The position numbers were made by a program, and so were the translations under genes. 64,000 bases of DNA from Candidatus Latescibacterota bacterium (GTDB taxonomy: Bacteria; Latescibacterota; UBA2968; GCA-2709665). The notes beneath the pieces are model-generated. The model was given only the letters and a program-made list of their open reading frames with translations, ran no database searches and had not been told where the DNA came from. This document shows positions 1-64,000 of the stretch, piece after piece (the first letter of the stretch is position 1; the number at the start of each line of letters is the position of its first letter). Location: contig OZ250150.1 of NCBI GenBank assembly GCA_965237675.1, positions 1,792,001-1,856,000 of the forward strand, given 5' to 3'.

Positions 1-1911
1 ATCCGAACGGAGGCACAAGCCGGACGAATGGGGTCGCGTCTGATGGCGATTGTGGCCAAGGGGGATCGCAGCAGGTTGTATTTTGCACCTGTGGATAGCC
101 ATGAAGCGGTGGCAGCCACGGCCCAACCCCTTTGGAAACCTGACCTGAAAGTACCGACGCCGTGCCATGATGTTGACCGTTTGCCGATGTACGGAATGCC
201 TACATGGGGTGATGCTTTCACCCCCCGACAACTTGTCGCCTTGACTACATTATCCGACCTCGTCAAGGAGGTATTGGAGCGGGTCAAGCGCGATTACAGC
301 AGTGCACGGTCTTCTGGTTCGCCCGAACCCGTAGCGTCCCCATGTACGGATGACGAGACGCCCCTACGCAACGGCGGCGCTGGCGCGTCGGCGTATGCTG
401 AGGCGGTGGGGGTGTATCTGGCGTGTGCGGTTAGCAAAACGTCAAACCGTGCCAGTACCCTATGTACTTTCAAGATTTCAGTGGAATGTCCTGGAGATAC
501 ATTTGGGAGGCAAGCCCTTCCGATGACTTGGGATTACGCTGAAGCGAATACGGTAGCCGGACCTAGCGGCTCCTTTGAAAGCATGCTTACCAACACAGTA
601 GCTGGGTTGCTTTCCAACGGTGCGCTGCCTGGATCCATCGGCCGGGCACACCAGGCAGATGCTGCGTCTCAGTCAATTGCACTCAGAAAAGCTATCTCTA
701 CAGACCCGCCATATTACGACAATATAGGTTACGCCGACCTCTCGGACTTCTTTTACGTCTGGCTACGTCGCTCGATGAGGTCGACGTTTCCGGATCTCTT
801 TGCCACTCTCGCCGTACCAAAGGCCGAAGAACTGGTTGCTACGCCATACCGCCACGGTACAAAGGAAAAGGCGGAGATCTTCTTTCTAGAGGGCATGGTA
901 AGAGTAATGCATTGCATTGCCGACCAAGCGCACCCTGCTTTTCCGATCACCATCTACTACGCCTTTAAGCAGTCTGAGACAAGAGGTGGCTCCAAGCTTG
1001 CCAGCACGGGTTGGGACACATTCTTAAGTGCGGTTATTCGTTCCGGACTCGGAATCACGGGTACCTGGCCTGTACGTACAGAGCGTGAGAACCGAAAGTT
1101 GAATCAGGGCACCAACGCCCTCGCCTCCAGCATCGTCATGGTCTGCCGCAAGCGCGAGGCTGGCGCGCCCTTGGCCACCCGGCGTGAATTCGTAGCCGCG
1201 TTGAGGGAAGAACTTCCCGACGCTCTCGCTCACCTGCAAAGCGGCAATATCGCCCCGGTGGATCTTGCCCAAGCCGCCATCGGTCCCGGCATGGCCGTGT
1301 TCACACGGTACGCTAAGGTGCTCGACGCCCAGGGCAATCCAGTCTCCGTTCGCGATGCCCTCGCGTTAATTAACCAGACACTCGACGAGGTACTGGCGGA
1401 ACAGGAGGGGGAATTCGACCCCGACACCCGCTGGGCCCTGGCGTGGTTCGAGCAGCAGGGTTTTAGCGAGGGCGAGTACGGTGTGGCGGAAACGTTGTCC
1501 AAGGCAAAGAACACCAGCATCGACGGCATCGTCGAGGGCGGGATCCTCGCCTCCCGCGGTGGAAAGGTGCGTCTGTTGCGTCCGAGCGAGTTGGCCGCCG
1601 ATTGGGATCCAACGTCAGACGCTCGGCTCACTGTGTGGGAGGCGGTGCACCACCTTGTCCAGGCCCTCGAGTCCGGTGGCGAATCGGCCGCTGCAACGCT
1701 GGTTCATCAACTCGGCGGAATTGCGGAGACTGCCCGCGAACTGGCATACCGCCTGTACACCGTCTGTGACCGCAAGAACCGCAATGAGGAAGCCCGCTCC
1801 TACAACGGCCTCGTGCAAAGCTGGCCGGAAATCGTGCGATTGTCAAGGGAACTCACGCAAGGTCAACAGTTGAGGATTTTTGGAGATCAAGCATCAAGAA
1901 ATGCTTCTTGA
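1..1911 (+). CDS. DUF1156-domain adenine-specific DNA methyltransferase (5'-truncated by window edge)
   Basis: Frame open from base 1; amino-MTase motif IV TDPPY; family motifs FTPRQL.AL, FGRQALPMTWDYAE, YYAFKQ, IAPVDLAQAAIGPGM; lies upstream of a DUF499 ATPase as usual. Confidence 0.9.
   Translation: MRTEAQAGRMGSRLMAIVAKGDRSRLYFAPVDSHEAVAATAQPLWKPDLKVPTPCHDVDRLPMYGMPTWGDAFTPRQLVALTTLSDLVKEVLERVKRDYSSARSSGSPEPVASPCTDDETPLRNGGAGASAYAEAVGVYLACAVSKTSNRASTLCTFKISVECPGDTFGRQALPMTWDYAEANTVAGPSGSFESMLTNTVAGLLSNGALPGSIGRAHQADAASQSIALRKAISTDPPYYDNIGYADLSDFFYVWLRRSMRSTFPDLFATLAVPKAEELVATPYRHGTKEKAEIFFLEGMVRVMHCIADQAHPAFPITIYYAFKQSETRGGSKLASTGWDTFLSAVIRSGLGITGTWPVRTERENRKLNQGTNALASSIVMVCRKREAGAPLATRREFVAALREELPDALAHLQSGNIAPVDLAQAAIGPGMAVFTRYAKVLDAQGNPVSVRDALALINQTLDEVLAEQEGEFDPDTRWALAWFEQQGFSEGEYGVAETLSKAKNTSIDGIVEGGILASRGGKVRLLRPSELAADWDPTSDARLTVWEAVHHLVQALESGGESAAATLVHQLGGIAETARELAYRLYTVCDRKNRNEEARSYNGLVQSWPEIVRLSRELTQGQQLRIFGDQASRNAS
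1803..1839 (+). repeat. 37-bp direct repeat, copy 1 (methylase 3' end, encodes NGLVQSWPEIVR)
   Basis: caacggcctcgtgcaaagctggccggaaatcgtgcga; 34/37 identical to 7387-7423. Confidence 0.85.
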
Positions 1912-1940
1912 TGTATCAACATGGAGACTGAACTGGCCCA

Positions 1941-3002
1941 TTAAGAGATCACGTGTGCAACTGGTCGATACGGGACCGCGGGCTCCATCAGAAATGACGA
2001 TGCCACTGTCTCCCCAAACTTGCCGAGGGCTGCTCTTGCAGCATCTGGCAGCACGGTCACCGCACCACTCCAATCGTCGAGACGGATTTTCTTGGCAGGC
2101 ATAGGCGTATCAACTCTGATAATCTTATCTCTGCCAATCAGAAGTCCAGCCTGACCAAGAGCGTTGAGAGACTGGAGACGCATGGCGGCATATATGATAT
2201 CATGCCAAGCCCATAGCCCACCTTTAATCTTCGATTTTCCGACCAAATATCGGTCATCCCCGCAGCCCAAGCTCAAGATACTGATTTGCTCACGTCGTAC
2301 AGAAAAGCACGATAATGCATCAACTAACGCTACCATTATGGGGTTGTTTGCCCAGACACCTCCATCAACAAAAGCATAGCCGCGGTCTTCTAGTGGACGA
2401 AAGAATACAGGCGCGGCCGATGTCGCTGCGGCAACTTTCGTCATTAACTCAGCAGAGTCATTTTTAAAATCGGGGTGATGGGGTGTTTTGAATATGTAGA
2501 CTTCACCGTATCGGCCGTCGAAGGATGGTATACAAAGGCGTGTTTGCGCCTCACCGAATTTTCGGCTTCCGAAAGTGTCGCACAGAATTCGCATGAGTGC
2601 TTCGCGGTCGTAGCGGTATTTGAAGAGACAGCCCACGTATCTAAAGGCGCGTTCTAACCAGCCAGCCGGGTTGTTTGGAATTGGAGGGAATATTTCACAT
2701 CCGCGTTCAACATACAGGTCTCGAAGGTCGGCCGCTGTAAGTCCAGCAGCGAGCCCGAGGGCAATAATACCACCAGTCGAGGTTCCTGCGACCAGGTCGA
2801 AATATCCGGCGATTGAGTCCCCGCCGAGATAGCGTTCCTCAAGTCCTGCCAGGAATGTAGCGGGGAAGATTCCACGTATACCACCCCCGTCAATGGCAAG
2901 AATGCGAAACTCCCTGTCTTTCGGCCATGAAAGTCGGGGTCGACGGTGCTCAAGCGTGCCAGATGATCTTTTTTCGGGTGATTCCGCGTTGATATTTGAC
3001 AT
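1941..3002 (-). CDS. CBASS patatin-like phospholipase effector (CapV-like)
   Basis: DGGGIRG oxyanion loop, GTSTG nucleophile and DGG motifs; last gene of the CD-NTase operon. Confidence 0.9.
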   Translation of the reverse strand: MSNINAESPEKRSSGTLEHRRPRLSWPKDREFRILAIDGGGIRGIFPATFLAGLEERYLGGDSIAGYFDLVAGTSTGGIIALGLAAGLTAADLRDLYVERGCEIFPPIPNNPAGWLERAFRYVGCLFKYRYDREALMRILCDTFGSRKFGEAQTRLCIPSFDGRYGEVYIFKTPHHPDFKNDSAELMTKVAAATSAAPVFFRPLEDRGYAFVDGGVWANNPIMVALVDALSCFSVRREQISILSLGCGDDRYLVGKSKIKGGLWAWHDIIYAAMRLQSLNALGQAGLLIGRDKIIRVDTPMPAKKIRLDDWSGAVTVLPDAARAALGKFGETVASSFLMEPAVPYRPVAHVIS

Positions 3003-3010
3003 TTTTGGAT

Positions 3011-3463
3011 CTAACTACCTTCGGGATGGCGACCACCACCCATCCATTTGCCGGTTGCAAGCCAGCCCTCGTAGCAGGCCAGCCAATCTATCGTCCAGGG
3101 AACGATTGTATGGGCGACTGATTGTCGAGGGGTCCATTCACGACCATCTGGATAATAAAGGCAGAGAAAGGGCATCTCAGGGCATTCTTGGTTTTGATAT
3201 TTGTGCGGGATGGGTTCGCAGGGATTTTCTTTACGTCGGCGCAATAGCGGCTCAACTACGGTCACGCACGGAATCCCCGGCGTTTTGAGAGGTCCATTCT
3301 TACTTTTTCGTTGACGACGGAGGCAGACCTGAACAACATATGCTTGTTCGAATGGTGTGAGGCGTCCTTCCCAGCATATTTTCCAATGGCCTCGTTTAAG
3401 TACCCGAAAATCCGGCCATGAACGCCGCATGTCTTGGGCCTGTTGCCAAATCGACAGTGCCAT
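3011..3463 (-). CDS. Stand-alone prokaryotic E2 (ubiquitin-conjugating-like) protein of type II-short CBASS
   Basis: 150 aa with WEG.L.P, PH.Y, LCLY (putative catalytic Cys), EW and W.GG motifs; ATG directly abuts the CD-NTase stop (TAAATG). Confidence 0.8.
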   Translation of the reverse strand: MALSIWQQAQDMRRSWPDFRVLKRGHWKICWEGRLTPFEQAYVVQVCLRRQRKSKNGPLKTPGIPCVTVVEPLLRRRKENPCEPIPHKYQNQECPEMPFLCLYYPDGREWTPRQSVAHTIVPWTIDWLACYEGWLATGKWMGGGRHPEGS

Positions 3464-4711
3464 TTAAATGGGCTCCTCTTCGCCATAAAAGGTATGCTTT
3501 CGGGTTTTTCGGGAGTATCGGGGTGTGGCATCCGAAAGGCTTACTGGAACGACTAACCGGCCGGTCCCAGTAAGGTGTCGGCTCTCACCCGTTCGAATTC
3601 GATCACCCGCCCGCTCACTGAATGCCCGGAATGCATCCATCGCTGGCGTTTCGCCGAACAGTCCCGCCATAACCTCCCTCATTTTGCCAAGGTCAACTCC
3701 CTCCACCAATACCTCAACCTGTTTAACCAGATGTTCGAGATCGCGAATGAAGACGTTTTGGTCTTTCCAAGTTTCCGGCCATCGATCAGTCAAGACATCC
3801 TTATCGCACTCGGGGTTTACGACGCAAATGCGTTGCCCACCGTCTTGCCAACGTTGGAACTCATAAAGTATGTGCTTCGCCTGAAAGAGCAGCTCCTCCG
3901 ACAGGCTTTTGGTATGATTAGCCGCATCGGCTACCAACTTCGCAATCAGTATCGAAGGCGGTCGTCGCCCCGGGCGCGCATCGTATTGTACGTTGCGCCA
4001 ACGTTTTAAGAGCTGAAGCACGATGACGGACTTCGACTTTCGGAATGGGGGTTCTTGTGGCTGGACAGGTTCGCTATCTGCCCTTTCCGCCAGTATCGAC
4101 TGCTCAAAATCGGCCGCACGTCTTTCGAAGACATCGGCGAAATCCTGGTCTGGGGGTGTATTGGCCTTAAACCACTCTGCGAAACCATACGGATTGGCAA
4201 TAATCTTCCTGCTCGGCTCTGCGGGTTCCTCCGGCCGGTCGTGGAAGAGCCAGCTCTCGCGCTCATGAGTTCCCGGTCTGCGAATTAATGGTGTAACATC
4301 GATGTGCATGTCGTCGCTGTAATCAACGGTAACGCATCGAGTTCTTCTCTTTGTCATCCTGTAGTAACGGGAGCCCGGTTTTCCCTTTATCGCTTCGAAC
4401 AGGAGATCTAACGGGATATTGGGCGATATTTGCGATGGCAAATCGAGTTGTGCCACAATGTCAATGTCGAATTCATCGGTCTGGAGTTTCGATGCGATTG
4501 TTGCGCCGACGGCCATTGATCCTTGCGGATAGAACAAATGAACTTTATCCTTGAGCGCACTGTCCTCGCGCTCAATCCATTCGTTTATGGTATTGTATCT
4601 GCCAACGGCCCTATCGTAGTCGGACCGGCTGAGTTGGACGCGAATTGCCACATCGGCCAATAGGATATCCAATGGCTCGGTGAGATGGATTGAATTTGCC
4701 TTGGGGTTCAT
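3464..4711 (-). CDS. CD-NTase (cGAS/DncV-like, SMODS nucleotidyltransferase)
   Basis: YPQGS...DEFDIDIV and HIDVTP catalytic acidic motifs, ANPYGF, LLKRWRN, NP...E/D.LTDRW; C-terminal HTFYG tail. Confidence 0.92.
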   Translation of the reverse strand: MNPKANSIHLTEPLDILLADVAIRVQLSRSDYDRAVGRYNTINEWIEREDSALKDKVHLFYPQGSMAVGATIASKLQTDEFDIDIVAQLDLPSQISPNIPLDLLFEAIKGKPGSRYYRMTKRRTRCVTVDYSDDMHIDVTPLIRRPGTHERESWLFHDRPEEPAEPSRKIIANPYGFAEWFKANTPPDQDFADVFERRAADFEQSILAERADSEPVQPQEPPFRKSKSVIVLQLLKRWRNVQYDARPGRRPPSILIAKLVADAANHTKSLSEELLFQAKHILYEFQRWQDGGQRICVVNPECDKDVLTDRWPETWKDQNVFIRDLEHLVKQVEVLVEGVDLGKMREVMAGLFGETPAMDAFRAFSERAGDRIRTGESRHLTGTGRLVVPVSLSDATPRYSRKTRKHTFYGEEEPI

Positions 4712-4992
4712 TGTAAAATCCTTTCATTTATGTGGTCAGTTTCCAAGACAGTGGACTTTCTGGTCATTTGATTTATATATTGTGGAAAAATCAATCAAAT
4801 TGTAAATTTCAGAAACGGCAGTCGCCGAGAGCACCGGAAGCCAATATTTCGTTACTCAGTTTCAGTCCTACCTAATATATTGTGGATCGTGCCGCTACGA
4901 TTCTCAAAACCGACTGCTGCATGAGGAGTTCGAATAGTGGTTTACAAAATTCCAATATATATGAAAGATTGTAAACCGTCAAGGGGGAAATT
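4711..4992. promoter_or_regulatory. AT-rich divergent promoter region with candidate operators
   Basis: Perfect 9-bp inverted repeat ggtttacaa(4939-4947)/ttgtaaacc(4969-4977); further TTGTAAA at 4711 and 4800; direct repeat atatattgtgga at 4775 and 4875. Confidence 0.6.
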
Positions 4993-6078
4993 ATGGTAGG
5001 GCGAAAACTGAAGATTGCACGGACCGCTGCAGGCCTCTCTCTCCGTGGTCTTGAGGCACGCATTGTAAGTCGGGTGACGGCACAGGCGATCGGCAAGTAC
5101 GAGCGTGGCGCCTCGACGCCAAGCCCAGACGTCCTCACAGCGCTGGCCAACGCCCTATCGGTGCCCGTGGACTACTTGAACGGAGACCAGGAAATCGCAT
5201 TAGAGTCCGTCGAATTTCGGAAGAAGAAGATTACGGGTCGACGCGAGGAGGCGCAGGTCGAAGCGAAAGTAATTCACTTGCTGGAACGCTACCTTGAAGT
5301 AGAGGAGTTTCTCCATCTGACGAGCGTAAACTGGGACAAACCCCGCGCCGCGCCGTATCCTGTCGTCAGCGATCCCTCTGAAGCGGAACGTGCCGCAAAC
5401 AATCTTAGGTTGTATTGGGGCTTGGGGTTTGACCCGATCCCTGATCTTGTAGAGTTGGTCGAAGAACATGGAATTAAGGTCCTTGCAATTGATCTTGGAA
5501 ATATCGACGGCCTTATGGCGCGGGTTCGTCGCCCCGGAAAGCGTCAGGTTCCCGTCCTTGTCGTAAACGACAAGGACGGGGGAGAGCGGCAACGCTTGAC
5601 GATGGCGCATGAACTCGGCCATCTTGTCCTTGACGTCGCAGCAAATATTGACGATGAGAAAGCCGCCTACCGTTTTGGCGGGGCGTTCCTGATGCCCGCC
5701 GAAGCGCTGTGGGGCGCCGTAGGGAAACGACGGACGTCCATCGGATGGAGTGAACTATTTGCTCTAAAGCAGCTATTCGGGGTAAGTGTTCAAGCTCTAA
5801 CCTATCGATGTAAGGATCTCGGCATTATCAGTCTGTCTCTTTTCCGGGTGTTGTTCGGCGAGTTCTCTCGTCAGGGCTGGCGGCGGCCTCCGTATGAAGA
5901 GCCTTATGCGATGCCCGCAGAGGTACCGCAGCGTTTCGAGCGGCTGTGTTACCGCGCCATGGCTGAGGGAGCTATCCCCGTGGCTAGGGCCGCTGAACTG
6001 CTGCAGGTCTCGGTCGCCGAATTGAATCGGTCCATGCTCGAGCCGCCAAGCAAGGAATCTGTCGAAAATCACCATTAA
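4993..6078 (+). CDS. Xre HTH - ImmA/IrrE (DUF955) metallopeptidase fusion regulator
   Basis: N-terminal HTH_3 (LKIARTAAGLSLR...IGKYERG), R.R.T.AHELGH zinc motif, E..A..FGGAFLMP. Confidence 0.9.
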   Translation: MVGRKLKIARTAAGLSLRGLEARIVSRVTAQAIGKYERGASTPSPDVLTALANALSVPVDYLNGDQEIALESVEFRKKKITGRREEAQVEAKVIHLLERYLEVEEFLHLTSVNWDKPRAAPYPVVSDPSEAERAANNLRLYWGLGFDPIPDLVELVEEHGIKVLAIDLGNIDGLMARVRRPGKRQVPVLVVNDKDGGERQRLTMAHELGHLVLDVAANIDDEKAAYRFGGAFLMPAEALWGAVGKRRTSIGWSELFALKQLFGVSVQALTYRCKDLGIISLSLFRVLFGEFSRQGWRRPPYEEPYAMPAEVPQRFERLCYRAMAEGAIPVARAAELLQVSVAELNRSMLEPPSKESVENHH

Positions 6079-6167
6079 CGATCTCTTTATGGTATTGTCC
6101 AGTGGTTGCGCATTTTCGTACTGGAAAATCCCGACTGGATGATCTGCCAACTGCCGCGCGCGGAGAC

Positions 6168-6600
6168 ATGTAAATATCCACCATCGGCTTCACTCAGAAA
6201 CCCGCCCGCCGGTTTTTCGACCTTCTTCGACAGTCCGGCGCGAGGCGTGTCGTCGACGTGCGGCTCAACAACGAGTCACAATTGGCCGGTTTTGCGAAGA
6301 AAGGCGACCTGGAGTTTTTTCTGCGCGAACTTTGTGGTATGGAGTACGTTCACGTGCCCGAACTGGCGCCGACGAAGGAGTTGCTGGGCGACTACAGGAA
6401 GCGGCGTTGCAATTGGGCAGCCTACGAGGACCGATTCATCGCGTTGATACGTGAGCTGCGGATCGAGAAGACCGTTTCGAAACAGCTCGTCGCCGACGGA
6501 TGCTTGCTGTACAGCGAAGACAGGCCGCACCGCTGCCATCGACGGCTCGTAGCCGAGTACTTTAAACAGCATTGTGGCAATTTGGAGATCGGCCATCTCC
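6168..6600 (+). pseudogene. DUF488 family, degenerate copy
   Basis: Colinear with 11577-12014 but begins ATG TAA (codon 2 AAA->TAA); CLLCSE changed to CLLYSE; normal stop after EIxHL lost. Confidence 0.8.
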
Positions 6601-6615
6601 GACAGGAAGCATCGC

Positions 6616-6942
6616 ATGAATATACCTGCCTCCGAATCGTTCATACCGATGATGGTGGATCGCATTGTACAAGGCTTCCAGCCTTCTCGGCTCGTTCTCT
6701 TCGGCTCCCATGCACGGGGCACGGCCACCGAATCAAGCGACGTGGACTTGCTCGTAATTCTGTCCAATGTGTCCGACAAGCGGGATACGGCTATCGAGAT
6801 CCGACGGGCCCTGGGAGATCTCCCGGTTTGCAAGGACATAGTGATAGCGACTCCCGAGGAAGTCACTCGTTGCGGTCATCTTGTTGGGACCGTGTTGCGT
6901 TCAGCACTCCGCGAGGGGCGGGTCATTTATGAACGACCGTGA
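6616..6942 (+). CDS. MNT (minimal nucleotidyltransferase) antitoxin
   Basis: LFGSHARG...SDVDLLV motif, ~108 aa, overlaps a HEPN gene. Confidence 0.85.
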   Translation: MNIPASESFIPMMVDRIVQGFQPSRLVLFGSHARGTATESSDVDLLVILSNVSDKRDTAIEIRRALGDLPVCKDIVIATPEEVTRCGHLVGTVLRSALREGRVIYERP

Positions 6943-7322
6943 CATCGTCGATCAAGTTCGCCGATGGCTTCGTTTCGCCCTGGAGGATCTCGACGTCGCG
7001 CAATGCTTGCTGGCGGCGGATGGCTCACAACCTCGCCCAGCAGGCAGCCGAAAAGGCTTTAAAGGCAGCACTGGTACCCGAAGAAACAGACTTTCCGTTA
7101 CGTCACGACCTGGATGCATTGCGTAACCTCCTGCCGGACACTTGGTCGGTCCGGCGCACACACACGGATCTTGCCCAATTGACCCAATGGGCTCTTGAGG
7201 CACGGTATCCAGGCGATTGGCAAGAGGCCACGGAGGCGGATGCTGATCGGGCGGTGTCCCAGGCACGAGGCGTTTGCAACTCGATAGCGGTCGAGTTTAA
7301 GCGGCGCATAAACGCTGCATAG
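6929..7322 (+). pseudogene. HEPN toxin, frameshifted
   Basis: N-terminus (WLRFALEDLDVA) and C-terminus (AQQAAEKALKA, RHDL, ARYPG) lie in different frames, switching near 7030-7040. Confidence 0.8.
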
Positions 7323-7386
7323 GTTTGTCGAAGATGAGCTATACAAGAAAACGAAGTAGGTGCCTCTCTCCCTGATTTCTCTCCAT

Positions 7387-7423
7387 CAACGGCCTCGTCC
7401 AAAGCTGGCCTAAAATCGTGCGA
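7387..7423 (+). repeat. 37-bp direct repeat, copy 2 (orphan methylase 3'-end fragment)
   Basis: caacggcctcgtccaaagctggcctaaaatcgtgcga. Confidence 0.85.
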
Positions 7424-7431
7424 CGTGTTGC

Positions 7432-7476
7432 GTAGAGTATCCTGGGAGCGCGGGCGTCTCGCCCGCATGCCTCTAC
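7432..7476 (+). repeat. REP-like palindrome
   Basis: cctgggagcgcgggcgtctcgcccgcat hairpin inside a gtagag/ctctac inverted pair; relatives at 15529, 16071, 16126, 26601. Confidence 0.7.
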
Positions 7477-7596
7477 ATCGGCGAAATTATGGCACTATTG
7501 CAAACGCATTCTAAAGTTTTGAAAGTCATCACGAAAATTACTGTATATCCATTTCGTTAACTTGATACTCTCGCCATCGACGAAGGGACTGACGCC

Positions 7597-8775
7597 ATGT
7601 CTGAAGAACGCCATGAAAACCGGCTTCATCTTCCGGATCTGTCGATAACCGGATTTCGAGGTATCGCGTCACTTACGATAGGGAAGTTGGGTCGCGTGAC
7701 GCTGCTGGCGGGAAAGAATGGTGTCGGTAAGACGACCGTTCTGGATGCCGTCCGGGTCTACGCAGCCCGCGGGAACTATGGCGTGTTGTCCGGCTTGCTG
7801 GAGAGCCGCCAAGAGCGGGCTCTCGCTATCTGCGATGATCCCAATCGGCAGAGAAGATTTCTACCTGACTTTGCGGCCCTGTTCCATGGACGGAATGTGT
7901 CGAGGAATGCCTGCATCTCGATCGGGCCCAATATCTGCGAGGATCAACTCAGGATTGAGGAGGAGCCTCTGGACGACCAACAGGTTTCTCAACTCAAGCA
8001 ATCACTCTCTGGCCATTTTGCACACGGCTATCGTCAGGCATTCAAAGTCGTATTTCAAGGCGCTGGACAATTGCTGCCATGGTTTCTCCCCATCCAGGGA
8101 TCGGCGGCGGCCAGAACCGTAGAACGCCATAGCGCTGGCGCGTTCCTTTTCTCATGGGACCTATTGGGCGGAGCTAAGTGGTCGTCCCCAATAGGATGTC
8201 AACCATTGGGACCGGGTGTGTTGAGCAACGAAGAAATGGTACGTTTCTGGAATGCCATTGCGCTGACTGATGATGAGGACCGAGCGATACGGGCCCTGAG
8301 ACTGATTTTCGGGAGCGACCTGGAGCGCGTGGCCGTGATTCGCAACGACGAACCATTTGACAAGGAACATGTTGAGCGAGTGGTCGCAAAGCTCCGGGGC
8401 CAGGCTCGTCCAGTCCCCTTGCAAAGTCTGGGCGATGGGGCACTGCACCTGGCCGCCACTGCCGCGGCGCTGGCCAACAGCCGCGACGGTTTTCTGCTCA
8501 TCGATGAAGCCGAAAACGGTATTCATCATTCCGTTCAAAGGGAGTTCTGGCGGATGGTTCTTATGACGGCACACGAGAATAACGTGCAGGTATTGGCCAC
8601 GACGCACAGCTACGATTGCGTTCGTGGCTTTGCGCAAGCCGTTGATGACTGTGACGGTATCGAAGGGGCGCTTGTGCGTCTTGAACGCGAAGATGGAGGT
8701 CTCCGAGCCGTCGAATATTCGGAGCGTAATATCAGGGAACTAGCTAAGCAACCTGTTGGTGTAGAGGTGAGGTAG
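7597..8775 (+). CDS. AAA_15/AAA_21 ABC-type ATPase
   Basis: Walker A GKNGVGKT, signature SLGDG, Walker B LLIDEAENGIH, H-loop TTHS. Confidence 0.9.
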   Translation: MSEERHENRLHLPDLSITGFRGIASLTIGKLGRVTLLAGKNGVGKTTVLDAVRVYAARGNYGVLSGLLESRQERALAICDDPNRQRRFLPDFAALFHGRNVSRNACISIGPNICEDQLRIEEEPLDDQQVSQLKQSLSGHFAHGYRQAFKVVFQGAGQLLPWFLPIQGSAAARTVERHSAGAFLFSWDLLGGAKWSSPIGCQPLGPGVLSNEEMVRFWNAIALTDDEDRAIRALRLIFGSDLERVAVIRNDEPFDKEHVERVVAKLRGQARPVPLQSLGDGALHLAATAAALANSRDGFLLIDEAENGIHHSVQREFWRMVLMTAHENNVQVLATTHSYDCVRGFAQAVDDCDGIEGALVRLEREDGGLRAVEYSERNIRELAKQPVGVEVR

Positions 8776-8779
8776 CTAA

Positions 8780-9382
8780 ATGTCGGGTGATGATCGTGTT
8801 CTACTCGTGGAAGGGCTGGATGACAAGCGTGTCGTCCGGCATCTGGCTGACCGCTTAGAAAAGATGCCGAAGTTCTACATTTCCGATAAGGAAGGAATTG
8901 ATGTCCTTCTCGGGGAAATCGGCCTGGAATTGCGGGTTCCCGGTCGCAGGGCTCTCGGCATTGTCGCAGACGCGAACGAAGACGTAAATGCTCGCTGGAG
9001 CTCTGTGGCCAACCGGCTTCGAGAGGAAGACATCGAGGTGCCTGACTACCCCGGCGCAGAAGGTACCATCATTAATGGATCCCCTCGAGTTGGCATCTGG
9101 TTGATGCCCGACAATTCATCATCAGGCGAACTTGAAGACTTCGTTGCGGAAATGGTTCCAGACGATGATCCAATTTGGCCACGAGCCCGGCGTTACATTG
9201 ACTGCATTCCAGAGGCGGATCGTAAGTTTACTGAGAAAAAGATACAGCGAGCCAGGATCCACGCTTGGCTGGCAGCAAGGGAGGACCCCAGGCTGATGGG
9301 CGCCGCTATCGGCGCACGTGACTTGCACGTGGATGGAGCACTCAGCACAAAATTCATCAAATGGCTGCGGCGGCTGTTTTAA
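8780..9382 (+). CDS. DUF3226-like TOPRIM-fold protein
   Basis: LLVEG..D, GIVADA, GIWLMPDN..G.LEDF motifs; typical partner of AAA_21 ATPases. Confidence 0.8.
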   Translation: MSGDDRVLLVEGLDDKRVVRHLADRLEKMPKFYISDKEGIDVLLGEIGLELRVPGRRALGIVADANEDVNARWSSVANRLREEDIEVPDYPGAEGTIINGSPRVGIWLMPDNSSSGELEDFVAEMVPDDDPIWPRARRYIDCIPEADRKFTEKKIQRARIHAWLAAREDPRLMGAAIGARDLHVDGALSTKFIKWLRRLF

Positions 9383-9401
9383 TAATCGGACGGACTACGT
9401 A

Positions 9402-10310
9402 ATGACTCCTTCTGAAAAAATCGCCGCCGACACTTGGGAAAGGCTAAAACTGTCACGTGACCTGAAAGTCCGGCTTGGCGAGGAGACGCTGACCGATCTA
9501 TTCGCTCTGGATTTCGTGCGCTTCATGCCGAATCATATTAAGCTATTTCAATTCAATAAATGTGAGGAGTCGGAGCGAGGTGCCGACTTGGAGGTAAGGA
9601 TTCACGACGTAGACACCCAAGCCGCCATATTGGCAGTACAAGCCAAGAAGCTGTATAAACCCGTGAGGCCACATCAAATCGGGGGGTATTATCGGCTCGA
9701 CGCCAGAGCGAAATCTCAGATGGAAATACTTGAGAAGTACTCTCAAGACGTAGGCGCGATCCCAATTTATATTCTTTACAACTATGTGGAGAGTTGCGAT
9801 GTAAATCGGTATTGGCATTGCTGTGAGAATCTCAATAACAACAAAGGGCAACTGGGTTGTACTATAGTTCCAAGCTGGAATTTTCGTCAAGCGTTCGACG
9901 ATTACAGACGCAAGAACTTCGACTGGATTCATAAATCACCTTGTGCACTTCCGTGGCGTTGCCTTTTTGACTGTACTCAGAGACAAAGCAACCAAGGGGA
10001 GACCGCCGCACGCCGTAGCCTGTCGCTGCTTCAAGCGTCATTCCCATTATCGGATCATCAGACCATGATATCGGCACGCCGACATTCGGACGATAACCGA
10101 AATTACAAATGGATACGCTTTGAACCAGTGGAAGATGCTTGGCCTGAATGGCTTTGGGACCGGCGTCGTACGACGTTGACGGCTGAAGATCGTAGGGAGT
10201 TGTGGGGCGACTTCGGCAAAACCGACATAGAAAGTAAGGTGAAGTTGGATAGACCAACCAGAGGATTGATACCCCGTCGGCTCCTTTTGGTCAAGGAGAA
10301 GACTCGATGA
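9402..10310 (+). CDS. DUF6615-like putative PD-(D/E)xK nuclease
   Basis: GEETLTD, E...GADLE, QAKKL, P.Y..YN motifs; lower GC; start chosen at ATG 9402. Confidence 0.6.
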   Translation: MTPSEKIAADTWERLKLSRDLKVRLGEETLTDLFALDFVRFMPNHIKLFQFNKCEESERGADLEVRIHDVDTQAAILAVQAKKLYKPVRPHQIGGYYRLDARAKSQMEILEKYSQDVGAIPIYILYNYVESCDVNRYWHCCENLNNNKGQLGCTIVPSWNFRQAFDDYRRKNFDWIHKSPCALPWRCLFDCTQRQSNQGETAARRSLSLLQASFPLSDHQTMISARRHSDDNRNYKWIRFEPVEDAWPEWLWDRRRTTLTAEDRRELWGDFGKTDIESKVKLDRPTRGLIPRRLLLVKEKTR

Positions 10311-11536
10311 CGGACACGAACCTGGCACGCCGTATCAGGCTCGCAGAGGACTCGAATCTGGAATTCAAGTGTATCGTGTTGTCCGGCGATCGGGTCTCCA
10401 ACCCGCTTCGGAAGGAACTCTCCGATGAGCTTGCCGCCTTCGCTAACAGCCGTGGCGGGACGCTCGTCCTTGGGGTTGACGATGTGACACGTGAGGTCGT
10501 GGGTATCCCCATGGAACACCTTGATGCGGTGGAGCGCTGGGTATGCGAGATCTGCAACGACACGGTGACTCCCCCGCTCGACATGGCGACCCGAAAAATC
10601 GAGTTACCAAATGCCAGTGGCACGCTTGTTCCGGTGGTCCGAATCGATGTTGGCCGCAGCCTGTTTGTCCACAGGAGTGCAGGCGGTTATTTCCGCAGAA
10701 TCGGCAGTTCAAAGCGCGAAATGACGCCGGAAGCACTTGCCCGGCTATTCCAGGACCGGAGCCAGACCCGCGTGATCCGCTTTGACGAATCGCTTGTACC
10801 GCGGACGGAACCCGGCCATTTGGATTATTCATTGACGCGCCGCTTTCTGCGAGACGATTCAGCCGCGGAAGGCGTCAATGAAACCCTCGCACGCAAGCTT
10901 CGCCTCGTCGCCGACGACGATGAGGAAGTTCCACGTCTAACGCTCGCCGCCTTGCTGCTATGTACGCGCAAACCGCAGCAATGGCTTCCCTACGCGCACA
11001 TACAAGCCGTCAGTTATGCGGGTGAGCGTGCCGATGTCAACTATCAGACTGACGCCCGCGCCATCGGAGGTCCACTCGACGCGCAGGTTGAGGATGCGCT
11101 GAATTTCGTAGGTCGAAATATGGTGACACGTGCAGCCAGGACAACGGCCCGGGTCGACCGCCAACGGTTCGGTCAGCGTGCCATGTTCCAGGCGCTGGTC
11201 AATGCGGTAGCACACCGAGATTACTCGATGTACGGTTCGCCGACTCGTCTTCACATTTTCCGCGATCGAATTGAGCTGTATGTCCCCGGCGGACTGGTAA
11301 ATACGCTCTCTCCGGAAAGCCTGCACCTTAGGCAAGCTACCCGGAACGAACTCATCCTGTACCTGTTGACCCGTTGCCGGGCGCCCGCATATGTCGGAAC
11401 GACGCATTTTATACAACGGAGAGGCGATGGCGTGCCCATCATTTTCAACGAGAGCCGGGAGTTATCGGGTCGTCGCCCAGAGTACACCGTGATCGACGAC
11501 AGCGAGTTGCAGCTAACAATATGGGCCGCAGCATAG
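10307..11536 (+). CDS. AlbA_2 (Schlafen-like) + HATPase_c_4 protein
   Basis: EDSNLEFK, AAFANSRGGTLVLGVDD, ALVNAVAHRDY. Confidence 0.88.
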   Translation: MTDTNLARRIRLAEDSNLEFKCIVLSGDRVSNPLRKELSDELAAFANSRGGTLVLGVDDVTREVVGIPMEHLDAVERWVCEICNDTVTPPLDMATRKIELPNASGTLVPVVRIDVGRSLFVHRSAGGYFRRIGSSKREMTPEALARLFQDRSQTRVIRFDESLVPRTEPGHLDYSLTRRFLRDDSAAEGVNETLARKLRLVADDDEEVPRLTLAALLLCTRKPQQWLPYAHIQAVSYAGERADVNYQTDARAIGGPLDAQVEDALNFVGRNMVTRAARTTARVDRQRFGQRAMFQALVNAVAHRDYSMYGSPTRLHIFRDRIELYVPGGLVNTLSPESLHLRQATRNELILYLLTRCRAPAYVGTTHFIQRRGDGVPIIFNESRELSGRRPEYTVIDDSELQLTIWAAA

Positions 11537-11576
11537 TTGGTGGGTTACCGACCAGGAATACTGAAGATAAACCCAC

Positions 11577-12014
11577 ATGAAAATCTCCACCATCGGCTTT
11601 ACGAAAAAGCCCGCGCGCCGTTTCTTTGACTTGCTGATGCAGTCAGACGCCAGACGTGTCGTTGATGTGAGGCTCAACAATGGGTCGCAACTGGCCGGTT
11701 TTGCGAAGAAGGAAGACCTCGCGTTTTTCTTGGGCGAGCTCTGCGGGATGGAGTACATTCACCTGCCCGCGCTGGCCCCGACGAAGGAGTTGCTGGACGA
11801 CTACAGGAAACGGCGTTGTAAATGGGCAGCCTACGAGGATCGCTTCATTGCGCTTATGCGCGAGCGGCGAATTGAGGCGACGGTTCCGAAAGAGATTGTC
11901 GCCGACGGATGCCTGCTGTGCAGCGAGGACAAGCCGCACCGATGCCATCGGCGGCTCGTAGCCGAGTATCTGAAACAGCATTGGGACAACGTGGAAATCG
12001 AACATCTTGGATGA
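11577..12014 (+). CDS. DUF488 family protein
   Basis: TIGFT, DVRL, LAPT, CLLCSE....CHRRLVAEYL. Confidence 0.9.
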   Translation: MKISTIGFTKKPARRFFDLLMQSDARRVVDVRLNNGSQLAGFAKKEDLAFFLGELCGMEYIHLPALAPTKELLDDYRKRRCKWAAYEDRFIALMRERRIEATVPKEIVADGCLLCSEDKPHRCHRRLVAEYLKQHWDNVEIEHLG

Positions 12015-12026
12015 GGGAAAACGATA

Positions 12027-15000
12027 ATGGCCGTAACCAACCGTGAACGCGTCGAAAAGGCGCTTGATCTACTCAAGGCGGGATTGGGTCCATTCGTCGA
12101 TCGCGAAGTCAAGAATGCAATTAAAGCAAAGCGATTGGATGAATACGGCTTCTACAATTTTCCCGAGGACCCGACGCTCAAGGGCAAACCTGTCGACGGG
12201 TGGGACGCTGCCGCGCTGCTGAAGTTGATGTGGGCCATTTGGAACGACGTCTTCAAGTACACGCTCGGGCACACCGAGCGTAGCCTTGTCTCTGAACTGC
12301 GCGATTGGCGCAACAAGTGGGCGCACCAACACCACTTTTCCAGCGACGATACGGATAGAGCCCTCGACTCCGCAGAGCGGTTGCTCACGGCAGTCTCGGC
12401 GTCGCAGGCGGACGAGGTCAATCGCATGAAGATGGAGCTTCGCCGCCTGGTGATGGATGAACAGGTGCGGGGAGAAAAACGCAGGGCTGTGGGCGGGCTC
12501 ATTGAATCCGCCAGCGCAGGCGTTCTGAAACCATGGCGAGAGGTGGTTATGCCGCACGCCGACGTGGCCACCGGCGGGTATCAGCAGGCGGAGTTCGCGG
12601 CGGATTTGTGGCAGGTTCATCTCGGAGAGGGTTCGGACGAGTATCGTGATCCGCGGGAGTTTTTCCGTCGGACGTACCTCACCGAAAGTCTGAGACGTCT
12701 GCTGGAGGGCGCGGCGAGGAGGCTGGCCGGCAAGGGAAGTGACCCCGTGGTGCAGTTGCAGACAAATTTCGGCGGTGGGAAGACGCACTCCATGTTGGCG
12801 CTGTACCACCTGTTTTCCGGCATTGCGCCGGGAAAACTCGAGGGAATGGACGAGGTGCTGGCGGGAACGGCAGTCGATACGCTCCCGGCCGTACGGCGCG
12901 TGGTGCTTGTTGGCAACCGCATCTCCCCTGGCAATCCGGTGGAAAAACCGGACGGGACCGTGGTGCGCACTTTATGGGGCGAACTTGCGTACCAACTTGG
13001 CGGGCGGGATGCGTTCGAGCGGGTCCGCGCCGACGACGAACAGGCGACGAATCCCGGTGATGTGTTGCGCGAGCTTTTCAACGAATACGGACCTTGCGTG
13101 GTGCTCATCGATGAGTGGGTGTCGTACGCGCGACAGCTCCACGATGAGGGAGATCTGCCCGGCGGCAGTTTTGAGACGCAGTTCACCTTTGCGCAGGCGC
13201 TAACCGAATCGGCGAAACTTACGGGCAACTGCCTGCTGGTGATTTCGCTTCCGGCTTCGGACACGTCCGATTCGAGTTCGCCGCACACAGAGGCTGACGA
13301 TGCGGAGGTGGGCGGCATACGGGGTCGTAGCGCGCTGGACCGGTTGCGCAATGTACTCGGCCGGGTGGACTCACCCTGGCGGCCGGCGAGCGCAGAGGAG
13401 AGCTTCGAGATCGTGCGGCGGCGGCTGTTCGAACCGCTCGCGGGGACGGACGCCTTCAAACAACGCGATTTAACCGTGCAGGCTTTTGGGGAACTTTACC
13501 GCTCTCAACAGGTGGAGTTTCCCGTCGATTGTCGCACCATGGAATACCAGCGCCGCGTTCAGGCCGCATACCCGATTCATCCGGAGATCTTTGACCGGCT
13601 CTACACGGACTGGTCCTCGCTTGCCAGGTTCCAGCGCACCCGCGGCGTGTTGCGACTGATGGCTTCGGTGATCCACAGCCTGTGGGAGCGTGGAGACCGC
13701 AATCCGATGATTCTCCCGTCCACCATCCCCATTGACGACCAGCGGGTGCAGAACGAGTTGACACGGTATTTGCCGGAAAACTGGACGCCCGTCATTGAAA
13801 AGGACGTTGACGGTCCCGGCGCCTTACCCCTCAGGATCGACGCCGAGGCACCGAACCTCGGCAAACTCTCTGCGGCGCGGCGTGTGGCGCGCACCGTTTA
13901 TCTCGGGTCCGCGCCGACCTCCGCTGCGGCCCACCGGGGTGTCGATGATGCCCGTGTCAAGCTCGGGTGCGTGATGCCGGGTGAGACGCCAGCCATTTTC
14001 GGCGATGCGCTGCGCCGGTTGGCGGCGGCGGCGACCTATCTCTACCAGGACGGTGCCCGGGTGTGGTATGCGACGCAGCCCACCGTCACCAAGCTCGCCG
14101 AAGACCGCGCCGAGCAGTTGAGGGGGCAGCCCGACGAGGTGGCGGCGGAACTGGAAAAGCGACTCAAAACGGACTTGCGCGCGGCGGGAGACTTCGAGCG
14201 AATCCATCCACTGCCCCGTTCAGGGGCGGACGTACCCGACGACCTCGATGCGCGGCTCGTGGTGCTTTCGGCGGAGCAACCCTATTGGAAAGAGCCGGAC
14301 AACGCGGCCCAGGTGGCCGCAAAAGACATCCTCGAAATGCGCGGCAACACGCCCAGGCTCTACCGGAACACGTTGGTATTCCTCGCGGTGGACAGGGTGC
14401 GATGGCAGGACCTGGACGAAGCCCTGCGCAGGTACCTGGCGTGGGAGTCGATCCTCGAGGACAGAGTCGAACTCAATCTGGATCCACACCAAGCCCGCCA
14501 GGCCGAAAACCAGAAGAACGCGGCCAACGACACGGTCACGGCGCGCCTTCCAGAGGCGTATCAGTGGCTGCTGGCGCCGGAGCAGTCTAACCCAAAGTCG
14601 GCGCTGTCATGGAATGCCATCCGACTCACCGCCTCCGGGGGGCTCGCCGAACGGGCTTCCAGGCGACTGCGCAATGATGAGATGCTGATTTCCACGCTCG
14701 GGGCCACGATTCTTCGGAAACACCTCGACGACGTGCCGCTCTGGCGCGGCGACCACGTGGAAGTCCGGCAACTCGTCCAGGACTTCGGGCAGTTCCTGTA
14801 CCTTCCGCGGCTCGCGGGCCCGGACGTGCTTGTACGTGCGATCCAGGATGGTGTGGGATTGATAACCTGGAAACTGGATAGCTTCGCCTTTGCCGAAAGC
14901 TATAACGAAGCCGTTAGTCGTTATCTTGGGCTGCGGGCACCCGGTTCCGTCTCTGTTTCGCCCGAGAGCAGGGCGCTTGTCGTGAAACCGTTGGTTGCCG

Positions 15001-15353
15001 GAAAGCAGTTGGAAGTGGAGCAGGCTCCAAGCCCCGGAGAAGAGGCTCCAGGCGAGCCCGGGGAGGAAGTTCCAGGCGAAGACGCACCCCCGGAACAGCC
15101 GGAGCCACCCGAGGTGAAACCACGCCGGTACCATGGCGCGGTGACGCTGGACGCCCAAAGGGTGGGTCGCGACGCCAGCCAGATCGCCGACGAGGTAATC
15201 GCGCATCTGTCGGGGATCGTAGGCGCGGATGTGACGGTTACGCTGGAGATCCACGCGGAAATACCCGACGGGGCTCCGGAAACTGTGGTGCGGACGGTCA
15301 CGGAGAACAGCCAGACGCTTAAGTTCGAGAGCCACGGGTTCGAGGAATCGTAG
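12027..15353 (+). CDS. Swt1-like HEPN + DUF499 AAA+ ATPase
   Basis: N-terminal RNKWAH (Rx4H HEPN), KPWREV..PH.DV, EFAADL, Walker A FGGGKTH, Walker B LIDE, AYPIHPE, FQRTRGVLR; Pro/Glu linker near C-terminus. Confidence 0.92.
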   Translation: MAVTNRERVEKALDLLKAGLGPFVDREVKNAIKAKRLDEYGFYNFPEDPTLKGKPVDGWDAAALLKLMWAIWNDVFKYTLGHTERSLVSELRDWRNKWAHQHHFSSDDTDRALDSAERLLTAVSASQADEVNRMKMELRRLVMDEQVRGEKRRAVGGLIESASAGVLKPWREVVMPHADVATGGYQQAEFAADLWQVHLGEGSDEYRDPREFFRRTYLTESLRRLLEGAARRLAGKGSDPVVQLQTNFGGGKTHSMLALYHLFSGIAPGKLEGMDEVLAGTAVDTLPAVRRVVLVGNRISPGNPVEKPDGTVVRTLWGELAYQLGGRDAFERVRADDEQATNPGDVLRELFNEYGPCVVLIDEWVSYARQLHDEGDLPGGSFETQFTFAQALTESAKLTGNCLLVISLPASDTSDSSSPHTEADDAEVGGIRGRSALDRLRNVLGRVDSPWRPASAEESFEIVRRRLFEPLAGTDAFKQRDLTVQAFGELYRSQQVEFPVDCRTMEYQRRVQAAYPIHPEIFDRLYTDWSSLARFQRTRGVLRLMASVIHSLWERGDRNPMILPSTIPIDDQRVQNELTRYLPENWTPVIEKDVDGPGALPLRIDAEAPNLGKLSAARRVARTVYLGSAPTSAAAHRGVDDARVKLGCVMPGETPAIFGDALRRLAAAATYLYQDGARVWYATQPTVTKLAEDRAEQLRGQPDEVAAELEKRLKTDLRAAGDFERIHPLPRSGADVPDDLDARLVVLSAEQPYWKEPDNAAQVAAKDILEMRGNTPRLYRNTLVFLAVDRVRWQDLDEALRRYLAWESILEDRVELNLDPHQARQAENQKNAANDTVTARLPEAYQWLLAPEQSNPKSALSWNAIRLTASGGLAERASRRLRNDEMLISTLGATILRKHLDDVPLWRGDHVEVRQLVQDFGQFLYLPRLAGPDVLVRAIQDGVGLITWKLDSFAFAESYNEAVSRYLGLRAPGSVSVSPESRALVVKPLVAGKQLEVEQAPSPGEEAPGEPGEEVPGEDAPPEQPEPPEVKPRRYHGAVTLDAQRVGRDASQIADEVIAHLSGIVGADVTVTLEIHAEIPDGAPETVVRTVTENSQTLKFESHGFEES

Positions 15354-15430
15354 CTAAAGCCCGACAATACTGGCCGATCGTCCGCCCATCCGGGACGATT
15401 GCAGCAGAACCCAGCCAATTCGACCTGATA

Positions 15431-15527
15431 AGGGAACGCACGTGGAGTTCGCACCAGGCCAAATCAGCGCACTCACCTCCTTCTCTGAATTGGTGTTGGA
15501 CGTAATTGAACGCGTCAAGTGCGATTA
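15431..15527 (+). pseudogene. Degenerate internal fragment of a DUF1156 methylase (copy a)
   Basis: Translates FAPGQISALTSFSELVLDVIERVKCD*, matching FTPRQLVALTTLSDLVKEVLERVKRD in gene 1..1911. Confidence 0.6.
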
Positions 15528-15528
15528 A

Positions 15529-15555
15529 CTGGGAGCGAGGGCATCCTGCCCTCGA
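15529..15555 (+). repeat. REP-like palindrome
   Basis: ctgggagcgagggcatcctgccctcga; inverted partner at 16126-16153. Confidence 0.7.
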
Positions 15556-15621
15556 CACATAGGGCGGGGCACCCGTGGCCGCTGGGTATTGCGGCGTTAC
15601 CCCCTTATATTCTTTTTAAAG

Positions 15622-15704
15622 AGAGAACGCACTTGCTGATCGCTTCGTGCCAAATCAGCGCACTCACCTCCTTCTCCGAACTGGTGGCGGATGCAATGGA
15701 ACGC
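15622..15704 (+). repeat. Second copy of the methylase-like fragment (imperfect 83-bp repeat of 15431-15513)
   Basis: Shared core gccaaatcagcgcactcacctccttctc; translates QISALTSFSELVADAMER. Confidence 0.7.
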
Positions 15705-15720
15705 AAAAAGGAGGAAATTC

Positions 15721-15963
15721 ATGACTGGGCAAGGTTCGGGCGGCAATGTCCTTGCAGCTTTGTGTAGTCTTCTTGTACCCGGTTTGGGCCAGTTGCTTCA
15801 ATGACGTTTCCTAATGGCCCCCATCCAATTTTTCCTGGCGGCCGTACTGTGGTTTATCCTGATGGGCTGGGTGATCCACCTCTGGTCGGTTCTGGACGCA
15901 GCCCGGTGGAAGCCAGTAGACAAACCGACTTCTGCGAGCGGCCAGGGCAACGGCGGGGGTTGA
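15721..15963 (+). pseudogene. Small membrane protein with in-frame TGA (not in ORF track)
   Basis: AAGGAGG RBS; MTGQGSGGNVLAALCSLLVPGLGQLLQ*RFLMAPIQFFLAAVLWFILMGWVIHLWSVLDAARWKP; TGA at 15802 where PGLGQxxxG proteins have Gly. Confidence 0.75.
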
Positions 15964-16070
15964 ACGCTCGCCGTTCGGGGAGCGGGCTGGGTTAGAGGCG
16001 CAGGTCAATGTGGTCCCCCTACGCGACTATTCGATGCCGGGTTCGAGGATTCGTAAAAAAGCCAGGGACA

Positions 16071-16153
16071 ATGCGGGCGGGACGCCCGCGCCCCCAGGAA
16101 GTGTTCGGGCGGTACCGAGCGATAGTCGAGGGCAGGATGCCCTCGGTCCCAGG
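16071..16153 (-). repeat. Two tandem REP-like palindromes
   Basis: Reverse complements cctgggggcgcgggcgtcccgcccgcat (16071-16098) and cctgggaccgagggcatcctgccctcga (16126-16153). Confidence 0.7.
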
Positions 16154-16394
16154 GTTCCCATGTCCGGTGTGACGTTTTTGAGCCAATACCACCCCACCCT
16201 GGGGAGTTCACGCGAAACGATTAGGTCGAGTCATTGAATGACCCGCCACGAATACACACCGAATTTTGATCGAACTCACCGGTCCGCGCACAACGGCTGA
16301 TGTTGAATTTGCGATGACGCCCGGCGTGCGCGGACACAGGCGTCTCATTGTTGCGCTCGAGGAGGTATTCGAGCCGAACGGAGGAGGTTGAATC

Positions 16395-19300
16395 ATGGCA
16401 TTATCACCTGCGATTCAGGAGACGGATCTGGGGAACGGGGTATGTATTTCGGCGCCGGCGGGGGATTCCTACCAGGAAGCGGCCGGGCGTCTGAAGGGGA
16501 CGCTGGAGGACACACTTTCGGCACGTGTGGACGTGCTGCCGGACGGGAAGCTGGATGCAGACGGCCGGCACGTGATCGCCCTGGGGAATATGATGGACAG
16601 CGCGTTCCTGCGCACGCTCTACTTCCGGGCCTACGATCTGACCGACCGGGTGTGGCCGGGTCCGGGTGGGTGGGTGGTGCGTACGGCGCCTCATTCATTG
16701 GCCGACGTGGGACAGGTTGTCGTGGCGGGCGCAAGCAGCGCGGAGGACATACGCGATGCGGCCGGAGCGCTGGCTGGTGCGATCGCGAAAAATGGTCCTA
16801 TACTGCCGTTCCAATACGAGGTGCATCCGGGGCGGTGGTCGGACCTGTATGTAAAGCCGGCGCGCGAGTTGCTGGCCAAGAGTCACCGGGACATCGAGCA
16901 GGAATCCATTGGCGGCGGATCGGGCGACTGGACCTATATGATGGTAGTGGCCGATATCGGGATGCTCGCCGTGCAGACCGGAAACGAAGTGCTGATGTCG
17001 ATGTTCTGCCATCAGATCTGCCACTTCGCCCGCACCCGCTGGTTCGAGCGGAAGCTTGAGGACCCCACGCTGATCCACGGGTTCATTCGGGTGCTGCTGC
17101 TGCCGTTCACGATTCTGGAAAACCACCCCTCGCTTCCCGCCGCTCAGAGGGAGGAGACGCTGGAGGCGCTTCTGGGACTCTTCAGATCCGCGGAAGGGGC
17201 CGGCAATACAGGCCTTCTGAGCTGCGTGGGAGTGGACCGGGTACGCCAGAACCACCAGACACGTTCCGCGCTGGACCTTTTCTACGGTGGCCGGTATTTT
17301 CACCAGGTGCACGGACTCGCCGAGGGCCTGGCGTGGATGAAGTTGGCCGAGGTCTTCTTTGCACCACAGATGGCTTCGAACAAGCCCGTGTGCGACTCTT
17401 GGGGACATCAGTGGGGGGCTTCGCTGTTCAACACGGCGGACTATGCGCTGGCCGCGGGGAAGACGGACTACTTTTCGAGCCGGCCCTACCTGGAGGGCGT
17501 GGACCGGGCGCTTCTCGCACACAGTAACCTGGAACGCGGCCCCGAACAATACTGCCGCATGGCCGCGGCGGTAACGGGCAACAACGAGTACCTGCAGCTT
17601 TGTGAATCCATCGATGAAGGCGCGGTGGCGGAACGGACCATTCGAGGGGCCGAAGAGCCTCTGCGGACATGGGTGACGGGAAGGCGGGCGGCGGCGCCCG
17701 AACGGCTGGGTCAGGTCGGCGTGGCCCCCCTTTCGCGGTTGTTCTACGATTCGATCGAAGACTATACCACATTTGCGCCGGAGAATGGCGTATATCTGCG
17801 GAATTTGCCCTACGAACGGACGTTTGACAAGGTGTACTTCCGATTCGGATGGACGGATCAGGACGATTACCTGCTGCTGGACGGGATCTCGGGAGGCTCG
17901 CACTCCTACCAGGACGGCAACTGTATTGTGCGTTACACCAGCCGGGGCGCGTCCTGGTTCAAGAGTTCCGGTGGCAATGCGCCGGCAACCGTTCGGGACT
18001 ACACGGGGGTGAGTCTTGCGGTTGACGGCGCCGGACCGGGGTGCGAGTCCAGGTACGCGGCGCTGCGGTATCTTGAAGAAGGCGAGTCGCTTTCCGTGGC
18101 CGGCACTTCGATGACCTATCCCGAACAGGGGGACTGGTATCGGCATATCGTGTCCAGCCGCGACGGGTGGTTTCTGGTGGTTGACGAGGTCTGGCCTTCC
18201 GTGGCGGGAGAGTTTCTCGTGGAGTGCCGTTGGCACCTTCTGGGTGATGCGGCCCTTTCCGATGGGTTGTTGCATTCGGTTCAGGGCGATGCGCAATTGA
18301 GCATGCGCCACGTGGGAAGCGGTCGCCAGGAATTGGTGGCATCGGACTATTGGTGCGTAGACGACCACTCACGGTGGATCCAGCGGTCGGTGACAACGCT
18401 TCAGCCGGGCGCAGGGATCCGGTTCGGGACGCTTTTCTGGACCGACCCGGTCGGTGATGGCAGGGATTTCAGTCTGGTCGAGGAGGAAACCGGCTTTCGG
18501 ATCGAGGGTGGGGGCGAGCCCGTCGCGGTTGTACTCACGGAGACCATTGAGGCCCCGGAGGTCACGGCCTCGGGCGCGACGCTGCCCACAGCCGGCCGAA
18601 ATGTCGATGCGTCCGATTCCACGCCTTTTCAAACTTCCGGCAGCGAAGCCACGCCCGTATGGCGTACACGCTGTGCGGATGCCGTGACGGCGCTGGACAT
18701 CGGGACGGAAAGAGGGTTCGGCGGCGACAGCGGCGGGGTGACCGCGTTCAATCCCGACGGAGACGTACTCTGGAAACGAGAGATCGAAGGCGGCGTCCGG
18801 GCGCTCGCGGGCCTGAATGACGGCGGCGCGGCAGCAGGCGGCGACGGGGAGACCGTGTACCGGCTGGATGCTTCCGGAGATACGGTCTGGTCGTATCGGA
18901 TCCGGTGGCAGCCGATGAACTGGGATAGCTGGTCCAGGAAGAATTGTGTGGTACTGAGCCTGGCAACCGGCGATATCGACGGGGATGGCCGGGAGGAGAT
19001 TCTGGTGGGATGCGCGGATCGTCACGTTTACGCTTTCGACGCCGGGGGCAACCTGTTGTGGCGTTCCCCTTGCCAATGGGGTCCGCCGGTTTGTCTGGAA
19101 ACCGCGCGCCTGACGGAGGGTACGGAGCAGCAGACGCTGGCCGGCCTGGCAGACCCGGCCATTCACGCGCACACGCTGGTTTTCGGGAAGGACGGGAAGC
19201 TGGCGCGGACCCTGCAGCGCCCGGACATCGTCAGTTGGTCGATTCCTTCGTGGTCCCGCTGCCTGCGGGTGGCGGACGTGGACGGGGACGGCCGGGACGA

Positions 19301-19709
19301 GGTGATCAGCGGGGTGGATACGAATCACCGGCAGTTGATTGTATACGGGCGGGACGGCGAGGTGGTCTGGGACGCGGACCTGGGAGGCGCCGTGCTCGCG
19401 GCGGAGGTCTTTGACGGACGCGTGTTTGCAGGCGCGTCGAACGGATTCGTGCAGTGTTTCGGCGCCGGAGGAAGCCGGTTGTGGCGCCGGCTTCTGGTCG
19501 AGCCGGTGGCCGGCCTGGCGCCGAATGAGAATGGCGGGTGTCTGGCGGTCCTGCGCGGCGGAACGGTGGTGTGCCTTGACGGTTCGGGCGCGATTCAGTC
19601 GATGAACACGGGAACGTCGGAAACGACAGCGGCGGAGTGGGCGTCTCCGTGGGCAGCCCAGGGTCTGCTAATGGGCAGAAAGGATGGAGCGATAGAGCTC
19701 TACCGATAG
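16395..19709 (+). CDS. Heparinase II/III-like lyase-fold + FG-GAP/PQQ-like beta-propeller protein, paralogue 1
   Basis: GGAGG RBS; RQNH, FDK.YFR.GW...YLLLDG...SHSYQDGN, W.RHI; C-terminal DIDGDG repeats; no signal peptide. Confidence 0.7.
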   Translation: MALSPAIQETDLGNGVCISAPAGDSYQEAAGRLKGTLEDTLSARVDVLPDGKLDADGRHVIALGNMMDSAFLRTLYFRAYDLTDRVWPGPGGWVVRTAPHSLADVGQVVVAGASSAEDIRDAAGALAGAIAKNGPILPFQYEVHPGRWSDLYVKPARELLAKSHRDIEQESIGGGSGDWTYMMVVADIGMLAVQTGNEVLMSMFCHQICHFARTRWFERKLEDPTLIHGFIRVLLLPFTILENHPSLPAAQREETLEALLGLFRSAEGAGNTGLLSCVGVDRVRQNHQTRSALDLFYGGRYFHQVHGLAEGLAWMKLAEVFFAPQMASNKPVCDSWGHQWGASLFNTADYALAAGKTDYFSSRPYLEGVDRALLAHSNLERGPEQYCRMAAAVTGNNEYLQLCESIDEGAVAERTIRGAEEPLRTWVTGRRAAAPERLGQVGVAPLSRLFYDSIEDYTTFAPENGVYLRNLPYERTFDKVYFRFGWTDQDDYLLLDGISGGSHSYQDGNCIVRYTSRGASWFKSSGGNAPATVRDYTGVSLAVDGAGPGCESRYAALRYLEEGESLSVAGTSMTYPEQGDWYRHIVSSRDGWFLVVDEVWPSVAGEFLVECRWHLLGDAALSDGLLHSVQGDAQLSMRHVGSGRQELVASDYWCVDDHSRWIQRSVTTLQPGAGIRFGTLFWTDPVGDGRDFSLVEEETGFRIEGGGEPVAVVLTETIEAPEVTASGATLPTAGRNVDASDSTPFQTSGSEATPVWRTRCADAVTALDIGTERGFGGDSGGVTAFNPDGDVLWKREIEGGVRALAGLNDGGAAAGGDGETVYRLDASGDTVWSYRIRWQPMNWDSWSRKNCVVLSLATGDIDGDGREEILVGCADRHVYAFDAGGNLLWRSPCQWGPPVCLETARLTEGTEQQTLAGLADPAIHAHTLVFGKDGKLARTLQRPDIVSWSIPSWSRCLRVADVDGDGRDEVISGVDTNHRQLIVYGRDGEVVWDADLGGAVLAAEVFDGRVFAGASNGFVQCFGAGGSRLWRRLLVEPVAGLAPNENGGCLAVLRGGTVVCLDGSGAIQSMNTGTSETTAAEWASPWAAQGLLMGRKDGAIELYR

Positions 19710-19856
19710 CCGTATTGGGGGTACCTCGCGGGGCGTAGTCAACCGGGAAACTGACGAAACAGCCGGCCGATCCCGAGACAGAAGATTCGGCCCGGCTGTG
19801 GCTTACCAATCCCTTTTCAAATCGGAGCCCTCCGGGCGCGCGTAAAGGAGTACGAT

Positions 19857-22800
19857 ATGACGTTCTGCAAACCGATTCACGAGACGGATCTGACTTTGGG
19901 CGTCTGCATATCGGCGCCGGAAACCGGGCCGTATCGGGCTTCGGCAGAAAGACTGAAGGCCGTCCTGGAAGGGACGGTACCGGGTAGCGTGGAGATTCTG
20001 CCGGACGCGCGGCTGGACGCGGGCGGAAGACACGTGATCGCGCTGGGCAATATGATGGATAGCGCGTTCTTGAGAACGCTGTATTTCCGGGCGTACGATC
20101 TGACAGACCGGGTCTGGCCGGGTCCCGGCGGATGGGCGATCCGTACTGCACCGCACTCCCTGGAGGATGTGGGGCACGTGATCGTGGTTGGAGTGAGCGA
20201 GGCGGATGACGTTCCCGAGGCGGCGGAAGCGTTCGCACGTACAATTGAGGCGGAGGGATCCGCGCTTCCGTTTCAGCATCGGGTGAACCTGGGGAAATGG
20301 GCGGACCTTTATCTGAAGCCGGCGCAAGAGCGGCTGAACCAGGGTGACGAAGCGCTGGAGCGGGAGTTCACGAGCGGTCCGGGAGACTGGACCTACATGT
20401 GGGCCATCTCGGAGATCGGGATGCTGGCCGTGCAGACCGGCATGGAGGCTCTGATACAGATGTTCTGCCGGCAGGTCTGCAACTTTGCGCGGACGCGGTG
20501 GTTCGAACGCCACCTGCCCGACCCGCCCCAGATCCATGGGTTCCTGAGGACCATGCTGCTTCCGTTCACCGTTCTGGATAACCATCCTGGCCTTCCCGGC
20601 GATCAGCGAGAGGAGACGCTCGAGGCGTTTCTGGGGCTATACCGGTCCACGGAGGGCGCCGGAAATCGCGGATTCCTGAGCCACGTGGGGGTGGACCGCG
20701 TGCGGCAGAACCATCAGACGATGTCGGGGCTGGATCTGTTTTATGGGGGCCGGTATTTCCACCAGGTGCATGGATTGGCAGAGGGTCGGGCATGGATGAA
20801 GCTGGCCGACGTGTTTTTCGAGCCTCAGATGAACTCGAACAAGCCGGTCTGCGATTCGTGGGGGCACCAGTGGGCGTTTTCGCTCTTCAATACCGCCGAT
20901 TATGCGCTGGCTTCGGGAAAGATGGACTATTTCTCCGGCAAACCGTATCTGGAAGGCGTGGACCGGGCGTTGATCGCGCACAGCAACCTCGAAGGCGGGC
21001 CGCAGCAGTATATGTTGATGGCCGCGGCGGTGACGGGAAACGACGAATACCTCCAGCACTGCGGGACCCGGGATGACGACACCCTGGCGGAGAAGGCTGT
21101 GCGGCAGAACGTGGAACCGTTCCGTACCTGGGTGACAGGACGGGACGCCGCAGAGCCGGAGCGGATGGGGCGTGTTGGGGTGGCTCCGCTCTCGCAGCTG
21201 TTCTACGATTCTATTGAGGATCCCGGAGGATTCGCCCCCGAGGGTGTTTACCTGCGTGACGTGCCATTCGAACAGACGTTCGACAAGGCGTATTTCCGTT
21301 CCGGCTGGACGGATGACGACGACTATCTGCTGCTTTGCGGAATTTCGGGGGGGTCCCATTCCTATCAGGACGGCAACTGTATTGTGAGATATACCGGCCG
21401 GGGGCAGAACTGGTTCGGAGGGCGCGTGGGCCCTGCGTCGGTGAGGGATCACAACGGAGTGAGTATCGCTGTTGACGGTGTGGGACCGGGCTGTGAATCC
21501 CGGTATGCGGCGCTGCGATACCTCGAGGAAGGAGAACGCCTGTCCGTGGCGGGCACGTCGATGAAGTCTCCCGGCCTGGCGGACTGGTATCGTCATATCG
21601 TGCATGGCAAAGCGGGATGGTTTCTGGTCATCGACGAAGTCTGGGCGAAGGCGGATGGCGAGTACCTGGTTGAGGATCGCTGGCACATTTACGGGGACGT
21701 GGAAATGGTGGATGGGACGCTGCGTGCGGTCCAGGGTGATGCGCGGTTGGAGATGCGGCATACGGGAAGCGGGTCTCAAGAACTCGTTCCGGTGACGTCT
21801 GCCCTGGCGGAGGAAGGGACGCGCTGGGTGCAGCGCTCGCTGAAAGGACTTCGTTCCGGCGAAGGGGTGAGATTCGCCACCCTGTTCTGGAGCGACCAAA
21901 AGGCGCAGCCCCGGACGTATGCGCTGAATCCGGAAGCGTCGGGCTACCGCGTCGAAGGCGAGGGGACTGTCGCGACCGTCTCCCTCTCTGCCGAATGTGC
22001 CGTCGTCGAGGTAAGGGACGACGCGGCGGTCCTTCCCACGACGGGTACCGCCGTGGAAGCGTCGGATGCCGGCCCGTTCATCGCGGCAGGGGGTGAAGCG
22101 AAGCCGGCCTGGCGAGGTACGTGCACCGCAGCCGTTACGGCGATGGATGTATGGGAAGGAGGCTGCTTCGCGGGCGACGATAGCGGAGGCATCACGGCAT
22201 TCGACCGCAACGGCGGGATACGATGGGAGCACGCAGTTTCGGGGAGCATCCGAACGGTCCTTGCCCTCCCGGACGGAGGCGTCGTGGCCGGCGGGGAGGC
22301 CGAGGCGGTGCACCGGCTGGACGGGTCGGGCAGGGAGGTGTGGTCGTATCAACTCGAGTGGCAGCCGATGAACTGGGACTACTGGACGTGGTTGAACTGC
22401 AAGGTGCTGAGCCTGGCGGCCGGAGATATCGACGGCGACGGCAGGCAGGAGATTCTGGCCGGATGCGCGGATCGCCACGTTTACGCGTTCGACGAGGGTG
22501 GCGGTTTGATGTGGCGTTCCGCCTGCCAGTGGGGTCCTCCCACGTGCCTGGCGGTGGCGCGGCTGCGGGACGGGCGCGGCGGGCAGGTGCTCGCTGGTAT
22601 GGCGGATCCGTCCATTCACGGCTGTATCAGGGTGTTCGGATCGGACGGGGCGTGCGTGCAGACGTTGTCGCGGCCGGATGTCATGAGCTGGTCGATTCCC
22701 TCGTGGTCGAAGTGCCTTCGCGCAGTGGATCTGAACGGGGATGGCCGCGACGAAGTGCTCAGCGGCGTGGATACGAATCACAGGCAGTTGATTGTCTATG

Positions 22801-23150
22801 GAGGGGATGGGCAGGTGTTGTGGGATGCGGACGTGGGGGGTGCGGTGCTGTCGGTGGCGGTTGCCGACGGGAGGGTGTATGCGGGCGCTTCGAATGGGTA
22901 CGTGCAGTGTTTTGAGGATGATGGCACACGGTTGTGGAGCTGTTTCCTGGCAGCGCCCGTGATTGGTCTGTCGCCCGGGCACGAAGGCAAGTGCCTTGTC
23001 GCCCTTGGGGATGGGAGGGTGGCGGGCCTGAATGGAATCGGAGAGATGAGGGGGTCGGGTGGAGGAACCGCAGCCACCGCGGCGGCGGCGTGGCCGGACG
23101 GCGGGTTGCTGGTTGGACGGCGGGACGGAACGGTGGAAAGTTTTGTTTAG
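19857..23150 (+). CDS. Same family, paralogue 2
   Basis: AAGGAG RBS; colinear with paralogues 1 and 3, same motifs. Confidence 0.7.
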   Translation: MTFCKPIHETDLTLGVCISAPETGPYRASAERLKAVLEGTVPGSVEILPDARLDAGGRHVIALGNMMDSAFLRTLYFRAYDLTDRVWPGPGGWAIRTAPHSLEDVGHVIVVGVSEADDVPEAAEAFARTIEAEGSALPFQHRVNLGKWADLYLKPAQERLNQGDEALEREFTSGPGDWTYMWAISEIGMLAVQTGMEALIQMFCRQVCNFARTRWFERHLPDPPQIHGFLRTMLLPFTVLDNHPGLPGDQREETLEAFLGLYRSTEGAGNRGFLSHVGVDRVRQNHQTMSGLDLFYGGRYFHQVHGLAEGRAWMKLADVFFEPQMNSNKPVCDSWGHQWAFSLFNTADYALASGKMDYFSGKPYLEGVDRALIAHSNLEGGPQQYMLMAAAVTGNDEYLQHCGTRDDDTLAEKAVRQNVEPFRTWVTGRDAAEPERMGRVGVAPLSQLFYDSIEDPGGFAPEGVYLRDVPFEQTFDKAYFRSGWTDDDDYLLLCGISGGSHSYQDGNCIVRYTGRGQNWFGGRVGPASVRDHNGVSIAVDGVGPGCESRYAALRYLEEGERLSVAGTSMKSPGLADWYRHIVHGKAGWFLVIDEVWAKADGEYLVEDRWHIYGDVEMVDGTLRAVQGDARLEMRHTGSGSQELVPVTSALAEEGTRWVQRSLKGLRSGEGVRFATLFWSDQKAQPRTYALNPEASGYRVEGEGTVATVSLSAECAVVEVRDDAAVLPTTGTAVEASDAGPFIAAGGEAKPAWRGTCTAAVTAMDVWEGGCFAGDDSGGITAFDRNGGIRWEHAVSGSIRTVLALPDGGVVAGGEAEAVHRLDGSGREVWSYQLEWQPMNWDYWTWLNCKVLSLAAGDIDGDGRQEILAGCADRHVYAFDEGGGLMWRSACQWGPPTCLAVARLRDGRGGQVLAGMADPSIHGCIRVFGSDGACVQTLSRPDVMSWSIPSWSKCLRAVDLNGDGRDEVLSGVDTNHRQLIVYGGDGQVLWDADVGGAVLSVAVADGRVYAGASNGYVQCFEDDGTRLWSCFLAAPVIGLSPGHEGKCLVALGDGRVAGLNGIGEMRGSGGGTAATAAAAWPDGGLLVGRRDGTVESFV

Positions 23151-23276
23151 GCTGGCCTCCCGCATGACGATATTCGTAAGCCTGAATCAGTCGGATCGGT
23201 TCATGGTCCTGACTCACAACGGCGTAAGACGGAAGATAACCTACTGAAAGCCGACCGATAATCGGAGGATTGAGAG

Positions 23277-26200
23277 ATGGCCTTTACCGATCCGATCCAT
23301 GAAACAGATTTGTCTTCTGGCATCTGTGTTGTCTCGCCTTCCACCGAGCCTTATCGCATGGCGGCCGAGCGTTTAAGAACGGTCCTGGAGGAGGTGCTCC
23401 CGTCTACAGTTGACGTTCTTTCTGACGAGGGGGGTGAAATCGGCGGACGCCATGTGATTGCGCTGGGGAATATGATGGACAGCGCGCTTTTGCGAACGCT
23501 ATATTTCCGGGCGTACGATCTGACAGACCGGGTGTGGCCGGGGCCCGGAGGGTGGGCGATCCGGACGGCGCCTTGTTCCGTGGAGGGTGTGGGGCACGTG
23601 ATTGTGTTGGGGGTGAGCCGGGCGGAGGATGTGTCTGAGGCGGCGGACGCACTGGCGGAGGTGATCGAGGCAAATGGATCTGTGTTGCCCTTTCAGTATC
23701 GGGCGAAGCCGGGGAAGTGGGCGGACTTGTATCTGGTACCGGCGCGGGAGCGGCTGGAGGCGGGCGATGCCGATCTGGAGCGAGAGTATACCAGCGGGGC
23801 GGGTGACTGGGACTATATGGGCGCTATTGCGACAATTGGTATGCTGGCGGTGCGTACCGGTATGGAGGCGTTGATGGCGATGTTCTGCAGACAGGTCTGC
23901 CATTTCGCCCGCACGCGGTGGTTTGAGCGAGACCTGCCCGACCCGCCGCAGATCCACGGGTTTCTGAGGACGTTGCTGCTGCCGTTTACGATCCTGGAGA
24001 ACCACCCGTGCATTCCGAAAGAACAGCGGGAGGAGACGCTGGAGGCCTTCCTGGGGCTTTACCGGTCCTCGGAGGGGGCCGGAAATACCGGTTTTTTAAG
24101 CCATGTGGGTGTGGATCGGGTGCGGCAGAATCACCAGACCCGGTCGGCGCTGGACCTCTTTTACGGGGGCCGCTACTTTCACCAGGTGCACGGGCTGGCC
24201 GAAGGTCTTGGGTGGATGAAGCTGGCGGAGGTGTTTTTTGCCCCTCAGATGACGTCGAACAAGCCGGTGTGTGACTCGTGGGGTCACCAGTGGACCGCCT
24301 CGCTTTTTAACACGGCAGACTATGCGCTGTCTTCGGGGAAGGCGGACTATCTTTCGAGCAAGCCGTACCTGGAGGGTGTGGATCGGGCGCTGGTTGCGCA
24401 CAGCAACCTGGAAGGAGGGCCTCGGCAGTATCTGTTGATGGCCTCGGCGGTGACGGGTAACGACGAGTATCTGCATTTCTGCGGCGTGTCGGACGAAGAT
24501 GCGTTGGCCGAGCGAGCGATAGGAGGACGGGAAGAGCCGCTTCGCACGTGGGTGACGGGGCGAGAGGCGGCAACGCCCGAGAGATTGGGGCGTGTGGGCG
24601 TGGCCCCGCTCTCGCGACTGTTCTACGATTCGCTGGAGGATTTCGGAGGACTCGCCCCCGAGGGTGTGTACCTGCGTGACGTGCCGTTCGACAAGGCATT
24701 CGACAAGATTTATTTCCGTTCGGGCTGGACCGATGACGACGACTATCTGCTTCTGGATGGAATTTCAGGCGGGTCCCATTCCTACCAGGACGGCAACTGT
24801 ATTGTGCGGTATACCGGTCGCGGGCGGAGCTGGTTCGGAGGGCGCGTGGGTCCGGCGTCCGTACGGGATCACAACGGGGTGAGTATTGCGGTCGACGGGG
24901 AAGGGCCTGGCTGTGAATCCCGGTATGCGGCGCTGCGATACCTCGAGGAAGGAGAACGCCTGTCCGTAGCAGGCACGTCGATGGGGTATCCCGGCCAGGC
25001 GGACTGGTATCGTCATATCGTACACGGCAAGGCGGGGTGGTTTCTGGTGATCGATGAGATCTGGGCGAAGGTGGAAGGCGAGTACCTGATCGAGGGTCGC
25101 TGGAACGTGCTCGGGGAGGTGGAAACGTCGGACGGTGCACTACGCTCCGTCCAGGGCGATGCGCAACTGGCGATGCGGCACGCGGGCAGCGGGTCTCAAG
25201 AACTCGTTCCGGTGACGTCCGCCCTGGCGGAGGAAGGGACGCGCTGGGTGCAGCGCTCGCTGAAAGGACTTCGGTCCGGCGAAGGGGTGAGATTCGCCAC
25301 CCTGTTCTGGAGCGACGAGATTGCCCATCCCCGGACGTATGCCCTGACTTCGGAAGCGTCGGGCTACCGGATTGAAGGCGAGGGTACAGTCGCGACCGTC
25401 TCCCTCTCTGCCGAATGTGCCGTCGTCGAGGTAAGGGAAGACGCGGCGATTCTTCCCACCTCAGGGAACGCCCTGGATGGATCGGACGCCGGACCGTTCG
25501 TCATCGCGCGGCGCGATGCGAAGCCTGTGTGGCGCGGATTGTGCGGGGCTGCCGTTACGGCGACGGACGTATGGGAAGGCGGCTGCTGCACGGGCGACGA
25601 CCGGGGCGGGATCACGTCGTTCGACCGGGACGGCAAAGTGCAATGGACCCATCGAGCATCGGGCGGTATTCGAACGGTCCTGGCCCTGGCGGACGGAGGC
25701 GTGGTGGCCGGCGGGGAGGCCGAGGCGGTGCACCGGCTGGACGGGTCGGGCAGGCTGATGTGGTCGCATCAGCTCGAGTGGCAGCCGATGAACTGGGACT
25801 ACTGGACGTGGCTGAACTGTAAGGTGCTGAGCCTGGCGACGGGGGATATCGACGGGGATGGCACGGACGAGATCCTGGCCGGATGCGCGGACCGTCACGT
25901 CTATGCGTTCGACGAGGGCGGCGCCGTGAAGTGGCGCTCCGCCTGCCAGTGGGGCCCGCCCACGTGCCTGGCGGTGGCGCGGCTGCGGGACGGGCGCGGC
26001 CGGCAGGTGCTGGCCGGTATGGCGGACCCTTCAATTCACGGCTGCGTCCGGGTGTTCGGGTCCGACGGGGCGTGTGTACAGACGCTGTCTCGGCCGGATA
26101 TCATGAGTTGGTCGATTCCGTCGTGGTCCAGGTGTCTCCGCGCGGCGGACGTGGACGGGGACGGCTGGGAGGAAGTGCTCAGTGGTGTGGATACGAATCA

Positions 26201-26609
26201 CCGGCAGTTGATTGTGTATAACCGGGACGGCGATGTGTTGTGGGACGCGGATCTGGGAGGCGCGGCGCTTTCGGTGGAGACGGCCGGGGGGTGTGTCTAC
26301 GTGGGGGCTTCGAACGGGTACGTGCAGTGCTTCAAGGCCGATGGCATACGGTTGTGGAGCCGTTTTCTGGTGGAGCCTGTGATCGGGCTGGCTCCCGATG
26401 GCAATGGCGGGTGTCTGGTGGCGCTTCGGGGCGGGGCGGCAGTCGGCCTGGACGCGGAGGGCGCGGTCCGGTTGTCGGGGGGCGACGGGGCGGAAGTGAC
26501 GGCGGCGGCGGCGTGGCCGGACGGCGGGCTGGTGGTGGGCCGGCGGGACGGAACGGTGGAGTGCTTTTTCTGGAATTCCGGCTCTGCGCGTAGGAGCAAC
26601 CGGGAGTGA
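23277..26609 (+). CDS. Same family, paralogue 3
   Basis: GGAGG RBS; colinear with paralogue 2 at an exact 3420-bp offset; stop codon falls inside a REP-like element (26601-26624). Confidence 0.7.
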   Translation: MAFTDPIHETDLSSGICVVSPSTEPYRMAAERLRTVLEEVLPSTVDVLSDEGGEIGGRHVIALGNMMDSALLRTLYFRAYDLTDRVWPGPGGWAIRTAPCSVEGVGHVIVLGVSRAEDVSEAADALAEVIEANGSVLPFQYRAKPGKWADLYLVPARERLEAGDADLEREYTSGAGDWDYMGAIATIGMLAVRTGMEALMAMFCRQVCHFARTRWFERDLPDPPQIHGFLRTLLLPFTILENHPCIPKEQREETLEAFLGLYRSSEGAGNTGFLSHVGVDRVRQNHQTRSALDLFYGGRYFHQVHGLAEGLGWMKLAEVFFAPQMTSNKPVCDSWGHQWTASLFNTADYALSSGKADYLSSKPYLEGVDRALVAHSNLEGGPRQYLLMASAVTGNDEYLHFCGVSDEDALAERAIGGREEPLRTWVTGREAATPERLGRVGVAPLSRLFYDSLEDFGGLAPEGVYLRDVPFDKAFDKIYFRSGWTDDDDYLLLDGISGGSHSYQDGNCIVRYTGRGRSWFGGRVGPASVRDHNGVSIAVDGEGPGCESRYAALRYLEEGERLSVAGTSMGYPGQADWYRHIVHGKAGWFLVIDEIWAKVEGEYLIEGRWNVLGEVETSDGALRSVQGDAQLAMRHAGSGSQELVPVTSALAEEGTRWVQRSLKGLRSGEGVRFATLFWSDEIAHPRTYALTSEASGYRIEGEGTVATVSLSAECAVVEVREDAAILPTSGNALDGSDAGPFVIARRDAKPVWRGLCGAAVTATDVWEGGCCTGDDRGGITSFDRDGKVQWTHRASGGIRTVLALADGGVVAGGEAEAVHRLDGSGRLMWSHQLEWQPMNWDYWTWLNCKVLSLATGDIDGDGTDEILAGCADRHVYAFDEGGAVKWRSACQWGPPTCLAVARLRDGRGRQVLAGMADPSIHGCVRVFGSDGACVQTLSRPDIMSWSIPSWSRCLRAADVDGDGWEEVLSGVDTNHRQLIVYNRDGDVLWDADLGGAALSVETAGGCVYVGASNGYVQCFKADGIRLWSRFLVEPVIGLAPDGNGGCLVALRGGAAVGLDAEGAVRLSGGDGAEVTAAAAWPDGGLVVGRRDGTVECFFWNSGSARRSNRE

Positions 26610-26759
26610 GGGCATCCTGCCCTTAATACGCCTGCGTCCCATTTTCCGCAGGTTGGCCTTAACCTCGAATTTCCATTAACGCCGGGGAACACGTCAGCCC
26701 CAAGAGGCGGCTCGCCGCGGGCCTGAAACGAATCAAAGCGCCATAGGAGGGCGACTGGC

Positions 26760-29700
26760 ATGGCAATCGAACATCCACGCACTCTGGAACCGGAAACACC
26801 CCTGCATGCGGCACAGCGGGTTCTGGTGGCCGCGCCACGGTCCGAGCATGGGAGGGCGGCGGCAGAACGGATGCATCGGGCGCTTCAGGATCTGAAGGCC
26901 CCTGTCGAACTTCTGGATGATCCGGCCGGCGAGGTGCTCGCGGAGGCAGGCGGCCCTGTGATCGTCGTCGGAAACCTGTCGGACAGCCAATGCGTACAGG
27001 AACTCTACTTTCGATTCATGTGCGCGACGGATCTCTGGTATCCGGGCCCGGGGGGATACGAACTGCGCACGCTGTGCAACCCGTTCGGGACGGGGCATAA
27101 TGTCATCCAGGCGGGATACAGCGACGCCGTCGGCGCGCGGGCGGCGACGGAGGCGTTCCATTCGTGCCTGGACGATCCGATCCCGCACCTGGCGGCCCTT
27201 GAGGTGACGCGGCTGCCGCTCTCGCCCAAGGAGACCAGGCAGGTCCGGTCGGAGCCGCTTCTCCCTGCGGCGTGGCAGATCGCGAATACGATGCAGGGAG
27301 ATCTGAAGGGATATCTCTACTATCTGACGGGAGACCCGCAACTCGGAGGGGAATACCGCCGTGCGTGGGCGGCAGTGGTGGAAAGCGGGTACGAGAAGTC
27401 GGAGAAAATTGTCCAGGCCCACCTCTACAGCCTGAGCCGGCTGCAGCCCTGGCGACTTGTGGAACACATGAATCTGTTCAGCGAGGCGGAACGGCTTGCC
27501 ATTACCCGGTTTATCTACGGTTGGGCCGAAAGCGCGGAGGGCTGGCATCACGTCGCGCACTGTCCCCGGGTGGTGAGTATGCACGTGCCCAGGCAGAACC
27601 ACGAACTCATCCCTGCCCTGGCGCTGACGTACGCGGCGGCGTATTTCCGGACGTTCTTCCCGGAACTTCCCGGTCCGGAGCAGTGGGAGCAGGCCGCCCG
27701 GCGGGCGTATGCTCCCTACGGCCCGTCCTGGAAACCGCTGTGCGACGGACTCTGCCACGGCTGGTGGATGTCTCAACCGGTGATGGTGGAGTACGGGCTG
27801 AACGACCCGGACCACGGATATTTCGAGCAGGGCGGCGCCAGACAGGCCGCGGACGCCGCGATGGCCGTGGTGAACAACGAGGGATGGTTGCCGTCTGCGG
27901 GAGACAGCGACCTGAACCGGCAGTTTCCCGGTCCGAGCCTGCGTGCGGCGGCAGCCTGGTTCAACGACGGTCGGTACCGGTTCGTTCACGATCTGGCGTC
28001 CCCTGACAGACGGCTGATCACACTCACGTCGCTCCCGCGGGCGTTCGACGCGGGTGTGGCCCCGAAGGCACCGGAAGATTGCACGGGAGTGACCGTCGTT
28101 CCGGTGGACCCGCTTCTGTATCACGCGTGGGAACGGGATCCGCAGGGCGCGCCAGGGGTGGTGACCACGCCCCCATCCGCACCGATTGACCGGTGTTTCG
28201 ACAAGCTGTCCGTTCGTACGGGCTGGGGACCGGAGAAGGATTTTCTGTTGATCGACGGCCTGGGAGGAGGCAGCCATTCCTACGACGACGCGGGCGGCAT
28301 TCTGGACTACGCCCGGCTGGGTCTCTCGCTGATCGTGCAGGAGGACAGCTTTGTGCATTCCGCGCCCGAACACATGTCGGTCGTGACGGTCGTGAGGGAC
28401 GGCGAGTCCGGCGAGATTCCGGGGTTTGCGATTCTGGAGGCGAACGAGACCGACGCGGAGGGGAACGTGTACCTGCGCATCCGGCTGGAGGACTACGCGG
28501 GGGCGGACTGGGTGCGTGAGGTCCACCTGCGTCCGGGAAGCTGTGTTGTCTTCAACGATACGGTAATTGCCGGCGAGGCAGGCGACTATGCGGTGGAGGC
28601 CCGCTTCCGCGCACCGGCCATGCTGGTTCTGGATGGGCGCGAGGCGCGGTGTGCGAGGCAGAGCCCCTCAGCCGGGGAGGTGACGTTTCGCATAGAGAGC
28701 CTCTGCGAGGCTTCTTCTCTGTCGGTTGTTGAAGAGGCCGTCCATCTGCGGTACAAGAATGCGGAGGACCAGGAACTGTGGAAGGAGCGGTACCATACCG
28801 ACGATGTCGCGCTTTCGACGTTTGTGGCGCGCCGCGCCGCGCGCCTGGAAGCCGGGCAGGGCGTGCGTATGACTCACGTCGCCCAGGTGTGCGGTCCGGG
28901 AGAAGCCCCGGTCCATCTGCTGGAGACGGAAGACGAGGTCCGCCTCTTACAGGGTGAAACGTCGTGGTGTCTGGATGTCCTGTCGGTGCGGCCACCCGCG
29001 GCGGAGCGATCGGCGGTTGCAGGGGGTTCGGAGCGGGCCGATGCCTTCCGGGTGTTTGATGCGGGGGATGGGATCCGCGCGATGTGCCCGCTGGCGGATG
29101 GATCGCTGGTGGTGGGCGCCGCAAACGGCGCCGTGACGTTCCTGGATCCGGAAGCGAGGGCGGTCTGGTCCGCGGGGCTGGATGGGCCTGTTTACGATAT
29201 CGGCGCGGCGGAGGGAGAGGAGACGGTCCTGGCGGTCGGGCACGGCGCGAGCCGGCTGACCGGGTTGGATACCCGGGGCAGGCGGGTCTGGCAAACGGAC
29301 ATCGATCGGGAGCCCTGCCCCTGGCCCTGGTGGGAACTGCCGACCCCCGCGCCCGTTCAGGTGGCGGGTGGGGTCAACGAGGGATCGGCCTTTTTTGCCG
29401 TGGGCTGCGGAGATATTCAGATCCGCTGCTTTGACGGGGCCGGCGGGGAACTGTGGCGGCAGCGCTACAACGAGGGCGTGCCCGGGCGCATTCGGGTGGC
29501 CGACGTGGACGGGTGCGGCGAACCGGAGATCGTCGCCGGGGGCGAGGTGCTCAGCGACACGTCGAAATGCCGTGTCCTGGACCCGCACGGGAATTTTCTG
29601 GCTCACCTCGACGTGGAGGGGTGGACGAGCATCCTGACGGCGCTGGCGTTTGACAAAACCGACGGGCGGCATTTCATCGGCTGCGGCGCAAACCGCGGCC

Positions 29701-30083
29701 GGAACCTGCACGTGTTCGAACGGGGTGAGGGAGGGGAATGGGAAAGGCGCTGGGTGAAGCGGCTGGGCGGGCGGGTCACGGGCATCCGGTTTGCCGGGTC
29801 CGAACATCGTGTAATTGCCGCTACGAGTCAGGGATTCCTGCTCTGCTACGATCTGGAAGGGAATTTGGTCTGGCACCGCCTTTTCGAGCGGGGCATCAGT
29901 CACCTGGCGCCGTTCGGAAACGAGACACTCGTGATCGACCACCGTGGAGTACTCAGAGCCGTCCGTCCGTCGGGAGGGGATCGCGAGTTGGGCAGGATGC
30001 CAGCGCCCTGTTCCATTGTGGAGTCCCACGGCGCGGGCGCGTACCTCGTCTGTGCGCATGAAATTTGGCAAATCGAACTCTAG
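26760..30083 (+). CDS. Same family, divergent paralogue 4
   Basis: AGGAGG RBS; YPGPGGY.LRT, RQNH, KPLCD, FDKLSVRTGW...FLLIDG.GGGSHSYDD; propeller repeats. Confidence 0.7.
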   Translation: MAIEHPRTLEPETPLHAAQRVLVAAPRSEHGRAAAERMHRALQDLKAPVELLDDPAGEVLAEAGGPVIVVGNLSDSQCVQELYFRFMCATDLWYPGPGGYELRTLCNPFGTGHNVIQAGYSDAVGARAATEAFHSCLDDPIPHLAALEVTRLPLSPKETRQVRSEPLLPAAWQIANTMQGDLKGYLYYLTGDPQLGGEYRRAWAAVVESGYEKSEKIVQAHLYSLSRLQPWRLVEHMNLFSEAERLAITRFIYGWAESAEGWHHVAHCPRVVSMHVPRQNHELIPALALTYAAAYFRTFFPELPGPEQWEQAARRAYAPYGPSWKPLCDGLCHGWWMSQPVMVEYGLNDPDHGYFEQGGARQAADAAMAVVNNEGWLPSAGDSDLNRQFPGPSLRAAAAWFNDGRYRFVHDLASPDRRLITLTSLPRAFDAGVAPKAPEDCTGVTVVPVDPLLYHAWERDPQGAPGVVTTPPSAPIDRCFDKLSVRTGWGPEKDFLLIDGLGGGSHSYDDAGGILDYARLGLSLIVQEDSFVHSAPEHMSVVTVVRDGESGEIPGFAILEANETDAEGNVYLRIRLEDYAGADWVREVHLRPGSCVVFNDTVIAGEAGDYAVEARFRAPAMLVLDGREARCARQSPSAGEVTFRIESLCEASSLSVVEEAVHLRYKNAEDQELWKERYHTDDVALSTFVARRAARLEAGQGVRMTHVAQVCGPGEAPVHLLETEDEVRLLQGETSWCLDVLSVRPPAAERSAVAGGSERADAFRVFDAGDGIRAMCPLADGSLVVGAANGAVTFLDPEARAVWSAGLDGPVYDIGAAEGEETVLAVGHGASRLTGLDTRGRRVWQTDIDREPCPWPWWELPTPAPVQVAGGVNEGSAFFAVGCGDIQIRCFDGAGGELWRQRYNEGVPGRIRVADVDGCGEPEIVAGGEVLSDTSKCRVLDPHGNFLAHLDVEGWTSILTALAFDKTDGRHFIGCGANRGRNLHVFERGEGGEWERRWVKRLGGRVTGIRFAGSEHRVIAATSQGFLLCYDLEGNLVWHRLFERGISHLAPFGNETLVIDHRGVLRAVRPSGGDRELGRMPAPCSIVESHGAGAYLVCAHEIWQIEL

Positions 30084-30100
30084 CCCCCTTCTCAGCGGGT

Positions 30101-30140
30101 GGCCGGGTCGGGGCGGTCGATGAACCGCTCCGACCCGGCC
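30101..30140. other. Strong intergenic stem-loop (17-bp stem)
   Basis: ggccgggtcggggcggt-cgatga-accgctccgacccggcc; no U-tract, so more likely an mRNA stabiliser or Rho-type pause site. Confidence 0.55.
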
Positions 30141-30211
30141 GTGGAAAAATTCGGTCCGGGATTACCGAGACGTTCACCAGAACAGCTTCCAGGAATTTCA
30201 AGGAGGGATCC

Positions 30212-31072
30212 ATGGACGCCTATGAGCAATATCACTTCGACGTAAACGGTTATATTGTCGTGGAGGATATACTGACGCCCGGAGAGGTGGCGGCGCTGAA
30301 TGAGGCGATCGATCACAACCCGGACCACGTCCATATCCGGGCGGGAGAGGCATTGCTGTCCGGTGCGGCCAAACAGCACGGGGGCAAGGCCGCGCCGTTG
30401 TTGAAGGGCACACACGGCCGCGGGGATATCATGGACGTTCTGACCTGGCCCAAGCCCTGGTGCCAGCCCTTCCGTGACCTGTTGACCCATCCCCGGACGA
30501 TGCGATACATGCTGGAGTTGATCGGCGACGGGTTTCGGTACGGAAATGCGAACGGGATCAGCATGACGGCCGGCGCCGAGGGTTTTCTGTTTCACGGCGG
30601 CGGGACACCGAGGGGTCCGTATTATTTCGAATTTCAGGACGGGCGGATGTGGAACGGGCTGATGGCGGTCTGTTACCAGTTGACGGATATCGGTCCGGGC
30701 GACGGTGGATTCGCGTGCATTCCCGGCAGCCACAGGGCGAACTACCCGTGTCCGGCGGATGTTCGCCGCCTGGATATCCACGGGGAGTGGTTCAGACATC
30801 TTCCGATGAAGGCCGGCTCGGCGTTGATTTTCACCGAGTCGCTCACCCACGGCACGTTCCCCTGGACGGCGTCCCACGAGCGCAGAACGTTGCTGTACCG
30901 ATACGGGGCGGGGGATATGGTCTTCGGATCCGGGCCCAGCATCCACCCGGCGGGCTACGAATCGTTCAAGGACGAGTTGACGCCTTTGCAGCGCGCTGTG
31001 ATGGAGCCGCCCTACGCCAGCCGGCGGCCCAGCCTCGTGCCGCTAATGGAAGAAGAGGAAAAACGCCGGTAA
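30212..31072 (+). CDS. PhyH-like Fe(II)/2-oxoglutarate oxygenase with HxG motif
   Basis: AAGGAGG RBS; FDVNGY, GGFACIPGSH, AGSALIF..L.HG, ERR; first ligand motif is HGG. Confidence 0.85.
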   Translation: MDAYEQYHFDVNGYIVVEDILTPGEVAALNEAIDHNPDHVHIRAGEALLSGAAKQHGGKAAPLLKGTHGRGDIMDVLTWPKPWCQPFRDLLTHPRTMRYMLELIGDGFRYGNANGISMTAGAEGFLFHGGGTPRGPYYFEFQDGRMWNGLMAVCYQLTDIGPGDGGFACIPGSHRANYPCPADVRRLDIHGEWFRHLPMKAGSALIFTESLTHGTFPWTASHERRTLLYRYGAGDMVFGSGPSIHPAGYESFKDELTPLQRAVMEPPYASRRPSLVPLMEEEEKRR

Positions 31073-31127
31073 GGCGCGCCCGCCGGAGAGGCCTGAGGTG
31101 CCCATCCGATAATTCGGAGAGGTCCGT

Positions 31128-33482
31128 ATGCTCTATTTAATCGATTCGGACGCCAGTTTTCTGGAAATGGTCATTATGGCATTACCCCTCGTCCTGCCCT
31201 GCCTGGGCGCGGTGTTCTACCTCGCGCCGGTTGGCGACGACAGGGCGTCGGGCGGGCGCGCGTCTCCCTGGAAGAGCGTAGCGCGGGCGAACGCCGGTTT
31301 GAGACCGGGCGATACCCTGGTCTTTCGGCCGGGTGCGTACGAGGGCACCATTTCGCCGGAGCACGGAGGAGAACCGGATGCTCCCATCTGCTGCCGGTCT
31401 GACGTCAGGCACGGGGCCGTGCTCGTTGGCGGGGGCGAAAACCGGCTGGCGGTGGATCTTCACGAGAAGCACAATATCCGAATCGAGGACTTCCGGATTG
31501 CGCCCGGGGACGGGCGCTGGCTGCGCGCCGACGGCTGCCACCGCCTTCTCGTTCAGGGATGTTATATGGAGAAGTCGGGCCCTTCGACGCCGCTGGTGCT
31601 GACCGGGTGCGAGCATGTCCGGCTCATCGACAACGTGTTCCGCAAGGACCGCGTTGGTGGCAATATGTGCCAGGTGGTCGAGTGCACGTACGTGGTCATC
31701 GAGGGAAACGCGTTTGCGCGCGTGGGGCACTGCCCGCTGCAGATTTCGATGACAAATAACTTCGTGGTACGGTCGAATTGCTTCCACAACCCGTGGGGGC
31801 GCAACTACGAGTTCTGGGCTTCGGGCAGGGCGCTGGTCGAGGGCAATATCGTTACCGAGGCGCGCGACAGCGCGCATTCGGCCGACAGCCGGGCGAAGAA
31901 TCTGCTGATTGACAGTATCATCCGCTTCAACCGGGTGTTTCGCAACCGGCATACGCCGCTCAACTCATCGAGTTACGTGCCGGTGAATTACCAGGTGCGC
32001 GATCCCTTCCGCTTCGTCAATTCCAGGGTGTACCACAATACAATTGCGGACAACCTCGGGTACGGGTGGGAACTGACCGGGGTCAACGTGAGTTCCAACG
32101 TGTTCGTCAACAACATCTTCTATCGGAACGACAGGTGCGGGGGCAATGTCCAGATTGTGAGGGGAGCGGGAATTGCGGGCGACAACCTGTTTTTGAACAA
32201 TGTATTCCGGGGCACGGAGGCCGGGCAGAGGGTGGTGCGGCACGGAGATCGGTTCTGGACGGTTGATGAGGCCAACGAGAATGCGGTGGTCCGCGGACAC
32301 TGGCTGGAATTCGAGGATAACATAGACGTGGACCCCGGCTTTGTGAATTCCGAAAACCAAGATTTTCGCCTGCATGCGAACAGTCCGTGCATTGATGCCG
32401 GACGTGCGCTGACGCGGACGAGGCTGGGCGGAAGGGGCCGGGAACTCCCGGTTGACGACGGCAGATACTTCTACGATGGGTTTGGGATCAGCGGCGAAAC
32501 GGGAGACCGCGTAGCCATCGGGACGGGAGATCGGATTGCCCGTATCGAGAAAGTCCTGCTCAACTATTATCAGCCGGACCTGCTCGTTCTGGACCGGGAG
32601 ATGGAATGGGAGGCCGGTGATCCCGTGAGCCTGCCCTGGTCCGGGGAGGCGCCCGATATCGGCGCATACGAACATGGGCTCCGGGGTTCCAGGCGAGTGA
32701 TCGCAAAGGCCGAGCCGGCCGACGCCCAACCCGGGGAGAAAGTGAGTTTTCGTGTTGAACCTACGGGCACGGACGCCGCGTCTGTCGAGTGGGATTTCGG
32801 CGATGGGAAGAGTCAGGAGCCACGCGAAGCGGTACACGTTTACCCGGAATGCGGACACTACACCGCCCGGGTCCGGGTGCGGTATGAGGACGGCGATGAG
32901 GGCGTGGACGTGGCATTTGTGAAGGTGGAGCTGCCGGTGGATCCCGGCGCGCCGATGCTTGCGGTCGATTTTGAAGAAGATACGACACTCGATTGGGGGT
33001 ACCTGTTCAAGATCTACAGGGGAAACCGACTGACAGGGCACGGGTTCGTTAACCGTGGATCCGGCGGTGGCAGGTGCGTTCGGCTATTCGCGGAGGAAGA
33101 CGGGTCCGACCTGGGCTGTAGTCTCGCTCCCGGGGAATGGGATATCGACACGTACCCGTTCATCCGGTTTGCCTACAGGATCCCGGAGGGCGTGCCGGTG
33201 GGGCTGTGGCTTCAGGCATTTCCCGCGGAAGCGTACGGTGAGGGGATAGTGATTGTGGGGGGTACGCCGTCGCGCAATTGCGGACCCTACCCCGACACGG
33301 ACACCTGCAAATTGCTGGACGACGGCCAGTGGCACGATGCAAAACTTGATGCGCGGACGATACGGGAACAACTCAGGGACGTCCGTTATCTGCGCCGGTT
33401 CCGGTTCTACACACACCGGAATGCGAAAGAAGGACAGCATTTCTGGTTCGACGAGTTTGCGATTTTACCGGTTGAAGGCTAG
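31128..33482 (+). CDS. Right-handed beta-helix protein with PKD domain (polysaccharide lyase/hydrolase-like)
   Basis: FYLAP.GDD..G....PWKS (DUF1565-like), PGDT....G.Y, Asn-ladder repeats, DP.FV...DFRL...SPCIDAG, PDIGAYE, WDFGDG; start may be 31168 or 31177. Confidence 0.8.
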   Translation: MLYLIDSDASFLEMVIMALPLVLPCLGAVFYLAPVGDDRASGGRASPWKSVARANAGLRPGDTLVFRPGAYEGTISPEHGGEPDAPICCRSDVRHGAVLVGGGENRLAVDLHEKHNIRIEDFRIAPGDGRWLRADGCHRLLVQGCYMEKSGPSTPLVLTGCEHVRLIDNVFRKDRVGGNMCQVVECTYVVIEGNAFARVGHCPLQISMTNNFVVRSNCFHNPWGRNYEFWASGRALVEGNIVTEARDSAHSADSRAKNLLIDSIIRFNRVFRNRHTPLNSSSYVPVNYQVRDPFRFVNSRVYHNTIADNLGYGWELTGVNVSSNVFVNNIFYRNDRCGGNVQIVRGAGIAGDNLFLNNVFRGTEAGQRVVRHGDRFWTVDEANENAVVRGHWLEFEDNIDVDPGFVNSENQDFRLHANSPCIDAGRALTRTRLGGRGRELPVDDGRYFYDGFGISGETGDRVAIGTGDRIARIEKVLLNYYQPDLLVLDREMEWEAGDPVSLPWSGEAPDIGAYEHGLRGSRRVIAKAEPADAQPGEKVSFRVEPTGTDAASVEWDFGDGKSQEPREAVHVYPECGHYTARVRVRYEDGDEGVDVAFVKVELPVDPGAPMLAVDFEEDTTLDWGYLFKIYRGNRLTGHGFVNRGSGGGRCVRLFAEEDGSDLGCSLAPGEWDIDTYPFIRFAYRIPEGVPVGLWLQAFPAEAYGEGIVIVGGTPSRNCGPYPDTDTCKLLDDGQWHDAKLDARTIREQLRDVRYLRRFRFYTHRNAKEGQHFWFDEFAILPVEG

Positions 33483-33681
33483 TGTCCCGTCCCAGAAATA
33501 TGTTACCATCCATCCGCCGATTCATCCCGTCTCGCTGCGCCCGTTCTGGTCTCGTCTCTTCACGGCGCTGATGTCAACTGATTGGGTTTTTGGTTCAAGC
33601 TGACGGCTGAGAGCTGATAGCTGTTTTTGCTGCTTCTGATCGGCCGGATTTCGGCAATCTATTTCCGGGACAGAACACTCG
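33479..33681. mobile_element. MITE-like element at CTAG/stop codon (copy 1)
   Basis: TIRs ctagtgtcccgtcccagaaata / tatttccgggacagaacactcg; shares ccgccgattcatcccgtctcgctgcg with copy 2. Confidence 0.75.
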
Positions 33682-33714
33682 GACCCCGCAGTAAAACAAG
33701 GAATAATTGAGGAC

Positions 33715-35700
33715 ATGGAAACAAGCGGGGTGAAATTCCTTCCGAAGAAACAGCGATCGAAATCGAGGGAGGGGATCACCCTCAGGTCGGTGTGCATCGG
33801 CGTGCTGGCCGTGGTGGCGATCAACCTGTGGGTGACCTATGCGGAAACGGTCGTACACTCGTCCAGGCTCAACCTGAGTTTTTTTCAGCTGACGCTGCTG
33901 AGCATTTTCATCGCCCTTGTGGGCGGAGTGAACCCGCTGCTCAGGCGGATCCGTCGTGATGCCGTCCTGTCGCCTTCCGAGTTGTTGACGGTGGCGGCAA
34001 TCGGGATGGTTGGCTCGGTCGTGCCCACGTCGGGAATCACCGGGTTCCTGGTGGGGGTGATCGGAAGCCCGATCTATTTCGCAACTCCGGAAAACGGGTG
34101 GGCGGAATTCTATCATCCGCATCTCAAATCGTGGATGGTGCCGATGGACAGCGGCGCCCTGCGGGCTTTCTTCGAGGGTGGCGCGGTAGGCGTACAGCCC
34201 TGGAAGACGTGGCTGGCCCCACTGGCCTGGTGGGGCAGCCTGGTGGCCGCCCTCCTCGTGGGCTCTGCGTGCACGATGGTCATTCTGCGGAGGCAATGGG
34301 CCGAGAACGAAAAACTGGTCTATCCCCTTGCGGCGGTTCCGATCGAAATGGCGGAGGGCGCGTCGTCCGAAAGCGCGCTGCCGGATTTCATGAGAGGCCG
34401 GCTCTTCTGGTTCGGAGCGGCCCTCGCGTTCGGGCTGTTCGCCTGGCACGCGACGTCCTGGTTTTTTCACGGGATGCCGGGGATTCGTTTCTTTCCGCAC
34501 GCGGGTTACTTCCGCTTCACGCGCTACTCCCCGGGCGTCTATATCCAGCCCCTGCAGTTCTACACCATCGGCTTCGCGTATTTCGCCAACCTGCAGGTGC
34601 TGTTCAGCATCTGGTTCTTTTTCCTTGTGCACGTGGTGGAGGGCGGAATCTTCAACCGCCTGGGGTATCAGATCGAACGGTCCACCGATACGTTCAGTGC
34701 GGATCCCCCCACCGAGGCATGGCAGTGTTTCGGCGCGCTGGCGTGCCTGGTCGGGTGGCGGCTGTGGGTAGCCCGCGCGCACCTTCGGGACGTTTTCCTC
34801 AAGGCCATTCGCCCGGACCATCCGGTGGACGACGGCCGGGAAGTCCTTTCGTACCGCACGTCGGTATTGGGCCTCTTGTTGAGCGCGCTGTACGGGTTGT
34901 TCTGGCTCTATCAATCCGGCATGGACGTGATCTCGGCGGCGATGTTCCTGTTTGCCCTTGGCGTTATCTATATCGGTCTGGCGCGTGTCGTTTCAGAGGC
35001 AGGGGTGGCCTATGCCCAGGGCACGGTGACGCCGCAGGCCTTCGTGATGGACCTGCGCGGCACCTATGGGTTATCCGGCGCCTGCCTCACATCCATCGCG
35101 CTTTCCTACGCGCTGATAGACTATATGCGCGGACTCTTCACGCCGGGTCTGGCGCAGGCGGTGCGCCTGGCGGACCGCATCCGGGGCAACCGGCGCCTCC
35201 TGCTGTTCTGCGTGACCGTGGGGGTGTTCGCCGGGCTCGTCACATCGGTCTGGTTCACCCTTCACCTGGGCCATACGCACGGCGCGTACAACTTCTCGCG
35301 CCTGTTTTTCAACGGGAATCCCAAGGCGGTCTTCTCCACCACGTTGGGACAGATGCGCACGCCGGGAGCGCCCGAGTTGAGCCGGGTATTGTTCTTCGGG
35401 ATCGGCGCCGGCCTGATGGGGGCGCTCACGTTCCTGCGGTATCGTTTTTCCTGGTGGCCGATCCATCCCATCGGGCTGGCGGTTGCCGCCGCGGACAACG
35501 TGTACAGCCTGGCGATGCCGGTTTTCATGGCGTGGGCCGCGAAGGCGGTTGTCATGCGCGTTGGCGGGGTCGCCCTCTACCGCCGATCCAAGCCGCTGTT
35601 CCTGGGCCTGCTGGTGGGATACACGGCGGGCGTCGTGCTGGCCTTTACGGTCGACGCTGTCTGGTTTCCCGGTCAGGGACACCAGGTGCACTGGTGGTAA
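33715..35700 (+). CDS. DUF6785/DUF6784-like multi-TM membrane protein (putative transporter) A
   Basis: ~660 aa, many TM helices; YFATPEN.W, LRRQW...E.L.YPL, WWPxHPxG, C-terminal GxGHxVH. Confidence 0.7.
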   Translation: METSGVKFLPKKQRSKSREGITLRSVCIGVLAVVAINLWVTYAETVVHSSRLNLSFFQLTLLSIFIALVGGVNPLLRRIRRDAVLSPSELLTVAAIGMVGSVVPTSGITGFLVGVIGSPIYFATPENGWAEFYHPHLKSWMVPMDSGALRAFFEGGAVGVQPWKTWLAPLAWWGSLVAALLVGSACTMVILRRQWAENEKLVYPLAAVPIEMAEGASSESALPDFMRGRLFWFGAALAFGLFAWHATSWFFHGMPGIRFFPHAGYFRFTRYSPGVYIQPLQFYTIGFAYFANLQVLFSIWFFFLVHVVEGGIFNRLGYQIERSTDTFSADPPTEAWQCFGALACLVGWRLWVARAHLRDVFLKAIRPDHPVDDGREVLSYRTSVLGLLLSALYGLFWLYQSGMDVISAAMFLFALGVIYIGLARVVSEAGVAYAQGTVTPQAFVMDLRGTYGLSGACLTSIALSYALIDYMRGLFTPGLAQAVRLADRIRGNRRLLLFCVTVGVFAGLVTSVWFTLHLGHTHGAYNFSRLFFNGNPKAVFSTTLGQMRTPGAPELSRVLFFGIGAGLMGALTFLRYRFSWWPIHPIGLAVAAADNVYSLAMPVFMAWAAKAVVMRVGGVALYRRSKPLFLGLLVGYTAGVVLAFTVDAVWFPGQGHQVHWW

Positions 35701-35822
35701 GCGCGAATCGTCTTTCCATCCTGGTTCATACCGCCAGGCGAAACCCGGATGTATGGGTCCCCCGGTAAAGGCTCCAACCTTCCTCGAAATAACCTGCCAC
35801 GACAGCATCCGATACGACATCT

Positions 35823-37793
35823 ATGGAATCCAAGTTCGTAAATGCTGCGGAACCACTGATTCGAAACCCCGAAAAGTCGCGACACGGGGTCACTCCGAGG
35901 TCTGTGGGCATCGGCCTGCTGATCGTGGTATTCGTCAATTTCTGGATCCTCTACTCTCTGTACCTCATCCGGGCTTCGTGGCTGCAGGTAACCCATTTCC
36001 CCATGGGGCTGTTCGTGCCCCTGATGCTGCTCGCGCTGCTTGTGAATCCCGCGCTCAGGGCGATCCGGCAAGGCAGGGGCCTGTCCCGGTCCGAGATTCT
36101 GGTGGTGGCCGCCATGGGGTTGACGGGCGCGGTGGTGCCCGGGTTCAGCCTGATGACGACCCTGCTGGGCACGATCTCGGTTCCGTATTACCTGGCGACG
36201 CCCGAAAACCAGTGGGGCGCCTTTTTTCATCTGCACATGCCGGACTGGATCGCACCGTCGAACCGCGGCGGCACGATGCGGATGCTGTTCGAAGGCCTCC
36301 CGTCCAGGGACGCGCCGATTCCCTGGGGCGCGTGGGCGGGGCCGTTGAGCTGGTGGATGGCCCTGGTAGGGGCCCTTGCCTTCGCTTCGATGTGCCTGAT
36401 GGTGATCCTTCGGCGCCAGTGGGTCGAGTACGAACGCCTGGTGTACCCGCTTGCCCAGGTGGTTGCGGACATGGCCGGAGACGCGCGGGACGGGGGTTCG
36501 TTTCCCGGGTTCATGCGGACACGGGCGTTCAAATTCGGTTTCGGCGCGGCCACGCTGGTGATGACGTGGAATATGATGTCGCATTTTGCGCCGGGGTTTC
36601 CGGAGATACCTCTCGGCATCCCGTCGCGCTGGACCACGTTTTTCAAGGGATTTCCTGCGCTCCATACGACGATCAATTTTTACACGATCGGGTTTGCGTA
36701 TCTGGCGAATCTGGACGTGCTCTTCAGTATCTGGTTTTTTCACTTTATGGCCATGTGGGAGGTCTTTATTTTAGGGAGGCTGGGCGTTGGCGGGATCTCC
36801 GGACGGGCAGCCGTATCGTGGCAGAGCTTCGGCGCGTTGTGCGCCCTGGTGGGTTGGGGGCTGTGGACCGCCCGGAAGCACCTCCGGCAGGTCATCAGGG
36901 AGGCGCTGCATCCGTCCCGACAGGATGCAGAGGAGATCCTGTCCTACCGCACGGCCGCTGCCGGCGTGGTGTTGAGTCTGATCTTTATCGTTGCATGGTT
37001 TCATAGTTCGGGCATGGGCCTGCTTCTTTCAGCAGTGCTCGTGCTCCTCTTTTTTGTGACCTACGTAGGTGTGGCGCGGGTGGTGGCGCAGTCGGGTCTG
37101 CTGTACGTCAGTTCCCCGATGTTTCCGCAAAGCGCGATTCTGAACGCCGTCGGTCCCGCGGAAATCCCTGGGCAGCAGATGACGGCCCTGGCCTTTTCGT
37201 TCGCCCTGCGCAACGACGGCCGTGGGCTCTTTATGCCCTCAATGGCGCATGTCGTGAAAATCGGTGACCTGATCGGAGGGGACCGGCGCCGGCTCGGCCT
37301 GGCCGTGGCGCTGGGCCTGGTCGGGGCGGTGGCGACGTCTGTCGGCCTGACCCTCTACTGGGGGTATACGATCGGCGCGTATAATTTCGGGAGTATCGCG
37401 CTGCTGCGGCGAACGGCGCCCACGTTCAATTCATTCGTGGGCATGATGTCCAGCCCGGACCCGGTGAAATCCGAGGTATTCGGATATTTCGGGGCTGGCT
37501 TTGCCGCGATGCTTCTGCTTACTTTCCTGCGATACCGCGTGCCGTGGTGGCCGTTGCATCCACTCGGGCTGGCGGTTACATGGTCGGGAATGACGGTGCA
37601 TTCCGTGCTCTCGGTGTTTCTTGCCTGGGCGGTCAAGGGGATTGTGCTGAAGGCAGGCGGCGTCTTTCTCTACCGGCGTTCGATACCGTTTTTCCTGGGA
37701 TTGATGATTGGTTATGCGTTGAACGTCGGTGTTTCGTTCCTGCTGGACGTCACCTATTTCGGCGGAGAGGGGCACGGAGTACATGCATATTGA
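35823..37793 (+). CDS. DUF6785/DUF6784-like membrane protein B
   Basis: Colinear paralogue of 33715-35700 with the same motifs. Confidence 0.7.
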   Translation: MESKFVNAAEPLIRNPEKSRHGVTPRSVGIGLLIVVFVNFWILYSLYLIRASWLQVTHFPMGLFVPLMLLALLVNPALRAIRQGRGLSRSEILVVAAMGLTGAVVPGFSLMTTLLGTISVPYYLATPENQWGAFFHLHMPDWIAPSNRGGTMRMLFEGLPSRDAPIPWGAWAGPLSWWMALVGALAFASMCLMVILRRQWVEYERLVYPLAQVVADMAGDARDGGSFPGFMRTRAFKFGFGAATLVMTWNMMSHFAPGFPEIPLGIPSRWTTFFKGFPALHTTINFYTIGFAYLANLDVLFSIWFFHFMAMWEVFILGRLGVGGISGRAAVSWQSFGALCALVGWGLWTARKHLRQVIREALHPSRQDAEEILSYRTAAAGVVLSLIFIVAWFHSSGMGLLLSAVLVLLFFVTYVGVARVVAQSGLLYVSSPMFPQSAILNAVGPAEIPGQQMTALAFSFALRNDGRGLFMPSMAHVVKIGDLIGGDRRRLGLAVALGLVGAVATSVGLTLYWGYTIGAYNFGSIALLRRTAPTFNSFVGMMSSPDPVKSEVFGYFGAGFAAMLLLTFLRYRVPWWPLHPLGLAVTWSGMTVHSVLSVFLAWAVKGIVLKAGGVFLYRRSIPFFLGLMIGYALNVGVSFLLDVTYFGGEGHGVHAY

Positions 37794-37812
37794 AAGGCGG
37801 GCGAAGCGTAAA

Positions 37813-39066
37813 ATGCAAATGGGTCCCGTGATTTCCGCGGTTCTGTTATTCGGCTTTCTTCTAACCGCGTGTGACGGAACCGATGACGGATCTTCCGGTG
37901 ATACGGTGAAGCTGAGAATCGCCTGGATGGGGCCGGAACGGGAAGCGTTCCGGGCGTGGAAAAAGGACTTTGAAGGGGAACATCCCGATGTGGAGATCGA
38001 GCAGCGGTTTATCCCGTACGATCAGGGGCCAACCGTCTATAATACCATGATTCAGGGTGAAAATCTGCCGGATCTGGGATATCTGTTTATGGGGATGATT
38101 TCGGAGTATGCGGAGCGGGGGGTGCTGGAGCCGCTGGACGGATTTATGACGGCTGCCGAACGGGACGAGTGGATTGCCGCGGCGCTGAGCGCGGGCAATT
38201 ACAGGGGAAAGACCTACGGCGTGCCGTTGTGGGGGGCAAACCGGGTTCTGTATGTGCGCAGGGATTGGATGGACAAGGAAGGGATGACCGGCCAGCCGGA
38301 TACGTGGCAGGCGGTCCGGGAACTGGCAATAAAGCTGAACAAGCCGCCCGAGCGCTACGGGATCTGTGTGGGCGCGGGCCGGCCGAAACACCTGATGCAG
38401 GAACAGATCGCGATGATGTGGGGCTTCGGAGCCGATTTTTTCGACCGGGACGGAAAGCTGGCGATTAACAGCCCCGAGGCGGTGGCGTACGTGAAGTTTC
38501 TCACGGACATGCACCTCGTGGACAGGGCCATGCCGCCGGGCATCCTGAATCTGAACGCGGATGACTGTTATGCGGTGATGGACGCAGGCAAGGCAGGGCT
38601 GACGTTCAGCGGGCCGTGGCAGTACAAGCGGTGTCAGGATGCCGGGATTGCGTGCGAGCCGCTGGCGATGCCGGCGGGCAGGGACCGGAAGATGCTGTTG
38701 ATTCTGGATGTCTTCTCCGTGTTTTCCACGTCGAAGCAAAAGGATCTGGCGTATGAGTTCATCCGCTTTACGCAGCGGCCGGAGAATCGGGCGCTGATGG
38801 ACGTGGAGAACGGGGGCGTGCCGGTGACCAGGACCGTGTCGGAGCACGCCTATTACAGGACGGTACCGATCCGGAACTACCTGGCGCAGGTGGACCTGAT
38901 CAAGCTGACGCCGCAGCACCCGGAATGGACGAAGATCCAGGACGGATGGGGGGAGGCGATTCAGATGGTGCTGGCGGGTACGGCGTCTCCCCGGGAGGCG
39001 CTTGATACGGTTTATGCACGTCTGATGAGAGAACTGGAAGATCCAACGCTTCCCCGCAGCGAGTGA
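37813..39066 (+). CDS. Sugar ABC transporter substrate-binding lipoprotein
   Basis: Lipobox LLTAC; family-1 SBP motifs LPDL, LEPLD, GKTYGVP, PDTW. Confidence 0.88.
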   Translation: MQMGPVISAVLLFGFLLTACDGTDDGSSGDTVKLRIAWMGPEREAFRAWKKDFEGEHPDVEIEQRFIPYDQGPTVYNTMIQGENLPDLGYLFMGMISEYAERGVLEPLDGFMTAAERDEWIAAALSAGNYRGKTYGVPLWGANRVLYVRRDWMDKEGMTGQPDTWQAVRELAIKLNKPPERYGICVGAGRPKHLMQEQIAMMWGFGADFFDRDGKLAINSPEAVAYVKFLTDMHLVDRAMPPGILNLNADDCYAVMDAGKAGLTFSGPWQYKRCQDAGIACEPLAMPAGRDRKMLLILDVFSVFSTSKQKDLAYEFIRFTQRPENRALMDVENGGVPVTRTVSEHAYYRTVPIRNYLAQVDLIKLTPQHPEWTKIQDGWGEAIQMVLAGTASPREALDTVYARLMRELEDPTLPRSE

Positions 39067-39075
39067 GGAGGCTGC

Positions 39076-39942
39076 ATGGAGAGGGAGAAACGCAGGCTGG
39101 CGTACTTCTATGTTGCCCCGGCCGCCCTCTGGCTGCTTCTGTTTATGGGGTTTCCCATTCTGGATGTGATGGGAACGAGTCTCTATCACACGTCCTATAA
39201 AGGAGAGACGTTTGTCGGGTTGGGGAATTACCTGGGGCTTGTGGCGGACGATCTGTTTTTACTGGTGCTGAAGAATACGGCGCTGTGGACGGCGCTGGCG
39301 GTGACGATGAATGTGGGGCTGGGGCTGGGCGTGGCGCTGCTGTTGAGCCGGGGGTCGGCTTTCAGTGAATGGGTCCGGGGCATGCTGATCCTCGCCTGGG
39401 CTACGCCGCTGGTCGTGGCGGCTATCACCTGGAAATGGATGTACAACGGCGAGTACGGACATTTGAATTCGCTCCTGCTCGGCCTTCACATTATCGACAC
39501 GCCGGTTCAATGGCTGACGGATGCATCAACGGCCTTTGCCGGGGCGCTGGTAGCCCGCTTGTGGACCGCCCTGCCGTTTACGACGTTCGCGTTCCTGTCG
39601 GCGCTGCAGGCGATCCCTGTGGATCTGTACGAAGCGTCTATGATCGACGGGGCCACGGGACTCAGGCGATTCCGGCATATCACGCTGCCGCTGCTGAGAC
39701 CCGTCACCCTGGCGGTCCTGCTGGTCAGCGTTATCTGGTCGTTCAACAGCTTTGTGTTTATCTACGTGATTACGGCGGGAGGACCGGCAAACCAGACCCA
39801 GATTATGGTCACCGAAATCTACCGGCGGGCGTTCGGTTATTTCAACTTCGGGCAGGCCAGCACGTTGACCGTTCTGACATTCTTTCTGCTGCTTGCGATC
39901 AGTATTCTCCAGTGGCGCGTGCTATACAGGAGGGAGATCTAG
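39076..39942 (+). CDS. Sugar ABC permease (MalF-like)
   Basis: FVGLGNY, LYEASMIDGA EAA loop, ITLPLLRP, TAGGP. Confidence 0.92.
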   Translation: MEREKRRLAYFYVAPAALWLLLFMGFPILDVMGTSLYHTSYKGETFVGLGNYLGLVADDLFLLVLKNTALWTALAVTMNVGLGLGVALLLSRGSAFSEWVRGMLILAWATPLVVAAITWKWMYNGEYGHLNSLLLGLHIIDTPVQWLTDASTAFAGALVARLWTALPFTTFAFLSALQAIPVDLYEASMIDGATGLRRFRHITLPLLRPVTLAVLLVSVIWSFNSFVFIYVITAGGPANQTQIMVTEIYRRAFGYFNFGQASTLTVLTFFLLLAISILQWRVLYRREI

Positions 39943-40107
39943 TGTCCGGTCCCGAAAATACCTCACCATTCTTCCGCCGATTCATCCCGTCTCGCTGCGT
40001 TCCCCTCGCTCGCCGACCTTGCGCAGGTCGCCTGCGCTCCGGCGCCTTGCGCGCCGGGCGACTCGGCGGCCGAATCCAGGCAACTTTTTTCCGGGACAGA
40101 ACACCAG
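39939..40107. mobile_element. MITE-like element at CTAG/stop codon (copy 2), open in frame with the next gene
   Basis: TIRs ctagtgtccggtcccgaaaa / ttttccgggacagaacaccag; net 165 bp = 55 codons. Confidence 0.75.
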
Positions 40108-40946
40108 CCGTGGGACGGATCCGCGTGCGGCCTGTCGACGGTTTGAAGGCGCTGCTGATGGTGGGCGTTGCCGCCTTTGCGCTGTTTCCGTTTCTGGTTG
40201 TCGTGGGAACCTCCCTGAAAACGCTGAGCGAGGTGTTTCAATCGCCGGCAACCCTTGTGCCGCGAATTATCGTGTGGCAGAATTACCTGGACATTTTCGT
40301 CCGGATACCGATGGCGCGCCATCTGGTGAACAGTTTGATTATTGCCACGGGAACGACGGTTCTGAACATCACGACCGCGGCGCCGGCGGCCTACGCCATG
40401 GCCCGCATCAGGTTCCGGGGGCGCGGGGTGTTCGGTCTGGGTATCCTTGTGATGCAGATGTTTTCACCCGTGATCGTCCTGATACCCCTGTTCAAGATGA
40501 TGAAGGCGCTCAATCTTCTGGATACCTACGGTGGCCTGATTCTGGTGAATACCGCCGTCACCCTGCCGTTCTCGATCTGGTTGTTGGCCGGGTTCTTCAA
40601 ACGTATTCCCGAAGAACTGGAAGATGCCGCGATGATCGACGGCCTCTCCAGGACGGGGATGCTGTTCAGGATCGCCCTGCCGCTGACGGGGCCGGGACTG
40701 GCAACGACCGCCATTTTTACGTTCGTGACCGCCTGGAACGAGTTCATCTTCGCCCTGGTGCTGGTCTCCAGAAGGGAGATGCAGCCGATTACGATGGCAC
40801 TCTATTCGTGGGAAAAGAACAATGTAGTGGAATGGAACTATCTGATGGCGACCGCTGTCGTGGCGACCATTCCCACCGTGCTGCTGTTTCTGCTGGTCCG
40901 GAGGCGGCTGACGGCAGGACTGATGTCGGGCGCGGTGAAGTCGTAA
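39942..40946 (+). CDS. Sugar ABC permease (MalG-like); start GTG 39942 (MITE-extended) or GTG 40110
   Basis: TSLK, WQNY, AAYAMAR, IPEELEDAAMIDG, AWNEF. Confidence 0.9.
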   Translation: MSGPENTSPFFRRFIPSRCVPLARRPCAGRLRSGALRAGRLGGRIQATFFRDRTPAVGRIRVRPVDGLKALLMVGVAAFALFPFLVVVGTSLKTLSEVFQSPATLVPRIIVWQNYLDIFVRIPMARHLVNSLIIATGTTVLNITTAAPAAYAMARIRFRGRGVFGLGILVMQMFSPVIVLIPLFKMMKALNLLDTYGGLILVNTAVTLPFSIWLLAGFFKRIPEELEDAAMIDGLSRTGMLFRIALPLTGPGLATTAIFTFVTAWNEFIFALVLVSRREMQPITMALYSWEKNNVVEWNYLMATAVVATIPTVLLFLLVRRRLTAGLMSGAVKS

Positions 40947-40972
40947 GCGCGTTGTGTCCTCAATTCCGGCGG

Positions 40973-42088
40973 TTATCCGAGGTTATCGCACAGCAGCGCG
41001 GCTCCGGTCTCCCGGTCGAAGAGGTGTAAAGCGGAGAGGTCGAACGCCGGGTGAACCTCCTCGTTCACCGACGGTGTCCGGTCTGCGGACACCCGGGCGA
41101 CACAGGAGGCGCGCCCAACGGTGAGGTAAAGATAGGTTTCGTGTCCCATCGGTTCGACCACTTCGACTTTCGCGGTGACTTCCTCCGCTTCCCTGAACCC
41201 GTGGGCCGAAGACCCGAAGGAGATGTGTTCGGGGCGGATTCCCAGGGTAACCCGCCGGCCGACGTGGTTCTTCAAGCGGTCGTGGAATCGTTTCAGGATG
41301 GAGAGGCGCACGGCGTCTCCAGAGAACACCAGGCCACCATCATGAATGAGTACGCCCTCCAGAAAATTCATCGAAGGACTGCCGAGAAAACCCGCGACGA
41401 ACTGGTTCGCCGGGCGCTGGTAGAGATTGATCGGAGCGCCGATCTGCTGAATTCGACCGTCTCGCATCACAACGAGCCGGTCTCCCATGGTCATCGCCTC
41501 GACCTGGTCGTGGGTGACGTAGATCATCGTGGTGCCGAGCCGGGTATGCAGCTTGGCGAGTTCGGTTCGCATTTGAACCCTCAGCCTGGCGTCCAGGTTG
41601 GACAGGGGCTCGTCGAAGAGGAAGGCCTTCGGTTTGCGAACGATAGCCCTGCCTACGGCCACCCGCTGGCGTTGTCCTCCCGACAACTCCTTCGGCTTCC
41701 GGTCCAGCAGGTCTGCAATTCCCAGGTTGTCCGCCGCCGCCCGCACCCGGGCGTCGATCTCGGTTTTCGGATATTTTCTCAGTTTCAGCCCGAAGGCCAT
41801 GTTTTCGTAGACGGCCATGTGGGGGTAGAGGGCGTAGTTCTGGAAGACCATCGCGATGTTCCGGTCTTTGGGAGGGAGGTCGTTCGCCACGCTTCCGTCA
41901 ATGTAGATTTCTCCCCCGGTCACTTCCTCCAGGCCGGCAACCAGTCGGAGGGTGGTCGATTTTCCGCATCCCGAAGGCCCGACCAGCACCACGAACTCCC
42001 CATCGTCAACGTGGAGGCTGAAGTCCTCTACCGCTACGGTGTTCCTGTTGTAGATCTTCCGGACGTTTTCAAGGGTTACGGTTGCCAT
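40973..42088 (-). CDS. Sugar ABC ATP-binding protein (MalK/UgpC/MsmX family)
   Basis: GPSGCGKST, LSGGQRQR, FLFDEPLSNLD, TOBE-type C-terminus. Confidence 0.95.
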   Translation of the reverse strand: MATVTLENVRKIYNRNTVAVEDFSLHVDDGEFVVLVGPSGCGKSTTLRLVAGLEEVTGGEIYIDGSVANDLPPKDRNIAMVFQNYALYPHMAVYENMAFGLKLRKYPKTEIDARVRAAADNLGIADLLDRKPKELSGGQRQRVAVGRAIVRKPKAFLFDEPLSNLDARLRVQMRTELAKLHTRLGTTMIYVTHDQVEAMTMGDRLVVMRDGRIQQIGAPINLYQRPANQFVAGFLGSPSMNFLEGVLIHDGGLVFSGDAVRLSILKRFHDRLKNHVGRRVTLGIRPEHISFGSSAHGFREAEEVTAKVEVVEPMGHETYLYLTVGRASCVARVSADRTPSVNEEVHPAFDLSALHLFDRETGAALLCDNLG

Positions 42089-42211
42089 CCTGTCCTTGCT
42101 CCCGGTGAGATGTGAGGGTCGAATTAAACTAAGCATATCCATTCAGAATAACAAGCTCCCCGAGATTCTTCCGGGGCTTTTGCTCCGTACATTTGACATG
42201 AGGGTATTCCA

Positions 42212-45200
42212 TTGGCCAGGAAAAGGATCGAGATGCTGAAGGAGTTGCATCTCATCACAGACCTCCGGGAAGGGGCTGAGATCGTCGCTCCGGCGGACTC
42301 AGGCTGGGCGACCCTGGGCCGGCGGATGCAGGAGATGATCCGGGCGCATGCGGGTGTGGATCTGCCGATTGTGGAGGCGGCCGGCCTGTCGCCCCTGCCT
42401 GCGGGTCGCCACCGGGTACTGCTGGGCAATGCGATGGTCAACGACTCGATGATGGCGCTGTACCGTCGGCAATTAGCGTTTGCGGATGAGTACTATCCGG
42501 GTGGAGACGGGTCTGTGATTCGGACGGTGCACAATCCGGAGAACTGCGGTTTTAACGCGTTGGTGGTGGGGGGCAGCACGGTGGAGGGCGCGGCTGCGGC
42601 GCTGGCGGTGATGGAGGGGATCCTGGTGACGACCGGGGGGCGTCTGGGGTATACGAACCTGGCGCGGTCGGATACGCACGAGGCGCTGTTGCCGAATATG
42701 ACGCCGGCGGCGTTTCGGGAGCGGACGGAGGCGGCGTTTCAGGGCAACGCGGGCCGGGGGCCGATCGAACAGGGGGTGACGTTGGGGCTGGTCCACCACC
42801 TCACGAATGATCCGGACTGCGCCCGGATGTTCAGGGACGTCCTTTTCTACTACGAAGATCTGGTGAAGAACCGCTACGGGGGCGAATGGTGCTTCGAGCA
42901 TATGCTGTTCATCTACGCCTGGACCTGGCGGCTCTTTTGCGTCTGGGACCTTATTGAGGAGAGCGACGCGTTTACGGATGCGGAACGCCTCCGGATGACC
43001 AACCTGCTCTGGGGGTTGACGCACTATGTGGCGGGGCTGGGTTATTTCGCGGGAGAGGAGCCGCCGCCCCTGGAGATCCGGCAGAACCATCCGACGTTTG
43101 CAGGGCTGAGCATGTCGTCCAGCGCGGGATATTTCAAGGCTTACTACGGGGTCGAGGATTTCGAAAAAGAACGCCGCTTCTGCCGGGCGATTTTCGACGG
43201 CCAGGCCGATTGTTACAAGCCCAACGACGACGGGGGAGGCGGGGGATACTGCTGGCTGGTGCCGAACCACCAGATGACTTACGATCTGAAACGGGATGAC
43301 TTTCGCTTCTTGAAGGGCGGGCACCTGCGGGAGATCGCAGACTACGCGATTCTGATTACGGACAACCTGGGATCCCCGGTGGGTTTCGGAGACGTGGGTG
43401 CCTATGGCGTGCGCCGAAGCGCTTCGCCGGGGGTGACTGCCACGCTGTGCAAGGCGGCCTGGTACTATGACGACGGGTGTTATCTCTGGGCGCTGGACTG
43501 GATGGGCGGAGCGCCGCGGCACGACTGTTTCTACAAGGCAGTCCCGAAGCGGGTTGCCGACCACATGGCGGGGATAGCGATCGCGCCGTTCAACCGTCCG
43601 CTCTACGAGTGGGTGCAGCAGCACGGTCCGGGCGGGGCGAACGTGCCCGTCCAGGAGGCGTTTGACAAGCTGACGTTGCGGGGCGGTTTCGGGGAGGAGG
43701 ATCTCTACCTGCTGCTGGACGGAACCTCGACGTTCGCGCACGGGCACGAGGATGGTAATTCGATCGAGCGTCTGACGTGGAAGGGGCGGATGTGGCTGGC
43801 GGAGACGGATTATATCTGGAAGCGGCCGAGACACCACTCGTCGGTCGTGTCGATCTGCGACGGAGAAAGCACGGAGATGCCGTCGCTGGTGGCGCTGAAG
43901 TGGGCGGAAGATTTCGGAGATGCCGCGTTTACCCGGACGGTCGTGCCGGATTACAACGGCGTGGACTGGACGCGGGATATCTTCTGGCTGAAAGACAAGT
44001 ACCTGCTGGTTGCGGACTCGCTCAAGCTCCTGACGGACGCGGATTACGATCTGCGGTGCCTGTGGCGGACGCTCGGGGACGTGCGGCAGGACGGGTGCGC
44101 GTTGACCGTGGAACAGGAGGGGGTGTTTTTCCGGATTCAGAACGCGGATGACTCGGACAAGTCTCTGAAGACCGAGGCGTCACGGATTGCAGGACAGGAC
44201 CCCTATAAAGGGTACCCGTATGGGGACGGACCGATCCGGATCTTCCAGCAGCGCAAGACGCTTCACGGGCAGGCCGGAGACGTGGAGCGGTATTTCAACC
44301 TGATGGTGGCCGGGTCGAAGGCGGAAATCAACGCGTCTCGAATGGAGCGGATCGGAGAGGGTATGGTACGGATACAAGGTCCGGACGGCCCGGTGGTCTT
44401 CGGAGTGGGGGTGGATGGGGTGCAGGTGGGCGGGATACGGATTGATGCACGGGTGGACCATGACAAAATCAGGTTTCTGGAAACGGATGGGTCCGGGTCT
44501 CCTTACATACACCGGCGGGCGCCCGCGGAGGACCGTTTCGTCCCGAAGAAGGAGCCGGCGCTCAGGGCGGTATGGGAGGCCGATGTGGGTGGTGAGGTCC
44601 GGTGCATGGATGTGAGGGGTGAATCGATTGCGGTGGGTACCGCCGGCGGGAAGGTTGTCCTGCTGGACCCTGTCGGGCAGTCGCTATGGTCTCGCGAGAC
44701 AGGCGCTGAAGTGCGCGAGGTGCATCTGGCGGATCTGGGGGAGGGAAAGCTGCTGGCTGGCGGTCGGGACTGCGCGCTGACCCTGTTCGACGGTGGGGGC
44801 ACGGTCTGCTGGAAGCGGGAGTTTATCAAGTCCCACGGCCGGGACCAGATCGTGAACGCGGTGAGGACGGCGGATCTGACGGGAGATGGGCAGAGGGAGG
44901 TCGTGATCGCCACAGACGGGTGGCTGGTGTGGGCGCTGAGTCCGGATGGCGAGGAGATCTGGCAGCGGCAGATCGAACACCACGCGGCGCAGTCGCTGGT
45001 GATCGGAGACGTGGAACGGGACGGTAAGCAGGAGATCCTTGTGGGTACGGAGTACCACACGTCCAATATGCTGGAGGCCGACGGCAGCGTCCGGTGGACG
45101 GTGCGGGGAGGTCCCTGTTTTACCGCGTTGGCGCTCGTGGATCTGAACGGGGACGGGGCGAAGGAATCGGTCTACGGGGCGATGGATGGGAATGTCTACG

Positions 45201-45589
45201 TGGTCGACTCGGTCTCCGGAAAAATCCTGTGGACGGCGAATCTGGGAGATGATGTCCGTTACGGAGTTGTGGCGAAGGGGGTCGGTTTGGTGGCGGGGAG
45301 CGAAAGCGGGAACGTGGCGCTGTTGAGCGGCGGGGGAGAAAAGCAGTGGCGCCGGGACCTGAACGCTGCGGTGACCGGACTGGTCCTTCTGGAGTCGGGC
45401 GGAGAGAAGTTGATCGTTGCGGGGACTTCCGACGGATGGATCGTGCTGCTGTCACTCAAGGGAGAAATCCTCGGGAGCCACCGCGGGGATGGGGGAGTGA
45501 CGGCGCTGGCCGGCCTGAATCTTGCGGAGGGGTCAGGCCTTCTGGTGGGCACGGACATGGGCGTGGTGACGGCGCTGAGTCGGGTATGA
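42212..45589 (+). CDS. Heparinase II/III-like + beta-propeller family, paralogue 5
   Basis: YPGGDG..IRTVHNP, RQNH, KPNDD, FDKL..RGGF...YLLLDG...HGHEDGNS; DLxGDG repeats; TTG start (or ATG 42233). Confidence 0.7.
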   Translation: MARKRIEMLKELHLITDLREGAEIVAPADSGWATLGRRMQEMIRAHAGVDLPIVEAAGLSPLPAGRHRVLLGNAMVNDSMMALYRRQLAFADEYYPGGDGSVIRTVHNPENCGFNALVVGGSTVEGAAAALAVMEGILVTTGGRLGYTNLARSDTHEALLPNMTPAAFRERTEAAFQGNAGRGPIEQGVTLGLVHHLTNDPDCARMFRDVLFYYEDLVKNRYGGEWCFEHMLFIYAWTWRLFCVWDLIEESDAFTDAERLRMTNLLWGLTHYVAGLGYFAGEEPPPLEIRQNHPTFAGLSMSSSAGYFKAYYGVEDFEKERRFCRAIFDGQADCYKPNDDGGGGGYCWLVPNHQMTYDLKRDDFRFLKGGHLREIADYAILITDNLGSPVGFGDVGAYGVRRSASPGVTATLCKAAWYYDDGCYLWALDWMGGAPRHDCFYKAVPKRVADHMAGIAIAPFNRPLYEWVQQHGPGGANVPVQEAFDKLTLRGGFGEEDLYLLLDGTSTFAHGHEDGNSIERLTWKGRMWLAETDYIWKRPRHHSSVVSICDGESTEMPSLVALKWAEDFGDAAFTRTVVPDYNGVDWTRDIFWLKDKYLLVADSLKLLTDADYDLRCLWRTLGDVRQDGCALTVEQEGVFFRIQNADDSDKSLKTEASRIAGQDPYKGYPYGDGPIRIFQQRKTLHGQAGDVERYFNLMVAGSKAEINASRMERIGEGMVRIQGPDGPVVFGVGVDGVQVGGIRIDARVDHDKIRFLETDGSGSPYIHRRAPAEDRFVPKKEPALRAVWEADVGGEVRCMDVRGESIAVGTAGGKVVLLDPVGQSLWSRETGAEVREVHLADLGEGKLLAGGRDCALTLFDGGGTVCWKREFIKSHGRDQIVNAVRTADLTGDGQREVVIATDGWLVWALSPDGEEIWQRQIEHHAAQSLVIGDVERDGKQEILVGTEYHTSNMLEADGSVRWTVRGGPCFTALALVDLNGDGAKESVYGAMDGNVYVVDSVSGKILWTANLGDDVRYGVVAKGVGLVAGSESGNVALLSGGGEKQWRRDLNAAVTGLVLLESGGEKLIVAGTSDGWIVLLSLKGEILGSHRGDGGVTALAGLNLAEGSGLLVGTDMGVVTALSRV

Positions 45590-45727
45590 TGCGTTCGGGT
45601 TGGCAATCGGGATGGTCGAGGGGCTGCGCCCTCGCCGCTGCATTGGTGGTTTCATGGGGATCGAGTTCTGAGGGTGAACGTGTGAATATCCGGGAATTGC
45701 TGGGAGACCGGGGGATCAGCGAGGCGC
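44093..45727 (+). repeat. Long direct repeat, copy 1 (duplicated at 46731-47627)
   Basis: Colinear at offset 2638, then 1900 after a 738-bp deletion in copy 2. Confidence 0.9.
45586..45727 (+). pseudogene. Truncated duplicate of the first 142 bp of gene 47486-50239
   Basis: MMRSGWQSGW...ISEA near-identical, then abruptly diverges. Confidence 0.85.
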
Positions 45728-45809
45728 AGATGTCGATATCTCTGGAGTGGAAGTCAAGGTCGCTTAGACGAATGGTTTGGGCCGTTATTATTTTTCGAGT
45801 CGGGATAGG

Positions 45810-46178
45810 TCATTTGTCAGGCGATTCACTCTTTCGCCCCGCAACGTCCAGCAATTTCGTCACGTCCGCATAGAGATTATGCAGGTTTTCGTCTATTATT
45901 CCCCACACGATTGTGTGATCAACGCTGTTGTAATCATGCGCGAGTATATTTCTAAATGAAATGATACTGCGATGATCCCGTATTCTGTCGAGTATTTGCG
46001 CATTATTTCGTCTTATTTTGTTCAGGGCTTCACCGATTATTTCGAATTTTCGTTCGACTCCACTCTTGAGCAGTTCGTCTTCTTGATAGTCGTCATAGGT
46101 CTTGTCCTGGACGAACTTGAGGATTGCCGAGGTCGCATCTTTGATGTCGTAGAGATATTTGAGTATCTCAGCGTCCAT
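45810..46178 (-). CDS. HepT/DUF86 HEPN ribonuclease toxin
   Basis: YLYDI, ERKFEIIGEA, FRNILAHDY (Rx4HxY), IVWGII; low GC. Confidence 0.9.
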   Translation of the reverse strand: MDAEILKYLYDIKDATSAILKFVQDKTYDDYQEDELLKSGVERKFEIIGEALNKIRRNNAQILDRIRDHRSIISFRNILAHDYNSVDHTIVWGIIDENLHNLYADVTKLLDVAGRKSESPDK

Positions 46179-46464
46179 AGATGTTTACCCGTTCGTCAAG
46201 GATGGTGCGACGAAAGTAGGGGTTCTTGAGTCCGTTGAAAGTAAGTAGATCGACTCTGCAATTTAACGTATCCTCAAGATGGTGAAGAAGCCCGAAAAAC
46301 CTTTTTGAAGGGAGTATAGCAGGGTCCTCGAATTCCACTATCAGATCCACGTCGCTGATAGCAGTTCCCTGGCCTCGGCTCAGAGATCCAAAAAGGTCCA
46401 ATCTTTTTACCCTGAATTCCCGACACGCTGGACCAGCGATTTCTTTTATTTTTTCTATTGTCAC
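46168..46464 (-). CDS. MNT antitoxin (MntA-like)
   Basis: LFGSLSRG...SDVDLIVEF, VDLLT; overlaps the HEPN gene. Confidence 0.88.
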   Translation of the reverse strand: MTIEKIKEIAGPACREFRVKRLDLFGSLSRGQGTAISDVDLIVEFEDPAILPSKRFFGLLHHLEDTLNCRVDLLTFNGLKNPYFRRTILDERVNIYGR

Positions 46465-46730
46465 AGGCAGGAATCTCCGAATTGTGATAAAAATGCTGTA
46501 ACGCTAAAGATACGCGAATCGACGCGAACTGTCACGCACATTTCATGCATACAGACGTAAAATCCGTACCGAAAGTCTGTGTCATCTTTTCTTTTGCGGA
46601 TCTTCATGGGACAGACGATTCTTTCTTGCTGGACGTCACGTGCTTCGGAGGCCACGGTCGGCGGTTACATGTCTATTGAAATGCAGGAAGCGCAACGAAG
46701 AAGCTTCCTGTTTGTGATTGTTACCCGAAG

Positions 46731-47489
46731 GGGTGCGGGTTGACCGTGGAGCAGGAGGGGGTGTTCTTCCGGATTCAGAACGCGGATGACTCGGACAAGT
46801 CTCTGAAGACCGAGGCGTCACGGATTGCAGGACAGGACCCCTATAAAGGGTACCCGTATGTGGATGGTCCGATCCGGATTTTCCAGCAGCGCAAGACGCT
46901 TCACGGGCAGGCCGGAAATGTGGAACGGTATTTCAATCTGCTTGTTGCAGGGGCGGAAGCGGAAGTCAACGCGTGTCGAATGGAGCGGATCGGAGAGGGT
47001 ATGGTACGGATAGAAGGCCCGGACGGTCCGGTGGTTTTCGGGGTGGGGGAGGATGGGGTGCAGGTGGGCGGCTTAAGGATTGATGCGCGGGTGGAGCGTG
47101 ACAAAATCAGGTTTCTGGAACCGGTCGGGTCAGGGTCTCCTTACATACACCGGCGGGCGCCCGCGGAGGACCGTTTCGTCCCGAAGAAGGAGCCGGCGCT
47201 CAGGGCGGTATGGGAGGCCGATGCGGGAGGTGAGGTCCGGTGCATGGATGTGAGGGGTGAATCGATTGCGGTGACCGGCCTGGTCCTTCTGGAGTCGGGC
47301 GAAGAGGAGTTGATCGTCGCGGGGAGTTCCGAAGGATGGATTGTATTCCTGTCCCTTGAGGGAGAAGTCGTCGGGAGCCACCGGCTGAACGGGGGGGTGA
47401 CAGCGCTGGCCGGCCTGAATCTTGCGGACGGGTCAGGCCTTCTGGTGGGCACGGACAGGGGCGTGGTGACGGCGCTGAGTCGGGTATGA
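46731..47489 (+). pseudogene. Partial, internally deleted duplicate of the paralogue 5 3' half
   Basis: No native start; 738-bp in-frame deletion at a tgcggtg microhomology. Confidence 0.85.
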
Positions 47490-50239
47490 TGCGTTCGGGT
47501 TGGCAATCGGGATGGTCGAGGGGCTGCGCCCTCGCCGCTGCATTGGTGGTTTCATGGGGATCGAGTTCTGAGGGTGAACGTGTGAATATTCGGGATTTGC
47601 TGCGAGACCGGGGGATCAGCGAGGCGCTGTTGAAGGCCGAACGCGCGCATCCCTACCTTTTCTTTTCGGCCGAAGACGTGCCCCGTTTGCGCAAGATGGC
47701 CAGGCGGGAACCGTATCGGACGTGCGCGGAGGGGATCGTCCGGGCGGCCCGGCTGACGCTGGAAAACTCGATCCCGGCGGAACCCCCGGCCGGGGCGGCC
47801 GAGAGCCGGCTGCCCGACGGCAGCTACGACGAGTCGTTTCTGAAGGCGACCTACGATTTTCTGTCTTACGCGTACGCGATGCAATACTATGGTCCGCTGT
47901 ATGCGTTTGCCTACCTGCTGACGGAGGAGGAGGTTTTTGCAGAGCGGGCAAAAGCGTGGGCGTTGGCGTTTGCGGGCTGGGAGAACTGGGGGCCGGCGGC
48001 CGATCCATGGGATATGGAGGCGGCCATGATCCTGTCGGGGGCGGTGATTGTCTACGATTGGATTCCGGAACGATTCTCCGATGCGGAGCGGGAGCGGCTG
48101 TTTTCCGGACTGCGCGGGAAGGGACGGAAGCTGTGCGAGAAGGACGCGTACTGGCTGACACAGGACCCGGCGTCGCGTCGCGGGGCGCTGGCGAATAACC
48201 ATCGGTGGCGGAGCATACCGCTGGAGGGTCTGGCCGGGCTGGGGCTGCTCTACGAGGTCGAAGAGGCGCGGGACTGGCTGGATATGGGCCTGGTGCTCAC
48301 GCGGGAATACCTGCTGCCGGCGGCCTACGGGCGGGACGGAGAGCGGATGGAGGGACGGGGATGGTTGGGGGTCTGCCTGAGCGACGGCGGGCGGTTTATG
48401 GAGGCGCTGGCCCTAAACGGAGGGCCGGATCTGTTCGATACGGCGCCGCTGCGCCGGCTATCGCACTTTCTGATTTTCGGCATGGAAATGTACCGGTCAC
48501 GCGGGCACTACAGCGAGCGGGCGGGTCTGCTTGTGCACGCCAGGAGGCTCCGGGACCCGGCGCTTCAATGGCTGGCTCTGAAGCACGATCTGGACCCCGA
48601 TATGGCGGGATATCCGGCGTACTGGTACAACCGGGATAAGGTGCCTTATAAGCCGGAGACCCTTTACACGGTTTCCCTCCGGTGGGATGCGGAGGCCGGC
48701 AGGCTGGAGATCCGGGTGAACGGTGTCCTGCGGGATCGGCAGGGGATTGACGGCGTGGAGGGGATCGACCGGGTTTCGTTCCGGGTTGAGGGCGATCGGG
48801 TTGAGATCGCCTCTTTGGAGGTCCTGGACGGAGCCGGTGACGTCGTGGACCGCCTGGACGGACCGGTGGCGCTGGCGGGTGCGGGAGGGGAGGCGGCCCT
48901 GAGGTTTGACCGCCTGCGCGCCGGCGAGGTACGGGCGTCCCTGCAGAAGGACCGATCGGACGCCGGCCGGGCCTCGATGATGCTGATGTCCGGAGGGCGG
49001 CACGTGCGGGGCATTGTGTTTACTGGTGAGCACGAGATTGCCAAGGTGGTTGAGGGGATGGACGGAACGTATACGTTGGGCGTTGTCGCGGCGAAGGGGC
49101 TTTATTTCCACGGGCCCTGGGAGTTCCTGTTCCACGACGAGACGCTGGCGTCGGAGGCCCCGAAGAGGGATGTGACGGGGTTCCACTTCCGGGATCTGGG
49201 CCTGGTGAAGTTACACGATACGCTCCGCCCGGAGGGTGTGCACGTCACGTTCACGTCCGGGCCGGAAGTGAGCAAGGAGCAGGGGGATAAGAATGCGTTT
49301 ACGCTCAGGGCGTTCGGGGAGGGGTTGTTGACGCCTTTGCGGACGCCGAAGACGGGAGAGGCGGTGCTGACCCAGGCGCAGTACGATCTGACGGCCTGGT
49401 ACGAGGGCACGCCGGGGCGTAACACCATCCTGGTGGATGGACGGGGACAGCCGACGGTGCACGAGGAAAGCCCGGTTCCGCGTGAGTACGACCAGCAATG
49501 GCTGGGGGGAAAGGAGGTGGCGAAGAGCGGCCGGATCGAGGAAACCTTTTTTTCCCCGGACTACGATTACGTACGAGGGGAGGCGGCGCGGGCGTACCGG
49601 CCCATGCTGGAGACCTACCGGCGCCATCTGATGTTTTTGAAGCCGCTCGGCGATCCGGACCTTCGCTACCTGGTGCTGTTCGATGAGATCGAGACCGCCG
49701 GCGGGGCGCCCCGAAAGGTCGAGTGGCGACTGCTGAGCCCGTGCGGTAAGGTGACAGGCGCAGGCGGCGCTTTCCGGATCGAGGGGCGCTCGGCCGATGT
49801 GCACGTAACGCACCTCTGGCCGGAGGCGTCGACGGCGAGGATCGATTCCACGCCCGCGCCCCGGGAGTCGGACCGGCTGCCCTATCTGCGGTTTCCGGCG
49901 CCGGGGCCGGTGCAACGGGTACACTACCTCCACCTTCTTCAGCCAATGCGGGCGGATTCGGGTGAGCCGGTCTCGGCGGAGCGGGTAATGGGGCGAGGCG
50001 GGATCGGCATTCGAGTGAGCAGCCCGGAGGAGACCGCGCTGGCGGTCTTCAGGACAGGGGACGGATCGGTTGCCGTGGGTGGGCTGACCACGGACGCCGA
50101 CGCCTGTTTGGTTCGGAGGGGGAAGGACGGCGCGGGGTCGGTTGTTTTACACGGCGGGACGTTTGTCGAGTGGGAGGGGAGACGTCTCTTCACGTCGGAC
50201 GAGGCGGTGAGCGTCCGGGTTAAGCTGCCGGTGGAATAA
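47486..50239 (+). CDS. Probably secreted DUF4962/heparinase II/III-like oligosaccharide lyase-fold protein
   Basis: Signal-like N-terminus, HPYLFF, AFAYLLT, YDW, NNH, NTILVDG.GQ, YRRH.MF. Confidence 0.75.
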   Translation: MMRSGWQSGWSRGCALAAALVVSWGSSSEGERVNIRDLLRDRGISEALLKAERAHPYLFFSAEDVPRLRKMARREPYRTCAEGIVRAARLTLENSIPAEPPAGAAESRLPDGSYDESFLKATYDFLSYAYAMQYYGPLYAFAYLLTEEEVFAERAKAWALAFAGWENWGPAADPWDMEAAMILSGAVIVYDWIPERFSDAERERLFSGLRGKGRKLCEKDAYWLTQDPASRRGALANNHRWRSIPLEGLAGLGLLYEVEEARDWLDMGLVLTREYLLPAAYGRDGERMEGRGWLGVCLSDGGRFMEALALNGGPDLFDTAPLRRLSHFLIFGMEMYRSRGHYSERAGLLVHARRLRDPALQWLALKHDLDPDMAGYPAYWYNRDKVPYKPETLYTVSLRWDAEAGRLEIRVNGVLRDRQGIDGVEGIDRVSFRVEGDRVEIASLEVLDGAGDVVDRLDGPVALAGAGGEAALRFDRLRAGEVRASLQKDRSDAGRASMMLMSGGRHVRGIVFTGEHEIAKVVEGMDGTYTLGVVAAKGLYFHGPWEFLFHDETLASEAPKRDVTGFHFRDLGLVKLHDTLRPEGVHVTFTSGPEVSKEQGDKNAFTLRAFGEGLLTPLRTPKTGEAVLTQAQYDLTAWYEGTPGRNTILVDGRGQPTVHEESPVPREYDQQWLGGKEVAKSGRIEETFFSPDYDYVRGEAARAYRPMLETYRRHLMFLKPLGDPDLRYLVLFDEIETAGGAPRKVEWRLLSPCGKVTGAGGAFRIEGRSADVHVTHLWPEASTARIDSTPAPRESDRLPYLRFPAPGPVQRVHYLHLLQPMRADSGEPVSAERVMGRGGIGIRVSSPEETALAVFRTGDGSVAVGGLTTDADACLVRRGKDGAGSVVLHGGTFVEWEGRRLFTSDEAVSVRVKLPVE

Positions 50240-50303
50240 GCGATGGACAGGACAGGGCTTTTGAACGGGATCGGGACCTGAGCGGTCCCGGAAGGAACGC
50301 GCG

Positions 50304-53300
50304 ATGGCTGAGGAACGGATTGAGACGCTGAAGGAGTTGTACCTGACCACCGACCTTGGGGAAGGGGCGGAGATCGTGGCGCCGGCGGACCCGGGATGGG
50401 CGCCGTTTTGCCGGCGGCTGCAGGAGATGATTCGGGTGCATGCGGGTGTGGATCTGCCGGTAGTGGACCCGGCGGGCCTGTCGCCCCTCCCCGAGGGCCG
50501 GCACCGCGTGCTGCTGGGCAATGCGATGGTCAACGAATCGCTCATGGCGCTGTACCGGCGGCAATATGTGTTTGTGGACGAGTATTATCCCGGAGGGGAC
50601 GGGTATGTGATTCGGACGGTGCACAACCCTGAGAATTTCGGCCACAACGTGCTTCTGGTCGGCGCGAGTCGGGTGGAGGGCGCGGCTGCAGCGCTGGAGG
50701 TGCTGGAGGGGGTCCTGGAGAGGACCGGGGGGCGTCTGGAGTATACGAACCTGTCACGGTCGGAGGTTCACGAAACGCTGCTGCCGGAGATGACGCCGGA
50801 AGCCTTCCGGGAGTGGGTGGCGGAGATGTATCGGGACAACCTCAGCTACTACCCGGTCGAGCAGGGGACTTTCCTGGGGCTGGTCCACCACCTGACGCAC
50901 GATCCCGGCTGCGCGCGAATGTTCCGGGACGCCCTCTTTTACTACGAGGACCTGGTGCGTAACCGCTACGGCGGGGACTGGCTGTTTGAGCATATGCTGT
51001 TCATCTATTCCTGGGCATGGCGGCTGATCACGGTCTGGGACCTGATCGAGGAGAGCGATGCGTTTACGGATGCGGAGCGCCTCCGGATCACAAACGTGCT
51101 GTGGGGATTGTCGAATTACGTGGCGGGCACCCACTACTTCAAGAAGGAGACACCCCCGCCGCTGGAAATCCGTCAGAACCACTGGACGTTCGCGGGGTTG
51201 AGCGGGTCGTTTTGCGCACGGTATTTTGAGGCGTATTACGGGATCACGGGCTTTGAAAAGCAGATCCGGTTCTCCCAGGCGGTTTTCGACGGGCAGGCGG
51301 AGAGCTACAAGCCGAACGACGATGCAGGGGGCGGATGGTGGGGCTACTGCTGGCTGGCGCCGTACCACCAGGTGATTTACGATTTGAAGCGGGACGACTT
51401 CCGCTTCCTGGAGAGCGGCCAACTCCGGACCTTTGCGGATTACGGCATTATGGTGACGGACAATCTCGGCGTCCAGGTGAGTTTCGGGGATGCGTGGTCG
51501 TACATCGAGCCCGGCCGGTATGCGGTGGCGCTTAAGAACAAACGAACCTCGCTGGAGTTGGCGATGGCCCTCTGTACGGCGGCCTGGTACTATGAGGACG
51601 GGAGTTATCTGTGGGCGCTGGACTGGATGGGTGGCGCACCGTATCCGGGCTGCTATTACCGGGCGCTTCCAAAGCGGGCGCCCGACCGGTTGGCGGGGAT
51701 CGCGATCGCGCCGTTCAACCGGTCGCTCTACGAATGGGTGCAGCGGCACGCGCGGGGCGGAGCGAACGTGCCGCTCGAAGAAGCGTTCGACAAGCTGGTT
51801 CTGCGCGGAGGGTTCGACAGGGAGGACGAATATCTCCTGCTGGACGGGACCTCCACGTTCGCTCACGGGCACGAGGACGGCAACTCGATCGAGCGTCTGA
51901 CGTGGAAGGGGCGGATGTGGCTGGCGGAGTTGGATTACATCTGGAAACGGCCGCGGCACCACTGTTCGGTTGTTTCGATCTGCGGCGGAGAAACTGTGGA
52001 GTCGCCGCCGCTGGTGGCGTTGAAGTGGGCGGAGGAATTCGGACGGACCGCTCTCACACGAACAGTGATGCCGGATTATAACGGTGTGGACTGGACTCGA
52101 GATATTTTCTGGGCGAAGGGCGGGTTCTTTCTGGTTGCGGACTCGCTCAGGCTTCTGAAGGATGCGGATTACGATCTAAAGTGCCTCTGGCGGACGCTCG
52201 GCGAGGTACGGCAGCACGGGAGTGAGCTGACCGTGGAACAGAAGGGAGTGTACTTCCGGATTCAGAATGCGGATGATTCAGACAAGTCGCTCGTGACGGA
52301 AGAGGCCCGTGTTGCGGGAACCGACCCCTACGAAGCCTATGCGCATGTAGACGGTCCGATCCGGATCTTCAGCCAGCACAAGGCGCTGCATGGTCTGCCC
52401 GGAGACGTGGAGCGGTATTTCAACCTGATGGTGGCGGGGTCACGGGCGGAGATCGATGCGTGGCGAATCGAGCGGATCGGCGAGGGCGTGGTGAAGGTGG
52501 AGCACCCAGATGGCCCGACCGTCTTCGGTGTCACGGACGGTGAGGCGCGGATGGGCGGGTTCCGGATTGCCGCGGAGGCTTTCGCGTTGACCGAGGCGTC
52601 CATCGTTCTGCTCAACGGGACCGGGCTGTGGACGGATGGCGTGATGTTCGAGACCGAGGCGCCGGTGCATACGGTGCTGTATCCGGGCGAGGGGCGGGGG
52701 GAGGTTCGTGTAAACGAGGAGACCTCTGTTCGGACGGAGGGCGTATGTTTTGGCGGGGAGGAAGACCCTGTACCGGAAAGTCTTTCGGCTGGAACGCACC
52801 CATTTACCCTGGAAACCGGATTTTCAGATGTTCTGAGCGAGGCGCTTCGGGACGGCACATCCTACGCGCATCGTAGAGCGCCGCGAGTTCATGGATTTGC
52901 GCCGAAGGATACAACGCCGCTCAGGCGACTCTGGGAGGCGCAGGTCGAGGGCCCGGTCCGATGCGCCGACGTGAGGGGCGAATCGGCCGCAGTCGGTACG
53001 GCCGGCGGTCAGGTATTGCTGCTGGATCGGGACGGGCAGATCCAGTGGAAGCGTGAGACCGGCGCGGAAGTGCGCGCCGTGCACCTTGCGGATCTCAAGG
53101 AGGGACGGCTTCTGGCCGGAGGACGGGACTGTGCGCTGACGCTGTTCGATGCTGACGGAGGGGTTTGCTGGAAGCGGGCGTTTTCGGAGTCTCACGGGGT
53201 CAATCAGAATGTGAATGCGGTGACGACGGCGGATCTGACCGGAGACGGAAAGAAGGTGATCCTGACGGCTACGGATGGGTGGCTGGTGTGGGCGCTGACA

Positions 53301-53978
53301 CCGGATGGAGACGAGGTCTGGCAGCGGCAGATTGAACACCACGCCGCGCGGACGCTGGTGATTGGAGACGTGGAGGGAGACGGAAAGCAGGAGATCCTGG
53401 TCGGCGCTGAATACTATACCTCGAACCTGCTGGAGGCCGATGGGAGGATCCGGTGGACGGTTCAGGGGGGTCCCTGTTTTTCGGCGCTGGCGCTGGCGGA
53501 TCTGAATGGTGACGGGGTGAAGGAATCGGTTTACGGGACCATGGACGGAAATGTTTACGCGGTGGATTCGATTTCCGGAGAGATCCTCTGGACGGCCAAC
53601 CTGGGGGACGACGTCCGGCACGGCGTTGTGGTTGGCGGGAACGGATTCGCGGCGGGGAGCGAGAGCGGGCACGTGGCGCTGTTGAGCGGCAGCGGAGAAA
53701 AACGCTGGCGCCGGGATCTCGACGGAGGGGTGACCGGCCTGGTCCTTTTTAAGACTGGAGACGAGGAGATGATCGTCGCGGGAACTTCGGAAGGATGGAT
53801 CGTGTTCCTGTCCCTCGCGGGGGAGGTTATCGGCAGCCACCGCATGGAAGCGGGCGTGACCGTGTTGACCCCCCTGGCGCTGCACGGGGTGTCCGGTCTG
53901 CTGGTGGGGACGGAAGGCGGCAAGGTGAGCGCTGTCAGTCCCGGTCCGGCGCCTTTCGGTTTGCGCAACAATCCGTGA
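50304..53978 (+). CDS. Heparinase II/III-like + beta-propeller family, paralogue 6
   Basis: Colinear with paralogue 5 plus a longer inter-domain segment; RQNH, HGHEDGNS. Confidence 0.7.
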   Translation: MAEERIETLKELYLTTDLGEGAEIVAPADPGWAPFCRRLQEMIRVHAGVDLPVVDPAGLSPLPEGRHRVLLGNAMVNESLMALYRRQYVFVDEYYPGGDGYVIRTVHNPENFGHNVLLVGASRVEGAAAALEVLEGVLERTGGRLEYTNLSRSEVHETLLPEMTPEAFREWVAEMYRDNLSYYPVEQGTFLGLVHHLTHDPGCARMFRDALFYYEDLVRNRYGGDWLFEHMLFIYSWAWRLITVWDLIEESDAFTDAERLRITNVLWGLSNYVAGTHYFKKETPPPLEIRQNHWTFAGLSGSFCARYFEAYYGITGFEKQIRFSQAVFDGQAESYKPNDDAGGGWWGYCWLAPYHQVIYDLKRDDFRFLESGQLRTFADYGIMVTDNLGVQVSFGDAWSYIEPGRYAVALKNKRTSLELAMALCTAAWYYEDGSYLWALDWMGGAPYPGCYYRALPKRAPDRLAGIAIAPFNRSLYEWVQRHARGGANVPLEEAFDKLVLRGGFDREDEYLLLDGTSTFAHGHEDGNSIERLTWKGRMWLAELDYIWKRPRHHCSVVSICGGETVESPPLVALKWAEEFGRTALTRTVMPDYNGVDWTRDIFWAKGGFFLVADSLRLLKDADYDLKCLWRTLGEVRQHGSELTVEQKGVYFRIQNADDSDKSLVTEEARVAGTDPYEAYAHVDGPIRIFSQHKALHGLPGDVERYFNLMVAGSRAEIDAWRIERIGEGVVKVEHPDGPTVFGVTDGEARMGGFRIAAEAFALTEASIVLLNGTGLWTDGVMFETEAPVHTVLYPGEGRGEVRVNEETSVRTEGVCFGGEEDPVPESLSAGTHPFTLETGFSDVLSEALRDGTSYAHRRAPRVHGFAPKDTTPLRRLWEAQVEGPVRCADVRGESAAVGTAGGQVLLLDRDGQIQWKRETGAEVRAVHLADLKEGRLLAGGRDCALTLFDADGGVCWKRAFSESHGVNQNVNAVTTADLTGDGKKVILTATDGWLVWALTPDGDEVWQRQIEHHAARTLVIGDVEGDGKQEILVGAEYYTSNLLEADGRIRWTVQGGPCFSALALADLNGDGVKESVYGTMDGNVYAVDSISGEILWTANLGDDVRHGVVVGGNGFAAGSESGHVALLSGSGEKRWRRDLDGGVTGLVLFKTGDEEMIVAGTSEGWIVFLSLAGEVIGSHRMEAGVTVLTPLALHGVSGLLVGTEGGKVSAVSPGPAPFGLRNNP

Positions 53979-54072
53979 TCGTATAAATTGAGGGGCCACT
54001 CGTGCCGCCGGTCCGCTGCCCGTTCCACGAGGTATCGCACTATCTAAAAACCCGATTTCGGAGAATTATCCC

Positions 54073-55014
54073 ATGAAATTCGCACTCGTCCTGAATCCCC
54101 TAGACGAAGAACGGATGGCCCTCGCCCGCCAGATCGGCGTGACAGACTTGGTGACGACACTGCCCAACGGCGGTCCGATCTGGGATTTCGACGCCATCGT
54201 ACATCACAAGGAACGCATCGCCGACGCGGGTCTAACGTGGTCCGTAGTGGAGTCCTTACCTATCTCAGACCGTATCACGCTGGGTCTCGAAGGCCGGAAC
54301 GAGGACATCGACGCGTACTGCCAGACCATCCGCAACCTGGGCGCAGCCGGTATCGGGATCATGTGCTGGAACTGGATGGCCGTGTTCAACTGGATGCGCA
54401 CTTCCTACACCACGCGCGGCCGGGGGAATGCATTTGTAAGCAGCTACGATCACACGCTGATGAAGGACGCGCCCCTTACGGAATACGGGGAAGTGAGCGA
54501 AGCGCTGCTCTGGGAAACCCTGGAGTACTTTCTCGAAAGGGTCATTCCCGTGGCCGAGGAGGCCGGCGTCAAACAGGCGCTGCACCCGGACGATCCGCCC
54601 CTGTCGCCCGTGCGGGGAATCAGCCGAATCATCACCAGCGTAGACGCGTTCCAGCGTGTGGTCGACATGGTTCCCAGCGACGATAACGGGATTACCTTCT
54701 GCCAGGGCAACTTCGCCGCGATGGGCGCGGACGTGCCGGCCGCCATCCGCCGGTTTGCGGACAAGATCCATTTTTCCCACTTCCGCGACGTGAGAGGCGT
54801 GGTGCCCCGTTTCGAGGAGACCTTTCACGACGAGGGCGATACCGACATGGCCGAGTGCATCCGGGCGTACAAAGACATCGGTTTCACCGGGCCCATTCGT
54901 CCCGACCACGTACCGGTTCTGTCCGGCGAAGCAAACGACCCGCCCGGCTACACCCTGATGGGCAGGCTCTACGCCGTCGGCTATATGAAAGGGCTGTTGG
55001 ACGGAACGGCCTGA
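54073..55014 (+). CDS. uxuA: Mannonate dehydratase
   Basis: WSVVES, C.NWM...W.RT, YFL..VIPVAEEAGV..ALHPDDPP, HFRDV, IRPDHVP, GRLYAVGYMKGL. Confidence 0.9.
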   Translation: MKFALVLNPLDEERMALARQIGVTDLVTTLPNGGPIWDFDAIVHHKERIADAGLTWSVVESLPISDRITLGLEGRNEDIDAYCQTIRNLGAAGIGIMCWNWMAVFNWMRTSYTTRGRGNAFVSSYDHTLMKDAPLTEYGEVSEALLWETLEYFLERVIPVAEEAGVKQALHPDDPPLSPVRGISRIITSVDAFQRVVDMVPSDDNGITFCQGNFAAMGADVPAAIRRFADKIHFSHFRDVRGVVPRFEETFHDEGDTDMAECIRAYKDIGFTGPIRPDHVPVLSGEANDPPGYTLMGRLYAVGYMKGLLDGTA

Positions 55015-55105
55015 GGCCCGTTCCAGCATCCCCGTGGAGTCGCCGGAGAGGGCGAGTCCTTCATTTCGAAGTCAGACGGACACCCGGCCGGAGGATCGGA
55101 TTTCC

Positions 55106-56107
55106 ATGCGCGACATCAGAATCGGCGCCGCCCAGTTCGAAGCTCGGGACGCCGACAAGCCCTACAACCTTTCCCGGATCGACGCCCTCACGAGGAAGGC
55201 CGTCGATGAGGGCGCTGAAATCGTCTCCTTCCACGAATGCTGCATTCCCGGATACACCTTTCTGCAGACCCTCCCGCGTTCCCGCATCGCCGAACTGGCC
55301 GAATCCGTTCCGGGCGGCCCCTCCACGAAACGCCTTATCGAAATCGCCAGGAAATACAACGTTGCCGTCCTGGCCGGCCTTGTCGAAACGGAAAACGACG
55401 CCCTGTACAATACCTACGTGGCGGTGGGCCCGGATGGCTTTGTCGCGAAACATCGCAAACTGCACGCCTTCATCAGCAAATTCATCGGCTCCGGCGATGC
55501 GTTCACGGTGTTCGACCTCTGCGACTGCCGCGCCGGCATCCTGATCTGTTACGACAACAACCTGCCTGAGAACGTGCGGGTGACCGCGATGATGGGCGCG
55601 GAAATCATCTTCATGCCGCACGTCACCTGCGGACTGCCCTCCGCCATGCCCGGCCGGGGCCTCATCGACCGCGCTGTCTGGGAGAACCGTCACCGCGACC
55701 CCGTTTCCCTTCGGCAGGAGTTCAATGGACCCAAGGGCCGGGGCTGGCTACTGCGCTGGCTGCCGGCTCGCGCCTACGAAAACGGCGTTTACGCCGTGTA
55801 TACGAATCCCATCGGCGTCGATCACGATACCGTGAAAAACGGGAATGCCATGATCCTGGACCCGTTTGGTGAAATCCTGGTCGAGTCCGATGCGCTGGAC
55901 GACGACGTGGTGGTGGGGTTGCTCACGCCCGAAAAAATACCGGTCTCCTCCGGGTTCCGCTATCTGCGCGCGCGCCGCCCCGACCTCTACGGCAAACTGG
56001 TGGAACCTCTTCCACCGGATATGCAGCGGGGCACGAACCCGGGCTGGAAACTGAAAGAACCCGAAGACACCCAGGCGCCTCCCGATACCGCGCCCAAACA
56101 CGAGTAG
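55106..56107 (+). CDS. Carbon-nitrogen hydrolase (nitrilase/amidase family)
   Basis: E-K-C triad: FHEC, HRKLH, ICYD; GGAGG RBS. Confidence 0.88.
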   Translation: MRDIRIGAAQFEARDADKPYNLSRIDALTRKAVDEGAEIVSFHECCIPGYTFLQTLPRSRIAELAESVPGGPSTKRLIEIARKYNVAVLAGLVETENDALYNTYVAVGPDGFVAKHRKLHAFISKFIGSGDAFTVFDLCDCRAGILICYDNNLPENVRVTAMMGAEIIFMPHVTCGLPSAMPGRGLIDRAVWENRHRDPVSLRQEFNGPKGRGWLLRWLPARAYENGVYAVYTNPIGVDHDTVKNGNAMILDPFGEILVESDALDDDVVVGLLTPEKIPVSSGFRYLRARRPDLYGKLVEPLPPDMQRGTNPGWKLKEPEDTQAPPDTAPKHE

Positions 56108-56220
56108 GGCCCGATTGACGGCCGGCGCGCCTGCCTCGCGTGGCGGCCCGATGCGCCGGACCGCCGGAATAGACGCTTCGTCTCCACGCGGCGTATTCTG
56201 AGTTCCACGGAAAGTGAAAG

Positions 56221-58200
56221 ATGGCGCAGAGATCCGCACCTCGATCAGAATCCGAGTCCCGGGTCGCACATCGGTCCGACGCGGTGACGCTTCGCGCCGT
56301 CGCCATCGGCCTGTTGCTGGTTCTTGTCGTCAATTTCTGGATTTCCACGACCGAATACGTCATCCACGCCTCGCGGATGCAACTCTCCTTCTTCCCCCTG
56401 GCCCTCTTCGCCACCTTCCTCGTGCTGGTCATCGTCAACGGCGTCATCCGCCGCCTCCGGCCGCACAGCGCCCTCCAATCGTCCGAACTGCTCACCATCC
56501 TGGCCATGGGGTTCGTGGGCGCCGTGGTGCCCACGTCAGGCATCACGGGCTTTCTTCTGGGCATTCTTTCGGGCGTCTACTATTTCGCCACGCCGGAGAA
56601 TCAGTGGGCCAACTATCTGCATCCCAACATGCCCGAGTGGGCCGTGCCCTCCAACGAAAACAACGCGATGACCTGGTTTTACGAGGGTCTGCCCGACGGT
56701 CAGCAGGCGCCTTACCATGCATGGATTTCTCCCCTCATCTGCTGGATTTTCTTTCTGCTCGCCCTTTGCACGCTCCTTTTCTGCATTGCCGTTATTCTCC
56801 GCAAGCAATGGGTGCGGAATGAGCGCCTGGTCTTTCCGCTTGCTTCTGTCGGCGCCACGCTGACGCGAGCGACCCGCGGCGGTTTCCTGCCCGATGCCCT
56901 TCGCGGCGGCCTCTTCTGGGGCGGCTTCGGGGTCGGCTTCGGTACCATCGCCTGGAACGTCCTCAGCTACTTCTGGCCTTTGGTGCCCAGAATTCCCGTC
57001 CAGGGGAAATGGGTCGTCTTTGCGAAGGGATTTCCGCGTGTCAACACCCGCATCAACTTCCTGACAGCGGGATTCGCGTATTTCGCCAACCTGAATATCC
57101 TCTTCTCCATCTGGGTCTTCTTCGTTCTCTTTTTCTGGTTCGAAAACGGTATCATCAACCGCATCGGATACGTTATCCCGCGCAAGCCGCTCAACTTCTC
57201 CGCGGAGACCGAAGTCACGGCCTGGCAGGGCTTCGGCGCCCTGACGGTGCTGGTGCTGTGGAACCTCTGGACCGCCCGGACCCATATCAGGGCCGTTTTC
57301 GCCCGGGCGTTCGGGAAAGGTGATGCCGACGATGCCGGCGAACTGCTCTCCTATCGGTTCGCCGTGTTCGGACTCATCGGCAGCCTTGTGTTCGTGTGTG
57401 CCTTTTTTGCCCAGTTGGGTATGCAGGGCAAACTCATCGCGCTGCTCGTGCCCGCCCTGATCGTCAACTACCTCTCAATAGCCCGTATCGTTTCCGAAAC
57501 CGGCCTGGCCTACATGCGTACGACGTTGACCGAACAGTACGCCGCCCTATACACGATCGGCACCACCGCCCTTTCGTCCGCCAGCATGTCCGGCCTCAGC
57601 CTCACGTACAGCCTCGTCTGCCAGGGCAAAGGCACGTTCATGTCTCCCTTTGTGCACGTGGCCCGACTCGCGGACCTCATCCGCCGGAATCGTCGACGGC
57701 TTGTCCCTGCCCTGGCCCTGGTCGTGCTCGTGGGGCTCGCGGCCGACTTCGCCCTCACCATCCACCTCGGCTACCGGACCGGCGCATTCAATTTCAACGC
57801 GTGGCCCTTCTCCAGCGCCGGCCGCTTCGCCTACGACCTTACCGTTACCCAGATGCGGAGCCCCTTCGATATCAGTTGGGAGCGCCTGGCCGTCTTCTGC
57901 GTGGGCGCCGCCGCGATGTCGCTGCTTACCTTTTTACATTACCGCCTGCCGTGGTGGCCCTTTCATCCTATCGCCTTTCCCATTGCTTTCTCCTGGAACA
58001 CCCAGCTCACCTTCTTTTCGATTTTTGTCGTCTGGGCCGTCAAGGCCATTCTGCTCAAGGTCGGCGGCGTCAACCTCTACCGAAAGTGGCAGCCCGCCTT
58101 CCTGGGCCTGCTGACGGGCTATGTCCTGGCCATCACGTTCTCCTTCCTCGTGGACGCCATCTGGTTCCCCGGCCAGGGACACGGCGTGCACAATTACTAG
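56221..58200 (+). CDS. DUF6785/DUF6784-like membrane protein C
   Basis: Third paralogue: YFATPENQW, LRKQW, WWPFHPI, GQGHGVH. Confidence 0.7.
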   Translation: MAQRSAPRSESESRVAHRSDAVTLRAVAIGLLLVLVVNFWISTTEYVIHASRMQLSFFPLALFATFLVLVIVNGVIRRLRPHSALQSSELLTILAMGFVGAVVPTSGITGFLLGILSGVYYFATPENQWANYLHPNMPEWAVPSNENNAMTWFYEGLPDGQQAPYHAWISPLICWIFFLLALCTLLFCIAVILRKQWVRNERLVFPLASVGATLTRATRGGFLPDALRGGLFWGGFGVGFGTIAWNVLSYFWPLVPRIPVQGKWVVFAKGFPRVNTRINFLTAGFAYFANLNILFSIWVFFVLFFWFENGIINRIGYVIPRKPLNFSAETEVTAWQGFGALTVLVLWNLWTARTHIRAVFARAFGKGDADDAGELLSYRFAVFGLIGSLVFVCAFFAQLGMQGKLIALLVPALIVNYLSIARIVSETGLAYMRTTLTEQYAALYTIGTTALSSASMSGLSLTYSLVCQGKGTFMSPFVHVARLADLIRRNRRRLVPALALVVLVGLAADFALTIHLGYRTGAFNFNAWPFSSAGRFAYDLTVTQMRSPFDISWERLAVFCVGAAAMSLLTFLHYRLPWWPFHPIAFPIAFSWNTQLTFFSIFVVWAVKAILLKVGGVNLYRKWQPAFLGLLTGYVLAITFSFLVDAIWFPGQGHGVHNY

Positions 58201-58339
58201 GCGCTTTAAGTCAAGAACGGGAACTTACATGGATGGACAGGATGGACAGGACAAAAACACAAGGACTGGAATACTCCCTATTTATGCTAACGCGATGATT
58301 TCGCCCGCCCCGGGCCGCAATCATCACGTTGACCGACCC

Positions 58340-58816
58340 GATTCCATATTCTTATGGATTGTCGCTCCATTCTACGCTTTCATTATTGAGAATCGACCGA
58401 TTATACAATAATGCCACCGCTTAAATCACACTTTGCCATGGTTCTATTCTATTTATATGCATTCTCGGTGGGGGCAAACGGTAGGGAAAATGGTCACGAA
58501 AGTAAAAGTTGTAGATGTCCGAACTGAAGAGCCTATAATCTTTCGCCAAGCCTTTCTTCGGGATGCGGTCCCGATATTTATTCTGCTTCCGCTACATACC
58601 TATTCGCTCTATCAATTAATAGCCGTTTGGAAATATTGCGTGCCTCAGCAAAGTCCGGATTTTATTTTTTCAATTTGGGCGGAAATGTGGACGACTATTA
58701 TTGTGTTTGGTTGGTGGATTGCTGAGATTATCACCATGCTCACGAATGAAAAACGTCGGGCCATTCACGATTATATTGCCGGCACGGTTGTGGTGCGGAC
58801 GAATATTGAGGCTTGA
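58340..58816 (+). pseudogene. RDD family protein, truncated with in-frame stop
   Basis: GQTVGK, AFLR, RAIHDYIAGTVVV; the upstream DSIFLWIV segment is in the same frame but separated by TAA at 58409. Confidence 0.65.
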
Positions 58817-58837
58817 GTATTAATTTTTGGAGGGCTT

Positions 58838-59392
58838 GTGCGGAGACTTATTCTCTTTCTATTGATAGGGTCGAGTGGTTGCGCCTCGACGAACAACGTC
58901 GGCATTTGGCACCTAAATCGCAACCGGGCGCCATTCGAAGGTGTAACGCTATTGGAAAAAAGAGGGGAAATTTCGATTGATTTTCGGGAGCGGTACTATA
59001 TGACGGGAACCATTGTACAGAGTACCTTACTCATATCACCCAAGATTGTAGCGATCGATTTTCCGCAACCTCGGCAAAGAATACGTGAACGAGATCTGGC
59101 TTTTAGGATGCAAGGAAAGATAATTGGGAACGATAGGATTTGTGTTGTGCCTGGTTTGACGATAGATAATTTCAAGAACAGAAGTATATTGTTGATACCA
59201 CATAACTACTTGAAACGTATACTGCAGGATATTCGTTCCAATGAATATCAAACCCTTTACATTTACCTGGGTAAATTTCCAAATGTACCACCGGATAATC
59301 TCCGAGCCTTCGCTAATCTAATGGTGAATTGGGCGTTTAAATTTGATCTGACCGGAGGTCGTGAGGCGATTAGAATATTTAAGGAACAATAG
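58838..59392 (+). CDS. Hypothetical lipoprotein
   Basis: GGAGG RBS, GTG start, MRRLILFLLIGSSGC lipobox-like signal; low GC. Confidence 0.6.
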   Translation: MRRLILFLLIGSSGCASTNNVGIWHLNRNRAPFEGVTLLEKRGEISIDFRERYYMTGTIVQSTLLISPKIVAIDFPQPRQRIRERDLAFRMQGKIIGNDRICVVPGLTIDNFKNRSILLIPHNYLKRILQDIRSNEYQTLYIYLGKFPNVPPDNLRAFANLMVNWAFKFDLTGGREAIRIFKEQ

Positions 59393-59409
59393 ATAAATGG
59401 GGAGTCGAA

Positions 59410-59994
59410 ATGCAACTATCTATTCTAGGCGCTTTGCTCGGGACCGGACTCTTCGTTGGTGGGTTTGTTTATCACGATGTACAATTTTACGAATTTCGTA
59501 AGGCAGATGCAGTAAGGGTCAGTCCCAATGGGTATGTGATGTTCGAATCCTCAAATCAAGAAGAAAATGCCTATGCTATAGGTATGGCCGGAGCCGCCGT
59601 CTTAACACTTTCTTTGAAACATATTTGGGACTCCCGAAAGAATAAATCATCCCATCAAGCATATAGTAAATTTCGTAAGACCTTGGATCTATTGTTAGGT
59701 ACTGGTTTTCTTATAGGCGGTATAGGCGCACACGATAAACATTGGGACAGAGATAGTCCTCGATGGTCGTCTAGAAATGCAGATGATCCTGATAGTGAAT
59801 GGAGAATGTATCAAAAAGCAGGCAATGTTGAAGAACATTTCGGCTTCGCCCTGGGTGCGCTTGGTGCTGTATGGCTCACCGCTTCTGTAAAACACGCTTG
59901 GGATCTTCGAGGCCGTGAGCAGGTGGATCTCAATGAGACTTTTCGCGATTTTCAATTACAACTGCACGATCGGGAGTTGTTTCTGAGGAAGTAA
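59410..59994 (+). CDS. Hypothetical membrane protein with a two-fold internal repeat
   Basis: Two units of LLGTG...GG...HD...EE...A.G..GA..LT.S.KH.WD.R. Confidence 0.65.
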   Translation: MQLSILGALLGTGLFVGGFVYHDVQFYEFRKADAVRVSPNGYVMFESSNQEENAYAIGMAGAAVLTLSLKHIWDSRKNKSSHQAYSKFRKTLDLLLGTGFLIGGIGAHDKHWDRDSPRWSSRNADDPDSEWRMYQKAGNVEEHFGFALGALGAVWLTASVKHAWDLRGREQVDLNETFRDFQLQLHDRELFLRK

Positions 59995-60002
59995 GTGGAA
60001 GA

Positions 60003-60026
60003 CCCAGGGCTTGATCAAGCCCTGGG
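60003..60026. repeat. Perfect 24-bp palindrome
   Basis: cccagggcttga|tcaagccctggg. Confidence 0.8.
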
Positions 60027-60451
60027 CCAAAGTACGGCTCGACGGCAGGACGTACAACCCGGTGGTCTTGTGATCGGGAGTCCTCCGGGATAGGGCAATT
60101 ATCCATTCCAAAACAGGAGAGCAGTCGTGGATATGGGACACGAGGTTGCGTTGTAATTTTAAGTGCGTCGCCACCCCCTTGTTTTTTCGACACTTACTCT
60201 ATTATTACTGAGCCCTCCTCCACTTACAGCTACCCAACGGCCTAATATTTCCTGATAGCTACTTGTTTTAGGGCCCCGGCTGGGAAGGGAAAAGCGAAAA
60301 TCAACAGCTGCTGTCAAGGGTCGGGGATACACTGCGCCAGGAATGGTGGTCGGAGGTCGGTGGTACGGGGGGAGTGACCGTAGCCAGGATGGGTGGGGGC
60401 CTTTCGTGAATTATTCAAGTCAGGCGCGATGAATTCTTGACGTCACGTGGT

Positions 60452-60486
60452 AAAAAAAGGCCGGCGAACGTCTCGTCGGCCCTTTT
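60452..60486 (-). terminator. Intrinsic terminator downstream of the GWxTD genes
   Basis: Minus strand: ggccgacga-gacgt-tcgccggcc followed by a T run. Confidence 0.7.
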
Positions 60487-60599
60487 CGAATCCCCGTTGT
60501 CGGGCGAAACTCGCGCGCGATTGTCCGAGGCGGCCCGTTAACCGGTGGATGCGCCGCTTGCTTGTATCTCTACACTCATTGTTGTTGTGGACGATAGAT

Positions 60600-62645
60600 T
60601 CACGGCATCACCCGAAATACCGCCTCGCTCGCCGTCTCGCTCGCCGTCTCGCTCTCCGCCTGCAGATCCTCCACGACCACCCTGAACGCCCAGGGTCCGG
60701 GCGCCGAACCCTCCATATCCAGGGTGAGATAGTGCGGCTGCCAGTCCCGCGTTTCCGTGTATGAGTTGGTCACGGCGGTCGTCCACTGTGGAATCGCCAC
60801 GTCCTTTTCGGTCCACTTTTCAGGAAGGAGGCGGGTCTGGTAAGTTATCCGGTACCTTGCGGCGCCGAACTCATCCCGCTTGAAATTGTAGACCTCGAAA
60901 TAGAACGACATACTGCCGTCCCGCTGGCACTGCTTCAACGGATTGGGCAACACCATAAACCGATCCCGGCCAAACGGGCGATCATCCTGTTCGACAACCC
61001 GTTGGGCCAGCAGCAAGTCGCTTATCTCCAGTCTGTCCTTCCCGTACCGGCTGATCTGCAGTGAATCTCGAAGGGTGCCTAGACTCTGTTTGTTCAGATC
61101 CTCCGTCTCGACTGCCAGATGGTACGTCCCCGGATCCACAGATAGCCGCTCGCCCCAGAAGAGGTACCCATCCCGCACCGCATTGCCTTCGATCCAGGGC
61201 ATTCTGCGAATCGGAGAAATAGTCTTTTCGACTTCCTGCCAACCTGCGTCAAACAGAAACAGTCCCTGCATGAGATCCACCGCCTGTACTCCCGAACTGA
61301 CCTCCCGGTGCGCGACATTTTCGCCGGAAAGCGCATAATACAGTTCCACGCGGGTTTTGCCGTTATCCCCGCGGAACTGTGCGACCTCGAATGGCGCATC
61401 GTACCGTTTCAGCCAGTACGGGTCGTTGTAGTACTCCGGAACCCGAGCCACCAGATCCTTGTACCGGCTTCGCACCGTACCCCGCATCCATACCTCCAGC
61501 ACCTCCCAGTTTTTTTCCCCCAGGCGTTCGAATGTCACACTGAATCCGGGATAACTCCACGTCTCGCGGAGCAACACGTAATTCATTCGATCCAGATAGA
61601 TATTCCGCGCGCCGGGATGTCCATATCGTATGTACACCTGGCCACGGTCCGTCTCCCAGCCCTCGACGCCGCGATCCGGATTGGCATATCTGAGGTTGGC
61701 GTATGCCACCCGCCTGCAGTGTTCCAGCATCCGCTCGTTTCCGGGGGTCAGGAATAACGGATCCCGTCCTGTCCAGAACCGGCGCAGGGACTCGTCGTCC
61801 GGCAGGTCCCCCCCGTCTTTCAATGCCTCGCGGTCCGTCAACACCACCACCGCCTTGATGAACTGCTGTTCGAGCCGGGACATGAGGTCCAGGCCTTCCG
61901 AATAGGCGGCGAAGGCCTTATCCAGATTCTCACGGGTCTGGTAACCCAGTCCCGTGAAGAAATAGGCATCCCAGTCTTCCGGATGGCGTTCCGTATAATC
62001 TTCAAACAACTCCACCAGGCGCGCGGCCATATGTCCTTCCAGGTAGACCTGACCCAGCAGAATCCGAGCGGAACGATGTTCCGCATCCAACTGCAGTGCG
62101 CGGGTCAGATATCCGATCGCCTGGTCCCGCATCCCCCTGCCGTAATCTCCGTAATTGAACCTCCGTTTGCGTTCCAACCCGGACTTCAACGTCTCCCGCT
62201 CCAGATTGTACATCATTTCCCTGGCGGCGTATCGACCGGCCATATAGAGGGCCTCGACGTCATTCGGCGACAGCGCGATTGCCCGGCGGATCTCCTCGTA
62301 GAACTTGTCCCGTGACCCTGCCTGCCAGAATATTTCCGCGTACGTCTTCACGTAAGCCGCGTTCTCCGGCTCCCGCTTCATCGCCCTTTGCACCCACTGC
62401 CTGCCGAACCGCCTGGACAACACGGAGTCGCGGCTCAAATAGTGTCTGGCCAACGCATGCATCGCCCGCCCCGACGGATCGTATCGAACCGCCCTCTCCA
62501 TCAGCGACACGCGTTTCATGTGCGACAGCGAAGAATCCGCCGCCGAGGCCAGAAGGGCAGCGACCTTGTACGGGTCCCGCTTCGCGGCCTCCGTCGGTAC
62601 GGTGGCGCACAGGACGATCGAGATCAATAGCGCAAAACGCAACAT
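60600..62645 (-). CDS. GWxTD domain protein with TPR repeats, secreted
   Basis: Signal peptide MLRFALLISIV..., TPR-like helices, FW...DP, GWETDRGQVYIRYG; 12-bp tandem repeat (ASET) at C-terminus. Confidence 0.88.
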   Translation of the reverse strand: MLRFALLISIVLCATVPTEAAKRDPYKVAALLASAADSSLSHMKRVSLMERAVRYDPSGRAMHALARHYLSRDSVLSRRFGRQWVQRAMKREPENAAYVKTYAEIFWQAGSRDKFYEEIRRAIALSPNDVEALYMAGRYAAREMMYNLERETLKSGLERKRRFNYGDYGRGMRDQAIGYLTRALQLDAEHRSARILLGQVYLEGHMAARLVELFEDYTERHPEDWDAYFFTGLGYQTRENLDKAFAAYSEGLDLMSRLEQQFIKAVVVLTDREALKDGGDLPDDESLRRFWTGRDPLFLTPGNERMLEHCRRVAYANLRYANPDRGVEGWETDRGQVYIRYGHPGARNIYLDRMNYVLLRETWSYPGFSVTFERLGEKNWEVLEVWMRGTVRSRYKDLVARVPEYYNDPYWLKRYDAPFEVAQFRGDNGKTRVELYYALSGENVAHREVSSGVQAVDLMQGLFLFDAGWQEVEKTISPIRRMPWIEGNAVRDGYLFWGERLSVDPGTYHLAVETEDLNKQSLGTLRDSLQISRYGKDRLEISDLLLAQRVVEQDDRPFGRDRFMVLPNPLKQCQRDGSMSFYFEVYNFKRDEFGAARYRITYQTRLLPEKWTEKDVAIPQWTTAVTNSYTETRDWQPHYLTLDMEGSAPGPWAFRVVVEDLQAESETASETASEAVFRVMP

Positions 62646-62891
62646 GCAGATCACCACGTAAAATGGCGAAGGTGCGGAACCGGCGAACCGGTCGGAGTCG
62701 CGGATTTCATGCGGCCGGCTTGGACCACCTGCCGATTGACGGCACAAGTCGCGGCGTCCGGTTCCGGTCCGGTGCCCCGTTATGGACGGTTCCGAACCAA
62801 TCCTGAGTTAAATTGTAGACCCTGAGAAGGAATGAAAGGTTCCCCCGGCGTAAATATCGTCCCTGAGACCGATGGGTCGGTTCTTCGCCGG

Positions 62892-64000
62892 CTACCACCG
62901 AACGCGAAAACGCGTTGTCGATTCGGCGGCCGTGCCGGCCAGTGAATCCTCAATGACGACCCGGAACGCGCGCAAGCCGGGCGACGTATCGGCCATATCC
63001 ACCCGCAGATACCGCGGCTCCCAATCCCGAACGCCGCGGTACGTATAAGACACCGCTGTCGTCCACTGGGGCTGCGCCTCCCCCTCGCCGCGCGTCTCCG
63101 GTATCACCTGCGTCTGGTAACCAATCCTGTAATGCGTGGCGCCGAAGGTGTCCCGTGATAAATTGTACACTTCAAAATAAAACCACGCGCTTCCGTTCCG
63201 TGAACACTCCCGCAATGGATTGGGTAGCACCATAAACCGCGCGCGCTCCATTGGCCATTCGTCGCGCTCCACGATCCGGCGCGCCATCAGCAAGCTGCTG
63301 ATCTCCAGCGAATCGCGGCTGAACCGCCTGACCCGCAACCGGTCCCGAAACGTACCCACTTTCTTGTTCGCCTGGTCTTCCGCCTCTCCCGCCAGGTGAT
63401 AATCCCCCGGCGCCAGCGCCAACTGCTCGCTTGCGAGAAGGTATCCCCGCTTGGTGGACACATACTGTATCCATGGCATCCGTCGCACACGGCCGACCTC
63501 TTTCCGCAGCGTATCCCACGCCGCGTCAAACAGGAACATCGCCTGGACCACATCCACTGCTCTCACCCCGGGCCCGACCTCTTCATGCGCGACCTGGTCG
63601 CCGGGAAGCGCGTAATACACCTCCACGCTTGTCTTCTCTTCATCGCGCCGGAATTGCGCAATCTGGTAAGGCACGCTGTACTGATACGGATAGCGGTAGT
63701 AATCCGGGATCGCCTTTACAAGTTCGTTGAAATTCAGCGTGCGGCCACCCAGCTTCGACCGGCCGAACCGCCAGGAATCCCAGGAATTCGTATTCAGGAA
63801 TGAAACCTCGAATCCCTCATACGTCCAGGTATCCTTTCGAGGTTGGAAGTCGAAGATCATCCCGGTCGGGCCTACCTTGCCCTGTCTCCTCAGCTCCGCC
63901 TCCTCGGCGAACGTCCGTGTCAAACCCAGATCGATGTCCGCCGGCGTCATCTGGCGCGCCAGCGGATCGCCATATCGGATATACGCCTGTCCCCGGTCCG
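62892..64000 (-). CDS. GWxTD domain protein (5' part beyond window)
   Basis: Frame open to window end with DRGQAYIRYG; C-terminal half paralogous to the neighbour (AQFR, YFEVYN, QWTTAV). Confidence 0.85.
   Translation of the reverse strand, partial: DRGQAYIRYGDPLARQMTPADIDLGLTRTFAEEAELRRQGKVGPTGMIFDFQPRKDTWTYEGFEVSFLNTNSWDSWRFGRSKLGGRTLNFNELVKAIPDYYRYPYQYSVPYQIAQFRRDEEKTSVEVYYALPGDQVAHEEVGPGVRAVDVVQAMFLFDAAWDTLRKEVGRVRRMPWIQYVSTKRGYLLASEQLALAPGDYHLAGEAEDQANKKVGTFRDRLRVRRFSRDSLEISSLLMARRIVERDEWPMERARFMVLPNPLRECSRNGSAWFYFEVYNLSRDTFGATHYRIGYQTQVIPETRGEGEAQPQWTTAVSYTYRGVRDWEPRYLRVDMADTSPGLRAFRVVIEDSLAGTAAESTTRFRVRW

Follow-up and report, generated by a model that had tools for sequence, protein, structure and literature searches.

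Two differently loaded sets of defence genes lie head to tail within the Hma operon of a Latescibacterota bacterium

Introduction

Hma, a three-gene anti-phage system since renamed the Type-1 DUF499-centred BREX-related system (PMC12839542), is known to carry additional genes between its core genes. In the accessible portion of the preprint by Payne et al. (bioRxiv 10.1101/2024.01.29.577857), embedded genes are reported for 931 of 1,485 Hma systems, with 96.7% of these genes in the same orientation, and the accessible portion of Liu et al. 2024 (PMC11232893) describes the region as a defence gene insertion hotspot and shows phage protection for HmaA of Halomonas. The embedding of defence genes in Hma and the idea of an insertion hotspot there are already known. 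As far as the available text of these sources goes, embedding is explained merely by a 'genomic sink' idea (Payne et al.), the word 'recombination' has no occurrence in that preprint, and no mechanism for embedding is given by Payne et al., Liu et al. (PMC11232893) or PMC12839542.

Core defence hotspots situated between conserved chromosomal genes have been described as the cDHS of P. aeruginosa (PMC10250203) and the defence islands of E. coli (PMC10121019). As portrayed in the accessible parts of those accounts, they resemble the locus described here in that conserved flanks enclose defence cargo that varies, with no integrase dedicated to it; they differ in that the flanking genes here belong to a defence system in their own right, and that relics of these flanks lie inside the array. 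With published Hma systems the locus shares the core trio and the placement of cargo between core genes, but here relics of a core gene and of cargo mark the seam between stacked cassettes, and it is this seam that is new.

Integron cassette arrays are serial, same-site arrays of independent cassettes. The array described here is likewise serial, but no IntI-type or other site-specific integrase was found in it, there is no attC-like site at each boundary (one hairpin lies at a single boundary), and its seams consist of relics of neighbouring genes. In homology-facilitated illegitimate recombination, a process of transformable bacteria, one homologous anchor and one illegitimate join add foreign DNA while the resident DNA is kept. 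Such a process would yield the layout observed here, and may have operated at this locus in this organism.

Core genes of the Hma operon

The window, meaning the whole stretch of 64,000 nucleotides that was analysed, belongs to a genome of 5.6 Mb (G000); loci, those of relatives included, are labelled L### and other genomes G001 and G002. Profile searches with PADLOC and Pfam showed that hmaA, hmaB and hmaC are all present, intact, in order and on one strand. The hmaA gene, upstream of the window (5421-8993 of L003), encodes a SNF2 helicase with a C-terminal nuclease-type domain (PADLOC HmaA, E = 0 over 1-1189; Pfam SNF2-rel_dom, Helicase_C, NOV_C). The hmaB gene for a DUF1156 N6-adenine methylase starts 1091 nt upstream of the window, with its 3' 636 codons at 1-1911 (+ strand; PADLOC HmaB PDLC00660, 1.2e-259); the full ORF of 1000 aa matched PADLOC HmaB with E = 0 and Pfam DUF1156 with 2e-32. 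The hmaC gene (12027-15353, + strand) encodes a DUF499 AAA+ ATPase with an N-terminal Swt1-like HEPN domain (PADLOC HmaC, E = 0; Pfam HEPN_Swt1, DUF499). With this complement of HmaA helicase-nuclease, HmaB DUF1156 methylase and HmaC DUF499 ATPase with HEPN, the system is an intact Hma with a predicted anti-phage role, and the locus constitutes its hmaB-hmaC 'embedding slot'. Within it, two sets of additional defence genes with different contents lie head to tail, forming a serial array of apparently self-contained modules, each of which may provide defence independently.

Cargo of the two cassettes

The first cassette begins with a CBASS operon (1941-4711, - strand) in which a patatin phospholipase effector (1941-3002), an E2-like Cap2 accessory protein (3011-3463) and a CD-NTase cyclase (3464-4711) were all identified (PADLOC Effector 1.1e-110, E2 9.1e-46, Cyclase 2.6e-146; Pfam Patatin, SMODS). 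It lies on the opposite strand, in contrast to the uniform orientation given for nearly all embedded genes in the available text of Payne et al. Divergent from it is a regulator with fused HTH (Xre) and M78 peptidase domains (4993-6078, + strand; Pfam HTH_3, Peptidase_M78; PADLOC RmrA 1.7e-51, with weaker matches to capP/capH), and promoter-like sites are clustered at 4690-4982. After a first DUF488 copy follow a clade I MNT nucleotidyltransferase (6574-6942, + strand; Pfam NTP_transf_2 2.1e-12, PADLOC PDC-S09), with a likely start at ATG 6616, and its HEPN partner (6939-7322, + strand; Pfam HEPN 1.4e-14).

The second cassette carries a PDC-M38 or AbiL-like pair (7597-9382, + strand), in which an ABC-type ATPase (PDC-M38A, 7597-8775) is followed by a DUF3226 protein (M38B, 8780-9382), with PADLOC scores of 3e-68 for PDC-M38A, 1e-39 for AbiLi and 4.4e-38 for PDC-M38B and Pfam matches to AAA_21 and DUF3226; this pair also occurs in L005, L025, L067 and G001. 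Downstream are a DUF6615 protein (9318-10310, + strand; Pfam DUF6615 7.8e-13), with a homologue at the equivalent position in G001, and a Schlafen AlbA_2 protein with a HATPase_c_4 domain (10307-11536, + strand; Pfam), of a type found immediately 5' of DUF488 in L004, L005 and G001 and of hmaC in L013 and L038. By Pfam and PADLOC gene content the cargo of the two units has nothing in common, as the initial annotation had stated.

Repeats of the methylase end and of DUF488

That annotation had further described two anchors, the methylase 3' end and DUF488, each present twice in the same order and orientation, and this was confirmed. The first repeat is formed by the hmaB 3' motif at 1797-1839 (+ strand), which encodes the conserved SYNGLVQSWPEIVR 72 nt before the stop, and by a relic of the hmaB 3' end at 7381-7434 (+ strand), which reads SINGLVQSWPKIVRRVA-stop. 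The positions 1797-1839 and 7381-7423 form a direct repeat of 43 nt with 88% identity, containing a 37-nt core (92%) that corresponds to the 37-bp match noted initially. In a self-comparison of positions 1-16000 this repeat was significant, scoring 56.3 bits, whereas the top match per shuffle, over 100 dinucleotide shuffles, had a mean of 26.9 and a maximum of 33.7 bits. Throughout the 5.6-Mb genome the stretch occurs just twice, both times here. The relic was found to represent the conserved hmaB 3' motif, aligning to the same position of many alleles, with 33 of 36 positions identical to hmaB of L004 and 23 of 24 to L061, L032 and L024. Scanning of 82 sequences for the protein motif revealed no further relic outside a full hmaB: a relaxed pattern gave 80 hits, of which one (that of the window) lay outside full hmaB, with one hit in reversed controls, while a stricter pattern misses the window's own relic because of its Lys. 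This exact type of scar was accordingly seen in one of 82 sequences, which tells against the origin proposed below.

The second repeat consists of two DUF488 copies, with a direct repeat of 300 nt at 80% identity (6166-6465 and 11575-11874) and 81% identity over 435 nt in a whole-gene alignment (6168-6602 against 11577-12011). Copy 2 (11577-12014, + strand) is intact, lies 12 nt upstream of hmaC and belongs to the PDC-M45C family (Pfam DUF488 2.9e-24; PADLOC PDC-M45C 1.9e-72). Copy 1 (6168-6602, + strand), aligned to copy 2, is a pseudogene, in agreement with its initial description as dead: it has TAA at codon 2, a change of the Cys of CLLCSE (conserved in all six other DUF488 copies compared) to Tyr, and a lost stop codon. 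In the public runs X11 and X1 this copy has an additional 7-nt deletion at 6237.

DUF488 had been proposed as the conserved right-hand anchor, a claim that did not hold. It is cargo of the PDC-M45C family and not a core anchor of Hma, since it was present in only 4 of 80 relatives and matches that cargo family; the right-hand anchor proper is hmaC. L050 carries DUF488 (M45C) beside M45A and M45B as a full PDC-M45 trio. In the window only M45C was found, with M45B matched just weakly, by DUF488 itself, and no ORF matching M45A in PADLOC. A literature search on DUF488 in defence did not inform its function.

Variation of the slot among relatives

hmaB and hmaC share a strand in 59 loci, of which 34 are empty, with hmaC within 150 nt of hmaB, and the other 25 hold 0.15-8.3 kb of diverse cargo. 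The tabulation suggested initially thus bears out a variable interval after the methylase, and single-cassette alleles, which had also been predicted, do exist. L067, from another phylum, has the order hmaB-hairpin-M38A-M38B-hmaC, with 51 nt between the hmaB stop and a hairpin matching that of the seam at 27 of 28 positions, and about 125 nt from there to M38A; this is a single-cassette form collinear with the relic-hairpin-M38A order here. The single cassette of L005 reads M38A-M38B-AlbA_2-DUF488-MNT-HEPN-hmaC, and that of L004 Ppl-AlbA_2-DUF488-MNT-hmaC. MNT/HEPN is a shuffled module as well.

Isolated fragments of core genes were identified in 6 of 80 related loci. Five are hmaB 5' pieces (L009, L025, L033, L046 and L061), which are candidates, as some could be small DUF1156 genes, and in L070 a hmaC 5' piece lies between two cassettes. 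Left out of this count were L012, whose hmaC start is 91 nt from a contig end, all other matches touching a locus end, L066 (a hmaA 3' piece with no full hmaA) and a weak minus-strand helicase match in L070. Scanning the ORFs of the slot and its flanks, from hmaA to hmaC, with Pfam and PADLOC revealed no integrase or recombinase domain, Phage_integrase included. The integrase-free defence cassette hotspot put forward initially is upheld as to the missing integrase and the variability of the slot among relatives; the hotspot idea itself is not new, being in print for Hma in the accessible text of Payne et al. and Liu et al. (PMC11232893).

Conservation of the seam in other genomes

Contigs of run X11, from a different study and approximately 97% identical to the window, were found to cover 1500-6778 (a contig of 5.3 kb) as well as 6846-7751 and 10496-12230 (both on a contig of 5.8 kb), and therefore cross the seam. 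The independent genome G001 has the same seam, with the order DUF488-MNT-HEPN'-hairpin-M38A-M38B-DUF6615, and lacks about 400 nt at it (roughly 7040-7440 of the window). As the seam is common to G000 and G001, the join is older than the divergence of the two loci.

G000 and G001 are homologous up to 1852, in the hmaB 3' motif, and again from 6168, at the start of DUF488; between these points the first cassette holds CBASS and its regulator in G000, and Ppl and AlbA_2 in G001. The earlier view of the methylase-DUF488 interval as an exchangeable slot is borne out by its variability and by this swap of exactly 1852-6168, but not with regard to DUF488 as its conserved boundary. In G000, G001 and G002 the island lies at one chromosomal site, with both flanking genes in common (84-86% aa identity), different cargo, and sizes of 28.8, 54.1 and 23.9 kb, respectively.

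In contigs of four public runs over 1500-12500, which are blind to rare forms, no joint 1803->7387 or 6168->11577 was found. The long joints listed were 1834->12456 and 6273->11910; each occurs in one contig, with sides of only 22-25 nt, and neither is in register with the repeats.

Origin of the array

The array was most probably formed (probability roughly 0.7) when two versions of the slot, each with its own load, were combined serially by homologous and illegitimate recombination, with swapping of cargo and decay of relics taking place later. The repeated pieces would be recombination scars at the head-to-tail join of a left version, comprising hmaB, cargo, DUF488, MNT and HEPN, and a right version, comprising the last part of another hmaB, the hairpin, M38A/M38B, DUF6615, AlbA_2, DUF488 and hmaC. 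In the likeliest course, a single crossover would have taken place on the hmaC/DUF488 side, in sequence common to both versions, with an illegitimate join at the other end, downstream of HEPN and inside the 3' end of the incoming hmaB; we infer either an unequal crossover between loci that were out of alignment or homology-facilitated illegitimate recombination. Subsequently, homologous exchange would have replaced the cargo of the interval from the hmaB 3' motif to DUF488 copy 1, that copy, being redundant, would have decayed, and pieces would have been deleted in relatives. The capture of two alleles in series, as proposed initially, is accordingly worded here as the best reading, but not as a fresh event, given the seam shared with G001 and the 97% identical strain. 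Parental sequences of the join were not at hand, and so no microhomology or crossover point was identifiable.

An unlikely alternative is tandem duplication in place, whereby an illegitimate exchange between sister strands doubled the stretch reaching from the hmaB 3' end as far as the spacer between HEPN and hmaC, the copies then diverging and coming to mimic two alleles through cargo replacement in copy 1 and MNT/HEPN loss in copy 2. Such a duplication, starting about 115 nt before the hmaB stop and ending after HEPN, would give exactly the present layout. The DUF488 genes of all three genomes (G000, G001, G002) cluster in a single clade, in which no foreign member is resolved, and the two DUF488 pieces of G001 (which has a second DUF488 3' fragment and a second MNT) group together (98/98). 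However, the two units have no cargo in common, more steps are required, both parental single-cassette types are found separately in relatives, and the window's DUF488 copies are as distant from each other as orthologues between genomes. Moreover, the two MNTs of G001 fall into different deep clades (support 100/99; 63-65% nt identity), one with G000, L006 and L015 and the other with G002 and L005, and therefore represent two different allele types in series. The DUF488 tree is a star: identities among L004, G001 and both copies of the window are 77-83% throughout, and no clear foreign origin is evident for either of the two copies; DUF488 identities and tree do not separate two alleles from an old duplication, for which the MNT tree did better.

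Considerably less probable is that the second cassette was moved as a hairpin-bounded single-strand unit by a Y1 (HUH) transposase next to hmaA, in an integron-like capture without an integron integrase. A REP-like hairpin, CTGGGAGCG plus a GC stem-loop, lies exactly at the seam (7440-7468, + strand), one in the same orientation follows just after hmaC at 15529, in a cluster at 15529-16152 (15529-15556, 16071-16099 and 16125-16152), and the hairpin also precedes M38A in L067 and G001. In L028 hairpins flank a 0.7-kb insertion splitting hmaB, a Y1_Tnp ORF with inverted hairpins on both sides lies beside hmaA (window coordinates -10609 to -9848), and 8 of the 19 genomic hairpin copies surround the island. 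Against this, the hmaB relic and the second DUF488 would be left unexplained, and no hairpin was found at any other cassette boundary within 1911-15353. The motif gave 14 hits in 8 of 81 relative sequences (80 loci plus L088), with none in reversed controls; those of L014, L016 and L068 seem unrelated to the seam-hairpin family, and most loaded loci have no hairpin. As a general cassette boundary or mechanism the hairpin was rejected on these counts, and its pattern is consistent with an ordinary REP/RAYT family settling in intergenic spacers.

That an assembler concatenated the alleles of two strains is scarcely credible, although short-read contigs identical to the window, from runs X6 and X7, are interrupted at 7441-7469, the hairpin, and again at 11911-11939, because it is contradicted by the X11 contigs and by the seam of G001.

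Serial joining of two slot versions by ordinary recombination, and not by an integrase, is the best reading of the locus, which shows its repeats, has a seam in common with G001, counts single-cassette forms among its relatives, sits at one chromosomal site in three genomes and has no integrase.

Implications

Genes nested in Hma, BREX and restriction operons serve the discovery of new immune systems, and this locus with its same-site relatives is a readable example of how they are laid out, in which the seam consists of the dead DUF488 and the remnant of a methylase end and one cassette was swapped later. We tentatively suggest, at slightly less than even odds, that Hma-like multi-gene defence operons may be self-organising cassette arrays without an integrase, in which differently loaded alleles are spliced serially by recombination and portable homology patches are provided by the conserved ends of core genes and by recurrent small genes of the cargo (DUF488 and MNT/HEPN). 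If this is true, such an array would be able to expand, to exchange cassettes singly and to contract at its place, and the relics at its seams would preserve this history, from which the spread of 'embedded' defence systems could be traced. If general, it would allow cassette boundaries and donors to be called from sequence alone by means of such scars, and would explain the fact that embedded systems move together with their host operon.

Gene content of the locus

Genes of the window were assigned from an ORF listing together with Pfam and PADLOC scans. The window opens with the last 636 codons of the DUF1156 methylase gene hmaB (1-1911, plus strand; PADLOC HmaB, 1.2e-259), followed on the minus strand by CBASS genes for a patatin effector (1941-3002), an E2 protein (3011-3463) and a cyclase (3464-4711). 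The genes that follow are on the plus strand, namely a regulator with HTH and M78-peptidase domains, divergent from CBASS (4993-6078), a DUF488 relic (6168-6602), MNT (6574-6942, likely start 6616), HEPN (6939-7322), a PDC-M38/AbiL-like ATPase (7597-8775) and its DUF3226 partner (8780-9382), DUF6615 (9318-10310), a Schlafen AlbA_2/HATPase_c_4 protein (10307-11536), an intact DUF488 (11577-12014; PDC-M45C, 1.9e-72) and the HEPN-DUF499 ATPase hmaC (12027-15353; PADLOC HmaC, E=0). The 15 kb upstream of the window contain the remainder of the methylase (hmaB total 1000 aa), a SNF2 helicase-nuclease (PADLOC HmaA, E=0) and five further embedded genes between these two. All three core genes are therefore present, and the locus represents a complete Hma anti-phage system, also named a Type-1 DUF499-centred BREX-related system (PMC12839542).

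The slot between hmaA and hmaB is also loaded (positions 9385-13960 of the upstream stretch L003, window -5615 to -1040), with a weak HATPase_c-like gene, DUF4325 (STAS-like), PIN, a PD-T4-4_A-like ABC ATPase (513 aa) and a 161-aa partner; parts of this set were found again, in either slot, in the related loci L004, L025, L027 and L048. The embedded CBASS operon (1941-4711) lies on the opposite strand to the Hma genes; Payne et al. (bioRxiv 10.1101/2024.01.29.577857) reported that embedded genes are co-oriented with Hma in 96.7% of cases. Homologues of the HTH and M78 regulator were identified directly 5' of hmaB in L005 (7812-8876, 74% aa identity) and L013 (7391-8446, 62%), although CBASS gene queries matched nothing in these two loci, so the role of the regulator may extend beyond CBASS to the Hma operon itself or to embedded cargo at large.

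Slot contents among relatives

A one-genome-per-species scan gave 579 stretches encoding methylase relatives, of which the best 80 loci were retained. In 59 of the 80, hmaC follows the hmaB end on the same strand, with a gap of at most 150 nt in 34 loci, 151-1000 nt in six, 1-3 kb in 12 and more than 3 kb in seven. The remaining 21 were cut by contig ends or were without hmaC within the retrieved flank, among them L027, in which hmaC lies 13.8 kb downstream. Slot cargo was diverse (88 ORFs scanned), comprising HEC-01, HEC-03, HEC-04, HEC-06, Ppl, PDC-M19, M38, M45, M56, S01 and S54, as well as MNT/HEPN and AlbA_2 proteins, and the gene set of the slot thus varies among relatives. DUF488, which the initial annotation had regarded as a conserved anchor alongside the methylase end, was present in only four of these best 80 loci, and in L050 it occupies the third position of a PDC-M45 trio; it is therefore cargo typical of a small lineage and not a core anchor.

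The closest of the best 80 loci belong to Latescibacterota MAGs, namely L004 (genome G002; hmaA 90% and hmaC 88% identical to the window at the amino acid level), L027 (genome G001; hmaC 85%) and L005. Single-cassette alleles exist, with the order Ppl-AlbA_2-DUF488-MNT-hmaC in L004 and M38A-M38B-AlbA_2-DUF488-MNT-HEPN-hmaC in L005. In a third, L067, the hmaB stop is followed by 51 nt, a hairpin matching that of window 7441-7468 (27/28), approximately 125 nt and M38A-M38B-hmaC, an order collinear with the relic, hairpin and M38A of the window.

Doubled repeats and the seam

The proposed doubling of the methylase end and DUF488 in the same order was confirmed by repeat search, alignment and a control of 100 dinucleotide shuffles. 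A direct repeat of 43 nt (1797-1839 and 7381-7423, 88% identity) scored 56.3 bits in a self-BLAST of positions 1-16000, significantly above the best match per shuffle (mean 26.9 bits, maximum 33.7), while the DUF488 copies (6168-6602 and 11577-12011) were 81% identical over 435 nt, the whole gene, with no indels. Only two copies of the hmaB 3' stretch occur in the 5.6-Mb genome, both in the window. The relic copy translates as SINGLVQSWPKIVRRVA followed by a stop, corresponding to the C-terminal motif (A/S)YN(G/A)LVQSWPEI that is conserved in nearly all hmaB tails of the 59 related loci, and its DNA matches many hmaB alleles at equal distance from the stop (e.g. 33/36 to L004). As had been proposed, the first of the two DUF488 genes is pseudogenized, with TAA at codon 2, its stop codon lost and Tyr replacing the Cys of CLLCSE that is kept in 6/6 other copies.

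In two sequencing runs, contigs that match the window exactly end at the seam hairpin, whose word depth exceeded that of adjacent sequence several hundred-fold (four runs). Run X11, from another study and approximately 97% identical, gave single contigs over 1500-6778, 6846-7751 and 10496-12230, and the stacked arrangement is not an artefact. Relative to the window, X11 and a further run, X1, have a 7-nt deletion at 6237 in the dead DUF488 and a 17-nt insertion at 7030 in HEPN; the relic modules are therefore decaying. The HEPN insertion lies near the start of a deletion of approximately 400 nt in G001.

Turnover at one chromosomal site

Islands of G000 (the source genome), G001 and G002 share the same flanks, a heparinase-like protein and an FG-GAP propeller protein (84-86% aa identity), and measure 28.8, 54.1 and 23.9 kb, respectively. 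Extension of L027 into L088 allowed the full G001 locus to be read as hmaB, four unknown ORFs, Ppl, AlbA_2, DUF488, MNT, the first 36 HEPN codons, hairpin, M38A, M38B, DUF6615, a DUF488 3' fragment, a second MNT, HEC-01, two minus-strand ORFs and hmaC. Its hairpin and M38A leader align with the window, and the deleted segment (about window 7040-7440) takes in the hmaB relic and the 3' portion of HEPN. As the seam is common to both genomes, the head-to-tail join predates the divergence of their loci.

Homology between G000 and G001 ends at window 1852, just past the conserved hmaB motif, and restarts at 6168, the DUF488 start, with CBASS and its regulator in G000 versus Ppl and AlbA_2 in G001. 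The cargo of the first cassette was therefore exchanged between two shared stretches, a good fit to the exchange between methylase end and DUF488 initially put forward. The MNT tree contained two deep clades (support 100/99; 63-65% nucleotide identity between them), one with G000, G001 copy 1, L006 and L015 and the other with G001 copy 2, G002 and L005. In G001 the two types thus stand in series, each represented by one MNT, which points to two allele types and not a fresh duplicate. DUF488 copies of the three genomes were 77-83% identical and star-like, and are therefore less informative than MNT.

Origin of the array

The simplest account is homology-facilitated illegitimate recombination or unequal crossover, a step that is inferred, as the parental sequences no longer exist. 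A homologous crossover would have occurred on the hmaC/DUF488 side, with an illegitimate join of the post-HEPN spacer to an incoming hmaB, approximately 115 nt short of its stop codon. No recombinase domain was identified by Pfam/PADLOC in any ORF scanned from hmaA to hmaC, in keeping with the integrase-free nature suggested at the outset. An old in-place tandem duplication with later divergence would yield an identical layout, and is considered rather improbable. Participation of the seam hairpin and the neighbouring Y1 transposase explains less and is very improbable. Capture of two alleles in series in an exchangeable slot, as first proposed, is partly supported by the repeats, the single-cassette forms and the cargo exchange; DUF488 does not act as a core anchor.

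Hairpins and small elements

The seam hairpin (7440-7468) belongs to a REP-like family consisting of CTGGGAGCG and a GC-rich stem-loop with compensatory stem variants. Nineteen copies were found in G000 versus none for a control pattern, eight of them around this island (including 15529-15556, 16071-16099, 16125-16152 and, upstream, copies between -11288 and -9686). A Y1_Tnp ORF (IS200-like/RAYT-like, -10609..-9848) has inverted hairpin copies on both sides. An 83-nt direct repeat (15431-15513 and 15622-15704, 81%) lies just 3' of hmaC among these hairpins.

Hairpins of the same family flank an insertion of approximately 0.7 kb splitting hmaB in L028 (10295-11066), and one lies at the edge of a similar split of approximately 0.8 kb in L027 (about 8788-9569); L029 has a like split without a hairpin match. 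A small non-autonomous mobile element that targets or tolerates hmaB might account for these splits.

Variation of hmaB

Nucleotide similarity to the closest relatives is absent from the middle of hmaB (about -58 to 695), whereas the flanking parts of the gene align at 72-86%. The C-terminal 636 aa of hmaB are 66% identical to L004 and 69% and 67% to L028 and L011 of other phyla; hmaB of L004 is thus no closer than that of other phyla, in contrast to its hmaA and hmaC (88-90%). These features suggest that the target-recognition part was swapped.

An inverted second hmaB 5' of the full copy was found in 10 of the best 80 loci (L014, L016, L019, L039, L042, L057, L058, L071, L072 and L083), the window not being among them. 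The last 180-200 codons or so are missing from most inverted copies, and identity between the two copies is 70-88%, in blocks. Tyrosine recombinase(s) are encoded in the 2-4 kb spacer of seven of the ten, as a tandem pair in five of those seven. The inverted pair resembles an inversion-driven switch that would alter methylase specificity, of the type established for type I hsdS and BREX pglX.

Possible recurrence of core-gene scars

Isolated core-gene fragments, regarded as putative scars, were found in six of the best 80 loci, as hmaB 5' pieces located 5' of an intact hmaB (L009, L025, L033, L046 and L061) and as an hmaC 5' piece between HEC-06 and PDC-M56 (L070), the latter being the mirror image of the window's case. 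Among 82 sequences scanned, the only hmaB 3' relic was the window's own. Full-text literature searches found no paper on such scars. Payne et al. (bioRxiv 10.1101/2024.01.29.577857) described embedding in 931 of 1,485 Hma systems, and Liu et al. (PMC11232893) in approximately 66.5% of systems, terming it a 'defence gene insertion hotspot', with no mechanism given in the sections consulted of either paper. Embedding in Hma is already published, and the window adds an instructive new case.
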